A stretch of DNA of 62,850 nucleotides, the filler included, from Nemertoderma westbladi (taxonomy: Eukaryota > Animalia > Xenacoelomorpha): the NCBI GenBank assembly GCA_032718475.1. It is 4 parts of 4 records of this genome, joined end to end, with 100 filler letters (N's around TTAATTAATTAA, not from the genome) between each part and the next. Parts side by side here need not be neighbours in the genome. Positions count along the whole stretch, not along the records: positions 1 to 21,802 come from JAUCBJ010002352.1; 3 more parts are not named here. The stretch is one strand, 5' to 3'. Positions within the stretch are counted from its first letter, which is position 1; each line of letters starts with the position of its first letter. Of the stretch, positions 1 to 62,850 are shown in pieces. The notes under the pieces were generated by a model. It was not told the DNA's origin. It worked only from the letters and a program-made list of their open reading frames with translations, and did not search any database. A program made the position numbers and the translations under genes.

Positions 1-472
1 TGGTAATTTAACATTGAGACGAAATAATAATTCGCCGAGATGGAATGCGTCAAGTTTTCCCCTTGTCTCCAGTTTTTATAACAATGATTAATATCAAAGA
101 ATAACAAATATATGTTATTATCAAAGATGAAAAAGGTGTCAATAGTAAAAATTACTCCCCCCCCCCCCCCATCCATCAGTGGACTTCAGAGATCAACATT
201 GTCACAAATAAGAGTATAGGGAGATACACACACAGGAAAAACAAAAAAGGGAAAATTTAAAATTAATTTATAATTATCCTTGTGAAGTTATTGAATGTTT
301 TTTTGCTGATAGGCAACACGGTCTGCCTCATTAGAAAAAAAAGATATTGCAAATCCAAACAACCTATTTTGGACCGAGTCAGGACTGTGATAAATCCGCG
401 ATATAGTTGTGGTCGTTCAAATATTTGTTGCAGGTCTACCTGTCTGTGTTGAAGCCAATTATTAAGTAACTA

Positions 473-1122
473 GACTTAGTATATGACTTAGTTAGTATAT
501 GACTTAGTTAGTATATGACTTAGTTAGTATATGACTTAGTTAGTATATGACTTAGTTAGTATATGACTTAGTTAGTATATGACTTAGTTAGTATATGACT
601 TAGTTAGTATATGACTTAGTTAGTATATGACTTAGTTAGTATATGACTTAGTTAGTATATGACTTAGTTAGTATATGACTTAGTTAGTATATGACTTAGT
701 TAGTATATGACATAGTTAGTAAATGACTTAGTTAGTATATGACTTAGTTAGTATATGACTTAGTTAGTATATGACTTAGTTAGTATGTGACTTAGTTAGT
801 ATATGACTTAGTTAGTATATATCTTAGTTAGTATGACTTAGTTAGTATATGACTTAGTTAGTATATGACTTAGTTAGAATATCTCTTAGTTAGTATATGA
901 CTTAGTTAGTATATGATTTAGTTTGTATATGACTTAGTTAGTATATGACTTAGTTAGTAAATGACTTAGTTAGTAAATGACTTAGTTAGTAAATGACTTA
1001 GTTAGTATATGATTTAGTTAGAATATCTCTTAGTTAGTATATATCTTAGTTAGTATATGACTTAGTTAGTAAATGACTTAGTTAGTATATGACTTAGTTA
1101 GAATATCTCTTAGTTAGTATAT
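473..1122. repeat. 16-bp tandem satellite (GACTTAGTTAGTATAT)n, about 40 copies
   Basis: Directly visible periodic repeat with a few variant units. Confidence 0.97.
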
Positions 1123-3373
1123 GATGGCTTAAAGTTCCCACTGTGCGAAGGCCCCGGATCTTTAACTCTACGTGTAACTAAATTTTTGGATGGATTCCCA
1201 AGGACTGACTGTAATACCTCTAATAATCAAATCAATACACATTTCAATTGTATTTACATAACCAGTGTAGATAAAGTAAGTATATTATTAACCAATTATT
1301 TTATCGCATACCAGAATAAATTTGCGGCGCACTCCAATTTGCACGAAATAACCTAAGACCTGCGCTTGTTGCAGGACAAAACAAAACGCATTTTAATTAC
1401 AACCTCACCGGTCACAAAATTAAATTGTTCCCTCAATCTAATTGGTCTTCTTATGAATACAAATGATAAAGGCTTTGACAGTGGCCATTAAGTGAGTGGC
1501 TATAGATGACCCAGCGAAGGGCCCTACTACCATCCACTGCTATCTGCTAGGCTATTTACCCGACAGTCTGCGCTCTGGATGAGCAATCCTAGGTGGCGTG
1601 TAATCCCATTACGGAAGAGTAAACTCAATTTGCTCAGGTTCGTAACGAAAACTGGATGGTGTTCTGATTTATTAAATTAATTCCGCATACGGGTTAATCA
1701 CAAGTTATATAATCGGATTTGCTCGTCCAATGTAATCAACGTGGCATTATTTGCCTAACGGGTGTATCGTTCGATCTTGGAAGCACATAACCGCAAACAC
1801 ACCCCATAAGAACTCATAATCCAAATTATTTTCTCACTTATCCATATAAGTCAATTTCTAATTAACTCGTGAAAGATTATAAGATATGTAGGATTATCCA
1901 TAAGAAGATGAATAAAGGCTAATAGAAAGCCCTTTCACTCTGCTATGCTAAATAAATTTACGACTAGAAACAAATCGACACAATTATTGTTTCCGATTTC
2001 CGAACATCCATCCTGCCGTACGTACGTTATGCAGAATGTTCAGGTTTAAACTTAGTTTTCATGGAACCATGAAAACGGTGCAACACGATGCGACGCTCTC
2101 AGCTGTTCCGAGTTCCTCCCATAACTATCATCGTTTGAATTTACATAGAATGGAAATAAATTCTAGTTATATGTTTGATTGTTTTATCTAGAGTCATAAA
2201 TAGGCCATAAATACTGTTGTTAATATAGTTTACAGAAATATTATGTACATTTTTGGACTCTGTCGTTCCATGGGGTAAATTTTATTCATTTTTTATATTT
2301 AGCCTATTCGAAGAAAATATTGAAAATTACCAAAATTTTCGAAAAAATTTCAATAATAATTTTTATATAAAAAAAGTAAAAGTAAAAAATTTAGATATTT
2401 TCAAATTTTGAAAAGTGCAGTTTTGTTGTTAAAAACTGTTACGTTTGTTTGACGCAGACAATTTAGACTCTCCAACTTTACAAAAAATAATTTATCTTAG
2501 TGGGCATAATACATTGTAAGGAGATTCCAACACAAGCGATTTTTATAAATAATTGCATCTGCATCTGCAAAGGATTCAGTGTAGCATATTGACCAGCCCT
2601 GTAATTAACGTAACGTAATATAAGAGTACAAGTCCTGTTACAGGTGGATTGCATTGTACTGTAGTATGTCAATATTGTCTTATTGGAAAATTGTGGTGTC
2701 AGAGGGATGACTTGATGAAATTAACGAGATAATCTGCGGACGGCCTTAATCGGATTACCTCATGTCCAAATCATTAGAACGTGTTACTCCATATGACGCA
2801 GCACCTGTAGATTGGGCTACTCCCTGGGGCCTTTAATTTGTTCACAGTAAAATCAGAGTAATGGCATCATCATACGTGGTTGCTATAAGCTAATTACCTG
2901 AAAGTGGCATTGGAACCGGTCTGCTGGGCCTAAATCCTGCCCGGCTATTGATCCAACAACGCGCTCAATGTGATTTCGCATAGTTTGTTTGCGCAAATGG
3001 TAATTGGTTTAATTAAATCATTATCATTACTGCTTTGTTGATAGAGCGGCGACCTACTACATTCCAGAAGGAATTTTGTTATCGAAGAAGCATTCATATT
3101 CAAGATTAGCCGGGAATGTTAATACTACAGGATCGGTTGATAGGTGATACACAATACTGTTTTAGGTATTGTATGCTCGAGTGATAATAATTAGCAGATA
3201 TTAACTTTCTAACAGTTGGAATTTAATTAAGTTTATAAATCTTGCGTAGAGATTAAAAAGTGCCTTTTTGTATAAGCAATAAAGCAATAAATAAATAAAA
3301 ATGAGATAAAATGAAAAGTAAAGTTAATTATTATAATATCATATTATCTTATCCTTATTTAATTGATTTTCAG

Positions 3374-3489
3374 GTTGCATCAAAGTATCCCGTCGTTGCC
3401 TGGGAACACCAGAACCGATTCCGCTGCAAGTAGCCAACCAGAGATCGCTGGAAACAAAGTGGACAACAATAATTCCGGCCAAACAAACA
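3374..3489 (+). CDS. Probable internal coding exon of an unidentified host gene (LHQSIPSLPG...NNNSGQTN)
   Basis: Acceptor TTTTCAG|, open frame, donor |GTGGGT. Phase is compatible with the exon at 3754. Confidence 0.55.
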
Positions 3490-3753
3490 GTGGGTGTTAT
3501 TTACTACAGTAGACGGCACTTATTATTTTCTGTAAAATAATTTTCGGTAAAATAAAGACGTTCATATAAACATATATAGGCCCTACTAACAAACACTTCG
3601 AAAATACAACTTGCCAACTATTTGTTAATACTATACTTAATAAAAATCAGGGCTAATAAAAGGGCATCAGGCTTTGAAATTCTCGGCTTCTGCTGCGAGG
3701 TCCCATGTTCTAAACCGACTAATAAATATAATTATTTTATTTTCCCTTTGCAG

Positions 3754-3956
3754 AGCCGTGCAAATGTTCTTACTGCAACGTCGGAGGCGGCGCAGTCTAT
3801 CCTATTGGTCAAGCAACCAATGAAATCCACGGTCAAATGTGGGGTCAACACAACCAAGGGTTGCTAGGCAACCTTCGTGTACCTCTACCGGCTCCGTTTA
3901 ACCCCCTAATGAACCAGCAGGCCGCTCTCTGGAGATCGTTGTATGGACTGCGCTAG
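3754..3956 (+). CDS. Probable terminal coding exon (KPCKCSYCNVGGG...WRSLYGLR*)
   Basis: Polypyrimidine acceptor TTTTCCCTTTGCAG|, 66 open codons to TAG, GC richer than the flanks, followed by an AT-rich UTR-like stretch. Confidence 0.6.
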
Positions 3957-4231
3957 GAAACGAACACATCCAACCTGTTAATTAATATCACCATGTTGTT
4001 GTGCAATAACTTATTATTATTATTTATAAAAATAACTTGTTAATTTACGGGTAGAATAGAACACAACATAACCGTTACATTGACCCTTATTGACAACTTT
4101 TTATTTTAATACGTCTCGCATGTTAGAAACCCTGCAGTGTTCATTGTTGTTTTACATTTACTGTATGTAGTCGGCCTACGGTTGCATTCATCCCGTAATA
4201 ATATATAGGCATTTAGATGTCAACTGCTTAA

Positions 4232-6787
4232 GGAGAGATGGAACCCTTAGATTTTTTTTTATACAATCGCCTTTTTATCAAATGCGCCGTTTTGGTCCTA
4301 AAACACAAGGAGTTAACTAAACGCAATGAGTTAAAAATAAACACAAGGAGTTACAGTAACTAAATACAATGAGTTAAAAAAAACACAAGGAGTTAACTAA
4401 TTACAATGAGTTAAAAAAACACAAGGAGTTAGTTAACTAAACACAATGAGTTAAAAAAAACAGAAGGAGTTACAGTAACTAAACACAATGAGTTAAAAAT
4501 AAACACAAGGAGTTACAGTAACTAAATACAATGAGTTAAAAAAAACACAAGGAGTTAACTAAACACAATGAGTTAAAAAAAACATAAGGAGTTAACTAAA
4601 CACAATGAGTTAAAAAAAACACAAGGAGTTAACTAAACACAGTGAGTTTAAAAAAAAAAACACAAGGAGTTAACTAAACACAATGAGTTAAAAAAAACAT
4701 AAGGAGTTAACTAAACACAATGAGTTAAAAAAAAACACAAGGAGTTAACTAAACACAATGAGTTAAAAATAAACACAAGGAGTTACAGTAACTAAATACA
4801 ATGAGTTAAAAAAAACACAAGGAGTTAACTAAACACAATGAGTTAAAAAAAACACAAGGAGTTAACTAAACACAATGAGTTAAAAAAAACACAAGGAGTT
4901 AACTAAACACAGTGAGTTTAAAAAAAACACAAGGAGTTAACTAAACACAATGAGTTTAAAAAAACATAAGGAATTAACTAAACACAATGAGTTAAAAATA
5001 AACACAAGCAGTTACAGTAACTAAATACAATGAGTTAAAAAAAACACAAGGAGTTAACTAAACACAGTGAGTTAAAAAAACACAATGAGTTAACTAAACA
5101 CAATGAGTTAAAAAAAACACAAGGAGTAACTAAACACAGTGAGTTTTAAAAAAAACACAAGGAGTTAACTAAACACAATGAGTTAAAAAAAACATAAGGA
5201 GTTAACTAAACACAATGAGTTAAAAATAAACACAAGGAGTTACAGTAACTAAATACAATGAGTTAAAAAAAAACACAAGTAGTTAACTAATTACAATGAG
5301 TTAAAAAAACACAAGGAGTTAGTTAACTAAACACAATGAGTTAAAAAAAACACAAGGAGTTAACTAAACACAATGAGTTAAAAAAAACACAAGGAGTTAA
5401 CTAAACACAATGAGTTAAAAAAAACACAAGGTGTTAACTAAACACAATGAGTTAAAAATAAACACAAGGAGTTACAGTAACTAAATACAATGAGTTAAAA
5501 AAAACGCAAGGAGTTAACTAAACACAGTGAGTTTAAAAAAAACACAAGGAGTTAACTAAACACAATGAGTTAAAATAAACACAAGGAGTTAACTAAACAC
5601 AATGAGTTAAAAATAAACACAAGGAGTTACAGTAACTAAATACAATGAGTTAAAAAAAACACAAGGAGTTAACTAAACACAGTGAGTTTAAAAAAAAACA
5701 CAAGGAGTTAACTAAACACAATGAGTTAAAAAAAACACAAGGAGTTAACTAAACACAATGAGTTAAAAAAAACCCAAGGTGTTAACTAAACACAATGAGT
5801 TAAAAAAAAACACAACGAGTTACAGCAACTAAATACAATGAGTTAAAAAAAACACAAGGAGTTAACTAAACACAGTGAGTTTAAAAAAAAACACAAGGAG
5901 TTAACTAAACACAATGAGTTAAAAAAAACACAAGGAGTTAACTAAACACAATGAGTTAAAAATAAACACAAGGAGTTACAGTAACTAAATACAATGAGTT
6001 AAAAAAAACACAAGGAGTTAACTAATTACAATGAGCTAAAAAAACACAAGGAGTTAACTAAACACAATGAGTTAAAAAAAACACAAGGAGTTAACTAAAC
6101 ACAATGAGTTAAAAATAAACACAAGGAGTTACAGTAACTAAATACAATGAGTTAAAAAAAACACAAGGAGTTAACTAAACACAGTGAGTTTAAAAAAAAA
6201 CACAAGGAGTTAACTAAACACAATGAGTTAAAAAAAACACAAGGAGTTAACTAAACACAATGAGTTAAAAATAAACACAAGGAGTTACAGTAACTAAATA
6301 CAATGAGTTAAAAAAAACACAAGGAGTTAACTAATTACAATGAGTTTAATAAACACAAGGAGTTAACTAAACACAATGAGTTAAAAAAAACACAATGAGT
6401 TAACTAAACACAGTGAGTTTAAAAAAAAACACAAGGAGTTAACTAAACACAATGAGTTAAAAAAACACAAGGAGTTAACTAAACACTATGAGTTAAAAAA
6501 TACACAAGGAGTTAACTAAACACAATTGAGTTAAAAAAACACAAGGAGTTAACTAAATACAACCAGTCATTTTTTCGAATGTAAACTAAAACTTTCACTA
6601 TGGGGGTTTTCCTGGTCCGTGATTTCAGTTCCGACGCCAGTTACGATTGACAGATTGTAATCAGAGATTCAAACGGTTTTGGCTTATGATATGGCTTTAA
6701 AGTGTCAAAATCTATAAGTTACGGAAAATTGTGATCATAATCAACTAAAAATATTTTTTTGAAAAATATTAAGGGTTCCATCTCGTC
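4232..6787. mobile_element. Non-autonomous TIR element carrying an internal satellite
   Basis: GAGATGGAACCCTTA near 4235 and its reverse complement TAAGGGTTCCATCTC near 6770. TTAA on the left, CTAA/TAAA on the right. Confidence 0.55.
4300..6562. repeat. Tandem satellite of about 37-43 bp with dimeric substructure (ACACAAGGAGTTAACTAA / ACACAATGAGTTAAAAAA)
   Basis: Directly visible. An ACAGTA-insertion variant recurs. Confidence 0.97.
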
Positions 6788-8061
6788 TAAATTAATAATA
6801 CAGTAATTGCTCAAAAAGATTTATATTAAGTATTCAAATTATAGTTAATGTATGAATGTAAGACTGTTGGACCTCCAGTAGTATTCCGTTTAAATAAAAT
6901 GGAACTGAATTGTTGTAATCGCGTGGTTGTTGCTGTTGTTATTGTTTGGTGCAAATAAATGTAGGCCTACCGATTGATTTCGTAATTAAAATGTAATAAC
7001 CTGATCTGCAATAACATACTGTTTTAACATTTAACTAAAAAATCATATAAAATTGAGATTTTGATACCTCAAAGGATCTCAATAACGTAAACACTTTCAC
7101 GTTGCACGCTTTACACCCCAGCCTCGAGCGAAAAATAGGTAACAGAATATAGGAAAGGTAATGGTTTAAGCACCCCAACTAGCTAAACTCTAAGTAGATT
7201 TCAGGCAAAAAGTAATGTCATCCTTTAACTTGTAAGAAAAGTGACACCAGTAGTTGGTTAACATCGCAAATTACAATCTGCTTGCAAATAATTTGTATAA
7301 TTTCAAAAACGGCTTGGGGCTCGTAATAGGATATTTAAGAGCATCTCTAATACTGGCTAGATGTATGGAGGATTATGTGATTGATTTTACTGTAATAAAA
7401 TAATACCCTTCTGGCGAATAGGGGGCATGTTTTTTTCCTATTATTCGTCATTAGTATTCGAAGTAGCTCTGAAAAAAACACGGATTAACTAAATAGCTAT
7501 CATTTTCCTATAAATAAATTAGTCTTAACTTTATGAACAATACAATCTTAACAATTGGTATTAATATAAACGAAATAAAATTTGTCGTAATCCTTTAAGT
7601 CAGTAATGGGAAATTATTTATTAAAGTCATTAATGGGAAATCATTAATAAGAACATTCATGTTATTTGGTAGTATATCTGATTGAGTATTGTAGTGCCGG
7701 CTAATTGTTTTTATTGTAACTGGGATACCTTTTAAATGCCTGCCAACTATCGTAAACCCCATTTGGGCTAATGTAATTTTGCAATTCAATTAAATGATTG
7801 AGGGGGTTGTACTGTACAGGTGAGAAAATATCAAAAATAATTTCCTCTTTTTGAACTCATTTTTGATATTTTCGATACATTCGAGAAGATTTCTGCGATA
7901 AGTTTTCGAATGTTAAATGTGTCTTCCAACTTTGAGAAACAGGGGGGGGGGGGGGGGGGACTTGTCGCAAATCCCAGTTGTTATTTTTTTTATTTTAAAA
8001 CTGACTTCTGTGTTTTTTTAATATATTATTGGTGTTATGGGTGAATGCGTGGCTTCATATA

Positions 8062-8341
8062 ACTTTTTGTTGGGCACAGCTTTTGCAAAGTTGGCAATGT
8101 CTTGCCTAAATTAGTAGCTAGAGTGTATAATTAATCATTTTGGCCGTGATGGTTCATGGTTAAACCCTTTCATTGTAGCGAGTGGTTAAAGACGGCCAAG
8201 TACTGTAGAGTTGAGCACAGTGGCAGTATATGATGGTGTTGAGAGATGGGAAGCCATGAGGAGGTAAATTGCGGACATACAAGGTATCAGATAGTATTTC
8301 CAAGTCTATATTTTACCCAAAAGCTGTGCCCAACAAAAAGT
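8062..8341. mobile_element. MITE-like element with 24-bp perfect inverted repeats
   Basis: ACTTTTTGTTGGGCACAGCTTTTG (8062-8085) and its reverse complement (8318-8341). Confidence 0.5.
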
Positions 8342-8904
8342 AATGGTGTTTGTTTTATAATGATTTTGGTTTTTTTTTATAATTTATACTTTTTCAGAAC
8401 AACTACATTATCAATCACTGCTGCCTAAGAGCGACGTAAACCTGAGACTTCAAAAACTTTCGGTAAACCTGGGTATGATTTACAATGCCAGGAATCCAAT
8501 CATTAGTTACTACTACTTAGTGTATGAGTGATCGTGAAACTTCCGAGTTTAGTGACCCAAGCTACTGGTCTCACCGAAGCGACGGTTTCATAAAAGGCTG
8601 ATTAAAAGAAAGAAACTAGCTCATGAGGAACAGATAGTTTTAAATAAACTCAATATAGCAGAAACAAAACCATGGACCCTGTTTAATGAGTTTAAAGCTC
8701 CTGCAGTCGCTCTAATTGAGAGAACCTCTGAGGTAATCGAATGATCCACATACTGTAATATGGGAGAGTCCCCATCTACAACAGCGGAGGAGCGCAAACT
8801 TGATGATGGTTTAACACTCTGATAACAGAAGAAGAATTAGCTGAAGCTGTGCAAAACTCCTACAAAAAGAAAGCTAGAGGCCCAGACGCATCTATAATGA
8901 ACAC

Positions 8905-10094
8905 GCATTAACGAACATAATGATCTGGCTGTTATCTTTGTTGACTTCTTCAAGGCCTTTGATTCAGTCTCTCGCTCACGTATGTTCAGCATACTTTCAT
9001 TATATGGGATTCCTGATGAAATTATTGCAGCAATCAGATCAGTATACGATGGTTCGACAACATTTGTGTCTACTGTTGACGGTGACACAGAACCATTTGA
9101 AGTGTTATGGGGCGTCCTCCAAGGAGACACACTTGCACCATTCTTGTTCATTATTGTGGTTGACTATGTTCTACGCATGTCCTTAGATCATCATAATGAT
9201 GATGGGGTGATGATAACTCCACCTACTGGCTCCAGAAGTCGAGGAAATCCTGCCAAGTACCTAACTGATCTAGACTTTGCTGATGACTTAGGAGTACTCT
9301 CAGAATCATTAGAGGGAGCCCAACGGCTCCTCAGCTCATTAGAACATGCTGCTTCTAGTGTTGGTCTTTTTATTAACTCCAGAAAGACCAAAATTCTGAC
9401 AGTTAACTTAGAAAGTCCTCAGCAAGTCTCTGATCGGATGAGCATAAGCTCAAAGGATGGTATGCTTGAGCATGTGGACGACTTCTGTTACCTGGGATCA
9501 TGGATCCGGAAGTCAGGTGAAGACCTTCGAATACGTAAGGGAAAGGCAAGGGCAGCCTTGAATAGGCTTTCCAGGATTTGGAAGTCACCGAGAATTAATC
9601 GGAAACTTAAGGTCCGATTATTTAGAGCAGCAGTAGTTCCAGTACTCCTCTACGGGAGTCCATGCTGGGCTCTAACTGCTGAGGACACCAAATCTCTGGA
9701 TGGCACATTCACAAGAATGCTACGCCGGGTTCATTGTGTCAAGTACAATGCACACATCTCCAACCAGACACTATATAACATTGGAGGTGTCTCATTGGTT
9801 CCCCCAAGCTTGACACTAGAACAAAATCGCCTCCGCTTTGCAGGACATTGCTTTCGCCGTGAGGACCAGCCAGTGCATAATCTTGTACTTTGGCAGCCTC
9901 ATGGAGTGAATAAGCATGGTGGACAGCCCATGACTTTCTTGAGACGCATCTTAAAGGACACTGTCCTTGAAGATGCGGATGATCTAGCAAATGTCATGGG
10001 TGATAGGGAGTTGTGGCGGTGCAATTTTGTTGACAAGCCGGCACAGCATTCTTAAAAATGCAGCTGCAATGCAGCATGCCGATCCTAGTAGTAG
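8905..10094 (+). mobile_element. 5'-truncated RTE-clade non-LTR retrotransposon with 12-bp TSD
   Basis: TSD TATAATGAACAC at 8893-8904 and 10095-10106, (TAG)n tail, RT ORF inside. Confidence 0.85.
8982..10055 (+). CDS. RTE-type reverse transcriptase, C-terminal part
   Basis: Motifs DFFKAFDS (just upstream), GVLQGDTLAPFLF, DLDFADD, FCYLGS, LLYGSPCW, RLRFAGH. Confidence 0.9.
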   Translation: MFSILSLYGIPDEIIAAIRSVYDGSTTFVSTVDGDTEPFEVLWGVLQGDTLAPFLFIIVVDYVLRMSLDHHNDDGVMITPPTGSRSRGNPAKYLTDLDFADDLGVLSESLEGAQRLLSSLEHAASSVGLFINSRKTKILTVNLESPQQVSDRMSISSKDGMLEHVDDFCYLGSWIRKSGEDLRIRKGKARAALNRLSRIWKSPRINRKLKVRLFRAAVVPVLLYGSPCWALTAEDTKSLDGTFTRMLRRVHCVKYNAHISNQTLYNIGGVSLVPPSLTLEQNRLRFAGHCFRREDQPVHNLVLWQPHGVNKHGGQPMTFLRRILKDTVLEDADDLANVMGDRELWRCNFVDKPAQHS

Positions 10095-10597
10095 TATAAT
10101 GAACACATCAAACAATTACGGCGACTGTCACAACTATAACTATAACATAACTATGTTATACAGCATTTGTTTCAATATTGGTTCCATTCCGTATTGGTTC
10201 CACTTCTTACTGGAATTATTAATAAGGGAGTACAGAAAAATATTGGTCTTATTTTTCCAGTGGTTATGTTTGATTTCATACATGGTAGAGGGCGGGCATT
10301 TGTAATACGAGGATCCCAGCAAAATCTGCCAATCCTGTTGCGGATCCCATAGAAGCAATGACGGATCCCAGTAGGACCACGGATCCTATAATAGTCTATG
10401 GTATCCATTGTTTACAAATTCGTAAACCGCAGATCCCATAAAAAACGATTGCAGCATTGGATCCCACTATATCACCTTTACATGTTTCTTTTGTTGTCTG
10501 CTGTTTACAAATTTGTAAATAGCTAATTCCGATCATACAATGGAATTTCCTGATTGTTGAACAGTATAACCTCGGTTCCATATATCAGTACCTGTAC

Positions 10598-11038
10598 TGG
10601 TGCGCAATGGCTCCTCAGCTCATTAGAACAGATTGCTTCTAGTGTTCGTCTTTTTGTTAACTCCAAGATGATCAAAATTTTGACAGTTAACTATGAGAGT
10701 CCTCAGGAAATCCATGATCGGATGAGCCTAAGCTCAAAGGATGTTATGCTTGAGTATATGGACGACCTGTTACCTGGGATCATGGACCTGGAAGTATGGA
10801 GGACCTTCGAATAGGTTAGGAAAAGGCATTGGCAGCATTAAATGGGCTTTCCAGGATTTGGAAGTCAAACAGAATTCATCGGAAACTTAAGGTCCGATTA
10901 TTTAGAGCAGCAGTAGTACTAGTACTCCTTTTTGGGAGTCCATGCTGGGACAAGAATGCCACGCCGGGTTCATTGTGTCAAGTATAATGCACACATCTTC
11001 AACCACACTATATAACATTGGAGGTGCCTCATTGGTTT
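10598..11038 (+). pseudogene. Degenerate second copy of the same RTE RT
   Basis: Aligns by eye to about 9315-9800 with indels. Confidence 0.85.
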
Positions 11039-11619
11039 CAAAGATATCTCGAAACCCAAGTAAGACATGATGGTAAAACGGTTTGCAGACTTGATGGAGT
11101 ATATTTAAAAAAGTGAACATTTTCGTTGGAAAACATCCCCAGGGTACTGAAGCGATAGTGATGTGTAGGCCAACATGCAACAGGTACTTCAATACAGCTA
11201 CCATGTTGATTAATCACCATGTGAAAAAATAATGGCCATCGGTACAAGTCACAAGTAAATTTTCCTAATAAAACTAGAATTTTACAAACTAGAACATATA
11301 CGCGCATCCCTGAACCACAAAATAGAAATATAAACGCCTCCCTCCAATAAGCGCCCTCCTTTGAATAAACGCCTCCCCGATTGGTAATTTATAAACTTAA
11401 ACACCACTGGGCTCTTATACAAGTAAATACAGTAGTAGGAATACCATACAACCATGCCTATTGCTACTCTAGTGAAACCTGCTACAAAGCGTACATTAGT
11501 TAAATAAATCATATTATTAATAATAGTAGAATAAATTATGCTACAAAATAGTACAGAAATACATCTCTCACATACTGTAAACACTACTAGGAGATAAGAA
11601 CAAAAATCAAAGCAAGCAA

Positions 11620-11829
11620 ACAGTGACCCATAGGCTCCTCTTTCGATAGCTGCTACCCGAGGGTAGGGGTGGGCACTACTCCTATCCCAAGATTTGCTAC
11701 CAGTTATTTAACTGGTACTCATTTTATTGACCACAGTGGATGAAAGGCTGAGTGGACCCTGGCGGGGCTGAACCTACAACCAATAGATTGCAGGCCCGGC
11801 CGGTGCTCATCCAACTGAGCTACCCCGCT
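11620..11829 (-). mobile_element. tRNA-derived SINE with conserved Meta/Sauria-like core
   Basis: Minus strand: A box TAGCTCAGTTGG, B-box-like GGTTCAGCCC, then CACTCAGCCTTTCATCC...AATAAAATGAGTACCAG. Confidence 0.7.
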
Positions 11830-11839
11830 GTTTCAAAAA

Positions 11840-14010
11840 TACATAGAGAACAAAAATACTTCCTTTTTGTTTGCGGGTGCTGACCTTCATTCCCTGTAAT
11901 ATTTACTATCCCTGTATTTCCATAATCTTCTTCGCACAAAAATACTTCCAGTTGTACCAGTAGGTATGCCTAAGACACATTTAATCATTTAAAGGCCATC
12001 AAATCAGCCAACAGCTCTAAATTCTATCGAATTGTACGGTTGGTTATACAATGTAGCATAAATAGACCGAATTATTATCAGCAATGACTGAGGGGTGACA
12101 CAATCGTCTATTCTAGACCATTTGAGACGCCACACGGCATATCTATATTGTAATCTAGAAACTCGCCAACTGTGATAAAATTGCGGATTTACGGAAGCAT
12201 TTGGTCAACCCGTGGAGACCCAGACACTGTGCCAAAAAAGAGATTCATCTTTAAAAGGTCTGACGTGTTCATTCCAACCTGGGAGGATTGGCTTATCAGC
12301 GGAATTGGATGTACGAACATGGTGTGCATTAATATTTAGACACCCAGATGCACATTTGTCAATTATAGTATTTTTAGTATTTTTTAAGTTTTTTAGTTTT
12401 TAGTATTTTTAGCACCAATTCTATGACTAATTTAACACAAAATATGTCTGTACAATTAATACAAGCATCAGTAACTGAATCAATACTTAAATTGCCTAAA
12501 ACATCATATAATTTATTCTTAAACAACCGTTGCTGGTCAGTCGATGCACGAATAAAATTAATATTACTTTTACTGGTAGCAGTGGAAGAATGTTCTCCAA
12601 CATGTAATGTATCAGTTAAATGCAGCTTTAAGAAAATGGGGCTATGTCCTGATAAATTAGCACCAAAATGTATAATACCGGCGTTAAACACATTACCGAA
12701 AAAATTATTGGTACTAACAAAATGATTGTAGACAGACTAGCAACTGTATCACTGAAAAAAGAGTAAGTAAAATTAACAGCAAACAAATCCCATAAAGACG
12801 ATAAATAGTTATCCATAATAAATTGATTTACTATATGTACATGTATAGAGAATAATCTCAAAAAGTTAGTGTTTAAGTCACCCGTTAATAAAATATCACA
12901 GGCACTATTAACATTATCAATTACCCGACTAATATCGCTCAGAACCTCTAAAAGTATGTCAGAGACCTCATTAGTTCTAGAATCAACTGGAAAATAAGAA
13001 TTAATAATAATTATTGGCTTCATATTGGGTAATGTAACCTTAATACCTTGTAACCTAGAATTATTAATTATAATAGGTGAAATATACATAGACTATAATT
13101 TTTACAAAATTATAATTAATACAAAACATAAGCCACCAATCGGCCTGCCTGTCTGTGCTGTGTCATTTGCATAAACAGCTGGCTGTATTATAGTATTATA
13201 ATTAGAAAAAGCCTTTCGTAATATATACGAGTTCTCATGCAAAACAAAATGTTCCTACAAACACAGGATATCAGTACCCAATAGTAGAGTATGCATAAAA
13301 TCAACTTTATCCGGAGAGATACCGGTACTATTGAATGAAGAGATGCATAAAACCTTGTCGGTAATCAATGGAGTTAAGGGTGAGTAAATATTAGCCATGA
13401 TTAATTAATATTAGAAAATGCATAATAAAGTAAGTATAAATCTAATATAAAAATTATATGAAAAGAATAGACAATAAATTGCATATACTCGATCAACCTA
13501 TCCATTCTGCTGTGAATGGCCCCACCTCTGAGTCTGGACCTTGATTATCCCAATCTTTCGATAGTCCCATTTCCTAACGCATATACCTTGCATCCATATT
13601 TCCGCACTTTCAAGCTTGAGAGCGGGGACACTGATCCGAAAGCTCTGCATTTTAGAATCAACATGGGATATTTTCTATATATCTGATGCTTTAATGTTAA
13701 CACCTCTGACCTCTCTGAGATCGTCAACTAGGTCAGCAGGTGAAATCGATGAATCCACTCTAAATACAAAGATGTCAGCCAGAGCAGCGCGTGTTTTACG
13801 TGTATATGAGGATGATCCGGAAGGCTGGATCGTACCGACTGTACCAACCCGGACCGGACCGTACCAACAACATGGTGGAGTTAAGTCTGCATCTGTGATA
13901 TCTTGGAATCACGAAATCATTGCCAATAACTTGAATGTCGTGGGTCTCGGTACCGTCATTGTCCTGCGAAGAAGAAGCAGAAATTCGGTGTCTGTTTATC
14001 CCTCGTTCCT
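11840..14010 (-). mobile_element. Decayed APE-type LINE: ORF1 C-terminus plus ORF2 endonuclease and linker
   Basis: ORF1 RRM-like DIFVFRVD...SFRISV...WMQGICVRKW (about 13560-13780). APE motifs NSYFP, TGDLN, SGHSPI. Linker PGWNEHV...LFWHSVW. Stops and frameshifts present. Confidence 0.75.
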
Positions 14011-14014
14011 TTAG

Positions 14015-15829
14015 GTCCATAGGTCTATAGATAAATTTTTATCAACAGTATATTGTTTACAGATTTCATTTATCTCACCTATAAATTCATTTAGCCAGCT
14101 TGAAGCATTGTTTGGAGATACATCTTCTGGGTCTGTAAAGCGCAAAAATCGCAATATTTTAATAAATCTGTCTCTACCCATACAACTTGGCTTCATGAAA
14201 AATGGCTTGAAAACAGATCATGTGTCAACGAATAAATCTTGATGTTCTGTTTATGTGTTATCCCAATAAGAAACACCAATCCTAAGAACATTTTCAAAGT
14301 TGCTACAGTTATATCAGTTATATCCTTCCACAAAAATGTCCTTCCTTCCTGGCTATAATAGTGCTTTGCCCGCTTGTTTGTCCATTCAACCACACACAGA
14401 AGTGTACTGCACTGAAAAAAAGCTTTCATATAATCTATAGGACCCCAATTATTTCTGTCATGAGGACTAGTCCATCCTGGAGTTCCAGTAAACTGACATG
14501 CGGAAATTCCACAGTTTGTTTCTACCGTAACATAGTCCCATATATCTTCTGGTAGATGGAACTTGCTTCACTATATGCATCCGCACTGTTATCTTCAGTA
14601 TACTGTAAGCATCCGAGCTGTCATCATCTTCCAAACCGTCAACACCTCCTGGTGTCAGAATCTTCCATACTGCAGTCGTTGCCTGAAGAGTCTTCCTCCT
14701 CCAACTCCATATCGAACCCATAATATTTGAGACGTTTTCTCGATCATCCACTACTGGTTCCACTACTCCCACAGCCACAACATTGCATTGTAGTACTGTA
14801 TTACAGGCACATACCAGTAATTATTTATTTCAGTTGTAAGTTATAGTTCATATCCATACCTGTGTTATTTTTGTATTGCAAAAGCAAGACTGTAATGTTA
14901 TTGCAGTTTTGATTTATCGTTTATGTAACTGTAACCTGCTCCTTTTACCACAGGTACACGCATATGAACGATAACCCGGGTGTACTGTAGTAGAAATATC
15001 TACAAGGTGGTTGGGTTGGGATTACACCATAAACCTAACACTAATAATACAGTCTACAAAGTACAGAAGTAGTAGAACGACATCCAAACTCTATACATAC
15101 CTACTATAACATTTGCCTAAATGCGCTAAATACAGCAATATAGTAATAGCTAAGCACCTAATATGATCTACAAACCTGATTTATATGTATAAATCAATAT
15201 ATAATCTATATATTGATAACTAGATTTATGTAAACATGAAAACTGACATCAGAAATGAAATCAACACCCCTTAAAACCCCCATAGCGAGAATGGTAGTTA
15301 GTTTGTGATCTTTTTTAAGTTTTGACAGTCTGACTGACTGACAGACCGACAGACAGACAGACTAGATTTATGTAAATGTTACAAGTGACATCAGAAATAA
15401 AATCAGCACCCTTAAAACCCCATAGCGAGAATGTTAGTTAGTTTGTATTCTTTTTTAAGTTTTGACAGACTGACTGACAGAAAGACCGACAGTCAGACAT
15501 ACTAGATTTATGTAAACGTGAAAACTGACATCAGATATGAAATCAGCACCCCTTAAAACCCCCATAGTGAGAATGTTAGTTAGATTGTATTCTTTTTTAG
15601 TTTTGACAGACTGACTGACAGAAAGACTAGATTTATTTAAAAGTGAAAACTGGCATTAGAAATGAAATTACCGACTTTAAAACCCCCAGAGCGAGAATGT
15701 TAGTTAGTTTATATTCTTCTTTAGTCTTGACAGACAAAATGACAGAAAGACTGACAAACTTCAGATTTGTGATTTTAGTTTAGGCTTTTGGGGCACTAAT
15801 AAAATCTTGCTTTAGGTGCGAAAAAAGGG
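14015..15829 (-). mobile_element. piggyBac transposon, left end and decayed transposase
   Basis: Fragments EWTNKRA, LKMFLGLVFLIGI, MGRDRFIKILRFLRF, LSID. Terminus AAAGGG|TTAA at 15829. Confidence 0.8.
15219..15760. repeat. Subterminal tandem repeats (about 125-140 bp, 4 copies) of the piggyBac element
   Basis: ACTAGATTTA...TAAAACCCC(C)ATAGCGAGAATG recurs at about 15219, 15361, 15501 and 15626. Confidence 0.85.
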
Positions 15830-15940
15830 TTAATGAGATTGTATGAAATTTCAAACAGAAATAGTTTAAACTCTAGCCTCCTTACTGGGTGAATCATAAT
15901 TTTTATTATTAATATATCAAACGACCCTATTGGGGCTCGA

Positions 15941-15984
15941 ACCTGGTACCTAGGTTTCAAACTTCCTGTTATCATCAGCCGGGT
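15941..15984 (-). ncRNA. Minimal type I hammerhead ribozyme, copy A
   Basis: Minus strand ACCCGG-CTGATGA-TAACAGGAAGTTT-GAAA-CCTAGG-TA-CCAGGT, with palindromic stem III. A box upstream and B box overlapping the 3' end. Confidence 0.65.
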
Positions 15985-16086
15985 GTGTGTACTGAGCTAC
16001 AAGATCGGATGAAGATTTCGCTATGGAGTGGGATATCATATTTAGGCCAACTACTTCTCCATCCAATCTGGTAGCTCAGTACACAC

Positions 16087-16130
16087 ACCCCGCTGATGAT
16101 AACTGGAACTTTGAAACCTAGATACCGGGT
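16087..16130 (+). ncRNA. Minimal type I hammerhead ribozyme, copy B (degenerate)
   Basis: ACCCCG-CTGATGA-TAACTGGAACTTT-GAAA-CCTAGA-TA-CCGGGT. A box TAGCTCAGT at 16072. Confidence 0.6.
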
Positions 16131-18673
16131 TTGAGCGCAAATAGGGCCGTTTGATATATTTCGCTATGGAGAGCATTATCATATTGTCCTATTACATTAT
16201 ATATAAACTTTTATTATTGCTTTCATTCTTTAGCTAAAAGCACTTAAAAAAAATTATCACTGTCGATATTTTACCAGCCGAATTGAAGTAACCTTATGGC
16301 AACTGGCTGGTACCACCAGTGTAGCAGTCTACTGCTCTAGCATACCGGCGGACTGGCAGACCGGTACTATCTGACTATACCAGTATACGGCTGTACGGTA
16401 CACTATACTACATATTAAGCCTATCAGCATATTCCGGCTGATCGGTACCATATGCCAGTCAGATAGTAGGCTAACTAGAAAATACAGCAAGACTGCGACA
16501 GACTGTAGCAGCAATTTTAAATCTTGCCTATTGTTAATTTTTCGTACTATGACGATCACACACCAGACGTCAGAAATAAGATGAAAAGCCTAATCTTGAT
16601 TGTCTGGTATAAAGCGGCGTATGTGATAGTCTGTTGTTTGCTGGTTAAGCTGTTTAGTATTTCCCACAACGCACAATGATTCCATCAAATACAGTAAGAC
16701 AGGCAGGCAGATAGGAGAAAAGTAATAATTATCTGACTGACCGAAACTGAAATCTGACTGTATATCTGTATAATAATGCAGTAATGCGAATATATATCAT
16801 ATAGGCATGAAATTATGTACTGATGTATGTGTGGTACGAAAAATACTGGCGGCACTGCAGTAGTAACCTATCAACACGGTACACTACTGGTTACCAGACA
16901 ATACTGAAAACACTGAAGCTTGGTAGTATGCTTCAGATGCGGGAATAGCGTCGCTAGAGGGCGAGTGATTTCCACACCCTATTGAATTGTTTATTCATAA
17001 TGGAACTCCGCGATTTCTTGGAGGTGTTCTGGAATGCCTGTCGATACCTCCACAAAATCAGAGTGTTATTCTTCACAATGGCCTCTACTACATTTAGACT
17101 ATAGGGACTGCATCTACAACGATATTTTGATGGAACGACAGCTAGCTATTCCTTCCAGGACATCTAAGCCAAGGAAATTCATAATCTTGAAATTTCAATG
17201 AATTCCACCTTCAAACATTTCGAATCATTAATATTTGTAAAGAAGGTGGATCACAATCTATCAAGCTCTCTACTGTCCCATTTTTCCGGCCAATCTAATA
17301 TGAGATGCTCCTCGCACAGAGACTGTCTTCTGACACATCAACGCCTCTCAAACGAGTGAGTCTCTCTGCTCTATCTCCAACTGTAATCAAAGGGCGAGAT
17401 GGCGCTGTCCTTGGGGTCTTCCCTTTGTACACTGCCGTACAGGTTTGTGCTTCAAACATGGGAAGGAACAACTTAAGACAGGGCAGGATGTCCATATACA
17501 ACGTAATACAACTCCCCATGTTGATGACGTTATCCCCGATGGCAACATTGCAGATAGAGAGTCACCAGTCGCCGGTGAGGATCCATTGAATATATTCCTC
17601 GATGAGGATAATGAAGATGACCCAGAGAGGGGCTTTGACCACATTGATTTCAGTATGGGGGTTCTTGGGTGTAATGAGATAATGGATGCTGATAAGTGAC
17701 CATGGAACTCTATTAGCAAGGATGGATCAAATCCCCATCTATGATGTTAATCATTCCTCCCATATCCATCTACTCCTCAACAACGAACTGGGTGTGCTCC
17801 GTCACCATCACCAACCCCCAAATAATGCCACTTTTAATAGACTGATGCACCACATCATCTCCCTCAGCCGTGATGGAACTGTACCACTAACATACCCCGA
17901 TGGCATTCTCTATCCGACTCTGTTCTACTGCTCTAAGTTTAATTCGGTAGTTGGTGCAATGCCATCCATTATGTACAGTAGTAAAACGGACACCAAAAGA
18001 GGTCTGGCCAGTCTGGAAGACCACCTATCCATTCGACTTAGGGACAACACCATTCCCACATCCACTACGTTGTCATATATCTACGTTGTCAAAATATCCT
18101 TCGCATTTTCAACTCTGTTGAACAAACAACTATCAGTAAATTCTCCAACATTGGTTTTAAAACTGAGGTTGGAGTTCATGGTTGACACCAAGGATGTTGG
18201 CTATTTTTACCCAGAGAACAAGCTCAACTTTGATGAAATCGACGCGTGTCATAAACTAAATGAACTTGCAGCCCTAACCAAGGATGGAGTTTGGGATTAT
18301 TTTGTCACCCTTACATGCAATGATACTGAGACTCCTGGTGTAGCTCCCCTCTACAATGCCATCATCGACAGGTGTGCAGAACAACTGGAGGGGCATTTTG
18401 TCCTGTTACTCCGTGCTTGGCATAGCACCATGACTCATGTTATGGAGTGGATTATTAACAGTCCACAGCACCCACTAGGACACCCACGGAATTACTTCTG
18501 GCGCTATGAGTTTCAGGACCTGAATGCCCTGGGTAATAAACCACATGTCCATATGGGGATAACTTTACATCCAGAGGCCAAGTCGGACACACTCAGCTGA
18601 CTTTAGAGGGATTGTGATATTAATATGAAAACAATAAAATAGGACATGGGGTCTTATTCCCTCAGATAAGAGT

Positions 18674-18741
18674 TTCGTGGCACACTGGTGATGAGGAGAA
18701 CCACGAATCCCAGGGTTCAGTGTTTAAATCTCCGAAACCCT
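18674..18741 (+). ncRNA. Permuted hammerhead copy 1 (core mutated CTGATGA>GTGATGA)
   Basis: Same layout as copy 2 with a C3G change and a truncated 5' helix. Confidence 0.6.
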
Positions 18742-19319
18742 TTTATTTTTATAAAATTTATTACTTAGACTTACCTTTTCGGCGGACAAAATGTCCTATA
18801 TTTTTCGTAATTTATGGGATAGCCTATTTTGTGCAATACATATGGTTTGGTGTAATTTTTCTTGTGGTAGTTGGGTTGGGTTATGTAGCACTAAAATCGA
18901 TTTGGTATTTTGTTTTTTGATGGGCCTTAGTGCCTGAGTACTAACAGTGGCCCAAGTGGCCCTAAATGCTAGGTAGTATCTGAGGGAATAAGACCCCATG
19001 TCCTATTTTATTGTTTTCATATTAATATCTCAATCCCTCTAAAGTCGTGGTTGTCAAACATCATATAATTATATATTTACAGGGGTATTTCCTGACATCT
19101 GCGCAATTTTGTTTAAAAATCTGATCATTTATCTGTAAATACCGGTAGGTGCTAATGGGGGTTGGTTGCATTCAGTGGGAAATCATGTTTATGCATTTGG
19201 GGCTGATGGTAACATACATTGGGGGTGGGTGGTTTCAACTCTGTTTGGTGGTACGGTAGGATTTCTAATTTATTGGTCATTGTCTTAATTTAGTGGTGCA
19301 GTTTTGTTAGGGTAGGGGT

Positions 19320-19391
19320 GGGGTTCGTGGCACACTGCTGATGAGGAGAACCACGAATCCCAGGGTTCAGTGTTTAAATCTCCGAAACCCT
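19320..19391 (+). ncRNA. Non-circularly permuted hammerhead ribozyme, copy 2 (intact)
   Basis: ACACTG-CTGATGA-GGAGA ... AGGGT-T-CAGTGT ... TCTCC-GAAA-CCCT. All three stems are perfectly complementary. Extra helix GGGGTTCGTGG/CCACGAATCCC. Confidence 0.8.
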
Positions 19392-19990
19392 TTTATTTTT
19401 ATAAAATTTATTACTTAGACTTACCTTTTCGGCGGACAAAATGTCCTATATTTTTCGTAATTTATGGGATAGCCTATTTTGTGCAATACTTACCGGAACC
19501 TGTAGTTACTGTATGGTTTGGTGTAATTTTTCTTATGGTAGTTGGGTTGGGTTATGTAGCACTAAAATCGATTTGGTATTTTGTTTTTTGATGGGCCTTA
19601 GTGCCTGAGTACTAACAGTGGCCCAAGTGGCCCTAAATGCTAGGTAGTATCTGAGGGAATAAGACCCCATGTCCTATTTTATTGTTTTCATATTAATATC
19701 ACAATCCCTCTAAAGTCGTGGTTGTCAAACATCATATAATTATATATTTACAGGGGTATTTCCTGACATCTGCGCAATTTTGTTTAAAAATCTGATCATT
19801 TATCTGTACATACCGGCAGGTGCTAATTGGGGTTGGTTGCATTCAGTGGGAAATCATGTTTATGCATTTGGGGCTGATGGTAACATACATTGGGGGTGGG
19901 TGGTTTCAACTCTGTTTGGTGGTACGGTAGGATTTCTAATTTATTGGTCATTGTCTTAATTTAGTGGTGCAGTTTTGTTAGGGTAGGGGT

Positions 19991-20062
19991 GGGGTTCGTG
20001 GCACACTGCTGATGAGGAGAACCACGAATCCCAGGGTTCAGTGTTTAAATCTCCGAAACCCT
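19991..20062 (+). ncRNA. Non-circularly permuted hammerhead ribozyme, copy 3 (intact)
   Basis: Identical to copy 2. Confidence 0.8.
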
Positions 20063-20661
20063 TTTATTTTTATAAAATTTATTACTTAGACTTACCTTTT
20101 CGGCGGACAAAATGTCCTATATTTTTCGTAATTTATGGGATAGCCTATTTTGTGCAATACTTACCGGAACCTGTAGTTACTGTATGGTTTGGTGTAATTT
20201 TTCTTGTGGTAGTTGGGTTGGGTTATGTAGCACTAAAATCGATTTGGTATTTTGTTTTTTGATGGGCCTTAGTGCCTGAGTACTAACAGTGGCCCAAGTG
20301 GCCCTAAATGCTAGGTAGTATCTGAGGGAATAAGACCCCATGTCCTATTTTATTGTTTTCATATTAATATCACAATCCCTCTAAAGTCGTGGTTGTCAAA
20401 CATCATATAATTATATATTTACAGGGGTATTTCCTGACATCTGCGCAATTTTGTTTAAAAATCTGATCATTTATCTGTACATACCGGTAGGTGCTAATTG
20501 GGGTTGGTTGCATTCAGTGGGAAATCACGTTTATGCATTTGGGGCTGATGGTAACATACATTGGGGGTGGGTGGTTTCAACTCTGTTTGGTGGTACGGTA
20601 GGATTTCTAATTTATTGGTCATTGTCTTAATTTAGTGGTGCAGTTTTGTTAGGGTAGGGGT

Positions 20662-20733
20662 GGGGTTCGTGGCACACTGCTGATGAGGAGAACCACAAAT
20701 CCCAGGGTTCAGTATTTAAATCTCCAAAACCCT
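20662..20733 (+). ncRNA. Permuted hammerhead copy 4 (GAAA>AAAA plus stem mismatches)
   Basis: G12A change, CAGTGT>CAGTAT, CCACG>CCACA. Confidence 0.6.
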
Positions 20734-21801
20734 TTTATTTTTATAAAATTTATTACTTAGACTTACCTTTTCGGCGGACAAAATGTCCTATATTTTTCGT
20801 AATTTATGGGATAGCCTATTTTGTACAATACTTACCGGAACCTGTAGTTACTGTATGGTTTGGTGTAATTTTTCTTGTGGTAGTTGGGTTGGGTTATGTA
20901 GCACTAAAATCGATTTGGTATTTTGTTTTTTGATGGGCCTTAGTGCCTGAGTACTAATAGTGGCCCAAGTGGCCCTAAATGCTAGGTAGTATCTGAGGGA
21001 ATAAGACCCCATGTCCTATTTTATTGTTTTCATATTAACACTCAGCCGAGTCTGCTGCCAATCAAAGAGTTTGTTTAACGAATCTTTTGGCACATACTTT
21101 GGGATCCTTGTTTGTGAAGGGGTATTAGACATCAAGAAATCCCCAAGTTCCTTAACCACCTCCAATATTTACAGACCCACAACTGCCATTCCAGTGGGGG
21201 GCGCTGTAAGAAGTATACAGACAGCTCGGGGAAACCAAAATGCCACTACACCCGGTATCCAGAACATAGTGTGCCCTTTTTTAAGGAACAAGTGGGGTTG
21301 TACCAGCAGTCCACATTGTGCAAATCTGTGATTACAGAATGCAGAAAGCCTATCTTCTGAAATATGAGGTTGGTAAAGAAGAACACACGAAATATATTCT
21401 CAAAGAATCACCTGAACCAGGTAAGTTTGTTGGCCATCGACCAATTGTGAACGAGAAGATCACTGGAGACAGGATTGCTGAGGAGAAGAGGACAAAGAAG
21501 GACAAAGAATTCACTACGAGAAATATCGGGGTACCTGAACTTGTGTTTCACTGCCTTAATCTGGAGTACTTCTATATGAATGTACAATTCCTACACATAC
21601 AAAGTGTAATTCCCGAGAATAGAAGTGGGTTTATCCATAAATAAGAAAAACAAACTTCTTATAGATAATGATCAACTCAAACCCATAGTTGAGAGAGCTG
21701 CACTTCCAGTTGCCAGACAGTTCACACCATCTCAGGAACTGCTCATTAAAGATTATATAAACAGCTAATATTGCGCAGACTACATTACTAAGTTTAACCT
21801 G

Positions 21802-21902
21802 ANNNNNNNNNNNNNNNNNNNNNNNNNNNNNNNNNNNNNNNNNNNNTTAATTAATTAANNNNNNNNNNNNNNNNNNNNNNNNNNNNNNNNNNNNNNNNNN
21901 NN
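21802..21902. other. Assembly gap with artificial six-frame-stop spacer TTAATTAATTAA
   Basis: N-run / TTAATTAATTAA / N-run, the same at all three gaps. Confidence 0.95.
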
Positions 21903-21913
21903 CGACGGATAGG

Positions 21914-24532
21914 ATGGTCGGAACGGGAACTCCTACGGTGGAGTACGCGAATCCGTTGGAACAAACACCCTACTCTGCCACGACGGATAGGATGGTCGGA
22001 ACGGGAACTACTACGGTGGAGTACGCAAGTCCATTGGAACAACCATTGGACAGTCCATTGGGTGGTATAGGCACAATTACAGATAAATGTAAACCTAAGG
22101 GTCCCAAAATCAGTAGAAATTTTCGGGGCATTGTTGATGTATTATCTTTTATAAAAAGATTTTACAATCGCCGAACGCTAACTCTAGTAGAAACGTGGTT
22201 GGACTCTATTAAGAATCTAAGTGCTCTCAAGGGTAATAAATATTTTTTGGTGACATGTTATAACGAGAGATTAACACCACAGAGTTTAAGACTGAAAGCC
22301 CCTAGACAATTTAACACAAGTATTAGTAAGGAAGCTGAATTTAAATATGTAAAATTGGCTATAGCTAAATGTAATGCGGACATTATTGTGCTTATCGAAC
22401 AGATTGATAATTTAAAGCTAGCCTTAAAAGGAAGTTACCTTAATTTTGATGTGTTTAATAAGGTAGACAGTTTTATGGTTAGTAATTTAGATGTCTTATA
22501 CAGTAAAGAAATAATACGTTATAACACTAAATTAAACTGGATGCGGGAAAAACCCCACAATAAACAAAGCCCCAGTGTAAAAACTACTGTACAGGATACT
22601 GTATTGAATCTAAGTAGTAGACTTATTAGTAAAGTAGAATTATCTGTGCTGTCCCTAGGACTTAATTTTGAACCCAGACTGTGGAAAATGCCAGTAGCCG
22701 AGTTTATAGTGTCTATTGAGGATGGCGCTAAACAGTTAGGTGATACGAAAGGAGCGGCGTTCAGACATGAGGCCTTGTCCATTTTACAGAGTCACAAAGA
22801 TACACCTAGAATAAAAAATTTGTCAAAGGATGAATGGGCCGCGGTCAAAAGTCTTGCGAGTGACTCCTCTATAATCATACGACCAGCAGACAAAGGTAAT
22901 AAAACTGTAGTCATGGATAGAGATACCTATCATAACAAGATGAGGGAAATATTAGATGACTCTAGCCAATATTCTTTAATCCATAATAACCCAGTAAGGA
23001 TGTATGAACGGCGAGTAAATTCTACACTAAGGGATTTAGTTAACTCGGGTAATATGAAACACTCTTTACGTACAAAGTTAGGATCCCATTACTCACAACT
23101 ACCTTATACTTATGGGAACCCCAAAATCCACAAGACAGAAGTACCGCTTCGAAACATTGTGGCTTTCCAGAACGCCCCTAGCGGTAATATTGCTACATAT
23201 ATAGCTAAAATATTAGCGTTTTATTTACCTCAAGGTGAATCCTATATTAGAAACTCAGCCGAATTGACGGATAAAATTAAATCTATAACGGTAGATAATC
23301 GGTTTATACAATGTAGTTTTGATATTGTGAATATGTTCGGCAACATCCCTAGGGATGAAGCTAGAGACGTAGTTATGGATCTAATACTACAGGACTCAGA
23401 GTTTAGTGAACGCACAGACATATCTGTAAATACTTTTGGTACTCTATTAGATTTAGTACTAAACCAAACTGCTTTCCAATACGAAGACCAGTACTTTAAA
23501 CAGATAAGGGGTTTACCTATGGGTAATCCAGTGTCCCCTGTCATGAGTTGTATCTTTATGTATAGTTTGGAGCGGAAAGCTAGAGGTATAGGTTTTTTAC
23601 CAGACTTGTGGTATCGATATGTCGATGACACTTGGACTGTTGTAGATCTTAACCATGTTGAAGCCCTATTAGACAATTTAAATTCGTTACATCAGGATAT
23701 TAAATTTACAGTTGAATACCAAAACGTTAAGGGACAGTTACCTTTTTTGGACGTACTAATTGGTTTAGTTGATGGTAAATTCTCGACTGACGTTTATCAA
23801 AAACCTACCCACTCCAACAGGTACTTAAACTTTTCATCCAACCACCACCCACGGGTGAAACAAAGCGTATGCAGTGCATTATTTTTTAGATCCAATCGTA
23901 TTTGTTCTACTGTAGATGCACGAAATCGCACTCAAACCAAACTGGCTAACACATTAGCTAATAATGGTTATCCTACCAGAATTATTCATAGTACAAAGAG
24001 ACGTATCAATAGACAATTCGACCAACCTAAACCTGTACCACCCAAGGACAAAATTGACATAAGACTTGGCTTACCATATGAGGAAGGCCTCACTGAAAGT
24101 TTGGAAAAAATCTGCGCTCTCTATGGGGTGGCAACTTACTTTGTACCGGGGCAAAAGTTGGCATCCTTTCTGCTAAAAGGTCACAAACCGGTGACTGATC
24201 ATAGGGGCGTAATATATAGGATCCCTTGCGAATGTGGGCTAACATATATAGGTGAAACTAAATACAGTATGGATGTCCGTTTAACGCAACATGACAGTGA
24301 TGTAAGACACGGTAGATTCAAAGCATCGGATCTAGCAGCTCACCATGTGGATACTGGTCATGTGCCAAGTTTTGAGTTAGCAGAAGTCATAGGTAGACAA
24401 ACCCAGTTACGTAGGAGAAAAATCTTAGAAAGTCTTAATATCCGATCATTGGGGGACAAAGCTATTAATAAAAGGACATCGGTGGACGTTGACCATTTAA
24501 GTGTAGGGGCATTACAAAAATATATGAACTAA
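21914..24532 (+). CDS. Penelope-like element (Penelope/Poseidon type) RT plus GIY-YIG endonuclease, uninterrupted
   Basis: LSLGLNF, RPADKG, YGNPKIHK, SFDIVNMF, GLPMGNPVSP, RYVDD, FLDV, YQKPTH, GVIYRIPCECGLTYIGET. The true start may lie in the gap. Confidence 0.95.
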   Translation: MVGTGTPTVEYANPLEQTPYSATTDRMVGTGTTTVEYASPLEQPLDSPLGGIGTITDKCKPKGPKISRNFRGIVDVLSFIKRFYNRRTLTLVETWLDSIKNLSALKGNKYFLVTCYNERLTPQSLRLKAPRQFNTSISKEAEFKYVKLAIAKCNADIIVLIEQIDNLKLALKGSYLNFDVFNKVDSFMVSNLDVLYSKEIIRYNTKLNWMREKPHNKQSPSVKTTVQDTVLNLSSRLISKVELSVLSLGLNFEPRLWKMPVAEFIVSIEDGAKQLGDTKGAAFRHEALSILQSHKDTPRIKNLSKDEWAAVKSLASDSSIIIRPADKGNKTVVMDRDTYHNKMREILDDSSQYSLIHNNPVRMYERRVNSTLRDLVNSGNMKHSLRTKLGSHYSQLPYTYGNPKIHKTEVPLRNIVAFQNAPSGNIATYIAKILAFYLPQGESYIRNSAELTDKIKSITVDNRFIQCSFDIVNMFGNIPRDEARDVVMDLILQDSEFSERTDISVNTFGTLLDLVLNQTAFQYEDQYFKQIRGLPMGNPVSPVMSCIFMYSLERKARGIGFLPDLWYRYVDDTWTVVDLNHVEALLDNLNSLHQDIKFTVEYQNVKGQLPFLDVLIGLVDGKFSTDVYQKPTHSNRYLNFSSNHHPRVKQSVCSALFFRSNRICSTVDARNRTQTKLANTLANNGYPTRIIHSTKRRINRQFDQPKPVPPKDKIDIRLGLPYEEGLTESLEKICALYGVATYFVPGQKLASFLLKGHKPVTDHRGVIYRIPCECGLTYIGETKYSMDVRLTQHDSDVRHGRFKASDLAAHHVDTGHVPSFELAEVIGRQTQLRRRKILESLNIRSLGDKAINKRTSVDVDHLSVGALQKYMN

Positions 24533-24604
24533 TATTTTGTAGTACATTGTGTGTATGTGTGGGTGAATGTGTATTTTTTCTTTCTGTGATTGTGCCAATT
24601 GTTT

Positions 24605-25090
24605 GTGGGGCGAGCCACGAAGTTGGCGGAGCCTTAGCGAATTGACACTGTTAGGGGGTGGGTCAATTTATGCAAATAGTTGTCGTCGTTGTCGTCATCG
24701 TCGTCGTCGTCGTTATGATTTTGACATGCTAATAACTTTGTCGGATTTAAAGCTGCCAAGTTGAAAATTTGTAGGTATCAATATGAGCAAAAGTTGAGAT
24801 TTTTGAGAGACTTTCAGACACCATCAGTGCAATGGTCTCCCGCTAGAGGGCCACATGTCTAAACATTAAATGCCCTCCCATTTCTTTGCTTTTAATCCGT
24901 TTAAGCTGAAACTTGGCAGATATGTATTAGACCATTAGCTGTGACTTTCAAAGGAGGCGAATCCATCTGCAGTTCTCCAGTCTGCCGCTAGAGGGCCAAC
25001 GTGACTATTTGCATAAATTGACCTACCCCCTAACAGTGTCAATTCGCTAAGGCTCTGCCAACTTCGTGCTGCGCGAAGTCCCCACTTCGT
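24605..25090 (+). mobile_element. HINE/DINE-like (Helentron-associated) or MITE element, copy 1
   Basis: About 65-bp inverted repeats, (GTC)n microsatellite, 3' hairpin CGAAG-TCCCCA-CTTCG. Near-identical to 45406-45912. Confidence 0.85.
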
Positions 25091-25721
25091 GTAATATACT
25101 GTATGTTTAGTACTGTAGTTGTGGTCTCATGTAGTGTTTTTTATATTATACTGCTTTTGTGCTATAATATCCGTTAAGTTACTGTATGGTGGTTATTTGT
25201 CTTGTCAGTCAGTGCATTGGTTATTTTCAGTATTTTGCAGTATTACAACTTAGGTTAGTACTGGGTTAGGTATTATTATACAGTTTTGATTTTAGGTACC
25301 TTACTGTGACTATAGTTAGGCCAGTTTGCAGGACTGTGTTATTATTCCATTATTATTATTATGCGATTAGGATTACATACATATCTCACTTTCAATATAT
25401 CTATCTTCTATTAGTTAGTTCTGTTTTGTTATTGACAATGAATTATAATATTAATTCGAAATATATTTACGATATCGCTGTATTGCTCCGTTTTCTTTAA
25501 TATTATTAATTTTGCAACTATCTACACTAACTTGAATTACATTATTTATCATAGGTTCCATTATGTTTTTAAAGATAAGCATTGGTCCAGCAAACGCATA
25601 ACTTGCACAACATTGGTTACTGTTAAATAACTGCAATTATTGGTTAATCTACCTTGAGCAGATACAATTCAATCATAGTGGTCAATTCAATTAAGTTGAA
25701 AATTGGCACAAAAAACAATTT

Positions 25722-25793
25722 ACACCAGCTAGGATTTGAACTCGATACCTATCAAACGAATTTCTAACGCATAACCAACTGAGCTACTGAACC
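25722..25793 (-). pseudogene. tRNA-like (A/B box) sequence, SINE head or tRNA pseudogene
   Basis: TAGCTCAGTTGG ... GAGTTCAAATCC. Cloverleaf not intact. Confidence 0.5.
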
Positions 25794-26693
25794 ACTTGAA
25801 TAATGTTGTACAAATAACTAGACCAAATGCAAATGAGAACTTAATGTAATCTTATAACATATGAACATATCAAATAATACAAATTAATTCCAACTAATTA
25901 AAATTTTGAAATTTTACGGCTTTTGTGAGGATATAATTCTATATTCAGTTATATAATAATTTCTGAATATGTGATGTGGCATAATCAACGTCGAATAAGA
26001 AAAAAGATGGGATGTGGCATAATCAACGTCGAATAAAAAAAAGAGATGGGAAGCAATGTGGATGAATGGTTGGTTGGTTGGTTGCGTGGATAGGAAATAC
26101 GAGTACGAATATGAATCATTGGGTTGTGCGTAATAATAATAATAATCAATAATTATAATAAAAACGCGCAGTATAATGTTAGCCTTTCAATATGGCACAG
26201 ATGCTGTGGGTTAGGTTAGGTTGAGTAACTATGGAAATCGACAACGTGTACGTGACAACGTGTACGCATAGTGGAATTTCATGTATCATACTGGTTGGTT
26301 GGTTGGTTGGTTTGGTAACAGCAGTCGAGTAGCTCTAGCAATGGGTACATCGATGAGTTGGCAATCGATATAATAGCGTGGCGTGGCATGACGTGGTATA
26401 TGCGTGTGCGGAGATGGCAACGTCCGTGACTGACTCTATCGTTGTCATCATATACAGTATGTGGTAGCAAGGCGAAAAGGGGAGTAACCAGAGGGCTAGG
26501 CGAGCATCGCTGTTGGTTGGTAACAAGAGTCGAGTAGCGATGGGTAGATGGGGGCTATCCATACATCGCAAGATTAGGCTACACATAGATGAATATTGAT
26601 GATTGGTTGATGCAGCGACGCGAATCAATACTAACGGTGGTAACAGCAGTCGAGTAAGGCAAGCATCGCTAGGTTAGGCTACGCATAGATGAA

Positions 26694-27260
26694 TGTTAGC
26701 TTATTCAATTCCGCTAACCACCCCATAAAGTGAGGTTTAAGCAATATTGGGGAACACGAGGGTGATCAATCAACCTCGTGTCACCCCAACAAATTGGGAA
26801 GGAGAAACCCCAAAGAACACACGCACAATAGGGGTCAGGGGCTACACCCCTGAGAGAGAGGGAATAGCAAGGGTAAAGGGAAGCACTCCAAAGGGAGGTA
26901 AAAAGGGCGACAACAGGGTTATTAGCCAATGGGGGGAAGGCATTGGCTGAGTAGTGTTATGTGGCCAACCGTGCAATATATACTACCAGCTCTGTATCAT
27001 TTATTCACTTCAGTAAGTCAGCTAGTTAGGACGGTACCGGAACTCTAATTACCGTCACCGTCATCCCAGCAGTATACAGCAATATATCATTTACCGGTAC
27101 ACTATAACATCCATTTATTAAACTATCATATATTATACTATTATACCCGGGAAACAACATACATCGATCAATAACTCGTTTCCACCTTTTCACCTACATA
27201 CGGCGGGGACGCGTAGATTAGAAACCGGATAAACCGGGATCCTCGGTGGATCCCGTCACA
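26694..27260 (-). mobile_element. Solo LTR (567 bp)
   Basis: TG...CA ends and 5-bp TSD ATGAA. The empty site matches the neighbouring repeat at about 26585. AATAAA on the minus strand near 27000. Confidence 0.75.
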
Positions 27261-27389
27261 ATGAATATCGATGATTGGTTGATGCAACGATTCAAATCAA
27301 TACTGTTGGTGACAGATGGTCATTAAACACCGACAAATTGGGCATTTTGAAAAGTCCTCCGAGATATCTCCCTTTTTGTCTACTACTCA

Positions 27390-28206
27390 CGAGATGGTAC
27401 GGAGGCCAGAGAGGAGTTGGTACACAGAGATGGTATGGAAGCTCAGAGAGGAGTTGGTACACAGATAGGGTACGGATGCCAGATAGGAATTCGTACATAG
27501 AGAGGGTATGAAAGGTCAGAGAGGAGTTGGTACACAGAGATGGTATGGAGGCCAGATAAGAATTCGTACATAGAGAGGGTATGGAAGCTCAGAGAGGAGT
27601 TGGTACACAGAGATGGTATGGAAGCTCAGAGAGGAGTTGATACTCAGAGATGGTACGGAGGCCAGATAGGAGTTTGTACACAGAGATGGTATAGAAGCTC
27701 AGAGAGGAGTTGGCACACAGAGATGGTACGGAGGCCAGAGAGGAATTCGTACAAAGAGAGGGTATGGAAGCTCAGAGAGGAGTTGTGGTACACAGAGATG
27801 GTACAGAGGCCAGAGGGGAATTCGTACAAAGAGAGGGTATAGAACCTCAGAGAGAGTTGGTACACAGAGAGGGTATGGAAGCTCAGAGAGGAGTTGGTAC
27901 ACAGAGAGGGTATGGAAGCTCTGAGAGGAGTTGGTACACAGAGACGGTACGGAGGCCAGAGAGGAATTCGTACACAGAGAGGGTATGGAAGCTCAGAGAG
28001 GAGTTGTGGTACGCAGAGGTGGTACAGAGGCCAGAGAGGAATTCGTACACGGAGAGGGTATGGAAGCTCAGAGAGGAGTTGTGGTACACAGAGATGGTAC
28101 GGAGACCAGAGAGGAATTCGTACACAGAGAGGGTATGGAAGCTCAGAGAGGAGTTGGTACACAGAGAGGGTATAGAAGCTCAGTAAGGAGTTGGTACACA
28201 GAGAGT
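27390..28206. repeat. Complex minisatellite of about 33-36 bp (GAGATGGTACGGAGGCCAGAGAGGAATTCGTACACA / GAGGGTATGGAAGCTCAGAGAGGAGTTGGTACACA)
   Basis: Directly visible. It explains the cluster of overlapping ORFs. Confidence 0.92.
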
Positions 28207-28343
28207 GTATTGACTAATGAAGGCCAGTACTTTAACAATAATACTGTAGTTAGTTCTAAGTGTAGTTAGACCTGCTGAGGTTTTACAAACATTATTGTTA
28301 TACAACTAAACATATGACCAATCTGCTTTGAGAACAAACTTAC

Positions 28344-28448
28344 AGTTTCTCTTCCAACTAATTTGTTGGAGTCCTCGTTGTTGTCTCCATTGCACTCCAC
28401 CGCTAAATAAGCTGCCAGAGCTAAGAGTAGGAGAGTTGTCTTTGACAT
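28344..28448 (-). CDS. Probable first coding exon of a secreted protein (MSKTTLLLLALAAYLAVECNGDNNEDSNKLVGRET)
   Basis: ATG, classic n/h/c signal-peptide pattern, consensus donor |GTAAGT at phase 0. Confidence 0.6.
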
Positions 28449-30049
28449 TGTAGAGTTGTGATAAATAAACTTTTTACACAAATGAAAATAAAATCTTCTG
28501 TGAATGACTATAATGACACAAACATACCCTATATAACTCAAGGAGTACAGACCTACAAATACTTTAGATACTGTCTGATGTATGCTTAGTAGAAGCAAAG
28601 TAGCTCAATGTTAACAAAGGGATCAGTTTATATGAATAAATAATTGGTCTATTTTATGAAATAAAGTAACGGACTGATAGACCAACACAAACTATCCTAC
28701 TAAAACGGTGCCTTGGATATCAGATGTTGCATAGTCTATATTGGTTTAGGTAAACTAACAAAGAGGAAAGGATTTATATTAATAAATATTTGAAATTCCA
28801 ACTTGTTGTCGTCATGTGATGTCTGCATAATAGGGTAATGACTAATATACATTGCGGTGTGGAGTGGAGTTGATATGAATCTATCGAGGGTAGTTTACAG
28901 AACCCAAGTTATATAAAAAAATGAAGTTTATTAATTTTAAAAGATATTGAAATTTAGAGGCATCATGCTTATCAATAAAATTTAGTTATATAGGCGAAAT
29001 TTACAAAGCAAACAGAACAGGCGCTAACATACATGAGTCTGGGTTGGGCTAGGCTGTCTAGCATTCAAAGCACTGTGACCAAACAGTGCTGCCACATCTA
29101 GAGATCGAACAATTTAGACCTGATACATAGGAAACCCAGGAATGTCACCTCTAGACCAATCTGCTCTATTCAAAATAAACATAAAGACACTTTTAGCTGA
29201 TTCATAACTTCGGCCTTTGGGAGATATATTTCTTTACGTTTCTTCCATCATCATCTTATCATTACCAACAACATTTAGCTCATTTCTCACACATCAAACC
29301 ATACAGTAGGGCCTACCTACTGTACACTATATGTACAGTATATACTGTACAGCATTGGGGGGTCTCATTTGTTTCCTAAGCTTATCTCGCGTGCAAATTG
29401 TTTTCGCCATGAGGAACAGTCTGTGACTCTGAGAGATAAATGGCTGCGACATGACGCCGGCAATATAATACACACAATTGTATTGCCACGTTGCAGCCAT
29501 ATTTCGAGCGTTACTGTATGGAATACTTCTTCCAGCTGCTGCTCTGGTTGCAGCTCAGTATCCCACGTGTAATGTGACTGACTGCCAAACAGCTACTGTA
29601 GGACAGTAGATTAGGGTGGAGTGAAAAAAAGTTTTTTCTTTATTTTTAAGGAAAGCACTATTTTTCTGATGCTAAATCGGTCTAAACTAACTTTGAAAAA
29701 AAAATTGATTTCGAAAAATTCTAAGCGGGCCTCATGGCACTTGAAAATTTCAAAATTTTGGGAAGGCAATGCCAGTTTCTTCTTAGATATTCAATTCTTA
29801 GATATTTTGTATTTTTGATAAAAGTTAAGGAAGATGCAAATATTTAATGTCAAATAGGTGGGAAACAAACACAAAATGTGAAATTGTGATTTTCATATAA
29901 ATCTACCCCAGCCTCATGGCCTTTAAATTTTTGCAAAATTCGCCAAATATTTCACCCCAAAAATGCAGCAATCCTACTTTGTAGTCTCTATAGTTGAAAT
30001 CGATTTACTGTGGTTTGGAGTAGTACTTCCTGTGTGAAAAGTCCCCTTC

Positions 30050-30547
30050 TGCTCCTTTCCCTGATTTGGTAAAGTAACTGTTTATTGTTTTGGTTAGAAA
30101 ATCCGGCCTTAACCTGCTCCTTTCCATCAATTGGTAATTGTTTTTGGCTATAAAATGAGTGTTTTGCTACGTCATGTGTTAATCGATTATCGACAACAAT
30201 CACAAACTATTAAATTTAGAGTCTTTTACCACAGGCGCATATGGAATTATATCTCATAGTCTATAAATCATGGAATCATGGAATGTTTTGGCACAGGCAT
30301 AGTGAAATCAACTGTCTGACAGTCCAGAAATCAACAAATTTTGAATGTTTTGGCATAGGCATGTTGAAATCAACTGTCTGACAGTCCAGAAATCAGCAGT
30401 CTGACAGTTTGAAGAAATACATACATAAAAAATCATTAAAAGGACAATAATAAAGTCATTAAAAGGACAACAAAAGTCATTATGCATAATTCGTAAAAAA
30501 AGGAGGACAAAAAAAGTCAAATAAAAGGACATAAAAAATCACTGCCT
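30050..30547 (-). mobile_element. Partial copy of the MULE-like non-autonomous family
   Basis: Matches about 32290-32728 and ends AAAAATCACTGCC. Confidence 0.8.
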
Positions 30548-30837
30548 TTCAAAATTTGCTTAATTATACAGTAGTTTAGGTTGTTAGGCTAAATATTGCC
30601 ATTTTACTCTGTAGTACCTATTTGGATGATTGATATTGGGGATGATTGGTTGTGGATATCCATTCAATCCCAATGTTGTAACAATGAAAATGGTGAAGTT
30701 GGTGTGATATTATTTATACAGGTGACATATTTTATTACTGCCCACTAGCGCAATATACACATTGTATGTATAAGGATGCTAAGTATACTATAACACCTCA
30801 AATTGTAATGTATTATTATCGGAAATCCTAGTTGGGA

Positions 30838-31086
30838 CTATAACAGTAGACTCATTGCTGCTTCTAATACAGTATCAATCCGAACATATATTGGTTTATC
30901 TCTAGGATAAATCGATTTAAGTGCCTGGCCATTAAATATAAAGTTATCAGACACAGACAGGGGTAGAATTGATTTATTGAAAACTTTAATAAACTCAAAG
31001 TCAGAATTGCATGACGGTGGTGCTAATGAATTCATAATTACTGACCACACTTCTTCTTGAGTGGAATTGTCAGTATATGTTACCAT
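30838..31086 (-). pseudogene. Protein-like fragment of unknown family, possibly transposon cargo
   Basis: Globular-looking FEFIKV...FNGQALKSI...PIYVR. Not assignable by eye. Confidence 0.3.
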
Positions 31087-31305
31087 GCATTGTTTAATAA
31101 TGGTATCTTTACAAACTCAAGTATATCGCCTTCTTCTGTTTTGATAACAATGACTGACAACAACAACAATAACGGATGAGTGAGTTAAACCGATAAGAAA
31201 TAATTTAGTCTGATTCAATGAATTACATTAGTCTTACTCTATTCATGTATTCAATGTTAAAACAGATTTGAATTTACCGCCAAAATATAGATAGCAGATC
31301 TGATC

Positions 31306-32728
31306 CGCAATAATTTTTATTGTCCGTTTTTATCCTTTTTTTGTCCTTTTTTTTTATTTTTTATGTCCTCCAAAAGTCTAATGTTATTCTGTATTTTAGT
31401 ACCAGTACCGGCACCGGTACTGCTATAGGCCTACTGTGTAGCCTACCATTTAAATACGGTAATGGGAGGCCTACTGGCCTACCGGTTGTGCTAATAAATT
31501 TTAAATAATTGATAGGCAAAACTGGATTGCAGGATTGTGGAAAATGTTAATATATCTTTGACATAATTTAGGCCTATTACTGTAATAGTTTTATAATCAA
31601 TAATGGATCATGACTACTGTCTGAGTAGTGTTACGGATAGCGGCACCACTACTTCCAACAGCACAGAAGGCCCGCCTCTGTAATCTGCCCCTTTCCCTCA
31701 ATTAGCTAAATGATCGTTTATTGTTTTGGTTAGATAATCCCGCCTCTGTAACCTGCTCCTTTCCCTCAATTGTTAATGTTATCGTTTATTGTTTTGGTTA
31801 GAAAATCCCGCCTCTGTAACCTGCTCCTTTCTCTCAATTGGTAATGTTATCGTTTATTGTTTTGGTTAGAAAATCCCGTCTCTGTAACCTGCTCCTTTCC
31901 CTCAATTAGGTAAATGATCGGTTATTGTTTTGGTTAGAAAATCCCGTCTCTGTAACCTGCTCCTTTCCCTGATTTGGTAAAGTGACTGTTTATTGTTTTG
32001 ATTAGAAAGGCCCGCCTCTGTAACCTGCCCCTTTCCCTCAATTAGCTAAATGATCGTTTATTGTTTTGGTTAGATAATCCCGCCTCTGTAACCTGTTCCT
32101 TTCCCTCAATTGGTAATGTTATCGTTTATTGTTTTGGTTAGAAAATCCCGCCTCTGTAACCTGCTCCTTTCCCTGATTTGGTAAAGTGACTGTTTATTGT
32201 TTCGGTTAGAAAATCCGGCCTTAACCTGCTCCTTTCCCTCAATTAGTTAAATGATTGTTTATTGTTTTGGTTAGAAAATCCCGTCTCTGTAACCTGCTCC
32301 TTTCCCTGATTTGGTAAAGTGAATGTTTATTGTTTTGGTTAGAAAACTCGGCCTTAACCTGCTCCTTTCCATCAATTGGTAATTGTTTTTGCCTATAAAA
32401 TGAGTGTTTTTCTACGTCATGTGGTAATCGATTATCGACAACAACCACAAACTATTAAATATAGAGTCTTTTTACCACAGGCGCATATGGAAATCTATCT
32501 CATAGTCTATAAATCATGGAATCATGGAATGTTTTGGCACAGGCATAGTGAAATCAACTGTCTGACAGTCCAGAAATCAGCAGTCTGACAGTTTGAAGAA
32601 ATACATACATAAAAAGTCATTAAAATGACAATAAAAGTCATTAAATGGACAACAGAAGTCATTATGCATAATTCGTAAAAAAAAAATGACAAAAAAAGTC
32701 AAATAAAAGGACATAAAAAATCACTGCC
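31306..32728 (-). mobile_element. MULE-like non-autonomous element with 9-bp TSD and internal ~68-bp tandem repeats
   Basis: TSD GATCTGATC at 31297-31305 and 32729-32737. Imperfect TIRs CGCAATAATTTTT / AAAAATCACTGCC. Confidence 0.85.
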
Positions 32729-32743
32729 GATCTGATCTGGCAC

Positions 32744-32887
32744 ATACTAATACCGGTACTGATAGCCTGAGAGAACAGCAGTAGAGAAACCGGTAGCATG
32801 GAACCTAACATTAAACTTTTGAAGGACATAAAAAATAAAAAAAAGGACAAAAAAAAGGATTTAAACGGACAATAAAAATTATTGCGT
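32744..32887 (+). mobile_element. Terminal fragment of the same MULE-like family
   Basis: Matches 38341-38461 joined to 40035-40056 and shows the empty TTAA site. Confidence 0.75.
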
Positions 32888-33599
32888 TTCCAGTACAAAT
32901 TACGTTTTTCAATCATTTGAATTTCACGCGCTATGGAGCAGGGTGGCATCTTTTAGGGACTTGTCTGTACGGCTTACTACTGGACGGGTGAAAATGTGGT
33001 GCATACAGTAAGTGCATGCATACAGTAAGTATAAAGCTGTACAGTAGTTTAGGTTAGTAATGTACAGTAATGTAAATATTGCCATTTTATTTTGTAGTAT
33101 TTATTTTTTTAAATAATCATAGCTTTTCGCTAAGTCCGCAGACCAAATAGGTACCAGTCTGCCACTGCCAGTCAGCCAGTATAATGAAGTAAATACGAAT
33201 TTATGACCCCAACTTGCTAACTTTCTGAACTTCGGTTCGGATTCGGTTCGGATCGGCACGAAGTTGGCCCTGCTTCAGTCCGGTCGGTTCGGCCCCATAA
33301 AGTGCCTTCTGTTGAACCCTAGTCATAACATGAATGTAAACAATATGCTAAAAGTAAAGTACAAAGTACCTGGAATGCTAGAATGTACCATTATATTCTA
33401 AGTAGTACACTGATGATACATACGGAGCTGCAAAGGTAACTTTCCAGAACTTAATCAGTTAATAGCTGTCTCTCATTTGTCATGCTTCATGTACCTTTAA
33501 GTTTGATTCTCAATGTCACGTCCAAAATTGGACTTCAAAAGTTTTCTTATTATTTATGCAATGACAAAAAACCGCAAGTCTTGTTGACTTAATTAAGGC

Positions 33600-34500
33600 A
33601 CTTACGGTCTTTTACCCTTGTAGCACTTATGCGACTTATGGTTTTTTCGCATTGCACGGCAGAATTCACAGTTTTAAAAAATTTAAATAAAAAAAATACT
33701 ATCCTTCCAGACAACCCTATCGTTCACAAAGCATATCACCGAAGTAACATGTAAGGCACTGAAGGCGGCTCACTCCATCAAGAACTCTCAACTGCTCTCA
33801 CTGGAAACTTCATTAGCATTATTTCGACTTAAAGTTCACCCGGTTGTTACATATGGACTGCGCGAAATCTGGCCCTTTCTCTCGGCAACTAACCTCCACT
33901 CACTGGACAAAATCAAATCCACATATCTAAAGAGAACTATCGGGGTGCACAAAAATTCACAAAACAGACTGGTATTAGCATTATGCGTGGAAGACAACTT
34001 CGTAGTCGAAATCGCCAAAAAGTTGAATCTTACGCACACGACGGAATATCAAAAGTACATGTTATGTATCCATAATAAACAGCAAGGAATTAACTCGGAT
34101 TTCTGGACGGCATTGGCTTTCTCGGATAGGAGGTGGACAAGATCAAACCAACGGAACCGCCATGTCATCACTAGACTCTCAATCCACGGGTATCACCACC
34201 TAGTTTGTAGTTCTAGAACATTCCACTACCCGAGTAGCGAATGCGTTTGTGAGCTGTGCGGACAACCGGCACTATTATATCATATACTTATGTGCCACCG
34301 CAACTTGAAATCCCTCAACCAGCTGGCGAACCACCACCTTCACACTTGCACATGAGGCATCGCACATAACTTTTAATTTTATTTATTGGTATATTTTATA
34401 TTTATTGGTATATTTTTATTATTAAATATGATCTCAATAATTTTAACACTTGTGGCTTATAACAGCAATTACCATATTTTGGTGTAATAAATAATAATAT
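33600..34500 (+). pseudogene. LINE ORF2 3' remnant with C-terminal CCHC knuckle and AT-rich tail
   Basis: ITRLSIHG...CELCGQPALLYHILMC followed by an AATAAATAATA tail. Confidence 0.45.
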
Positions 34501-34515
34501 AAAAGAAATACTTAA

Positions 34516-34586
34516 TCCGAGGTTGGTGTCGAACCCAGGACATGGGTCATAAGCTACGCAATGATTAACCACTACACCGCGGAGCC
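34516..34586 (-). pseudogene. tRNA-like (A/B box) sequence
   Basis: GGTGTAGTGG ... GGTTCGACACC. Anticodon arm degenerate. Confidence 0.5.
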
Positions 34587-35259
34587 ATTATAACTAAAAA
34601 TAATTGCAACTAAAAATTGCAGTAGCATACCGTATGCTATGGAAATTGGTCAAAATGGGTACAACCTACCAATTTCGACAACTTCCCGTAGTATACGGTA
34701 TGCTACGGGAACTGTGCAGAATACGTACAAATACGTACACATACACGTTAAAGCACAAACCCAAAATTCAAAGCCTTATAAGAAATGTTCGCCCCTGGTG
34801 AATTCCAGGTCCCCCTGTTCAAAACTCTTATTTTTTGATATACTTTCGATTAAAAAAAAAAATCCCGCCCGATCCAAATACCCAAGGCCCTGGAACAATT
34901 GGCTGATTTGAAGTCCAATATTCAGTAGGGTTCCCTATCCCGATCGGGATATATAAATATATCCCGATAGGGATATGTCAATGTACTGTACATTGTGTTA
35001 CTTATTACTGTCATTTACTAGGCCTACTGTATATTCTAGCCTACTGTTCTATGTAAAACTACAGTTTATACATTTCGAAAACTAGAATGTCAATAAATAA
35101 TATCAGAATGTGAAGTGAAGTCTGCACTGCAAACCAACTCTGAACTCTGCTCAAACCACCTAAAAAAGTGAAGAAAACGAAACCAGAAACCAGTGAGATG
35201 ACAATGGTAATGCATTTACAGATTCGTGCATGACACTGAATAATCCCTGGCGGTTTTAA

Positions 35260-36087
35260 CAGGCCATCATGATCAGCATGTTGGATACTGTACCAATCTG
35301 TTGAAAAGTTTAAGAGACCTGTGTGCAGCACATTGGTTACTATTACTGTAACAATCTGTCAGTCTGTTGAAGCGAAGAGAACTTCATGCAGCATGTTGGA
35401 TACTGAAACAATCTATCGCGCAGTATATGTGATACTGAAACAATCCGTTGAAACGTTTAAGATACCTTGGTGCAGCATGTGGGGTATTGTAACAACCAGT
35501 TGAAACTTTTAGGAGACCTTCGTGCAGCATGTTTGATGCTGAAGCAATCCGATGAAACGTTTAAGAGACTTTCATGCAGCGTGGAGTAACTATAACAATA
35601 TGTTGAAAGGTTGAAACGTTTAACTGTTTAAGAGACCTTCACTCAGCACGTGGGGTACTGTAACAATCTCTTGAAACGTTTAAGAGACCTGTGTGCAGCA
35701 CGTTGGTTACTATTACTGTAACAATCTGTCAGTCTGGTGAAGCGAAGAGACCTTCATGCAGCATGTTGGATACTGAAACAATCTATCGCGCAGTATATGG
35801 AATACTGACACAATCCGTTGAAACGTTAAAGAGACATTCGTGCAGCACGTGGGGTATTGCAGTATTGTAACAATCTGTTGAAACGTTTAAGAGACCTTCA
35901 TGCAGTCATACAGCGTGGAGTATATATAACAATATGTTGAAACGTTTAACTGTTTAAGAGACCTTCATGCAGCACGTGGGGTACTGTAACAATCATTTGA
36001 AACTTTTAGGAGACCTTCGTGCAGCACGTTTGATGCTGAAACAATCTGTTGAAACGTTTAAGTGACCTCCAAGCAGCATGTTGGATA
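35260..36087. repeat. Diverged ~50-bp satellite (GAAACGTTTAAGAGACCTTCATGCAGCATG...), left part
   Basis: Continues at 42871-43140 after the Sola2 insertion. Confidence 0.85.
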
Positions 36088-37019
36088 GGTCATTATTGAA
36101 AACTTGTAACATTTTCAGTCATTTTTCAAAATAACTTTTCTCAACTTTTTTTTTCGGGAATGTGTTTAGGAATAATAGTAGTATTAGAATCTGGTTAACC
36201 AAAATATATTACTTCGGTTTAAATGCTCTAAAAATCAATTTGAATGCAATGGCAATTGCCGAATATTATTCTGTCGCTGGAATGTCGCTAATATTATCCT
36301 GACGCTGAACAAATAAGGATAGTTCAAGTCTAATTAAAATGCATCCAATCAGTATTATTTAATATATTTTGTTAATTGTGTGCAGGAAGGCTTATTGTTA
36401 CTAATATATTTTCACTTTTTACTCTCTGGAAATTGCTTATTGGCATCATGAGACGTAAAAAACGAAGTCTAATGAATGTCTGTCACCTGACTTCTGTCCC
36501 TGACAAATTTTTAGAGTTTTTTTTTCTTTGGCGGGAATTTTAAATCATGTGTGACAAGGGTTTCTTCTAATTTATCGGGTTTTACTTATGCTAAACTTTG
36601 TTGTTTTGCCTGTTAGCCTAAATTCACATTTGCAGTATGCTGACAGGTAAAAAATTTATGTCTGTCCCTAACATATTCTGTCCCTGACGTTACTATAGGT
36701 AATACTATCTGTCCCTGACGAGAGTGCTTTCTGGGTGTCTTCTCGCCGCCCGGGCCCACTGGCTGTAAAGTTGTAAGTAAGTTGAAGTAAGTTTTTTACT
36801 ATACTGTAGCATTGTTCAGCAAGTCCTATCAAGACATAGAGGAGTACATAGGTAGCTGTAGTTAGTCATACAGTAGGATTTCAGTTGTCCAGTATGTATA
36901 AATGCATTCGTTTTGTGATGGCCCTTCTCTAATCGATATATACTTATGGCCAAGACAGGCAGAGAAAGACAGGCAGTGAGAAAACGGGATAAATTAGGTG
37001 ACATTGCATATAAAGAAAT

Positions 37020-40000
37020 GGCAGTGATTTTTTATGTCCTTTTATTTGACTTTTTTTGTCATTTTTTTTACGAATTATGCATAATGACTTTTGTTGTCCT
37101 TTTAATGACTTTTATTGTCCTTTTAATGACTTTTTATGTATGTATTTCTTTAAACTGTCAGACTGCTGATTTCTGGACTGTCAGACAGCTGATTTCACTA
37201 TGCCTGTGCCAAAACATTCCATGATTCCATGATTTATAGACTATGAGATAGATTTCCATATGCGCCTGTGGTAAAAAGACTCTATATTTAATAGTTTGTG
37301 GTTGTTGTCGATAATCGATTACCACATGACGTAGCAAAACATTCATTTTATAGCCAAAAACAATTACCAATTGTTGGAAAGGAGCAGGTTAATGCCGAGT
37401 TTTCTAACCAAAACAATACACAGTCACTTTACCAAATCAAGGAAAGGAGCAGGTTTACAGAGACGGGATTTTCTAACCAAAACAATGAACGATTAATTAA
37501 CTAATTGAGAGAAAGGAGCAGGTTACTGAGGCGGGATTTTCTAACCAAAACAATAAACGATCACTTAACTTATTGAGGGAAAGGAGCAGGTTACAGAGGT
37601 GGGATTTTCTAACCAAAACAATAAACGATCATTTAACTAATTGAGGGAAAGGGACAGGTTACAGAGGCGGAATTTTCAAACCAAAACAATAAACGATCAT
37701 TTAACTAATTGATGGAAAGGGGCAGGTTACAGAGGCGGGATGTTCTAACCAAAACAATAAACGATCATTTAACTAATTGAGGGAAAGGAGCAGGTTACAG
37801 AGACGGGATTTTCTAACCAAAACAATAAACGATAACATTTACCAATTGAGAGAAAGGAGCAGGTTACAGAGGCGGGATTTTCCAACCAAAACAATAAACG
37901 ATAAGATTACCAATTGAGGGAAAGGAGCAGGTTACAGAGGCGGGATTATCTAACCAAAACAATAAACGATCATTTAACTAATTGAGGGAAAGGGGCAGGT
38001 TACAGAGGCGGGCCTTCTGTGCTGTTGGAAGTAGTGGTGCCGCTATCCGTAACACTACTCAGACAGTAGTCATGATCCATTATTGATTATAAAACTAATA
38101 CAGTAAGGCCTAAATTATGTGAAAGGTATATCCACATTTTCCACAATCCTGCAATCCAGTTTGGCCTATCAATTATTTAAAATTTATTAGCACAACCGGT
38201 AGGCCTACCATTACCGTATTTAAATGGTAGGCTACACAGTAGGCCTATAGCAGTACCGGTGCCGGTACCGGTACTAAAATACAGAAATACCTGCTTTATA
38301 CCTTCATCTGTACATACAATACAGCAAAATAGTGCTATATATACTAATACCGGTACTGATAGCCTGAGAGAACAGCAGTAGAGAAACCGGTAGCATGGAA
38401 CCTAACATTAGACTTTTGGAGGACATAAAAAATAAAAAAAAAGGACAAAGAAAGGATATAACCCTATTAGTACCGGGCTATAAAATGTTGTACAAATACT
38501 GGGGAGGGGTCATATTGACCCCCCCCCCCCCCCCCCCCTCTAAAATCTACAAATATTTACGAAAACGTCTGATTTTTTGTTTGTACGTAGGTATCACTTG
38601 TCTGGATCCGACCGAAAAAAAAAATTTCCGAAAAAATGTACTGGGGTGGTTATATTGCAGCACCAAAATTACAAGTAGTGCACAATTTTCACCAAATTTG
38701 AAAGTTACATTTTCGGCTAATTATTTTTCAATACAGGTTTTCTGGGGTGCAAAATACATTGGAAAATATTAAAAAATGATATGATTACTATAAATGGCTG
38801 TTTAGTCCTCTCTGCGTAGGAAAAAAATGAAAAAAACAAGTAACCAGCACTTTTCAGTTAGAACACAAAATTTGTAATTCACTTATACGATGCTATAAAT
38901 TCACATTTTCAGGTTTTCGAGGGCGCTGATTCTAATGGAATACATTTCTAATATGCCAGATCATTGCTACTTGTATTTTTCGGCGTAATTTGGCAAATTT
39001 TGGTGCTAGCACCAAATTTCGTACCCATCACCAAAAAGTACAAGTTTGCGATGTCCAGTGCTGTTTTTATTGATTCCATCGGATTCAGGACCCTTATAAA
39101 CCCGTATAACGTAAGAAACAAGATGATACTATCTCCTGATCAATTTGCTTATTTTCCAAAATTTGGTGCTGGCACAACAATTTTCACCAACCGGCGAAAA
39201 ATACAAGTTTGAAAACTCTTATGAAATTTTTACTGATTCCATTGAATTCAGAACCCTCACAAACCCGTATAACGCAAGAAACAAGGTGACACAATCAATT
39301 GATATATTTGATGGTTTTCAAAATTTGGTGCTAGCACCAAATTTTGCACCCACATCCGAAAAATACAAGTTTGAGATGTCTAGATCGATAATTATATTTT
39401 CCATTGAATTCAGAACAGCCATAAACCTCTAAAACGCAAAAAATAAATTGTCACAAGCAATTTTATCTATTGAATGGATTTTCAAAATTTCGTGCTAGCA
39501 CCAAAATTTGCACACAGCACCGAAAAAATACAAGTTTGATACGCTTGGTGCAACTCGTATATATTTCTTCGAATCCAGAAACCCAAAAAACCCCAATTGC
39601 GTAAAAAACAAGTTTCAAACGATCAATTTACAAAATTGACTTATTTCGAAATTTGGTGCTGGCACCAAAATTTGGCACCCACCGAAAAAAACAAGTTTGA
39701 AATTTCTAAATCAATTTATATGAATTCCATCAAATTTCTAACACCAAAAAACCGGTGTAAATCAAAAATAGAGATGTTACAATTCATATTTAATGAAATG
39801 TAATTTTCAAAAAACGTCTCAAAAAAAGTGCCAAAAGTAGGGTTAAAAAATGGTGCTATAACTCGAAAAGTACCCAATATTTTTGAAAACGGTTTTCACT
39901 ACTAGGAAGACAATAGATTTTTAGGAAAAGTCATAAAATTTCAGATTCCCAACTGCGTTTGTTTCGGAATTATAATAAAAAAACCACGGGGGGGGGGTCA

Positions 40001-40056
40001 TATTGACCCCCCCCCCCGGGTTTAATAGGGTTAAACGGACAATAAAAATTATTGTG
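37020..40056 (+). mobile_element. MULE-like non-autonomous element, second full copy
   Basis: 9-bp TSD TAAAGAAAT at 37011-37019 and 40057-40065. Largely the reverse complement of 31306-32728. Confidence 0.85.
38462..40030. mobile_element. piggyBac-type non-autonomous element with ~163-bp internal repeats
   Basis: TIRs CCCTATTA...CCGGG / CCCGGG...TAATAGGG, ATAA/TTAA TSD, subterminal GGGGTCATATTGACCCC palindromes. Confidence 0.85.
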
Positions 40057-42870
40057 TAAAGAAATTGAGCGAATAAGGAAACAAAAGTACCGACAAAAAC
40101 TGAAAGAGACCAATGTTGATATATACGAGAGTGTAAAATAAAATGATAGGAAACAAAAGTTGACGAAGAGATTGCAGAAGAAAAATTCTCAACCGATAAG
40201 CCCTTCTGCAACTCAGAGTACTTCTGGATTTGCCAACAGGCAAACATTAAGCGGGTCTGCTAATAAAGTTGTCCGGGTTTTATGTTCTTCTCCTCACAAG
40301 AGGAATAAAGTTTTAGGTTCTATTGTTTCAAGTTTGTCACCAACAAGTAAATCTTTCGTTGTAAAAACACTTTTAGGTGGTCGTCCATCGTTGGCTGCAA
40401 GTCAGAAAGACATCGTGACTTTTCTTGAATCCCCAGATGTCATTTACTGTTGCCCGAGCAGAAAATATACTGTATACATAGGAAAAGTCAATAGTCTGTC
40501 AGTTTTCAAACCAAAGCATTATTTGTTGTGGACATTGACGGAGACTCTTGAATTATACAACAAAGAAAAAGGGCCATTAACGTACCATGCTTAGCAGAAA
40601 ATTGTAAATAAAACTAAACATATTTTTCTTAATGGAAGTATTCCAAAGGACAATTGTTGGTGTGATACGTGCGAGAACTTATAATTGCTGTTGGAGAAGA
40701 CTGGCTCATTGTGTAAGAAAGAAGAAACCAGCTGAGCTCTTGAAGCATTTGCACCCTTGCTTAAAGTCTACTGGTGATACAATGAGTTTTTGCCCAGAAA
40801 TCAACGCAATAGATATAGAACTGAATGAACTGAAACTACAAGAACTCATTCTTTATTACCAATGGGTGGTAGTCACACTTGATAATAACAAGAAACAACA
40901 TAAGAAAGTTCTTATGGAATTAGCTGGAAATGAATTTGTTGAGATACTTAAAAAACAACTCATTAACTTTAGGAGACATATGTTTTCTTATAAGCGCCAA
41001 CACGCTGAATTACGATATCTAAAGAAACCCATCAGTTGGTAGTATCATAGTATCTCTCGATTTTGCACACAATTACACCAACGAACAGCGCCTTGAAGTT
41101 CAGAATGCTTTCTTTGGACATGAAAACTTTTCACTCTTCACAGCTGTAGTCTATTATTTTCCTCTAACTAATACTTCAGAATCGAATGACTTACAGTATT
41201 AGATAATGATGAACGTGGTGACAACAATCTGAGGGTTAATTCGTTTGTTGTGGTCTCAAATGAAATTAAACATGACAAATTCGTCAGCTTCATGTCATGT
41301 AGAAAGATAGTCCTTGTATCAAGAGATCTAGTTTCACCATACGCTTTAAAACGTGTTCACTTTTGGTCAGATGGTTGTAGCGGCCAGTTCCGCTCTAGAT
41401 TCACCTTTGCGTTACTTCAACTACTGTATATTGATCCAATCTTGAAATCACATGGAGTTACGGAGAAGCACACCACTTTAAGGGACCACATGATGGAATA
41501 GGTGGCACCTTCTAATGTAAAGTATACAGTGATGTACTCGCCGGGAAAGTTGTACTGAAAGATGCCTCCACTTTGCCGAATATGGAGACAAGTGTGTAAA
41601 ATCTAATGTAACATATTTGGATAAGAAAGATATTGACAAACACCATGGCGAGCTTATGAGTGCCATTGAAAGTGCCCCTTATGTTGAATCAGCACTTCAG
41701 GTTCACCATGTGTGCAGGAACGATAATAAAAGTTTACAGTTTTACCGTCATAGTAATTTCGAGATAGACAATGAACCAGTTATGTCGACACTCAAATATG
41801 GTCACAACGGCATGGGAGTTGAAAGTGACATGGACAGCGATATAGACGAACTTAATATATTTATCGGGCCTGACCCCGATAATATCATTCCGGAATCTAC
41901 ATATCGAGGTGTTAGATATCCATTAAGGGTTGATATTGTGGTGGGGGCTTACGTTGTTGTGGAGTTTTTGGGAGAAGAAACATTTCAGTGTATGGTTTAG
42001 TTCGGTTCAATTGTCACAATCAAATTCATGAGAAAAACCATGAGAAAAAATCACAGATGTTGATGACATCTGTGATGTCAAGACACTTGCCATATGTGGA
42101 CTACTACCTAATCCCGTAGTGTCAGGTCGTGGTGTCTATAAATTTGACACAAACCTCAGCATTTATGGACACATTAAGTAATAGCAACTCGTACATTAAT
42201 GTGTATATCAACACTGTTATGGATATACTGTATACTTATGTAGTAAAATATACTACGATTGTAAATCTTACCGATAATTACTGTATATCACTTTTGTTTA
42301 CTTGTAAATATACTATTTCTGGTACAAAAATATGTCTGTCCCTGACATGTCTGTCCATGACAAGATATACATTTTTTTTTTGAAATATCTTGCAGCCTAT
42401 ATGAGAAATACCTCCTTTTTTCGATTTTAATGTGTCCTCAATAAGATTCCATAGCTTTTTTTAAATTCAAAGCTACGAAATTGCAATTATCTTGATAGAT
42501 ATCTAAAATTGATAACTTAACTGTAAAACTGATCAGTTTACCAAGTCTGTCCCTGACGAAAATATCGAGTTGAATATCAGGCTCTAATTTGGTTATATTT
42601 ACTCAAAAACATATCTAAGTCAATAGGGTATGTGATGCTTCAATTTTAGCAACTCTTTTTATAAAATACTGTAATATGGCTCAATAAGAATTACGAGCGA
42701 ATTTAATGCACCATTTTTCTGTCCCTGACAAAACAATAGGGTATGTGATGCTTCAATTTTAGCAACTCTTTTTATAAAATACTGTAATATGGCTCAATTA
42801 GAATTACGAGCGAATTTAATGCACCATTTTTCTGTCCCTGACAAAATGGGGTTTTCAATAATGGCCGATA

Positions 42871-43140
42871 CCAGTACTGAAACAATCTATTGAAACTTTT
42901 AAGAGACCTTCGTGCTGTATATGAGATACTGAAACAATCAGTTGAAAATTTTAAGAGACTTTCGTGCAGCATGTGGGGTACTGTAACAATCTGTTGATAC
43001 TTTTAAGAGACCTCCATGCAGCATGTTGGTTACCGGTAGTGAAACAATCTATTGAAATGTTTAAGAGACCTTGATTCATGCAGCACGTTGGATACTGAAG
43101 CAATCAATTGAAACTTTTAAGAGACCTTCGTGCTGCTTAC
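42871..43140. repeat. Right part of the ~50-bp satellite
   Basis: Same unit as 35260-36087. Confidence 0.85.
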
Positions 43141-43141
43141 A

Positions 43142-43367
43142 TAAGGCGACCAGACGTCCCGCTTTCGGCGGAACAGTCCCGCTTTGGAGTCCCTGTCCCA
43201 CTGTCCCCCGAGATGCCTGGCGGGACGCCCGATTGTCCCGCTTTGGCTGAAACGATCCTGCCTTTCTAGTGAAATGTTGAATATTATTATTTTAACTCTA
43301 AACTGAACTAAACCTTATGGAATGGAAATTTGAAATGACTGATCTGCCGCACTGCACTGCAGCTGTT
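43142..43367 (+). mobile_element. hAT-like element end
   Basis: TAAGGCGACCAGACGTCCCGC start with repeated GTCCCG subterminal motifs. Runs into the gap. Confidence 0.45.
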
Positions 43368-43467
43368 NNNNNNNNNNNNNNNNNNNNNNNNNNNNNNNNN
43401 NNNNNNNNNNNTTAATTAATTAANNNNNNNNNNNNNNNNNNNNNNNNNNNNNNNNNNNNNNNNNNNN
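43368..43467. other. Assembly gap with artificial spacer
   Basis: N/TTAATTAATTAA/N. Confidence 0.95.
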
Positions 43468-43543
43468 AGACAGCTTGTTGATGGAAATTACATTTGATTG
43501 ATGACTTCCGACTTGCTTAACGGCGTCTTGACGCCGTCTCTAG
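43468..43543 (+). mobile_element. Helitron-type 3' end
   Basis: Hairpin ACGGCGTC-TT-GACGCCGT followed by CTAG|T. Confidence 0.6.
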
Positions 43544-45405
43544 TAACATAACCTATAAATATACTGCTAAGGTGCTAACTTATCTATAATTTGTGAAAAA
43601 ACTACGTAGAGAGGATAAATATGTATTTGCATAAGAAATTATTGCGATTGACTAAGAAAGGCATCTAATGAGCGTTTAAAAATAGACAAATTTTCTGATT
43701 GACGTGTACAGAGGTTGGTATTGAGTTCCAGATTTCTGGGGCTTTGATTTTGATTGATTGCCTGGCTGTACAGTACGTAAACGCCTACGTGGTATGATAG
43801 GCCTACAGTTCAGGTCAGTTACAGCACGTGTTCGGTGATTGTGTGTGTTTGATATCAAGGTTAGAAGTGTTGGGAAAATATCATTAGGCAATATGTTGTG
43901 CAAGTGTTTATAACAAAGTAGTCCGACTTGTTTAATGTAAGTTGATCGTATTGTAAGTGGATTGAAGTTGACGAAGCCCCTATGAATGATAATGTTTTTT
44001 GCCTTTTGTTGAAGATTATGCAACATTCTATAAGTTGTATTTGGCTTATCATTGTATTGTATTTTTTTCGCTTTCTCTTGCATCTATAGTGTTTGTTTGG
44101 GTGTTCTCTGTTATTTGTAAAGTCTGTGTATTTATTTTATGTATGATGTAGCTGCCCAAACTGCGGTGCAATAATATAAGTAGGGGCTGATCATTGTGTT
44201 ATAAGGAGTTGCTGCCACTTGTGGTGTAATGAAATGTTTTATTTTATTGATAATGCCGATGTTTCGACTTATTTTATTGCGTAGGTATTCGTAATGGTAT
44301 TTCCATGTAAGGTGTTCATCTATAAGAACTCCGAGAAACTTAATAACTGTATTTCTCTGGATAACAATATTGTTGATCACAATATCCATTGGTTGGTTGA
44401 GTTTAAGTGGTTTGTTCGTGGTGCGAAATATAATGTAGCTAGTTTTTTTAGTGTTTAATGATAGTCTATTTAATTGAAACCATTTAGTTAAATTAAGGAG
44501 GTCGTCGTTTGTTTCAGTGATAAGTTTCTCGAGGTCCTTCCCTGTTGTTAGTAAATTAGTATCATCTGCAAACAGAATAAATTTTGCTAGTTTACACGTA
44601 TTAGTTAAGTCATTACAATAAATTATGAACAGTAGTGGATTAAGGAGTGTACCTTGAGGCAGTCCAATTGTAATTTGTTTTCGTTCTGATTTACCCTTCC
44701 CTACTGTCACATATCCGATAAGTAGTTTGTAATCCAGGCCAACGCAGTTTCAGTAATTCCGTAACGTTGTAATTTTTCGAGTAATATTCTGTGGTTTACA
44801 GTGTCAAACGCTTTCGATAAATCAATTGAGACACCTGTTGCATATTCCCCCGAATCTAGAGCATTTGTAATATGGTCTAGTAGTGTAAGTAGAGCTTGTT
44901 GAGTTGATCTCTTATTTCTAAAGCCAAATTGTGTGGAGAGAGTATGGCTTCTCTTATTAAGTAATCTGTGAGTTCTGTGTGAACAATTTTTTCAAGTATT
45001 TTGGAAAAATATGCTAATACGGATATTGGTCTGTAATTCTCAACAAGTGTCGGATTATCAGTTTTAAATATTGGGGTAATACGTGCAATTTTCATTTTAT
45101 TGGGGAAATTTCCACTACATAGGGATATGTTAACTATATACGCAAGGGGCTCAGCGATAAGAGATATTGTTGGTTGGACGGTTGATGAGGCTAGTTCGTC
45201 ACATCCAGGGCTTGTTCTTTTGTTTAGTTTATTTGATGTTTGAATAATTTGAGATGGTGTGATAGTGTTAAATGTTGAAAGTTTCTTTGTTGGTCCGGTT
45301 TTTGGTAAATAATCTAGTGGTGAACCTTGAGTCGTGGGGATTTTTTGTTCAAGTTTTGATCCAATTGTGATGAAATGGTTGTTAAATACTGTGGCTATAT
45401 CTGTT

Positions 45406-45912
45406 GTGGGGCGAGCCACGAAGTTGGCGGAGCCTTAGCGAATTGACACTGTTAGGGGGTGGGTCAATTTATGCAAATAGTTGTCGTCGTCGTTGTCGTC
45501 GTCGTCGTCGTTGTCGTCGTCGTCGTCGTCGTCGTTACGATTTTGACATGCTAATAACTTTGTCGGATTTAAAGCTGCCAAGTTGAAAATTTGTAGGTAT
45601 CAATATGAGCAAAAGTTGAGATTTTTGAGAGACTTTCAGACACCATCAGTGCAATGGTCTCCCGCTAGAGGGCCACATGTCTAAACATTAAATGCCCTCC
45701 CATTTCTTTGCTTTTAATCCGTTTAAGCTGAAACTTGGCAGATATGTATTAGACCATTAGCTGTGACTTTCAAAGGAGGCGAATCCATCTGCAGTTCTCC
45801 AGTCTGCCGCTAGAGGGCCAACGTGACTATTTGCATAAATTGACCTACCCCCTAACAGTGTCAATTCGCTAAGGCTCTGCCAACTTCGTGCTGCGCGAAG
45901 TCCCCACTTCGT
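45406..45912 (+). mobile_element. HINE/DINE-like or MITE element, copy 2
   Basis: Near-identical to 24605-25090 apart from a longer (GTC)n. Interrupts the LINE frame TYTDT|TDIATVF. Confidence 0.88.
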
Positions 45913-46656
45913 GTATCTGTGTATGTACGTGTGGCGCTCTTTGCGTTGTTGTGTGTATAAATTGTACCTAGAGCAGACTGATCGTGTGTTCCTTGTGTGG
46001 TTGTTGTTGTTTCTTGTATGATGAGTGACGGTGATGTGTTCTTACGTTGTTTATTGATTAATTGATGGATATTTTTCCACACTGATCTGATATTTTGTTT
46101 TTTAAAATCAAGAACCTTGTTGTAATATTTCTTTTTAGCAGTACGAAGTAGAGCATCTAGTGCGTTTCGGTAATTTTTGAATCGTATTAGTTTTTCGGGA
46201 GTTGGGCAGTGAATGTAGTTGCCATAAAGTCTATCTCTTTTTTTGTTGCATGATGTAGACTGTTTGTTAACCATGGTTTTTGTGGGTTGAGTAATTTGAT
46301 TTGTTAGAGTGGGAAATGCTTATTGTATAGTGTGTGATCAAGAAGATCTAGAAAAGTATCATAAGCAGTATTTGCAGTTGTCATTGAATACACATCAGTC
46401 CAGTTGGTCAATAGTAGCTCTGTTTTAAATTTTTCTTGTTTATTAAGGTCTTTTATTTTTCTTCTGTAGCTGTATTGGCTCGGTGGTTTTTGTTTTGTAA
46501 TGGTGTCAGTTAGTACAAATATTGGTAGGTGATCAGAAACAGGTGAAATCAGTAATCCAGATTTAAGGATTCCATCGGTGTTACTGTAAATGTTATCAAT
46601 TAGAGTGGCAGAGTGATCAGTGATTCGCGTTGGCTTGGATATAGTAATAAATAATG

Positions 46657-46886
46657 AATAAATAATGAAAATAAACCATGTTTTTTACTTGGGGATTTTA
46701 ATATCGATTTACTAAAAATAAACAATAACACATCAACCTCGAATTTCTTTCATTTTATGATATCGTTGTAATTAAACGATGTCATAAAATGAAAGAAATT
46801 CGAGGTTGATGTGTTATTGTTTATTTTTAGTAAATCGATATTAAAATCCCCAAGTAAAAAAACATGGTTTATTTTCATTATTTATT
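46657..46886. repeat. Near-perfect fold-back palindrome with ~110-bp arms
   Basis: Arms are reverse complementary around the loop GTAATTA at about 46768-46774. Confidence 0.93.
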
Positions 46887-47095
46887 TGTTCGAGTAAGGG
46901 GTTTAATGCCGATATTGTATCTTCTATATTACTGTCAGGTGGCCGATAAATTACTCCAACGATTATATTTTTTGATTTCTCCTGCGGAATTTCTATAAAA
47001 ATTGTCTCAATAGCCTTATTGTTTGTTTTACACCGTAAGTCATTAAGTGGTATAACCGCCAGGCCAGTATGTACATAGATACCGACTCCTCCACC

Positions 47096-47530
47096 CAGTG
47101 GCGCAGCCATAGGGGGGGACGGGGGGGACACGTCCCTCCCACTTTTCAGTTAGGGGGGGGACACCATATCATATGTCCCCGGCACTTTTTACACTTTGTA
47201 TATTCAATTTAAAATTCAAATAATCGTAACAAACTCTGATCGGGTATTAAAGTGTAACTATTAACTCCTACGTACATTACAATCCTTCCCAACCCTGTCG
47301 CATATTTCCAAACACCATGAACTGTTTTTGAAAAGTCTGATAATATAAGGTGTATTTTCATATCCCCACAATTTCGTCTTATATTGTTTTGGTTAGAATA
47401 ACTAAAACAAATTTATTGATAATTAAATTTTTTGTTAATTTACCGTGTCGAGATATCAACCCGCCTTCTCTTTCAATCCTTACCTGCTTTATATAGGTAT
47501 CTCAGTCGACATTTTAATCTTATAGAGGGT
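47096..47530 (+). mobile_element. hAT-like element end truncating the LINE
   Basis: CAGTGGCGCAGCCA...GGGGGACACGTCCC type terminus. Confidence 0.45.
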
Positions 47531-47539
47531 TCGTTGGTA

Positions 47540-48021
47540 AGATACTGCTCCGTGGAAATCAGAATGGGTTCCGTAAAGGTCGTGGGAACATGGAGCCCAT
47601 TTTGGCACTTAGAAGGATAATTGAAGAGTTATCAACAAAGAAAGACAGGCATCTGGCTGTTATCTTTGTTGACTTCTTCAAGGCCTTTGATTCAGTCTCT
47701 CGCTCACGTATGTTCAGCATACTTTCATTATATGGGATTCCTGATGAAATTATTGCAGCAATCAGACCAGTAAACGATGGTTCGACAACATTTGTGTCTA
47801 CTGTTGACGGTGACACAGAACCATTTGAAGTGTTATGGGGCGTCCTCCAGGGAGACATACTTGCACCATTCTTGTTCATAATTGTTGTTGACTATGTTCT
47901 ACGCATGTCCTTAGATCATCATAATGATGATGGGGTGATGATAACTCCACCTACTGGCTCCAGAAGTCGAGGAAATCCTGCCAAGTACCTAACTGATCTA
48001 GACTTTGCTGATGACTTAGGA
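47540..48021 (+). pseudogene. Third RTE RT fragment
   Basis: QNGFRKGR, DFFKAFDS, DFADD. 47651-48021 is near-identical to 8923-9293. Confidence 0.9.
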
Positions 48022-48559
48022 ATACCGATTGTGTCCAGTCATTCCACTGGCCTCTAGTGGCTGGACCTCCGCATTACTAATGTAATCCATAGTGGGGGTT
48101 GGGGGGTGCTTTTTTGCCGAGTCAGCTCTCGGGGCAAATACCACACCCTGGTTTGCCATTCCACAGGGTGGGTGTCGCAGTGGAGTCAGATATGCCGCCC
48201 ATCACCCATATCTACTCTGGCGCACATGACCTACCATTGGCTGTGCAGCTCATCTGCTGGGTCATACCCTGTACCCCTGCTGCCAGGTGCAGGTCGCAGT
48301 GAAGTGCATTCAGAGTGGACATGAGAACACTCTACTCCTGACCAGCCATTGGTAGATCACCATCTGCCTGGCCAGGCCATATACCCCTGCAGCCAAGTAT
48401 ATGGGTCCTTAATCCAGGACCAAGGGCGTCCTTATCCCAGAACGAAGGGGGTCCTAGTTACAGGACCAGATTTGCCCTAGTAAGAGGGTCTATGCAGCTA
48501 CAGGTGGAACCTCCTTTATGCTGCATGGAGGTGGCAAGTTTTCTTGATCAATGACCTAG

Positions 48560-49726
48560 AATACCTGACCCGACCTGACTACTGGCTACTGAACTGACTA
48601 CTGACTACTGGCTACTGACTACTGGCTACTGACTACTGGCTACTGACTACTGGCTACTGACCTAGAGCAAAAACGGCTCTAACGATTTTGATGAAATTTT
48701 GCATGGACCATGTAAATAGATTTCTATGGGTACTTGTGAAATCGCGGTTTAAATTGAAACATCTCAACTTGTTTATTTCGAAAAATAGCCCCAAAACACG
48801 AAAATTGCCATAGGCGCAATGATAAAAACACCAGTTGGCACGCATGAAAAATGTATAGAGATGGCCTGGTAATGCATTCAATAGGAAGGGCAACTAACAA
48901 AGAAGTACTTTCTGTGTCAAGTTTTATTATCACTCTACTCTACAACCCAGACAGTAAGCAAACATTAACTGGTTTAGCTGGCTATTACAGTCTCAGCTGA
49001 ATAACTCTTCCCAATGCATCCTTGCTATAGTTAATTAATTGGCGTGCAAGCTAAATGACTGTTAGTTACACAGTGTGTTGGCTACTATTGATTGCACTGT
49101 ACTCTCAATTAATAATATTGTTTTATTTTTAAATCTTTGTGCCAACATTAATACTGTGGAGGCTGTATGTTGATAAGGCTGAATGTTTACTCAGCCTCAT
49201 AATGATTCTCCTATAAGGCTAACATTATAGTTTGAAATATAAAAATCTGTTATAATAATAATATGATTGTTGTATTTAATTAATATCGTGGTTTACATTG
49301 AACAGTGTAAATTGTTAATCGCGGTTTACATTGAAACATCTCAACTTGTTTTATTTATTACAAAAATAAAAACGAATTTGTCTTATCACTTCTTGTGCGC
49401 GATTGTATTGAATTCATGACAACTGCTGTTATTATTGTTAATCAATTGACACCTCGACTCCTCTCCGAATACTCTATCCGATAGAATAAAATAACTTTTC
49501 TAACTGCTCTCTATCTTCTATAATCACAACAGCTTTTATAATTCATTAGATGATTATAACATAATAATTATAGTTTGAAGTTGTCAAGAAAATTTTTCGT
49601 ACACCACCGGGACTACCCTAACACTAATTGATTATCAGACAGAAGAAAAAGCTTTTACTTGACTTTGACTCGTACTGTCTCCTACGACTTGCTTCACGGG
49701 CCGCTAGGCGCTAGCCCCGTCTCTAG
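48560..49726 (+). mobile_element. Non-autonomous Helitron with a microsatellite
   Basis: (CTGACTACTGGCTA)n near the 5' end, AACGATTTTGATGAAATTT motif, 3' hairpin plus CTAG|T resembling 43510-43544. Confidence 0.6.
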
Positions 49727-50022
49727 TAATATAATATTAAAGTAACTCGTGTAAAAAATTATACATTTCCGTTGCAAGGAAATGTAATAATTTCCACAAA
49801 TGTTAGCGAATATTATTTCGCAAAATAAAATTTTGATTGCTCTATTGATTTTAGGTGTAATTTATTTCTTTGTTTTAGTTTAAAAACCACAATAGTTTAG
49901 GCCTATTATATTATAACTAATCAATCTTTAGGGAACAAAAGGTTTTTGAGATCGATATATAGCTGATGGATTGGTTTTCAGCGTCACTACCAAATGATAC
50001 GGATACAAAAACATAAACAAAC

Positions 50023-50360
50023 AAGTGAAACAGATACAAACAAAAACATAAGCATAAGCAAGTGAAACAGATACAAACAAAAACATGAGCATAAGTAAGT
50101 GAAACAGATACAAACAAAAACATAAGCATAAGTAAGTGAAACAGATACAAACAAAAACATAAGCATAAGTAAGTGAAACAGATACAAACAAAAACATAAG
50201 CATAAGTAAGTGAAACAGATACAAACAAAAACATAAGCATAAGTAAGTGAAACAGATACAAACAAAAACATAAGCATAAGTAAGTGAAACAGATACAAAC
50301 AAAAACATAAGCATAAGTAAGTGAAACAGATACAAACAAAAACATAAGCATAAGTAAGTG
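50023..50360. repeat. 37-bp tandem repeat, about 9 copies
   Basis: AAGTGAAACAGATACAAACAAAAACATAAGCATAAGT. Confidence 0.95.
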
Positions 50361-50644
50361 CAATAGGTACAAGAACAAAACAACGAAAACAGTACAACTC
50401 AACACAGGCAAGTGACAGAGATGCAATCAGTAATTTAGTTATAGTTAGATATTAAGTTAAATATCGCAGGATGCACGTGGGGGGGGGGGGGGGGGGGGGG
50501 GGCATATCAATATCGGAATTAGCGAAGGGTGAATTTTGAATGATTGCATAAAATTATTGATCATTGTACTGAAATAATAAGTGGAAATTCTGGACCAGCT
50601 GGTCATCTTCATTGATAAGCTGCTGTACGTACAGTACAGTAGGT

Positions 50645-50720
50645 TCCAACCGCCACCATTTCCTAGGCACGCGGCACGCGCGTTGGAACCAATGCGCGTG
50701 GGGTGTAACCAATGGGAACT
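50645..50720 (+). promoter_or_regulatory. Possible promoter of the zinc-finger gene
   Basis: CpG-rich patch and two AACCAATG (CCAAT) boxes about 300 bp upstream of the exon. Confidence 0.3.
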
Positions 50721-51017
50721 CGGGTACTGGAGTATTTACATCAACCGAGACGCGGGATAATGTATTGGCACAAATTTATGATAAATTACACTATTGATAC
50801 TGCTCATACTTGTGTTAGGTAGGTAACACCAACAAGTAACAATCAACATTCTCAACAAATTTATGAATTTCTTTATTATTATTGTTATTACATTACATTA
50901 TTATTTTTTACATTCACTGTATTTTATATTATATTCATATTCAGCGCAACGCAATTTACGGATATTTTATTTAACGTCAAGTTTCAGGTGTTGCTGAGGA
51001 GATAAAGAAAAAGAACT

Positions 51018-52009
51018 ATGAAAAGTTCAACATTATTAGGGAAAGTCAGTTCGGAGATTTTGAATGAAGATGATGTCACCTCAGCATCTGTAAGCCGCAT
51101 AGCGTTAACGACACAACGGTGGCAAAATAAGTATTGTCCTTTCTGTGTGAGTAATATATATAACACGCCTGGAATATATTATCATCACTTCTCGAAACAG
51201 CACATAAGGGAAAATAAATGCTTGGCCTGCCAGTTAATAATTGAGCCACAGAAGATCCAGACACACATCATTCACCATATCAACTTGGCATTTAATAGTT
51301 GCCGCATTTGTGAAACGCGAACAACATTCAACTGCCCGTCTGGGTTGGCTAATCATATAGAGGTGATGCATGGTGGCCAGTATGACCTCATTGTCGACGG
51401 CACAACAGATATTGGGACAGGGAGCAAAAACAGTCAAAATAATTGTCATTCTTCAGATTATGCTGTTGCGAAATTTGAAGTAGTCGATGAATCCAATACA
51501 AATAATCAAAATCACCATCACAATGAGGCAGATAATTCCCCATCTATAGACAATGCAGTTGGAATAAATCATAATAATAATTGGAATACTGAGAATGATT
51601 CTAGAATTGTTAAAGACCGGGAACTTCACTTAGATATCACCATGGAACCTCAGCAACTATCTAAACAATCAAAATCATATAGGTCTGGATCGTGTGGCAA
51701 GTTCCTTGTCAATTTGGCAGAGTTTGTCAATCATAAGAGCGGTAATCGGTGCTCCGAGAAACTAAATTGTGCGGAAATAACTAATCCAGGGAAATCAGCT
51801 TTAATTGGTGTTAATAGAGCAGGGGAAATGCTTGAAAATAGACTTCAACAAGGAGAAAATATGAAGAGTTCTACAATATCGCCGCTGAGAATAAAATTAC
51901 AGAATATAAAATCCTCATCAAAGTTTCCACAGTGTCAGAAACAGAAATTGATTACCGGAAAGAAACGCTCGCTGTCTAGATATTTGCTCAATTGTCTCAA
52001 AGAGAAAAG
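51018..52009 (+). CDS. C2H2-type zinc-finger protein exon (three fingers plus one degenerate)
   Basis: CPFC..HFSKQH, CLAC..HIIHH, CRIC..HIEVMH. Acceptor TTTCAG| at 50987, probable donor AAG|GTATTT at 52009 (otherwise stop at 52019). Confidence 0.7.
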
Positions 52010-52321
52010 GTATTTGTAATAAATCCATAAATTTAATATTAATTTATTAATTATTATTAAAAAGTATTAGTGAAATGTTTTTCTTCGGAATCCATAAAGT
52101 ATGGCATCTCTAAAAGAGTAAATGGTCTAAATATAAATTAAATATGACACCCAATTATCGCCCTGTATGGGTGACACCTGTTAATTCGGATAATTAGACC
52201 CTAATTGGCAGGTGTGATAAATTAATTAGTACAATTTAACCCTTATAGGTGTCGTAGGGTTTAATTGATTTACATAATTAATTAGACAGAATGACGCTAT
52301 AGTACGGTGGCTGAATTCGGC

Positions 52322-52652
52322 CAAAATTAATTATATTATGAAAACACGTTTTTGGATGAACTTACAAAATTAATTATATTATGAAAACACGTTTTTGGAT
52401 GAACTTACAAAATTAATTATATTATGAAAACACGTTTTTGGATGAACTTGCAAAATTAATTATATTATGAAAACACGTTTTTGGATGAACTTGCAAAATT
52501 AATTTATTATGAAAACACGTTTTTGGATGAACTTGCAAAATTAGTTATATTATGAAAACACGTTTTAGGTTGAACTGGCAAAATTAATTATATTATGAAA
52601 ACACGTTTTTGGACGAACTTGCAAAATTAATTATATTATGAAAACACGTTTT
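52322..52652. repeat. 43-bp tandem repeat, about 7.5 copies
   Basis: CAAAATTAATTATATTATGAAAACACGTTTTTGGATGAACTT(A/G). Confidence 0.95.
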
Positions 52653-52761
52653 TGTTGTTGATTATTAGACCTAGGCCTACATATTGGAGGGGGGGGGGGG
52701 GGGCATGGAGGGGAATTCAAATATGTACTGCTACTCATTCGCCAATGATGTAATTCCTGCA

Positions 52762-52861
52762 NNNNNNNNNNNNNNNNNNNNNNNNNNNNNNNNNNNNNNN
52801 NNNNNTTAATTAATTAANNNNNNNNNNNNNNNNNNNNNNNNNNNNNNNNNNNNNNNNNNNN
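52762..52861. other. Assembly gap with artificial spacer
   Basis: N/TTAATTAATTAA/N. Confidence 0.95.
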
Positions 52862-53087
52862 AACATCGTTTATTGCTTTGGTTAGAAAAACCATCTCTGT
52901 TTCCTGAGCCTTTCCTTCAATCGGCAATAACATAGTTTATTGGTTTGGTCAGATTAATATGTTATTATTTATTGTTGTTATTTTATTGCTTGACAGTAAT
53001 GAGAATTGTAATACTGTACTGTAATATATTGTATGTGTATGGGTGGTAACATGAATCATACTAAGTGCGAAGGGCGATAGTGCCCAT

Positions 53088-54180
53088 GATTAATGTTTGT
53101 GCCCTTGATTGTATCTGTTCCTCGTTTATTGTTTGTGTCCCTCATTAATGTTTGTGTACCTCATTAATGTTTGTGTCCCTCATTAATGTTTGTGTCCCTC
53201 ATTAATGTTTGTGTATCTCATTAATGTTTGTGTCCCTCATTAATGTTTGTGTCCCTCATTAATGTTAGTGTCCCTCATTAATGTTTGTGTCCCTCATTAA
53301 TGTTTGTGTACCTCATTAATGTTTGTGTCCCTCATTAATGTTTGTGTCCCCCATTAATGTTTGTGTCCCTCTCTAATGTTTGTGTCCCTCATTAATTTTG
53401 TGTACCTCATTAATGTTAGTGTCCCTCAATTAATGTTTGTGTCCCTCATTAATGTTTGTGTACCTCATTAATGTTTGTGTCCCTCATTAATGTTTGTGTA
53501 CCTCATTAATGTTAGTGTCCCTCATTAATGTTTGTGTCCCTCATTAATGTTTGTGTACCTCATTAATGTTTGTGCCCTTGATTGTATCTGTCCCTCGTTT
53601 ATTGTTTGTGTCCCTCATTAATGTTTGTGTATCTCATTAATATTTGTGTCCCTCATTAATGTTTGTGTCCCTCATTAATGTTTGTGTATCTCATTAATGT
53701 TAGTGTCCCTCATTAATGTTTGTGTCCCTCATTAATGTTTGTGTACCTCATTAATGTTTGTGTCCCTCATTAATGTTTGTGTCCCTCATTAATGTTTGTG
53801 TACCTCATTAATGTTTGTGTCCCTCATTAATGTTTGTGTCCCTCATTAATGTTTGTGTCCCTCATTAATATTTGTGCCCCTCATTAATGTTTGTATTCCT
53901 CATTAATGTTTGTGTCCTATATCAATGTTTATGTCCCACATTAATGTTTGTGTCCTATATCAATGTTTATGTCCCACATTAATGTTTGTGTCCTACATCA
54001 ATGTTTATGTCCCACATTAATGTTTGTGTCCTATATCAATGTTTATGTCCCACTTTAATGTTTGTGTCCTACATCAATGTTTATGTCCCACATTAATGTT
54101 TGTCGCCCTGATTAATGTTTGTCCCACATTAATGTTTGTGGCGCTGATAAATATCTATCCCTCATTTAATGTTTGTGTCC
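53088..54180. repeat. 19-bp satellite (CATTAATGTTTGTGTCCCT)n changing to a 38-bp dimer
   Basis: Directly visible. Confidence 0.95.
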
Positions 54181-54902
54181 AAGTTGCTATAAGTTACTCT
54201 AGGTTGCCGGACGTTTTGGACAATTTGGTCAGCAACTAGCAACTTAATTTGAGTAACATTAACTTTTAGTCTCCGTGATATGAAGCATCTTTTACAGCAA
54301 CAAACTTCGCGTTTACATAGAGCAACTTGATCGGCAACCTGACATGCTCACTAAGTTGCTGATAGAGTTGCTCAAAATGTTGCCACGTACTGTAGAAAAA
54401 ACAGGTCTTTAATTATTCGTCATGACGTACTGTAAGTGAACTTTACTTTAACTTTAACGTAGCTGTAACCCTGTAGCTAGACTTTGTTCTTCTGTAGAGT
54501 ACCACCCATGGCTATATTTTGTACTTAGAGTTCCGCTTTCTTGAATTTAAATTTTGTTCTTATAGTTCTGCATTTGGCTACATTTTGTTCTATTTGTATT
54601 GATACATGATTCTAACTACAGTACCGTACTTATTTTAGAAGCAATTAATACCAAAATATCAAAAACTTATGGAGCCCTTTTGAATTTTGAATTCAAAAAT
54701 TTCCAACATGTGCGCAAGTGTGTTAGCTGTATTGTATGTGATTATTTGTTATTATTGCGTTTACAGGTAATACTAACACCTGATCATGTGCTAGTTAACA
54801 TGTTAGATAGCACGTATTAGCTAATAACAAATGCGCACATGTATTATGTGCGCACTACGCACTAAATTATTAAGGACGTACGATACGCCTTGGCTATTAT
54901 TT

Positions 54903-55090
54903 GATATATTTTGTGTGTTTTTTGTAAAAATTCGGACTTATGGTGTTTTGCCAAATTGAGGATACCTTGTTTTCTAGGCAATACCCCGCAACTATCGTAT
55001 AGTTACGGGATAATACCAGAAAATGGTGTTCCCCCTTGTTTTGGTAAAACACCATAAGTCAGAATTTTTACAAAAAAACCGCAATATATT
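54903..55090. mobile_element. Small MITE-like inverted repeat with ~50-bp arms
   Basis: TTTTTTGTAAAAATTCGGACTTATGGTGTTTTGCCAAA versus TTTGGTAAAACACCATAAGTCAGAATTTTTACAAAAAA. Confidence 0.55.
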
Positions 55091-57243
55091 TCAAAGGTAA
55101 TTCTAAATCAAAGTGAAAGTTTAGTTATATGAATTCTATATATATTTAGTTATCAAAAAACACAATAACAAGTAAACTGGGGCATCTCTCTAAAAAATAA
55201 ACAGTTTTTATCGATTATCTCAGAACTACAAAAATCGACTTAGGGGGTTCTGCCTTGAAGGTGACGAATACATGTTAGGGTTAGCATTGGATGGAAACCC
55301 TGTCCAGGCCCGCACAACTGGGGCTACCCAAATACCCAGCCTGCTACTCCAGTTGCCACACAACCAAACAATCCAATCGCTGTCCATCCACAAAGTCAAG
55401 CAAGCTCCATCCACCGCCCTGTCAATCACATCGCGGCTTGGCCATTAACAAAAGCCAGTTCTCGGCGGGAATCTGAGTTCAAAGGCATGCCGCAGAAGAG
55501 CGATGTAAACTGTTACCTTGAAATCATTTCAATGTCATTTCAATATGAGACAGAAAAGTCTGGAATTTCGGTCCATCGATTTCAAGGTCATTTCAATATG
55601 CCATCAATGTCATTTCAATGTCAATTCTACTTTCAATGCTACTCTATGGACACATTTTGATCAAACATTGATCAATGTTTGATCAAAGTTTGATCAATGT
55701 TTGATCAAAGGAATGCTTTTTGAGAGCGGGACTGTATTAACGATCAATCGAATAATACAGTAGGCTTACACCGCAATAAGGTTAGAGCTTCCGAATCCAG
55801 TCTCCCGGGTATATCCAGCGGGTGAATGGTCGCGCATAGGCTGGCTTCGGCTAATGTAGTGTTTATTTGTGTCAAATACTTGTCATAGGCTAAAGTCGAT
55901 TTACAAACTAAAAGACACCTAAATTAGGCGGGTTAAACTGCCTAAGGTCTAAAAGCGCGAACAATAACAGTTATACATTCCGTTATAGTTAAACTAACCC
56001 CGGTACTACATCAGGGCTGCTTGGCGTAGGTAAAGACTGGTGATTTTGTGCTCTGGTCACTCCGGCAGATACCGTGGTTCTTTTAGCTGTTCAAGTATTT
56101 TTAACTGCTGGTTATTTGTTATACAAGTACTTGTACCTAATTTAGGGTTTAGTGTACAGTGCTTTCCGAAAGTAATTTAGTGTGTAGGCAGTATATTTGT
56201 GTTGTAAAGTGGTTAATAGGCACGTTGGCTCTGGTAGGCCGCGGTAATTAACTTCCAGGTAGGGACACTCCGTGATACATAACGTAGTACTTATAGCGGT
56301 ACGGCTATACATAAGTCGTCAGACAGTGGTATTTTTCCTATCTGGACAACGCAATATATTTACTACTGCTTATTATTTTCAAAATACCGTAGTATCCTGT
56401 CCATTGTAATAACCAGATTTTCTAACCCTTTGTTAGGCTGGTTTGTAGATTCCCTGTAAAATTACCCTAAAAATTCGTATTTGTAATTTTTGTGTTTATT
56501 AAGAGATTGTAGTCTCACCCCGAATTGTACGTAATTTGTAGTAATAAGTAACTTAGGCAAGTAGAAATTATTTGTTTTAGTGTCCAACAAGTAGCACTTC
56601 ACTGAGAGCGCTCAGCTTCTGTGTAGTGACTCCTTCTCAGAAATAATACCAATTATTTCAAATATTGTAACAAAACCCATTAAACGGGTATATATATTAT
56701 AAATCAACTCAAATCGATTTATAAAACAGTAGGCCTGTCATCATTCAATTAGGTCTTAATATCAGTTGGACTACTGCTTAAATAACGGTAATAAAGTAAA
56801 GTAAAGTAACCAAGTAACCCTAAAATTCAGAAATACAATTATTCTAAAATAATTGACATACCGGTATTTACAATAGGCTTATAATATTTATTCTATAAAT
56901 CTGAGCGGAAATTATATACCGGTATTCTGTAATTAATTCTAGTCTATAATTATACTTATATATATACCATAAGTGTAAGCTATATACCGGTATTCCCGAT
57001 AGGCTTATTATACATTTCTATATTTGTGCTGAAATTATATACCGGTATTCTGAGACAAACTTAGTCTGCAATAATACTTATATATATTGTAAGTGTATAC
57101 CGGTATTCTAATATATTGTATATATATCACGTTACATAGAGTAACGATATCGGTAATTAATTACTAGGCTAACAGTTGATACTGAAATACTAGACTTGCT
57201 TTAACTGTAATATAGCAGTAGGCATTCAACTGTATAACAAAAC

Positions 57244-60200
57244 ATGTCTGATACCAAACAAAATCTGTCAGACAGTCTCTTAGATACCACCATCTGTGAT
57301 CCAGACAGGAGTGTGGAATGTGTGAGACCTAAGTTCAACTCACCTCCTACTGTAAGAAAGATCATCCCTCCAGTAGTATTATCAGACCCTAGGCTAGTAC
57401 AACACCATAGGTCTATCATCGGCACTCGTGCTCAAGTAAAGCGGGATCAAGAAGCCGCTGGCAAACAACAGCAACATCCTAGCCAAGAACTTAGTTCTCA
57501 GCGACCAGATAGCTCCAGTAGTTCTGATACTGTAGAGCTGACACCCGAGCGCAGAGAAAAGATGAAAGATACAGTTTATTCGGATCCCCTTCTCATTCTT
57601 CCTGCAGCAGTACTAACTACTGTATTGATTGCGGTGGAGGAACACCAACTTGATTGGGCGAGAGGTAGGCGATCGACTAAGGACAGTTATGCGGGATACA
57701 CCAAGGAGGAACTGAAGTCTATTGTCGAGTCACAATGGAACTTCCCCGGACCCGGACTCCCGTTTGACTTATCAGAAGCTACCTGGGAAGACATACACAG
57801 GATGGGAGTGACAAAAGACACAATAGATCCAGCTGTGTGGAAGAGGTCGGCAGCAGGATATGTACAGGGATTCTTCAGCTCTTTGGAGCGATTAGAAGAA
57901 CAACTGTTTTGACAACCCAAAGGACCTCAAGAGCAGGGAGAGCTGCTTTATCAAGTTCGAGAAAGAACTCTACGCATCAGGCTAATCCTATCGGCCTTTG
58001 AAGAAGCTTTGAAAAGAAGACAGGACACGTCTTTGCAAGTTGCCGTCAAGACTTGGTTTCAGCGGGTGAGTCACAAAGTTCAAGGAACAGCCCAGTGGAA
58101 ATCTCAGCTGGCTGATCGCTCAGCCCATGGAGAATCAACCGACGCTGCTTTCTCTCAAGCGGAAAGTGAAGCAATAGCAGAGAAACCGCATGAGAGGGAC
58201 GCTATTGACATCTATCTGTCAGACTATCAACGATTTCTAGGGGATGAAGAGTTAAGGAGAAGGCTAAAGGGACTTCGTCCTAATAGTGAAGGAGCTAAGT
58301 TGGTGTTGGATGCAATAGATGCGGAAATGATAGCTGCGAACCAAGCTAAATTTGATGAAAGTATCCGCATCACTAGGGTTCAAGAAGAAAAAGTCTAGAA
58401 AAAACATATAGAAGACAGAAAGATAGCAGCAGCGGCAGCAGCAGAGGCAGAAGCAGAAAAAAAGGCGGCATTGGCAGAGGCAGAAAGAAAAGCGGCAGTG
58501 GCAGAAGCAGAACAAAAGGCGTCAGAAGAGACTGCCCAACTAGAGTTGGAACATCTTCAAGAGAAGCAAGATTATATCGATAAACAGAGAACAGCGAGTC
58601 AGTGGCAGATGATAAGTAAATCTACTCCCAAAAGACAAGGATTTACATCATCCGATGAAGGCGACACCACAGATCCTGAAGGTGGAGGAAATAGATCTCG
58701 TGCCATTAGGCGGAGAAGAACGCCCCACCGTCAAAAATTGCCTGATTTGCCCCCAGCTGTTAGAAGACAACTAGCTAGCACAGACTTAGGTAGTACAGAA
58801 CCCACAGACCAGATTATTACCGTACAAAGACTCCCTACTATAGTAGATGAGCCTGAGATAATTAGGCCTGTTCTCGAAGCCACCCCTACGGTGATAGAGA
58901 CACCTGTACTCCCAGAACCTACCTCAAAATTCCCTTTGCACAGCACAAAACTACCTGTGCCCAGTAGAACAATCCCTGAGACAGTTACTGTCCTGGACCC
59001 CGAGCGAAACATCAATGATTTGTCGCCCATTGTCCCTCGTCCGCCCGCTACTATGTTGGCGGATCCTGCTCCGGCGGTTGATTGGGTGGATGAGGGACGG
59101 CGGGGGATGGATCTCCTGCTCGGGCAGATGCAGGAGACTGTTCAACAGTTCAAGGGAACAGTAAGGGAAAGTAGGTTAGAGTTGCAAGAAGTGCAGCAAA
59201 GTATCGCACTAGAACGCGATAAGTTAGTAAATATACAAAAGGGTATACCACCACCCCCTGTAACAATGTGTCAACCCGTTAGGTCTGAAGTATTTCATGC
59301 GCAAGGTGTGGAGCCTACACGCATCTATACTGCTAGTGAAGTAGAAACTCCTATAGTAAACCCTATTAAGGGTAATTTTAAACCTGTTGACAATGATATT
59401 CCCTATAGACCTGATCATAATCCGAGAAATTTATATACCGATAATTCGATATTAAATAATACGATGGCCCAAGAAAGTTTTACGCGTCAAATGGCTAGAA
59501 CCGAAGCCCGTCAAGCGGTAAAGGTGGGAGAGATCGTCAAGTTCAATGGAGATGAGATGAAATGGTTACCTTTTAATGAATATTACAAAGATAACATACA
59601 GAACTCCGTGCTATCTAATGGAGAAAAGCTTAGATTCCTCATCGAGTGCTTGGAAGGATCTCCCAAGTTAATGGCGTTAAAGTTTATTGGACATCCAGAT
59701 GGATTAAGACAAGTTTGGGATACATTAAACATCAGGTATGGTAATAGGAATACCATAGCTAGGTATTTGTATGCAAAATTGGTAGCGCCCCGAAAGTTCA
59801 TTAGCAGCGGGATTTATCGAGTTTTCCGATGAGATTCAGGAGATCTGTAGACAATTAGATTGGCTAGGTAAGTCTCATGAATATCAGAGTTCTATGGTTA
59901 TTGGAGCCGTAGCATCTACTTTGCCGAAGGGTGGAGTAGGTACACGCTGTGACAAGAAAGTATTATATATGATGGAGCAACAGCGACGAGACCCTACCAT
60001 GGCTGACCTCATGTCATTCTTGGATGGCGAGGTAAAACTACAGCTCCTAAAGCAGTCCAGAGAGAAGATCCCGGAAAATAAGGTAAGTGAGAAACCCGTT
60101 TCTAGGAGAAAGGTAACACCAGTGTGTTATACCGACGATGGCGAAAGCCAGGCTTCTCAAGAAGAAGACAGCGGGAAAGACACTGAAAGATCATACTATG

Positions 60201-62850
60201 TAAACAAAACGCCTAAAGACGTAAGTAAATTCAAGTCTCAAACCAATGACAGGAGAGAACAGGTAAGAAAAACTCCTCCTACGTCTCCTAAGAGAATTCA
60301 TGTGAGAAAGCCCGAGGAAAGAACGAGTGTACACAACGTTACTCTGAATAAGGTAAGTAACATCAAACCGAAATGTGCGCTGTGTGACGGGCCCCATCGA
60401 TTAAATGTGTGTGATGAATTCCTAAAGAAATCATTAAAGGATAGACGTGAAGTCATGTGGGATAAGCGGTTGTGTCATAATTGCCTCAGGCACGGACACC
60501 AACGGCGAACCTGTTACTCCGATGCAAGGTGTGCCAAGTGTGGCACCAAGCATCATATCTTGTTGCACACTGAATTCGAACGAAACAGCCCGAGTCAGGT
60601 AAGTGAGTCCGAACTACATGTCCAATTCAGTGATGTGAACGACACTGACCAAAGTTCTGAGATGGAAGGATTCTATACGGACGAATTCTCCGACGAAGGC
60701 AAATCCTGTTACTTAATAAATACCGCAGTGTATCGAGCACTTACGTATGAAAAGGACACCGATAGTGAGTCCCCCCTAACTACTCCCGATCGACAACCAT
60801 CTTGGAAAGCACCAACTTCCAATGTAGGAATCCGGGAATTTCCCGTAGTGCAGTTGAGAGTCCACGGTCCTGACAAAAGTTATATAGTGAACGCCCTTCT
60901 TGACTCCGGCAGCACAGGAACATTCATCGACAAAGAACTAGCCGAAGACATATTTGCTGGACAACCCAAGTTCCGAACTAAGTTAAACATGTCAGGAATT
61001 ATGCAAGTTTGGAAATCTACAGTAATTGCCGATTACTATGTAGGAGCATTGTCCACCCCCCAGGATGAACTAGGAGAACACAGCATAAGGTCAGTAAAAA
61101 TGGTGGCAATAAAGAACTTCGCTACCAGCCAAGAGGAACCTTATAACTGGGACGAGGATGATTGTACCCAGCAGCTGAAGATACCTAGATTCAACAGGGA
61201 CTACCCTGGAGTGCAAATACTCATTGGCCAAAATGCGCATGAGGCGCTTGAGACATTGGAGAAACGGCCTGCTCAACCGCAACCACTACAAGTCTATGCG
61301 GGAAGAACTAGAGTAGGTTGGTACTTTACTGGCCCTTTCCGTAGAACTCTCATGGAAAGACTACCCAAAGAGCGGGTCTACCAAGTAAGTGAATGGGAAG
61401 TGGAGAGCAGTGAGGTGGACGATCCAACTGAGGGAACACCATACTCCTCAGATAATGACAATATATACCACCCCTTTGATGAGGAGAATACCATCGACCT
61501 CATTACGGAAAATGAAACTTGGCAAAATCAAGTGAACCTATGTCAACTCATTCGTCCATCAGGACAAGTCAACTATAATGATGAGCTGAATGACGTAGTA
61601 GATCGCTACAACGCGAGAACTCGAGATGAACACCCCGTACGATTCTTTACTCAAGAGGCTGTAGAGCACAACTCCTACGATAAGTCCCTCTAGAAGAAAG
61701 AGCCAAGCAGATCCAAGAGACAACTACGTGTTTTCTTAAAGATCAAGGTAGATATGAAATCGGTCTACCATTTCGAAAACGGGAACCTAAATTCATAAAC
61801 AACCGACCCTTGGCGGAGAAAAGAATTGCGCAGTTACATCGACGCCTTACGGCAAACGCTTCAGCTAAAGAAATGTATAAGACTCAGTTGAAGAAATTTA
61901 TTAGCAAAGGATACGCGGAGCGAGTACCGGAAGAAACACCCATAACTGAAAGGACGTACTATCTAACACATCATTACGTTCCAAAACCCGGTAAACCCCA
62001 TGAAGTCCGTGTGGTGTTTGATGGCTCCGCCCTCTACATGGGCCAATCACTTAATTCCGAGTTATTACCAGGACCCAACTTACTCCAATCCTTGTTGGGA
62101 ATACTCTTAAGATTAAGACAATATTCAATCGCTTTCGCCTCCGATATAGAAGGCATGTTCTTACAAGTCAAGGCGCTGGATAGAGATCGAGACAGCCTAC
62201 GATTTTTGTGGTGGCCTGAAGGAGACCTCAACCAGAAACCGCTGGAGTACTGGATGACCATCCAGGCTTTTGGGATCATCTCAAGCCCTTCAAACGCCTG
62301 CTCAGTAGTGCGAACCACTGCTGATGACAACCGGGACGCCTTCTCAAATGAGGTGATAGACAACATCAAACAGGATATATACATGGACGATAATTTAAAG
62401 TCCCTCCCATCAGTGGAAGAAGCCATTGACGTCGCCAAAGGGATGGTAGAGTGCTTGAAAAGAGGTGGATTTCGATTGACTAAATTCACCAACAACTCCC
62501 GTGAGTTTCTGGAATCGATTCCGGTAGAAGACCGAGGAGCGAAAGACCTAGACTTAATCAAAGACAATCTTCCAGAAACCAAAACTCTTGGTTTGAAATG
62601 GGACACGGAGAGAGATATCCTGTTTTTTCAGCTAAAACAGCGAGATAATCCAGTTTGGACTAAACGGATTTGTTTAAGTATCCTGAGCACTTATTTCGAT
62701 CCATTGGGATTTATTAGCCCGGTTATATTGATTGCTTGGAGTTTAGTACAACAGATGTGGCTTGAAAACCACTCATGGTGTAAAAGCTTTTGTGGGATAA
62801 CTGATTCGTTTGCCTTGTTGGCCAGTTCCCCCCAGTCGCTAAGAATACTC
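57244..62850 (+). mobile_element. BEL/Pao LTR retrotransposon gag-pol, decayed, runs off the window
   Basis: Gag KFNGDEMKW...EKLRFLIECLEG, three Cys/His knuckles (CALC, CHNC, CAKC), protease ALLDSGS, RT VRVVFDGS, DIEGMFLQV, YMDD, FDPLG. Several stops and frameshifts. The LTR could not be delimited. Confidence 0.92.

Follow-up and report, generated by a model that had tools for sequence, protein, structure and literature searches.

A predicted type-CSG hammerhead ribozyme in a likely Penelope-copied retrozyme of Nemertoderma westbladi

The window analysed here, the whole stretch of 62,850 nucleotides (filler included) from Nemertoderma westbladi (GCA_032718475.1), contains a well-formed type-CSG hammerhead ribozyme motif at 19320-19391 on the plus strand, carried by a 671-bp unit that is repeated in tandem. 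We regard this unit, with its predicted ribozyme, as a likely non-coding retrozyme that is copied by a Penelope-type reverse transcriptase/endonuclease. The parts of this reading are not equally firm. The predicted fold and cleavage of the hammerhead, read from strands and pairings, are held with high confidence, Penelope-type mobilisation of the unit is very probable, and a circular template is somewhat favoured.

The intact copy, in unit 2 of the array, consists of three uninterrupted blocks in the local order C-S-G, which is none of the circular orders CGS, GSC and SCG of types I-III. Block C (19332-19349) comprises a stem I strand, the CUGAUGA core (19338-19344) and a stem II strand, and forms the loop of a hairpin closed by a bridge helix, whose 5′ strand (19320-19330) makes 11 pairs, one of them G-U, with a 3′ strand (19351-19361) that joins stem III without a spacer. 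Block S (19362-19373) provides a stem III strand, H17 at 19367 and the second stem I strand. A 5-nt linker (19374-19378) leads from stem I to stem II and thus to block G (19379-19391), which holds the other stem II strand, G12-A13-A14 and the other stem III strand; all these elements lie on the plus strand. Stem I (19332-19337/19368-19373) has six pairs, stem II (19345-19349/19379-19383) five and stem III (19362-19366/19387-19391) five, all of them Watson-Crick. The core is complete, with CUGAUGA, G12-A13-A14-A15.1, U16.1 and U19367 as H17. By its strands, pairings and core, the sequence is a real, well-formed type-CSG hammerhead for which cleavage is predicted, and by analogy with the published ribozymes CSG-1 and CSG-2 the cut would fall between 19367 and 19368. 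These results bear out the first-pass annotation, made from the sequence alone, which had located the three hammerhead strands, paired them into stems of 6, 5 and 5 bp, and described the additional 11-bp helix with its single G-U and the 5-nt linker.

The same annotation read the motif as a non-circularly permuted, pseudoknotted hammerhead, and this reading is supported, since the same architecture has been published as type CSG (PMC10085705). In that work, Eckert et al. 2023 treat the hammerhead as three blocks, C, S and G, and give names to their six possible orders. Type CSG was represented by five sequences, two of them unique (the similar CSG-1 and CSG-2), which came only from soil metagenome DNA. 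Both cleave in vitro at the expected site, with rates of 0.004 and 0.026 per min, respectively, and a single-copy construct of CSG-2 cleaves almost completely, dimers not being excluded there. The cut proposed after 19367 draws support from this cleavage at the equivalent position. The authors themselves graded the evidence for CSG as weaker, with modest covariation, and in the available text of their paper no RNA is assigned to the genome of a known organism except for one bacterial GCS candidate. Our comparison with the rearranged forms in that paper identifies the motif as type CSG. Neither the rearranged order nor the bridging helix is new: the order is type CSG itself and the helix already appears in its published alignment. 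The novelty lies in the mobile element, with its target duplication, inverted piece, tail and many copies, of which the first-pass annotation gave no account.

We compared the window copy with CSG-1 and CSG-2 by eye, on the three sequences and the printed alignment (PMC10085705). The lengths of stems I to III agree in all three (6/5/5), and the 5-nt linker is letter-for-letter the same as in CSG-2. Against CSG-1 and against CSG-2 alike, 13 of the 23 pairs are changed on both sides, ten are identical and none is broken. The double changes affect four of the six pairs of stem I and three of the five of stem III, with two (CSG-1) or three (CSG-2) of the five in stem II and four (CSG-1) or three (CSG-2) of the seven in the inner bridge. 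This divergent third CSG sequence thus adds covariation in four helices, as judged in a by-eye comparison with two sequences that are similar to each other. Some features differ: H17 is U here but C in CSG-1/2, the inner end of the bridge is C·A in the window and U·G in CSG-1/2, and the bridge, of 11 bp, runs straight into stem III, compared with 8 bp and a 2-nt connector. A zero-spacer junction of bridge and stem III is, according to the authors, not obviously compatible with the crystal structure. In addition, the RNAmotif CSG descriptor, which we re-implemented, fits the window copy only when the spacer between stems II and III is widened to 12 nt from the published limit of 10 nt, a bound that serves searching and does not define the type biologically. 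The setting differs as well: CSG-1/2 come from soil metagenomes with no host or element given in the available text, whereas the window copy sits in a multicopy mobile repeat of a eukaryotic assembly.

We scanned the window for hammerhead blocks in all six strand orders. The motif was found twice, with C3 at 19338 and at 20009, and three further weak matches of 3-4 pairs lay elsewhere. With the bridge left out of the pattern, 114 Mb of sequence simulated by an order-3 Markov model trained on the window contained no match, whatever the order of its strands, whose stems reached 6/5/5, though it did contain 38 weak 4/2/4 CSG matches. Likewise, stems of at least 6/5/5 were absent from 103,265 dinucleotide shuffles of the unit searched on both strands. 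Rfam returned nothing at the gathering score and no hammerhead at E ≤ 5, its one match being an irrelevant rimP (E 4.7); none of its models covers this motif. The motif is present in contigs of four DNA runs, in one of them as a single piece, and is thus not an assembly artefact. A separate inverted repeat at 15911-16160, with arms 81% alike, contains CTGATGA followed by GAAA in its arms but forms no hammerhead stems and was not called as a tRNA.

Scans of sequence collections with a CSG pattern, in collections that contain few animal genomes, yielded no real ribozyme among 37 viral loci, none among 28 metagenome loci (one weak 4/4/3 match was judged to be chance), and none among 135 further loci from prokaryote genomes (120 loci, with 36 of the 64 parts covered) and from another viral set (15), where only weak 3-4/2-5/3-4 matches were seen. 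Since the published CSG contigs were absent from the metagenome scan despite a pattern fitted to them, the metagenome collection is incomplete for CSG. There was no phage match, and a 10-letter core motif had no match in the supplement text of Craig et al., which lists 'half core' cases of Naiad. Within the literature we searched, which left most subscription journals outside, type CSG is named only in PMC10085705, with no placement in a eukaryote or a mobile element; PMC13725137, in the part available, merely cites Eckert et al. 2023. The CSG topology is known, and the divergent sequence and its retrozyme setting are new, as far as we found.

Nested prediction for the circular monomer, which by its nature does not reach stems I and II, gave the bridge and stem III pair probabilities of 0.64-1.0, with 1.0 for the bridge. 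The two helices would form first, as adjacent hairpins with 20-nt loops, and the loops would then kiss through stems I and II to assemble the standard hammerhead core. The stability of the folded monomer is not above that of shuffles (z 0.23). A 91-nt piece folds best, under nested prediction, when a G-rich stretch that lies just upstream, and in which most copies have an A at 19316, is paired to the 3′ strands of stem II and stem III; this argues against easy folding. U1.7 of natural hammerheads is reported to pair in Hoogsteen fashion with an adenine of loop II (PMC11875169); the first linker base here is U1.7, and we would guess that the linker adenines could make such a pair with it.

Could the motif be satellite DNA that matches by chance, or an artefact of assembly? 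The missing Rfam match, the four pattern scans that returned no homologue and the scaffold gaps that lie 800 bp away in the window would fit such an origin. Yet both null models gave zero matches, the lengths of stems I to III and of the linker are identical to those of a validated ribozyme, and contigs of four runs hold the motif, which together make this origin extremely improbable. The first-pass annotation had raised, as an alternative, a canonical type III fold whose cut would follow the GUU further upstream, at 19325; this is just as hard to credit. The upstream strand can indeed form a 5-pair stem III with 19387-19391, but stem I fails after one C-G and one G-U pair followed by two mismatches, the fold must displace an 11-bp helix predicted at probability 1.0, and neither the perfect 6-bp stem I nor the agreement with CSG-1/2 would be accounted for; we rejected it. 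A more serious proposal, which takes in the neighbouring-unit alternative of the first-pass annotation, is that units or molecules exchange halves when they cleave, a bridge hairpin from one kissing a stem III hairpin from another, in SGC order or as a dimer. The two hairpins fold independently, the zero-length connector between bridge and stem III would be avoided, neighbouring units could supply SGC, CGS, SCG and GCS versions with the same stems if loops of up to 700 nt are allowed, and amphibian retrozyme hammerheads act as dimers (PMC7229834). Single-copy constructs of CSG-1/2 nevertheless cleave, although dimers were not excluded (PMC10085705), and folds between units must close loops of about 600 nt. 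Moreover, the bridge, at 11 bp with 0 nt here and 8 bp with 2 nt in CSG-1/2, looks like a conserved reach within one molecule. Half-swapping appears improbable, and the CSG fold within one molecule is the reading that we carry forward. The published type SGC (HRIMA-1 and a variant, PMC10085705) likewise has two pseudoknots, a short linker that connects stem I with stem II and a helix joining the other sides of the stems, and as we read it consists of the same two hairpins in the opposite order. Type-SGC sequences come from metatranscriptome contigs linked to hairpin ribozymes.

The motif is part of a tandem array of about 3.5 units of 671 bp at 18674-21037 on the plus strand. The units differ by 0.4-1.6%, have a GC content of 39%, and join seamlessly at the cut site in all four cases. 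Two of the four ribozyme copies in the window are intact, in the consecutive units 2 and 3, and the copy in unit 3 (19991-20062) is identical to that in unit 2. The copy in unit 1 (18674-18741) has lost the 5′ end of the bridge and carries C3G, the unit itself having a 21-bp deletion; the copy in unit 4 (20662-20733) carries G12A and has lost one pair in stem I and one in the bridge. Over 373 bp of unit 4 (20666-21038), four changes are G-to-A and one is C-to-T, three of the changes lying in the ribozyme and two of the four G-to-A at CpG. Methylation decay or cDNA editing could be the cause, but the numbers are small. Two cuts would release a monomer of 671 nt (19368-20038), which is non-coding, with a longest ATG ORF of 55 codons.

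The array bears the marks of insertion. An inverted 70-bp piece of the unit (18599-18668, minus strand), matching 19648-19717, precedes it and extends 22 bp beyond the forward 3′ end as a tail, and a 9-bp target-site duplication flanks the whole (18589-18597 and 21038-21046). The target is a Helitron gene fragment (17683-18597, plus strand; Pfam Helitron_like_N, E 5.8e-07), whose frame resumes after 21038. The empty site, 18588 joined to 21038 with nine shared letters, was seen in contigs of runs X1 and X3, and these contigs belong to a diverged Helitron copy; two further X3 contigs that cross the junctions of the insertion, by 30 and 24 letters, fell short of a 31-letter rule and were left uncounted. 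A strand change was seen in 11 of the 15 joints listed.

The depth of single contigs over the motif reached 5800 and 4638 in two runs, compared with about 15-20 for contigs that have unique flanks. Depth is not copy number, but an excess of this size suggests hundreds of copies. Of the changes listed for copies in the four runs, G12A alone falls within the motif, with less than 2% of the depth. In the three longest pieces of run X4, none of the 72 nt of the motif was changed against 21 changes in 570 nt elsewhere; about 2.7 would be expected in the motif (P near 0.07 by hand), so this signal is weak. No compensatory changes were seen among the genome's own copies. In run X4 the motif depth was about 370, against 4600-5800 in X2/X3 (window 19283-19431), while contigs with unique flanks had similar depths (15-40); samples that share a species label may differ in copy number. 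Low-depth contigs of runs X1-X3 covering 19328-19420 carry 10-12 differences over the ribozyme, which point to older or diverged subfamilies. Run X5 contributed one 204-nt piece, which may be DNA.

We next consider where copies end. Nine of the 19 loose ends listed, out of 239, were kept as 3′-side ends with at least 30 foreign letters; those set aside were four with 8-11 letters, three in Helitron sequence, two 5′-side ends and one from X5. Together with the window's own two ends, the nine give eight distinct 3′-side positions between 19654 and 19749, that is, 287-382 nt after the cut and within 96 of the 671 nt. Clustering this tight arose in 4 of 500,000 random draws. Most of the examined ends fall at 19690-19749 (plus strand), which we infer to be the zone where reverse transcription starts; no 25 nt of the unit are richer in A+C than the first 25 of this zone. 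Further listed ends at 19420-19432, outside both the zone and the test, are read as diverged copies, most of them resembling the unit's continuation; one may be a true end. Because the ends lie at a distance from the cut, and because units meet at the cut site without a seam, the template would be a circle or an uncut multimer rather than a linear monomer that had been cut and was primed at its end. In work with a purified Poseidon protein, reverse transcription began within the RNA, at two neighbouring AC-rich sites bounding the tail (PMC11167929), and by analogy the cluster of copy ends is in keeping with an internal AC-rich start of this enzyme.

These observations can be assembled into a copying scheme. 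A read-through transcript would be cut once per unit into 671-nt monomers, and ligation would probably close these into circles, a step that has been shown in other retrozymes of animals. A Penelope protein provided in trans would nick the target and begin reverse transcription within the RNA, some 290-380 nt beyond the cut, and synthesis would continue round the circle, or along an uncut multimer, to give seamless tandem copies. Penelope elements are described with this pattern of direct repeats, an inverted 5′ copy, a tail and a duplication of 9 bp (PMC3846280; PMC8557442). Animal retrozyme RNAs are cut to monomers and circularised, probably by tRNA ligase (PMC7229834), and retrozymes appear to derive from the Penelope repeats known as pLTRs (preprint 10.64898/2026.07.22.740005). 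With animal non-LTR retrozymes (PMC7229834; 10.64898/2026.07.22.740005) the unit shares non-coding tandem repeats, one hammerhead in each, low GC, a target duplication longer than 4 bp (9 here) and a length of 671 bp, inside the reported range of 51-972 bp. Those elements are defined and searched by type I hammerheads, and their circular RNA has been shown; the window unit has type CSG. As its hammerhead is CSG and not type I, the unit would work like a non-LTR retrozyme but is a variant rather than a member of the group as defined.

The likeness to the pseudo-LTRs of Penelope and Poseidon (PMC3846280, PMC8557442, PMC11167929) extends to the partial tandem, the inverted 5′ copy, the tail in one copy, the 9-bp duplication, internal 3′ ends near an AC-rich stretch and a hammerhead in the repeat. 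In those elements the tail measures 30-40 bp and the ribozyme is type I or minimal, compared with 22 bp and CSG here, and a protein gene is present. The window unit has none: with no ORF longer than 55 codons it lacks the RT and GIY-YIG gene of an autonomous Penelope-like element. A Penelope/Poseidon-type gene, RT followed by GIY-YIG, does occur at 21851-24532 on the plus strand, 800 bp from the array and across a scaffold gap (21803-21922) in which its 5′ end is lost. Its frame is open, and the protein is 28-36% identical to most of its matches, the named best ones being from echinoderms and insects. We found no hammerhead in its 3′ flank, and the similarity of that flank to the unit is borderline, with a score of 45.5 that 7 of 200 shuffles reached. 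This gene is a possible but unlinked partner of the unit. A copy of a small element interrupts the same 3′ flank (24603-25093); its second copy lies at 45404-45915, the two being 95.5% alike with 65-bp inverted ends.

It may be asked whether the ribozyme, though real, is a passenger, spread through uncut multimers or as the pLTR of a longer Penelope, with cleavage and circles taking no part in copying. The published CSG ribozymes are slow (PMC10085705), insertion by the Poseidon enzyme in vitro is independent of hammerhead cleavage, with mutants inserting normally (PMC11167929), and both the position of the copy ends away from the cut and the reported descent of retrozymes from pLTRs would suit a passenger. 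It also counts against our own reading that eight of nine Xenopus retrozyme dimers did not cleave (preprint 10.64898/2026.07.22.740005). On the other hand, the motif is nearly invariant across copies, the excess of changes outside it in run X4 points the same way, if weakly, all four units show a seamless cut site, an ORF start is absent from the unit, and the flank of the neighbouring Penelope gene is without a hammerhead. On balance we consider the passenger reading unlikely, though it is the strongest of the alternatives weighed here, and prefer that of a retrozyme whose ribozyme would take part in its copying.

The window holds other repeats as well. Two related LINE reverse transcriptase fragments lie at 8901-10055 and 47518-48057, and arrays of a 68-bp unit run in opposite orientations at 31671-32382 and 37369-38012, about 5 kb apart. 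At 57238-61693 on the plus strand there are interrupted gag-pol-like frames with DUF1759, which we take to be a retrotransposon of the BEL/Pao kind.

If the reading of the unit is right, it would give the CSG layout its first known host element and, through a predicted ribozyme in a multicopy mobile setting, a likely job; that setting supplies a probable role for type CSG. We tentatively suggest that an unrecognised lineage of animal Penelope repeats and retrozymes has type CSG as its native ribozyme, that the soil CSG sequences are pieces of such elements from invertebrates, and that a two-hairpin, double-kissing module reads as CSG or SGC according to where the short connector lies in the array or circle. 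If this were true, the lineage would have been missed because searches assume the type I order, and there would be a simple route between two published non-circular forms, CSG and SGC. The unit shows that surveys of retrozymes and Penelope that rely on type I patterns overlook elements. The 72-nt construct (19320-19391) suits the study of doubly pseudoknotted hammerhead folding, for example of the reach between bridge and stem III without a spacer, and the unit bears on whether cleavage or circles matter in Penelope-type copying.
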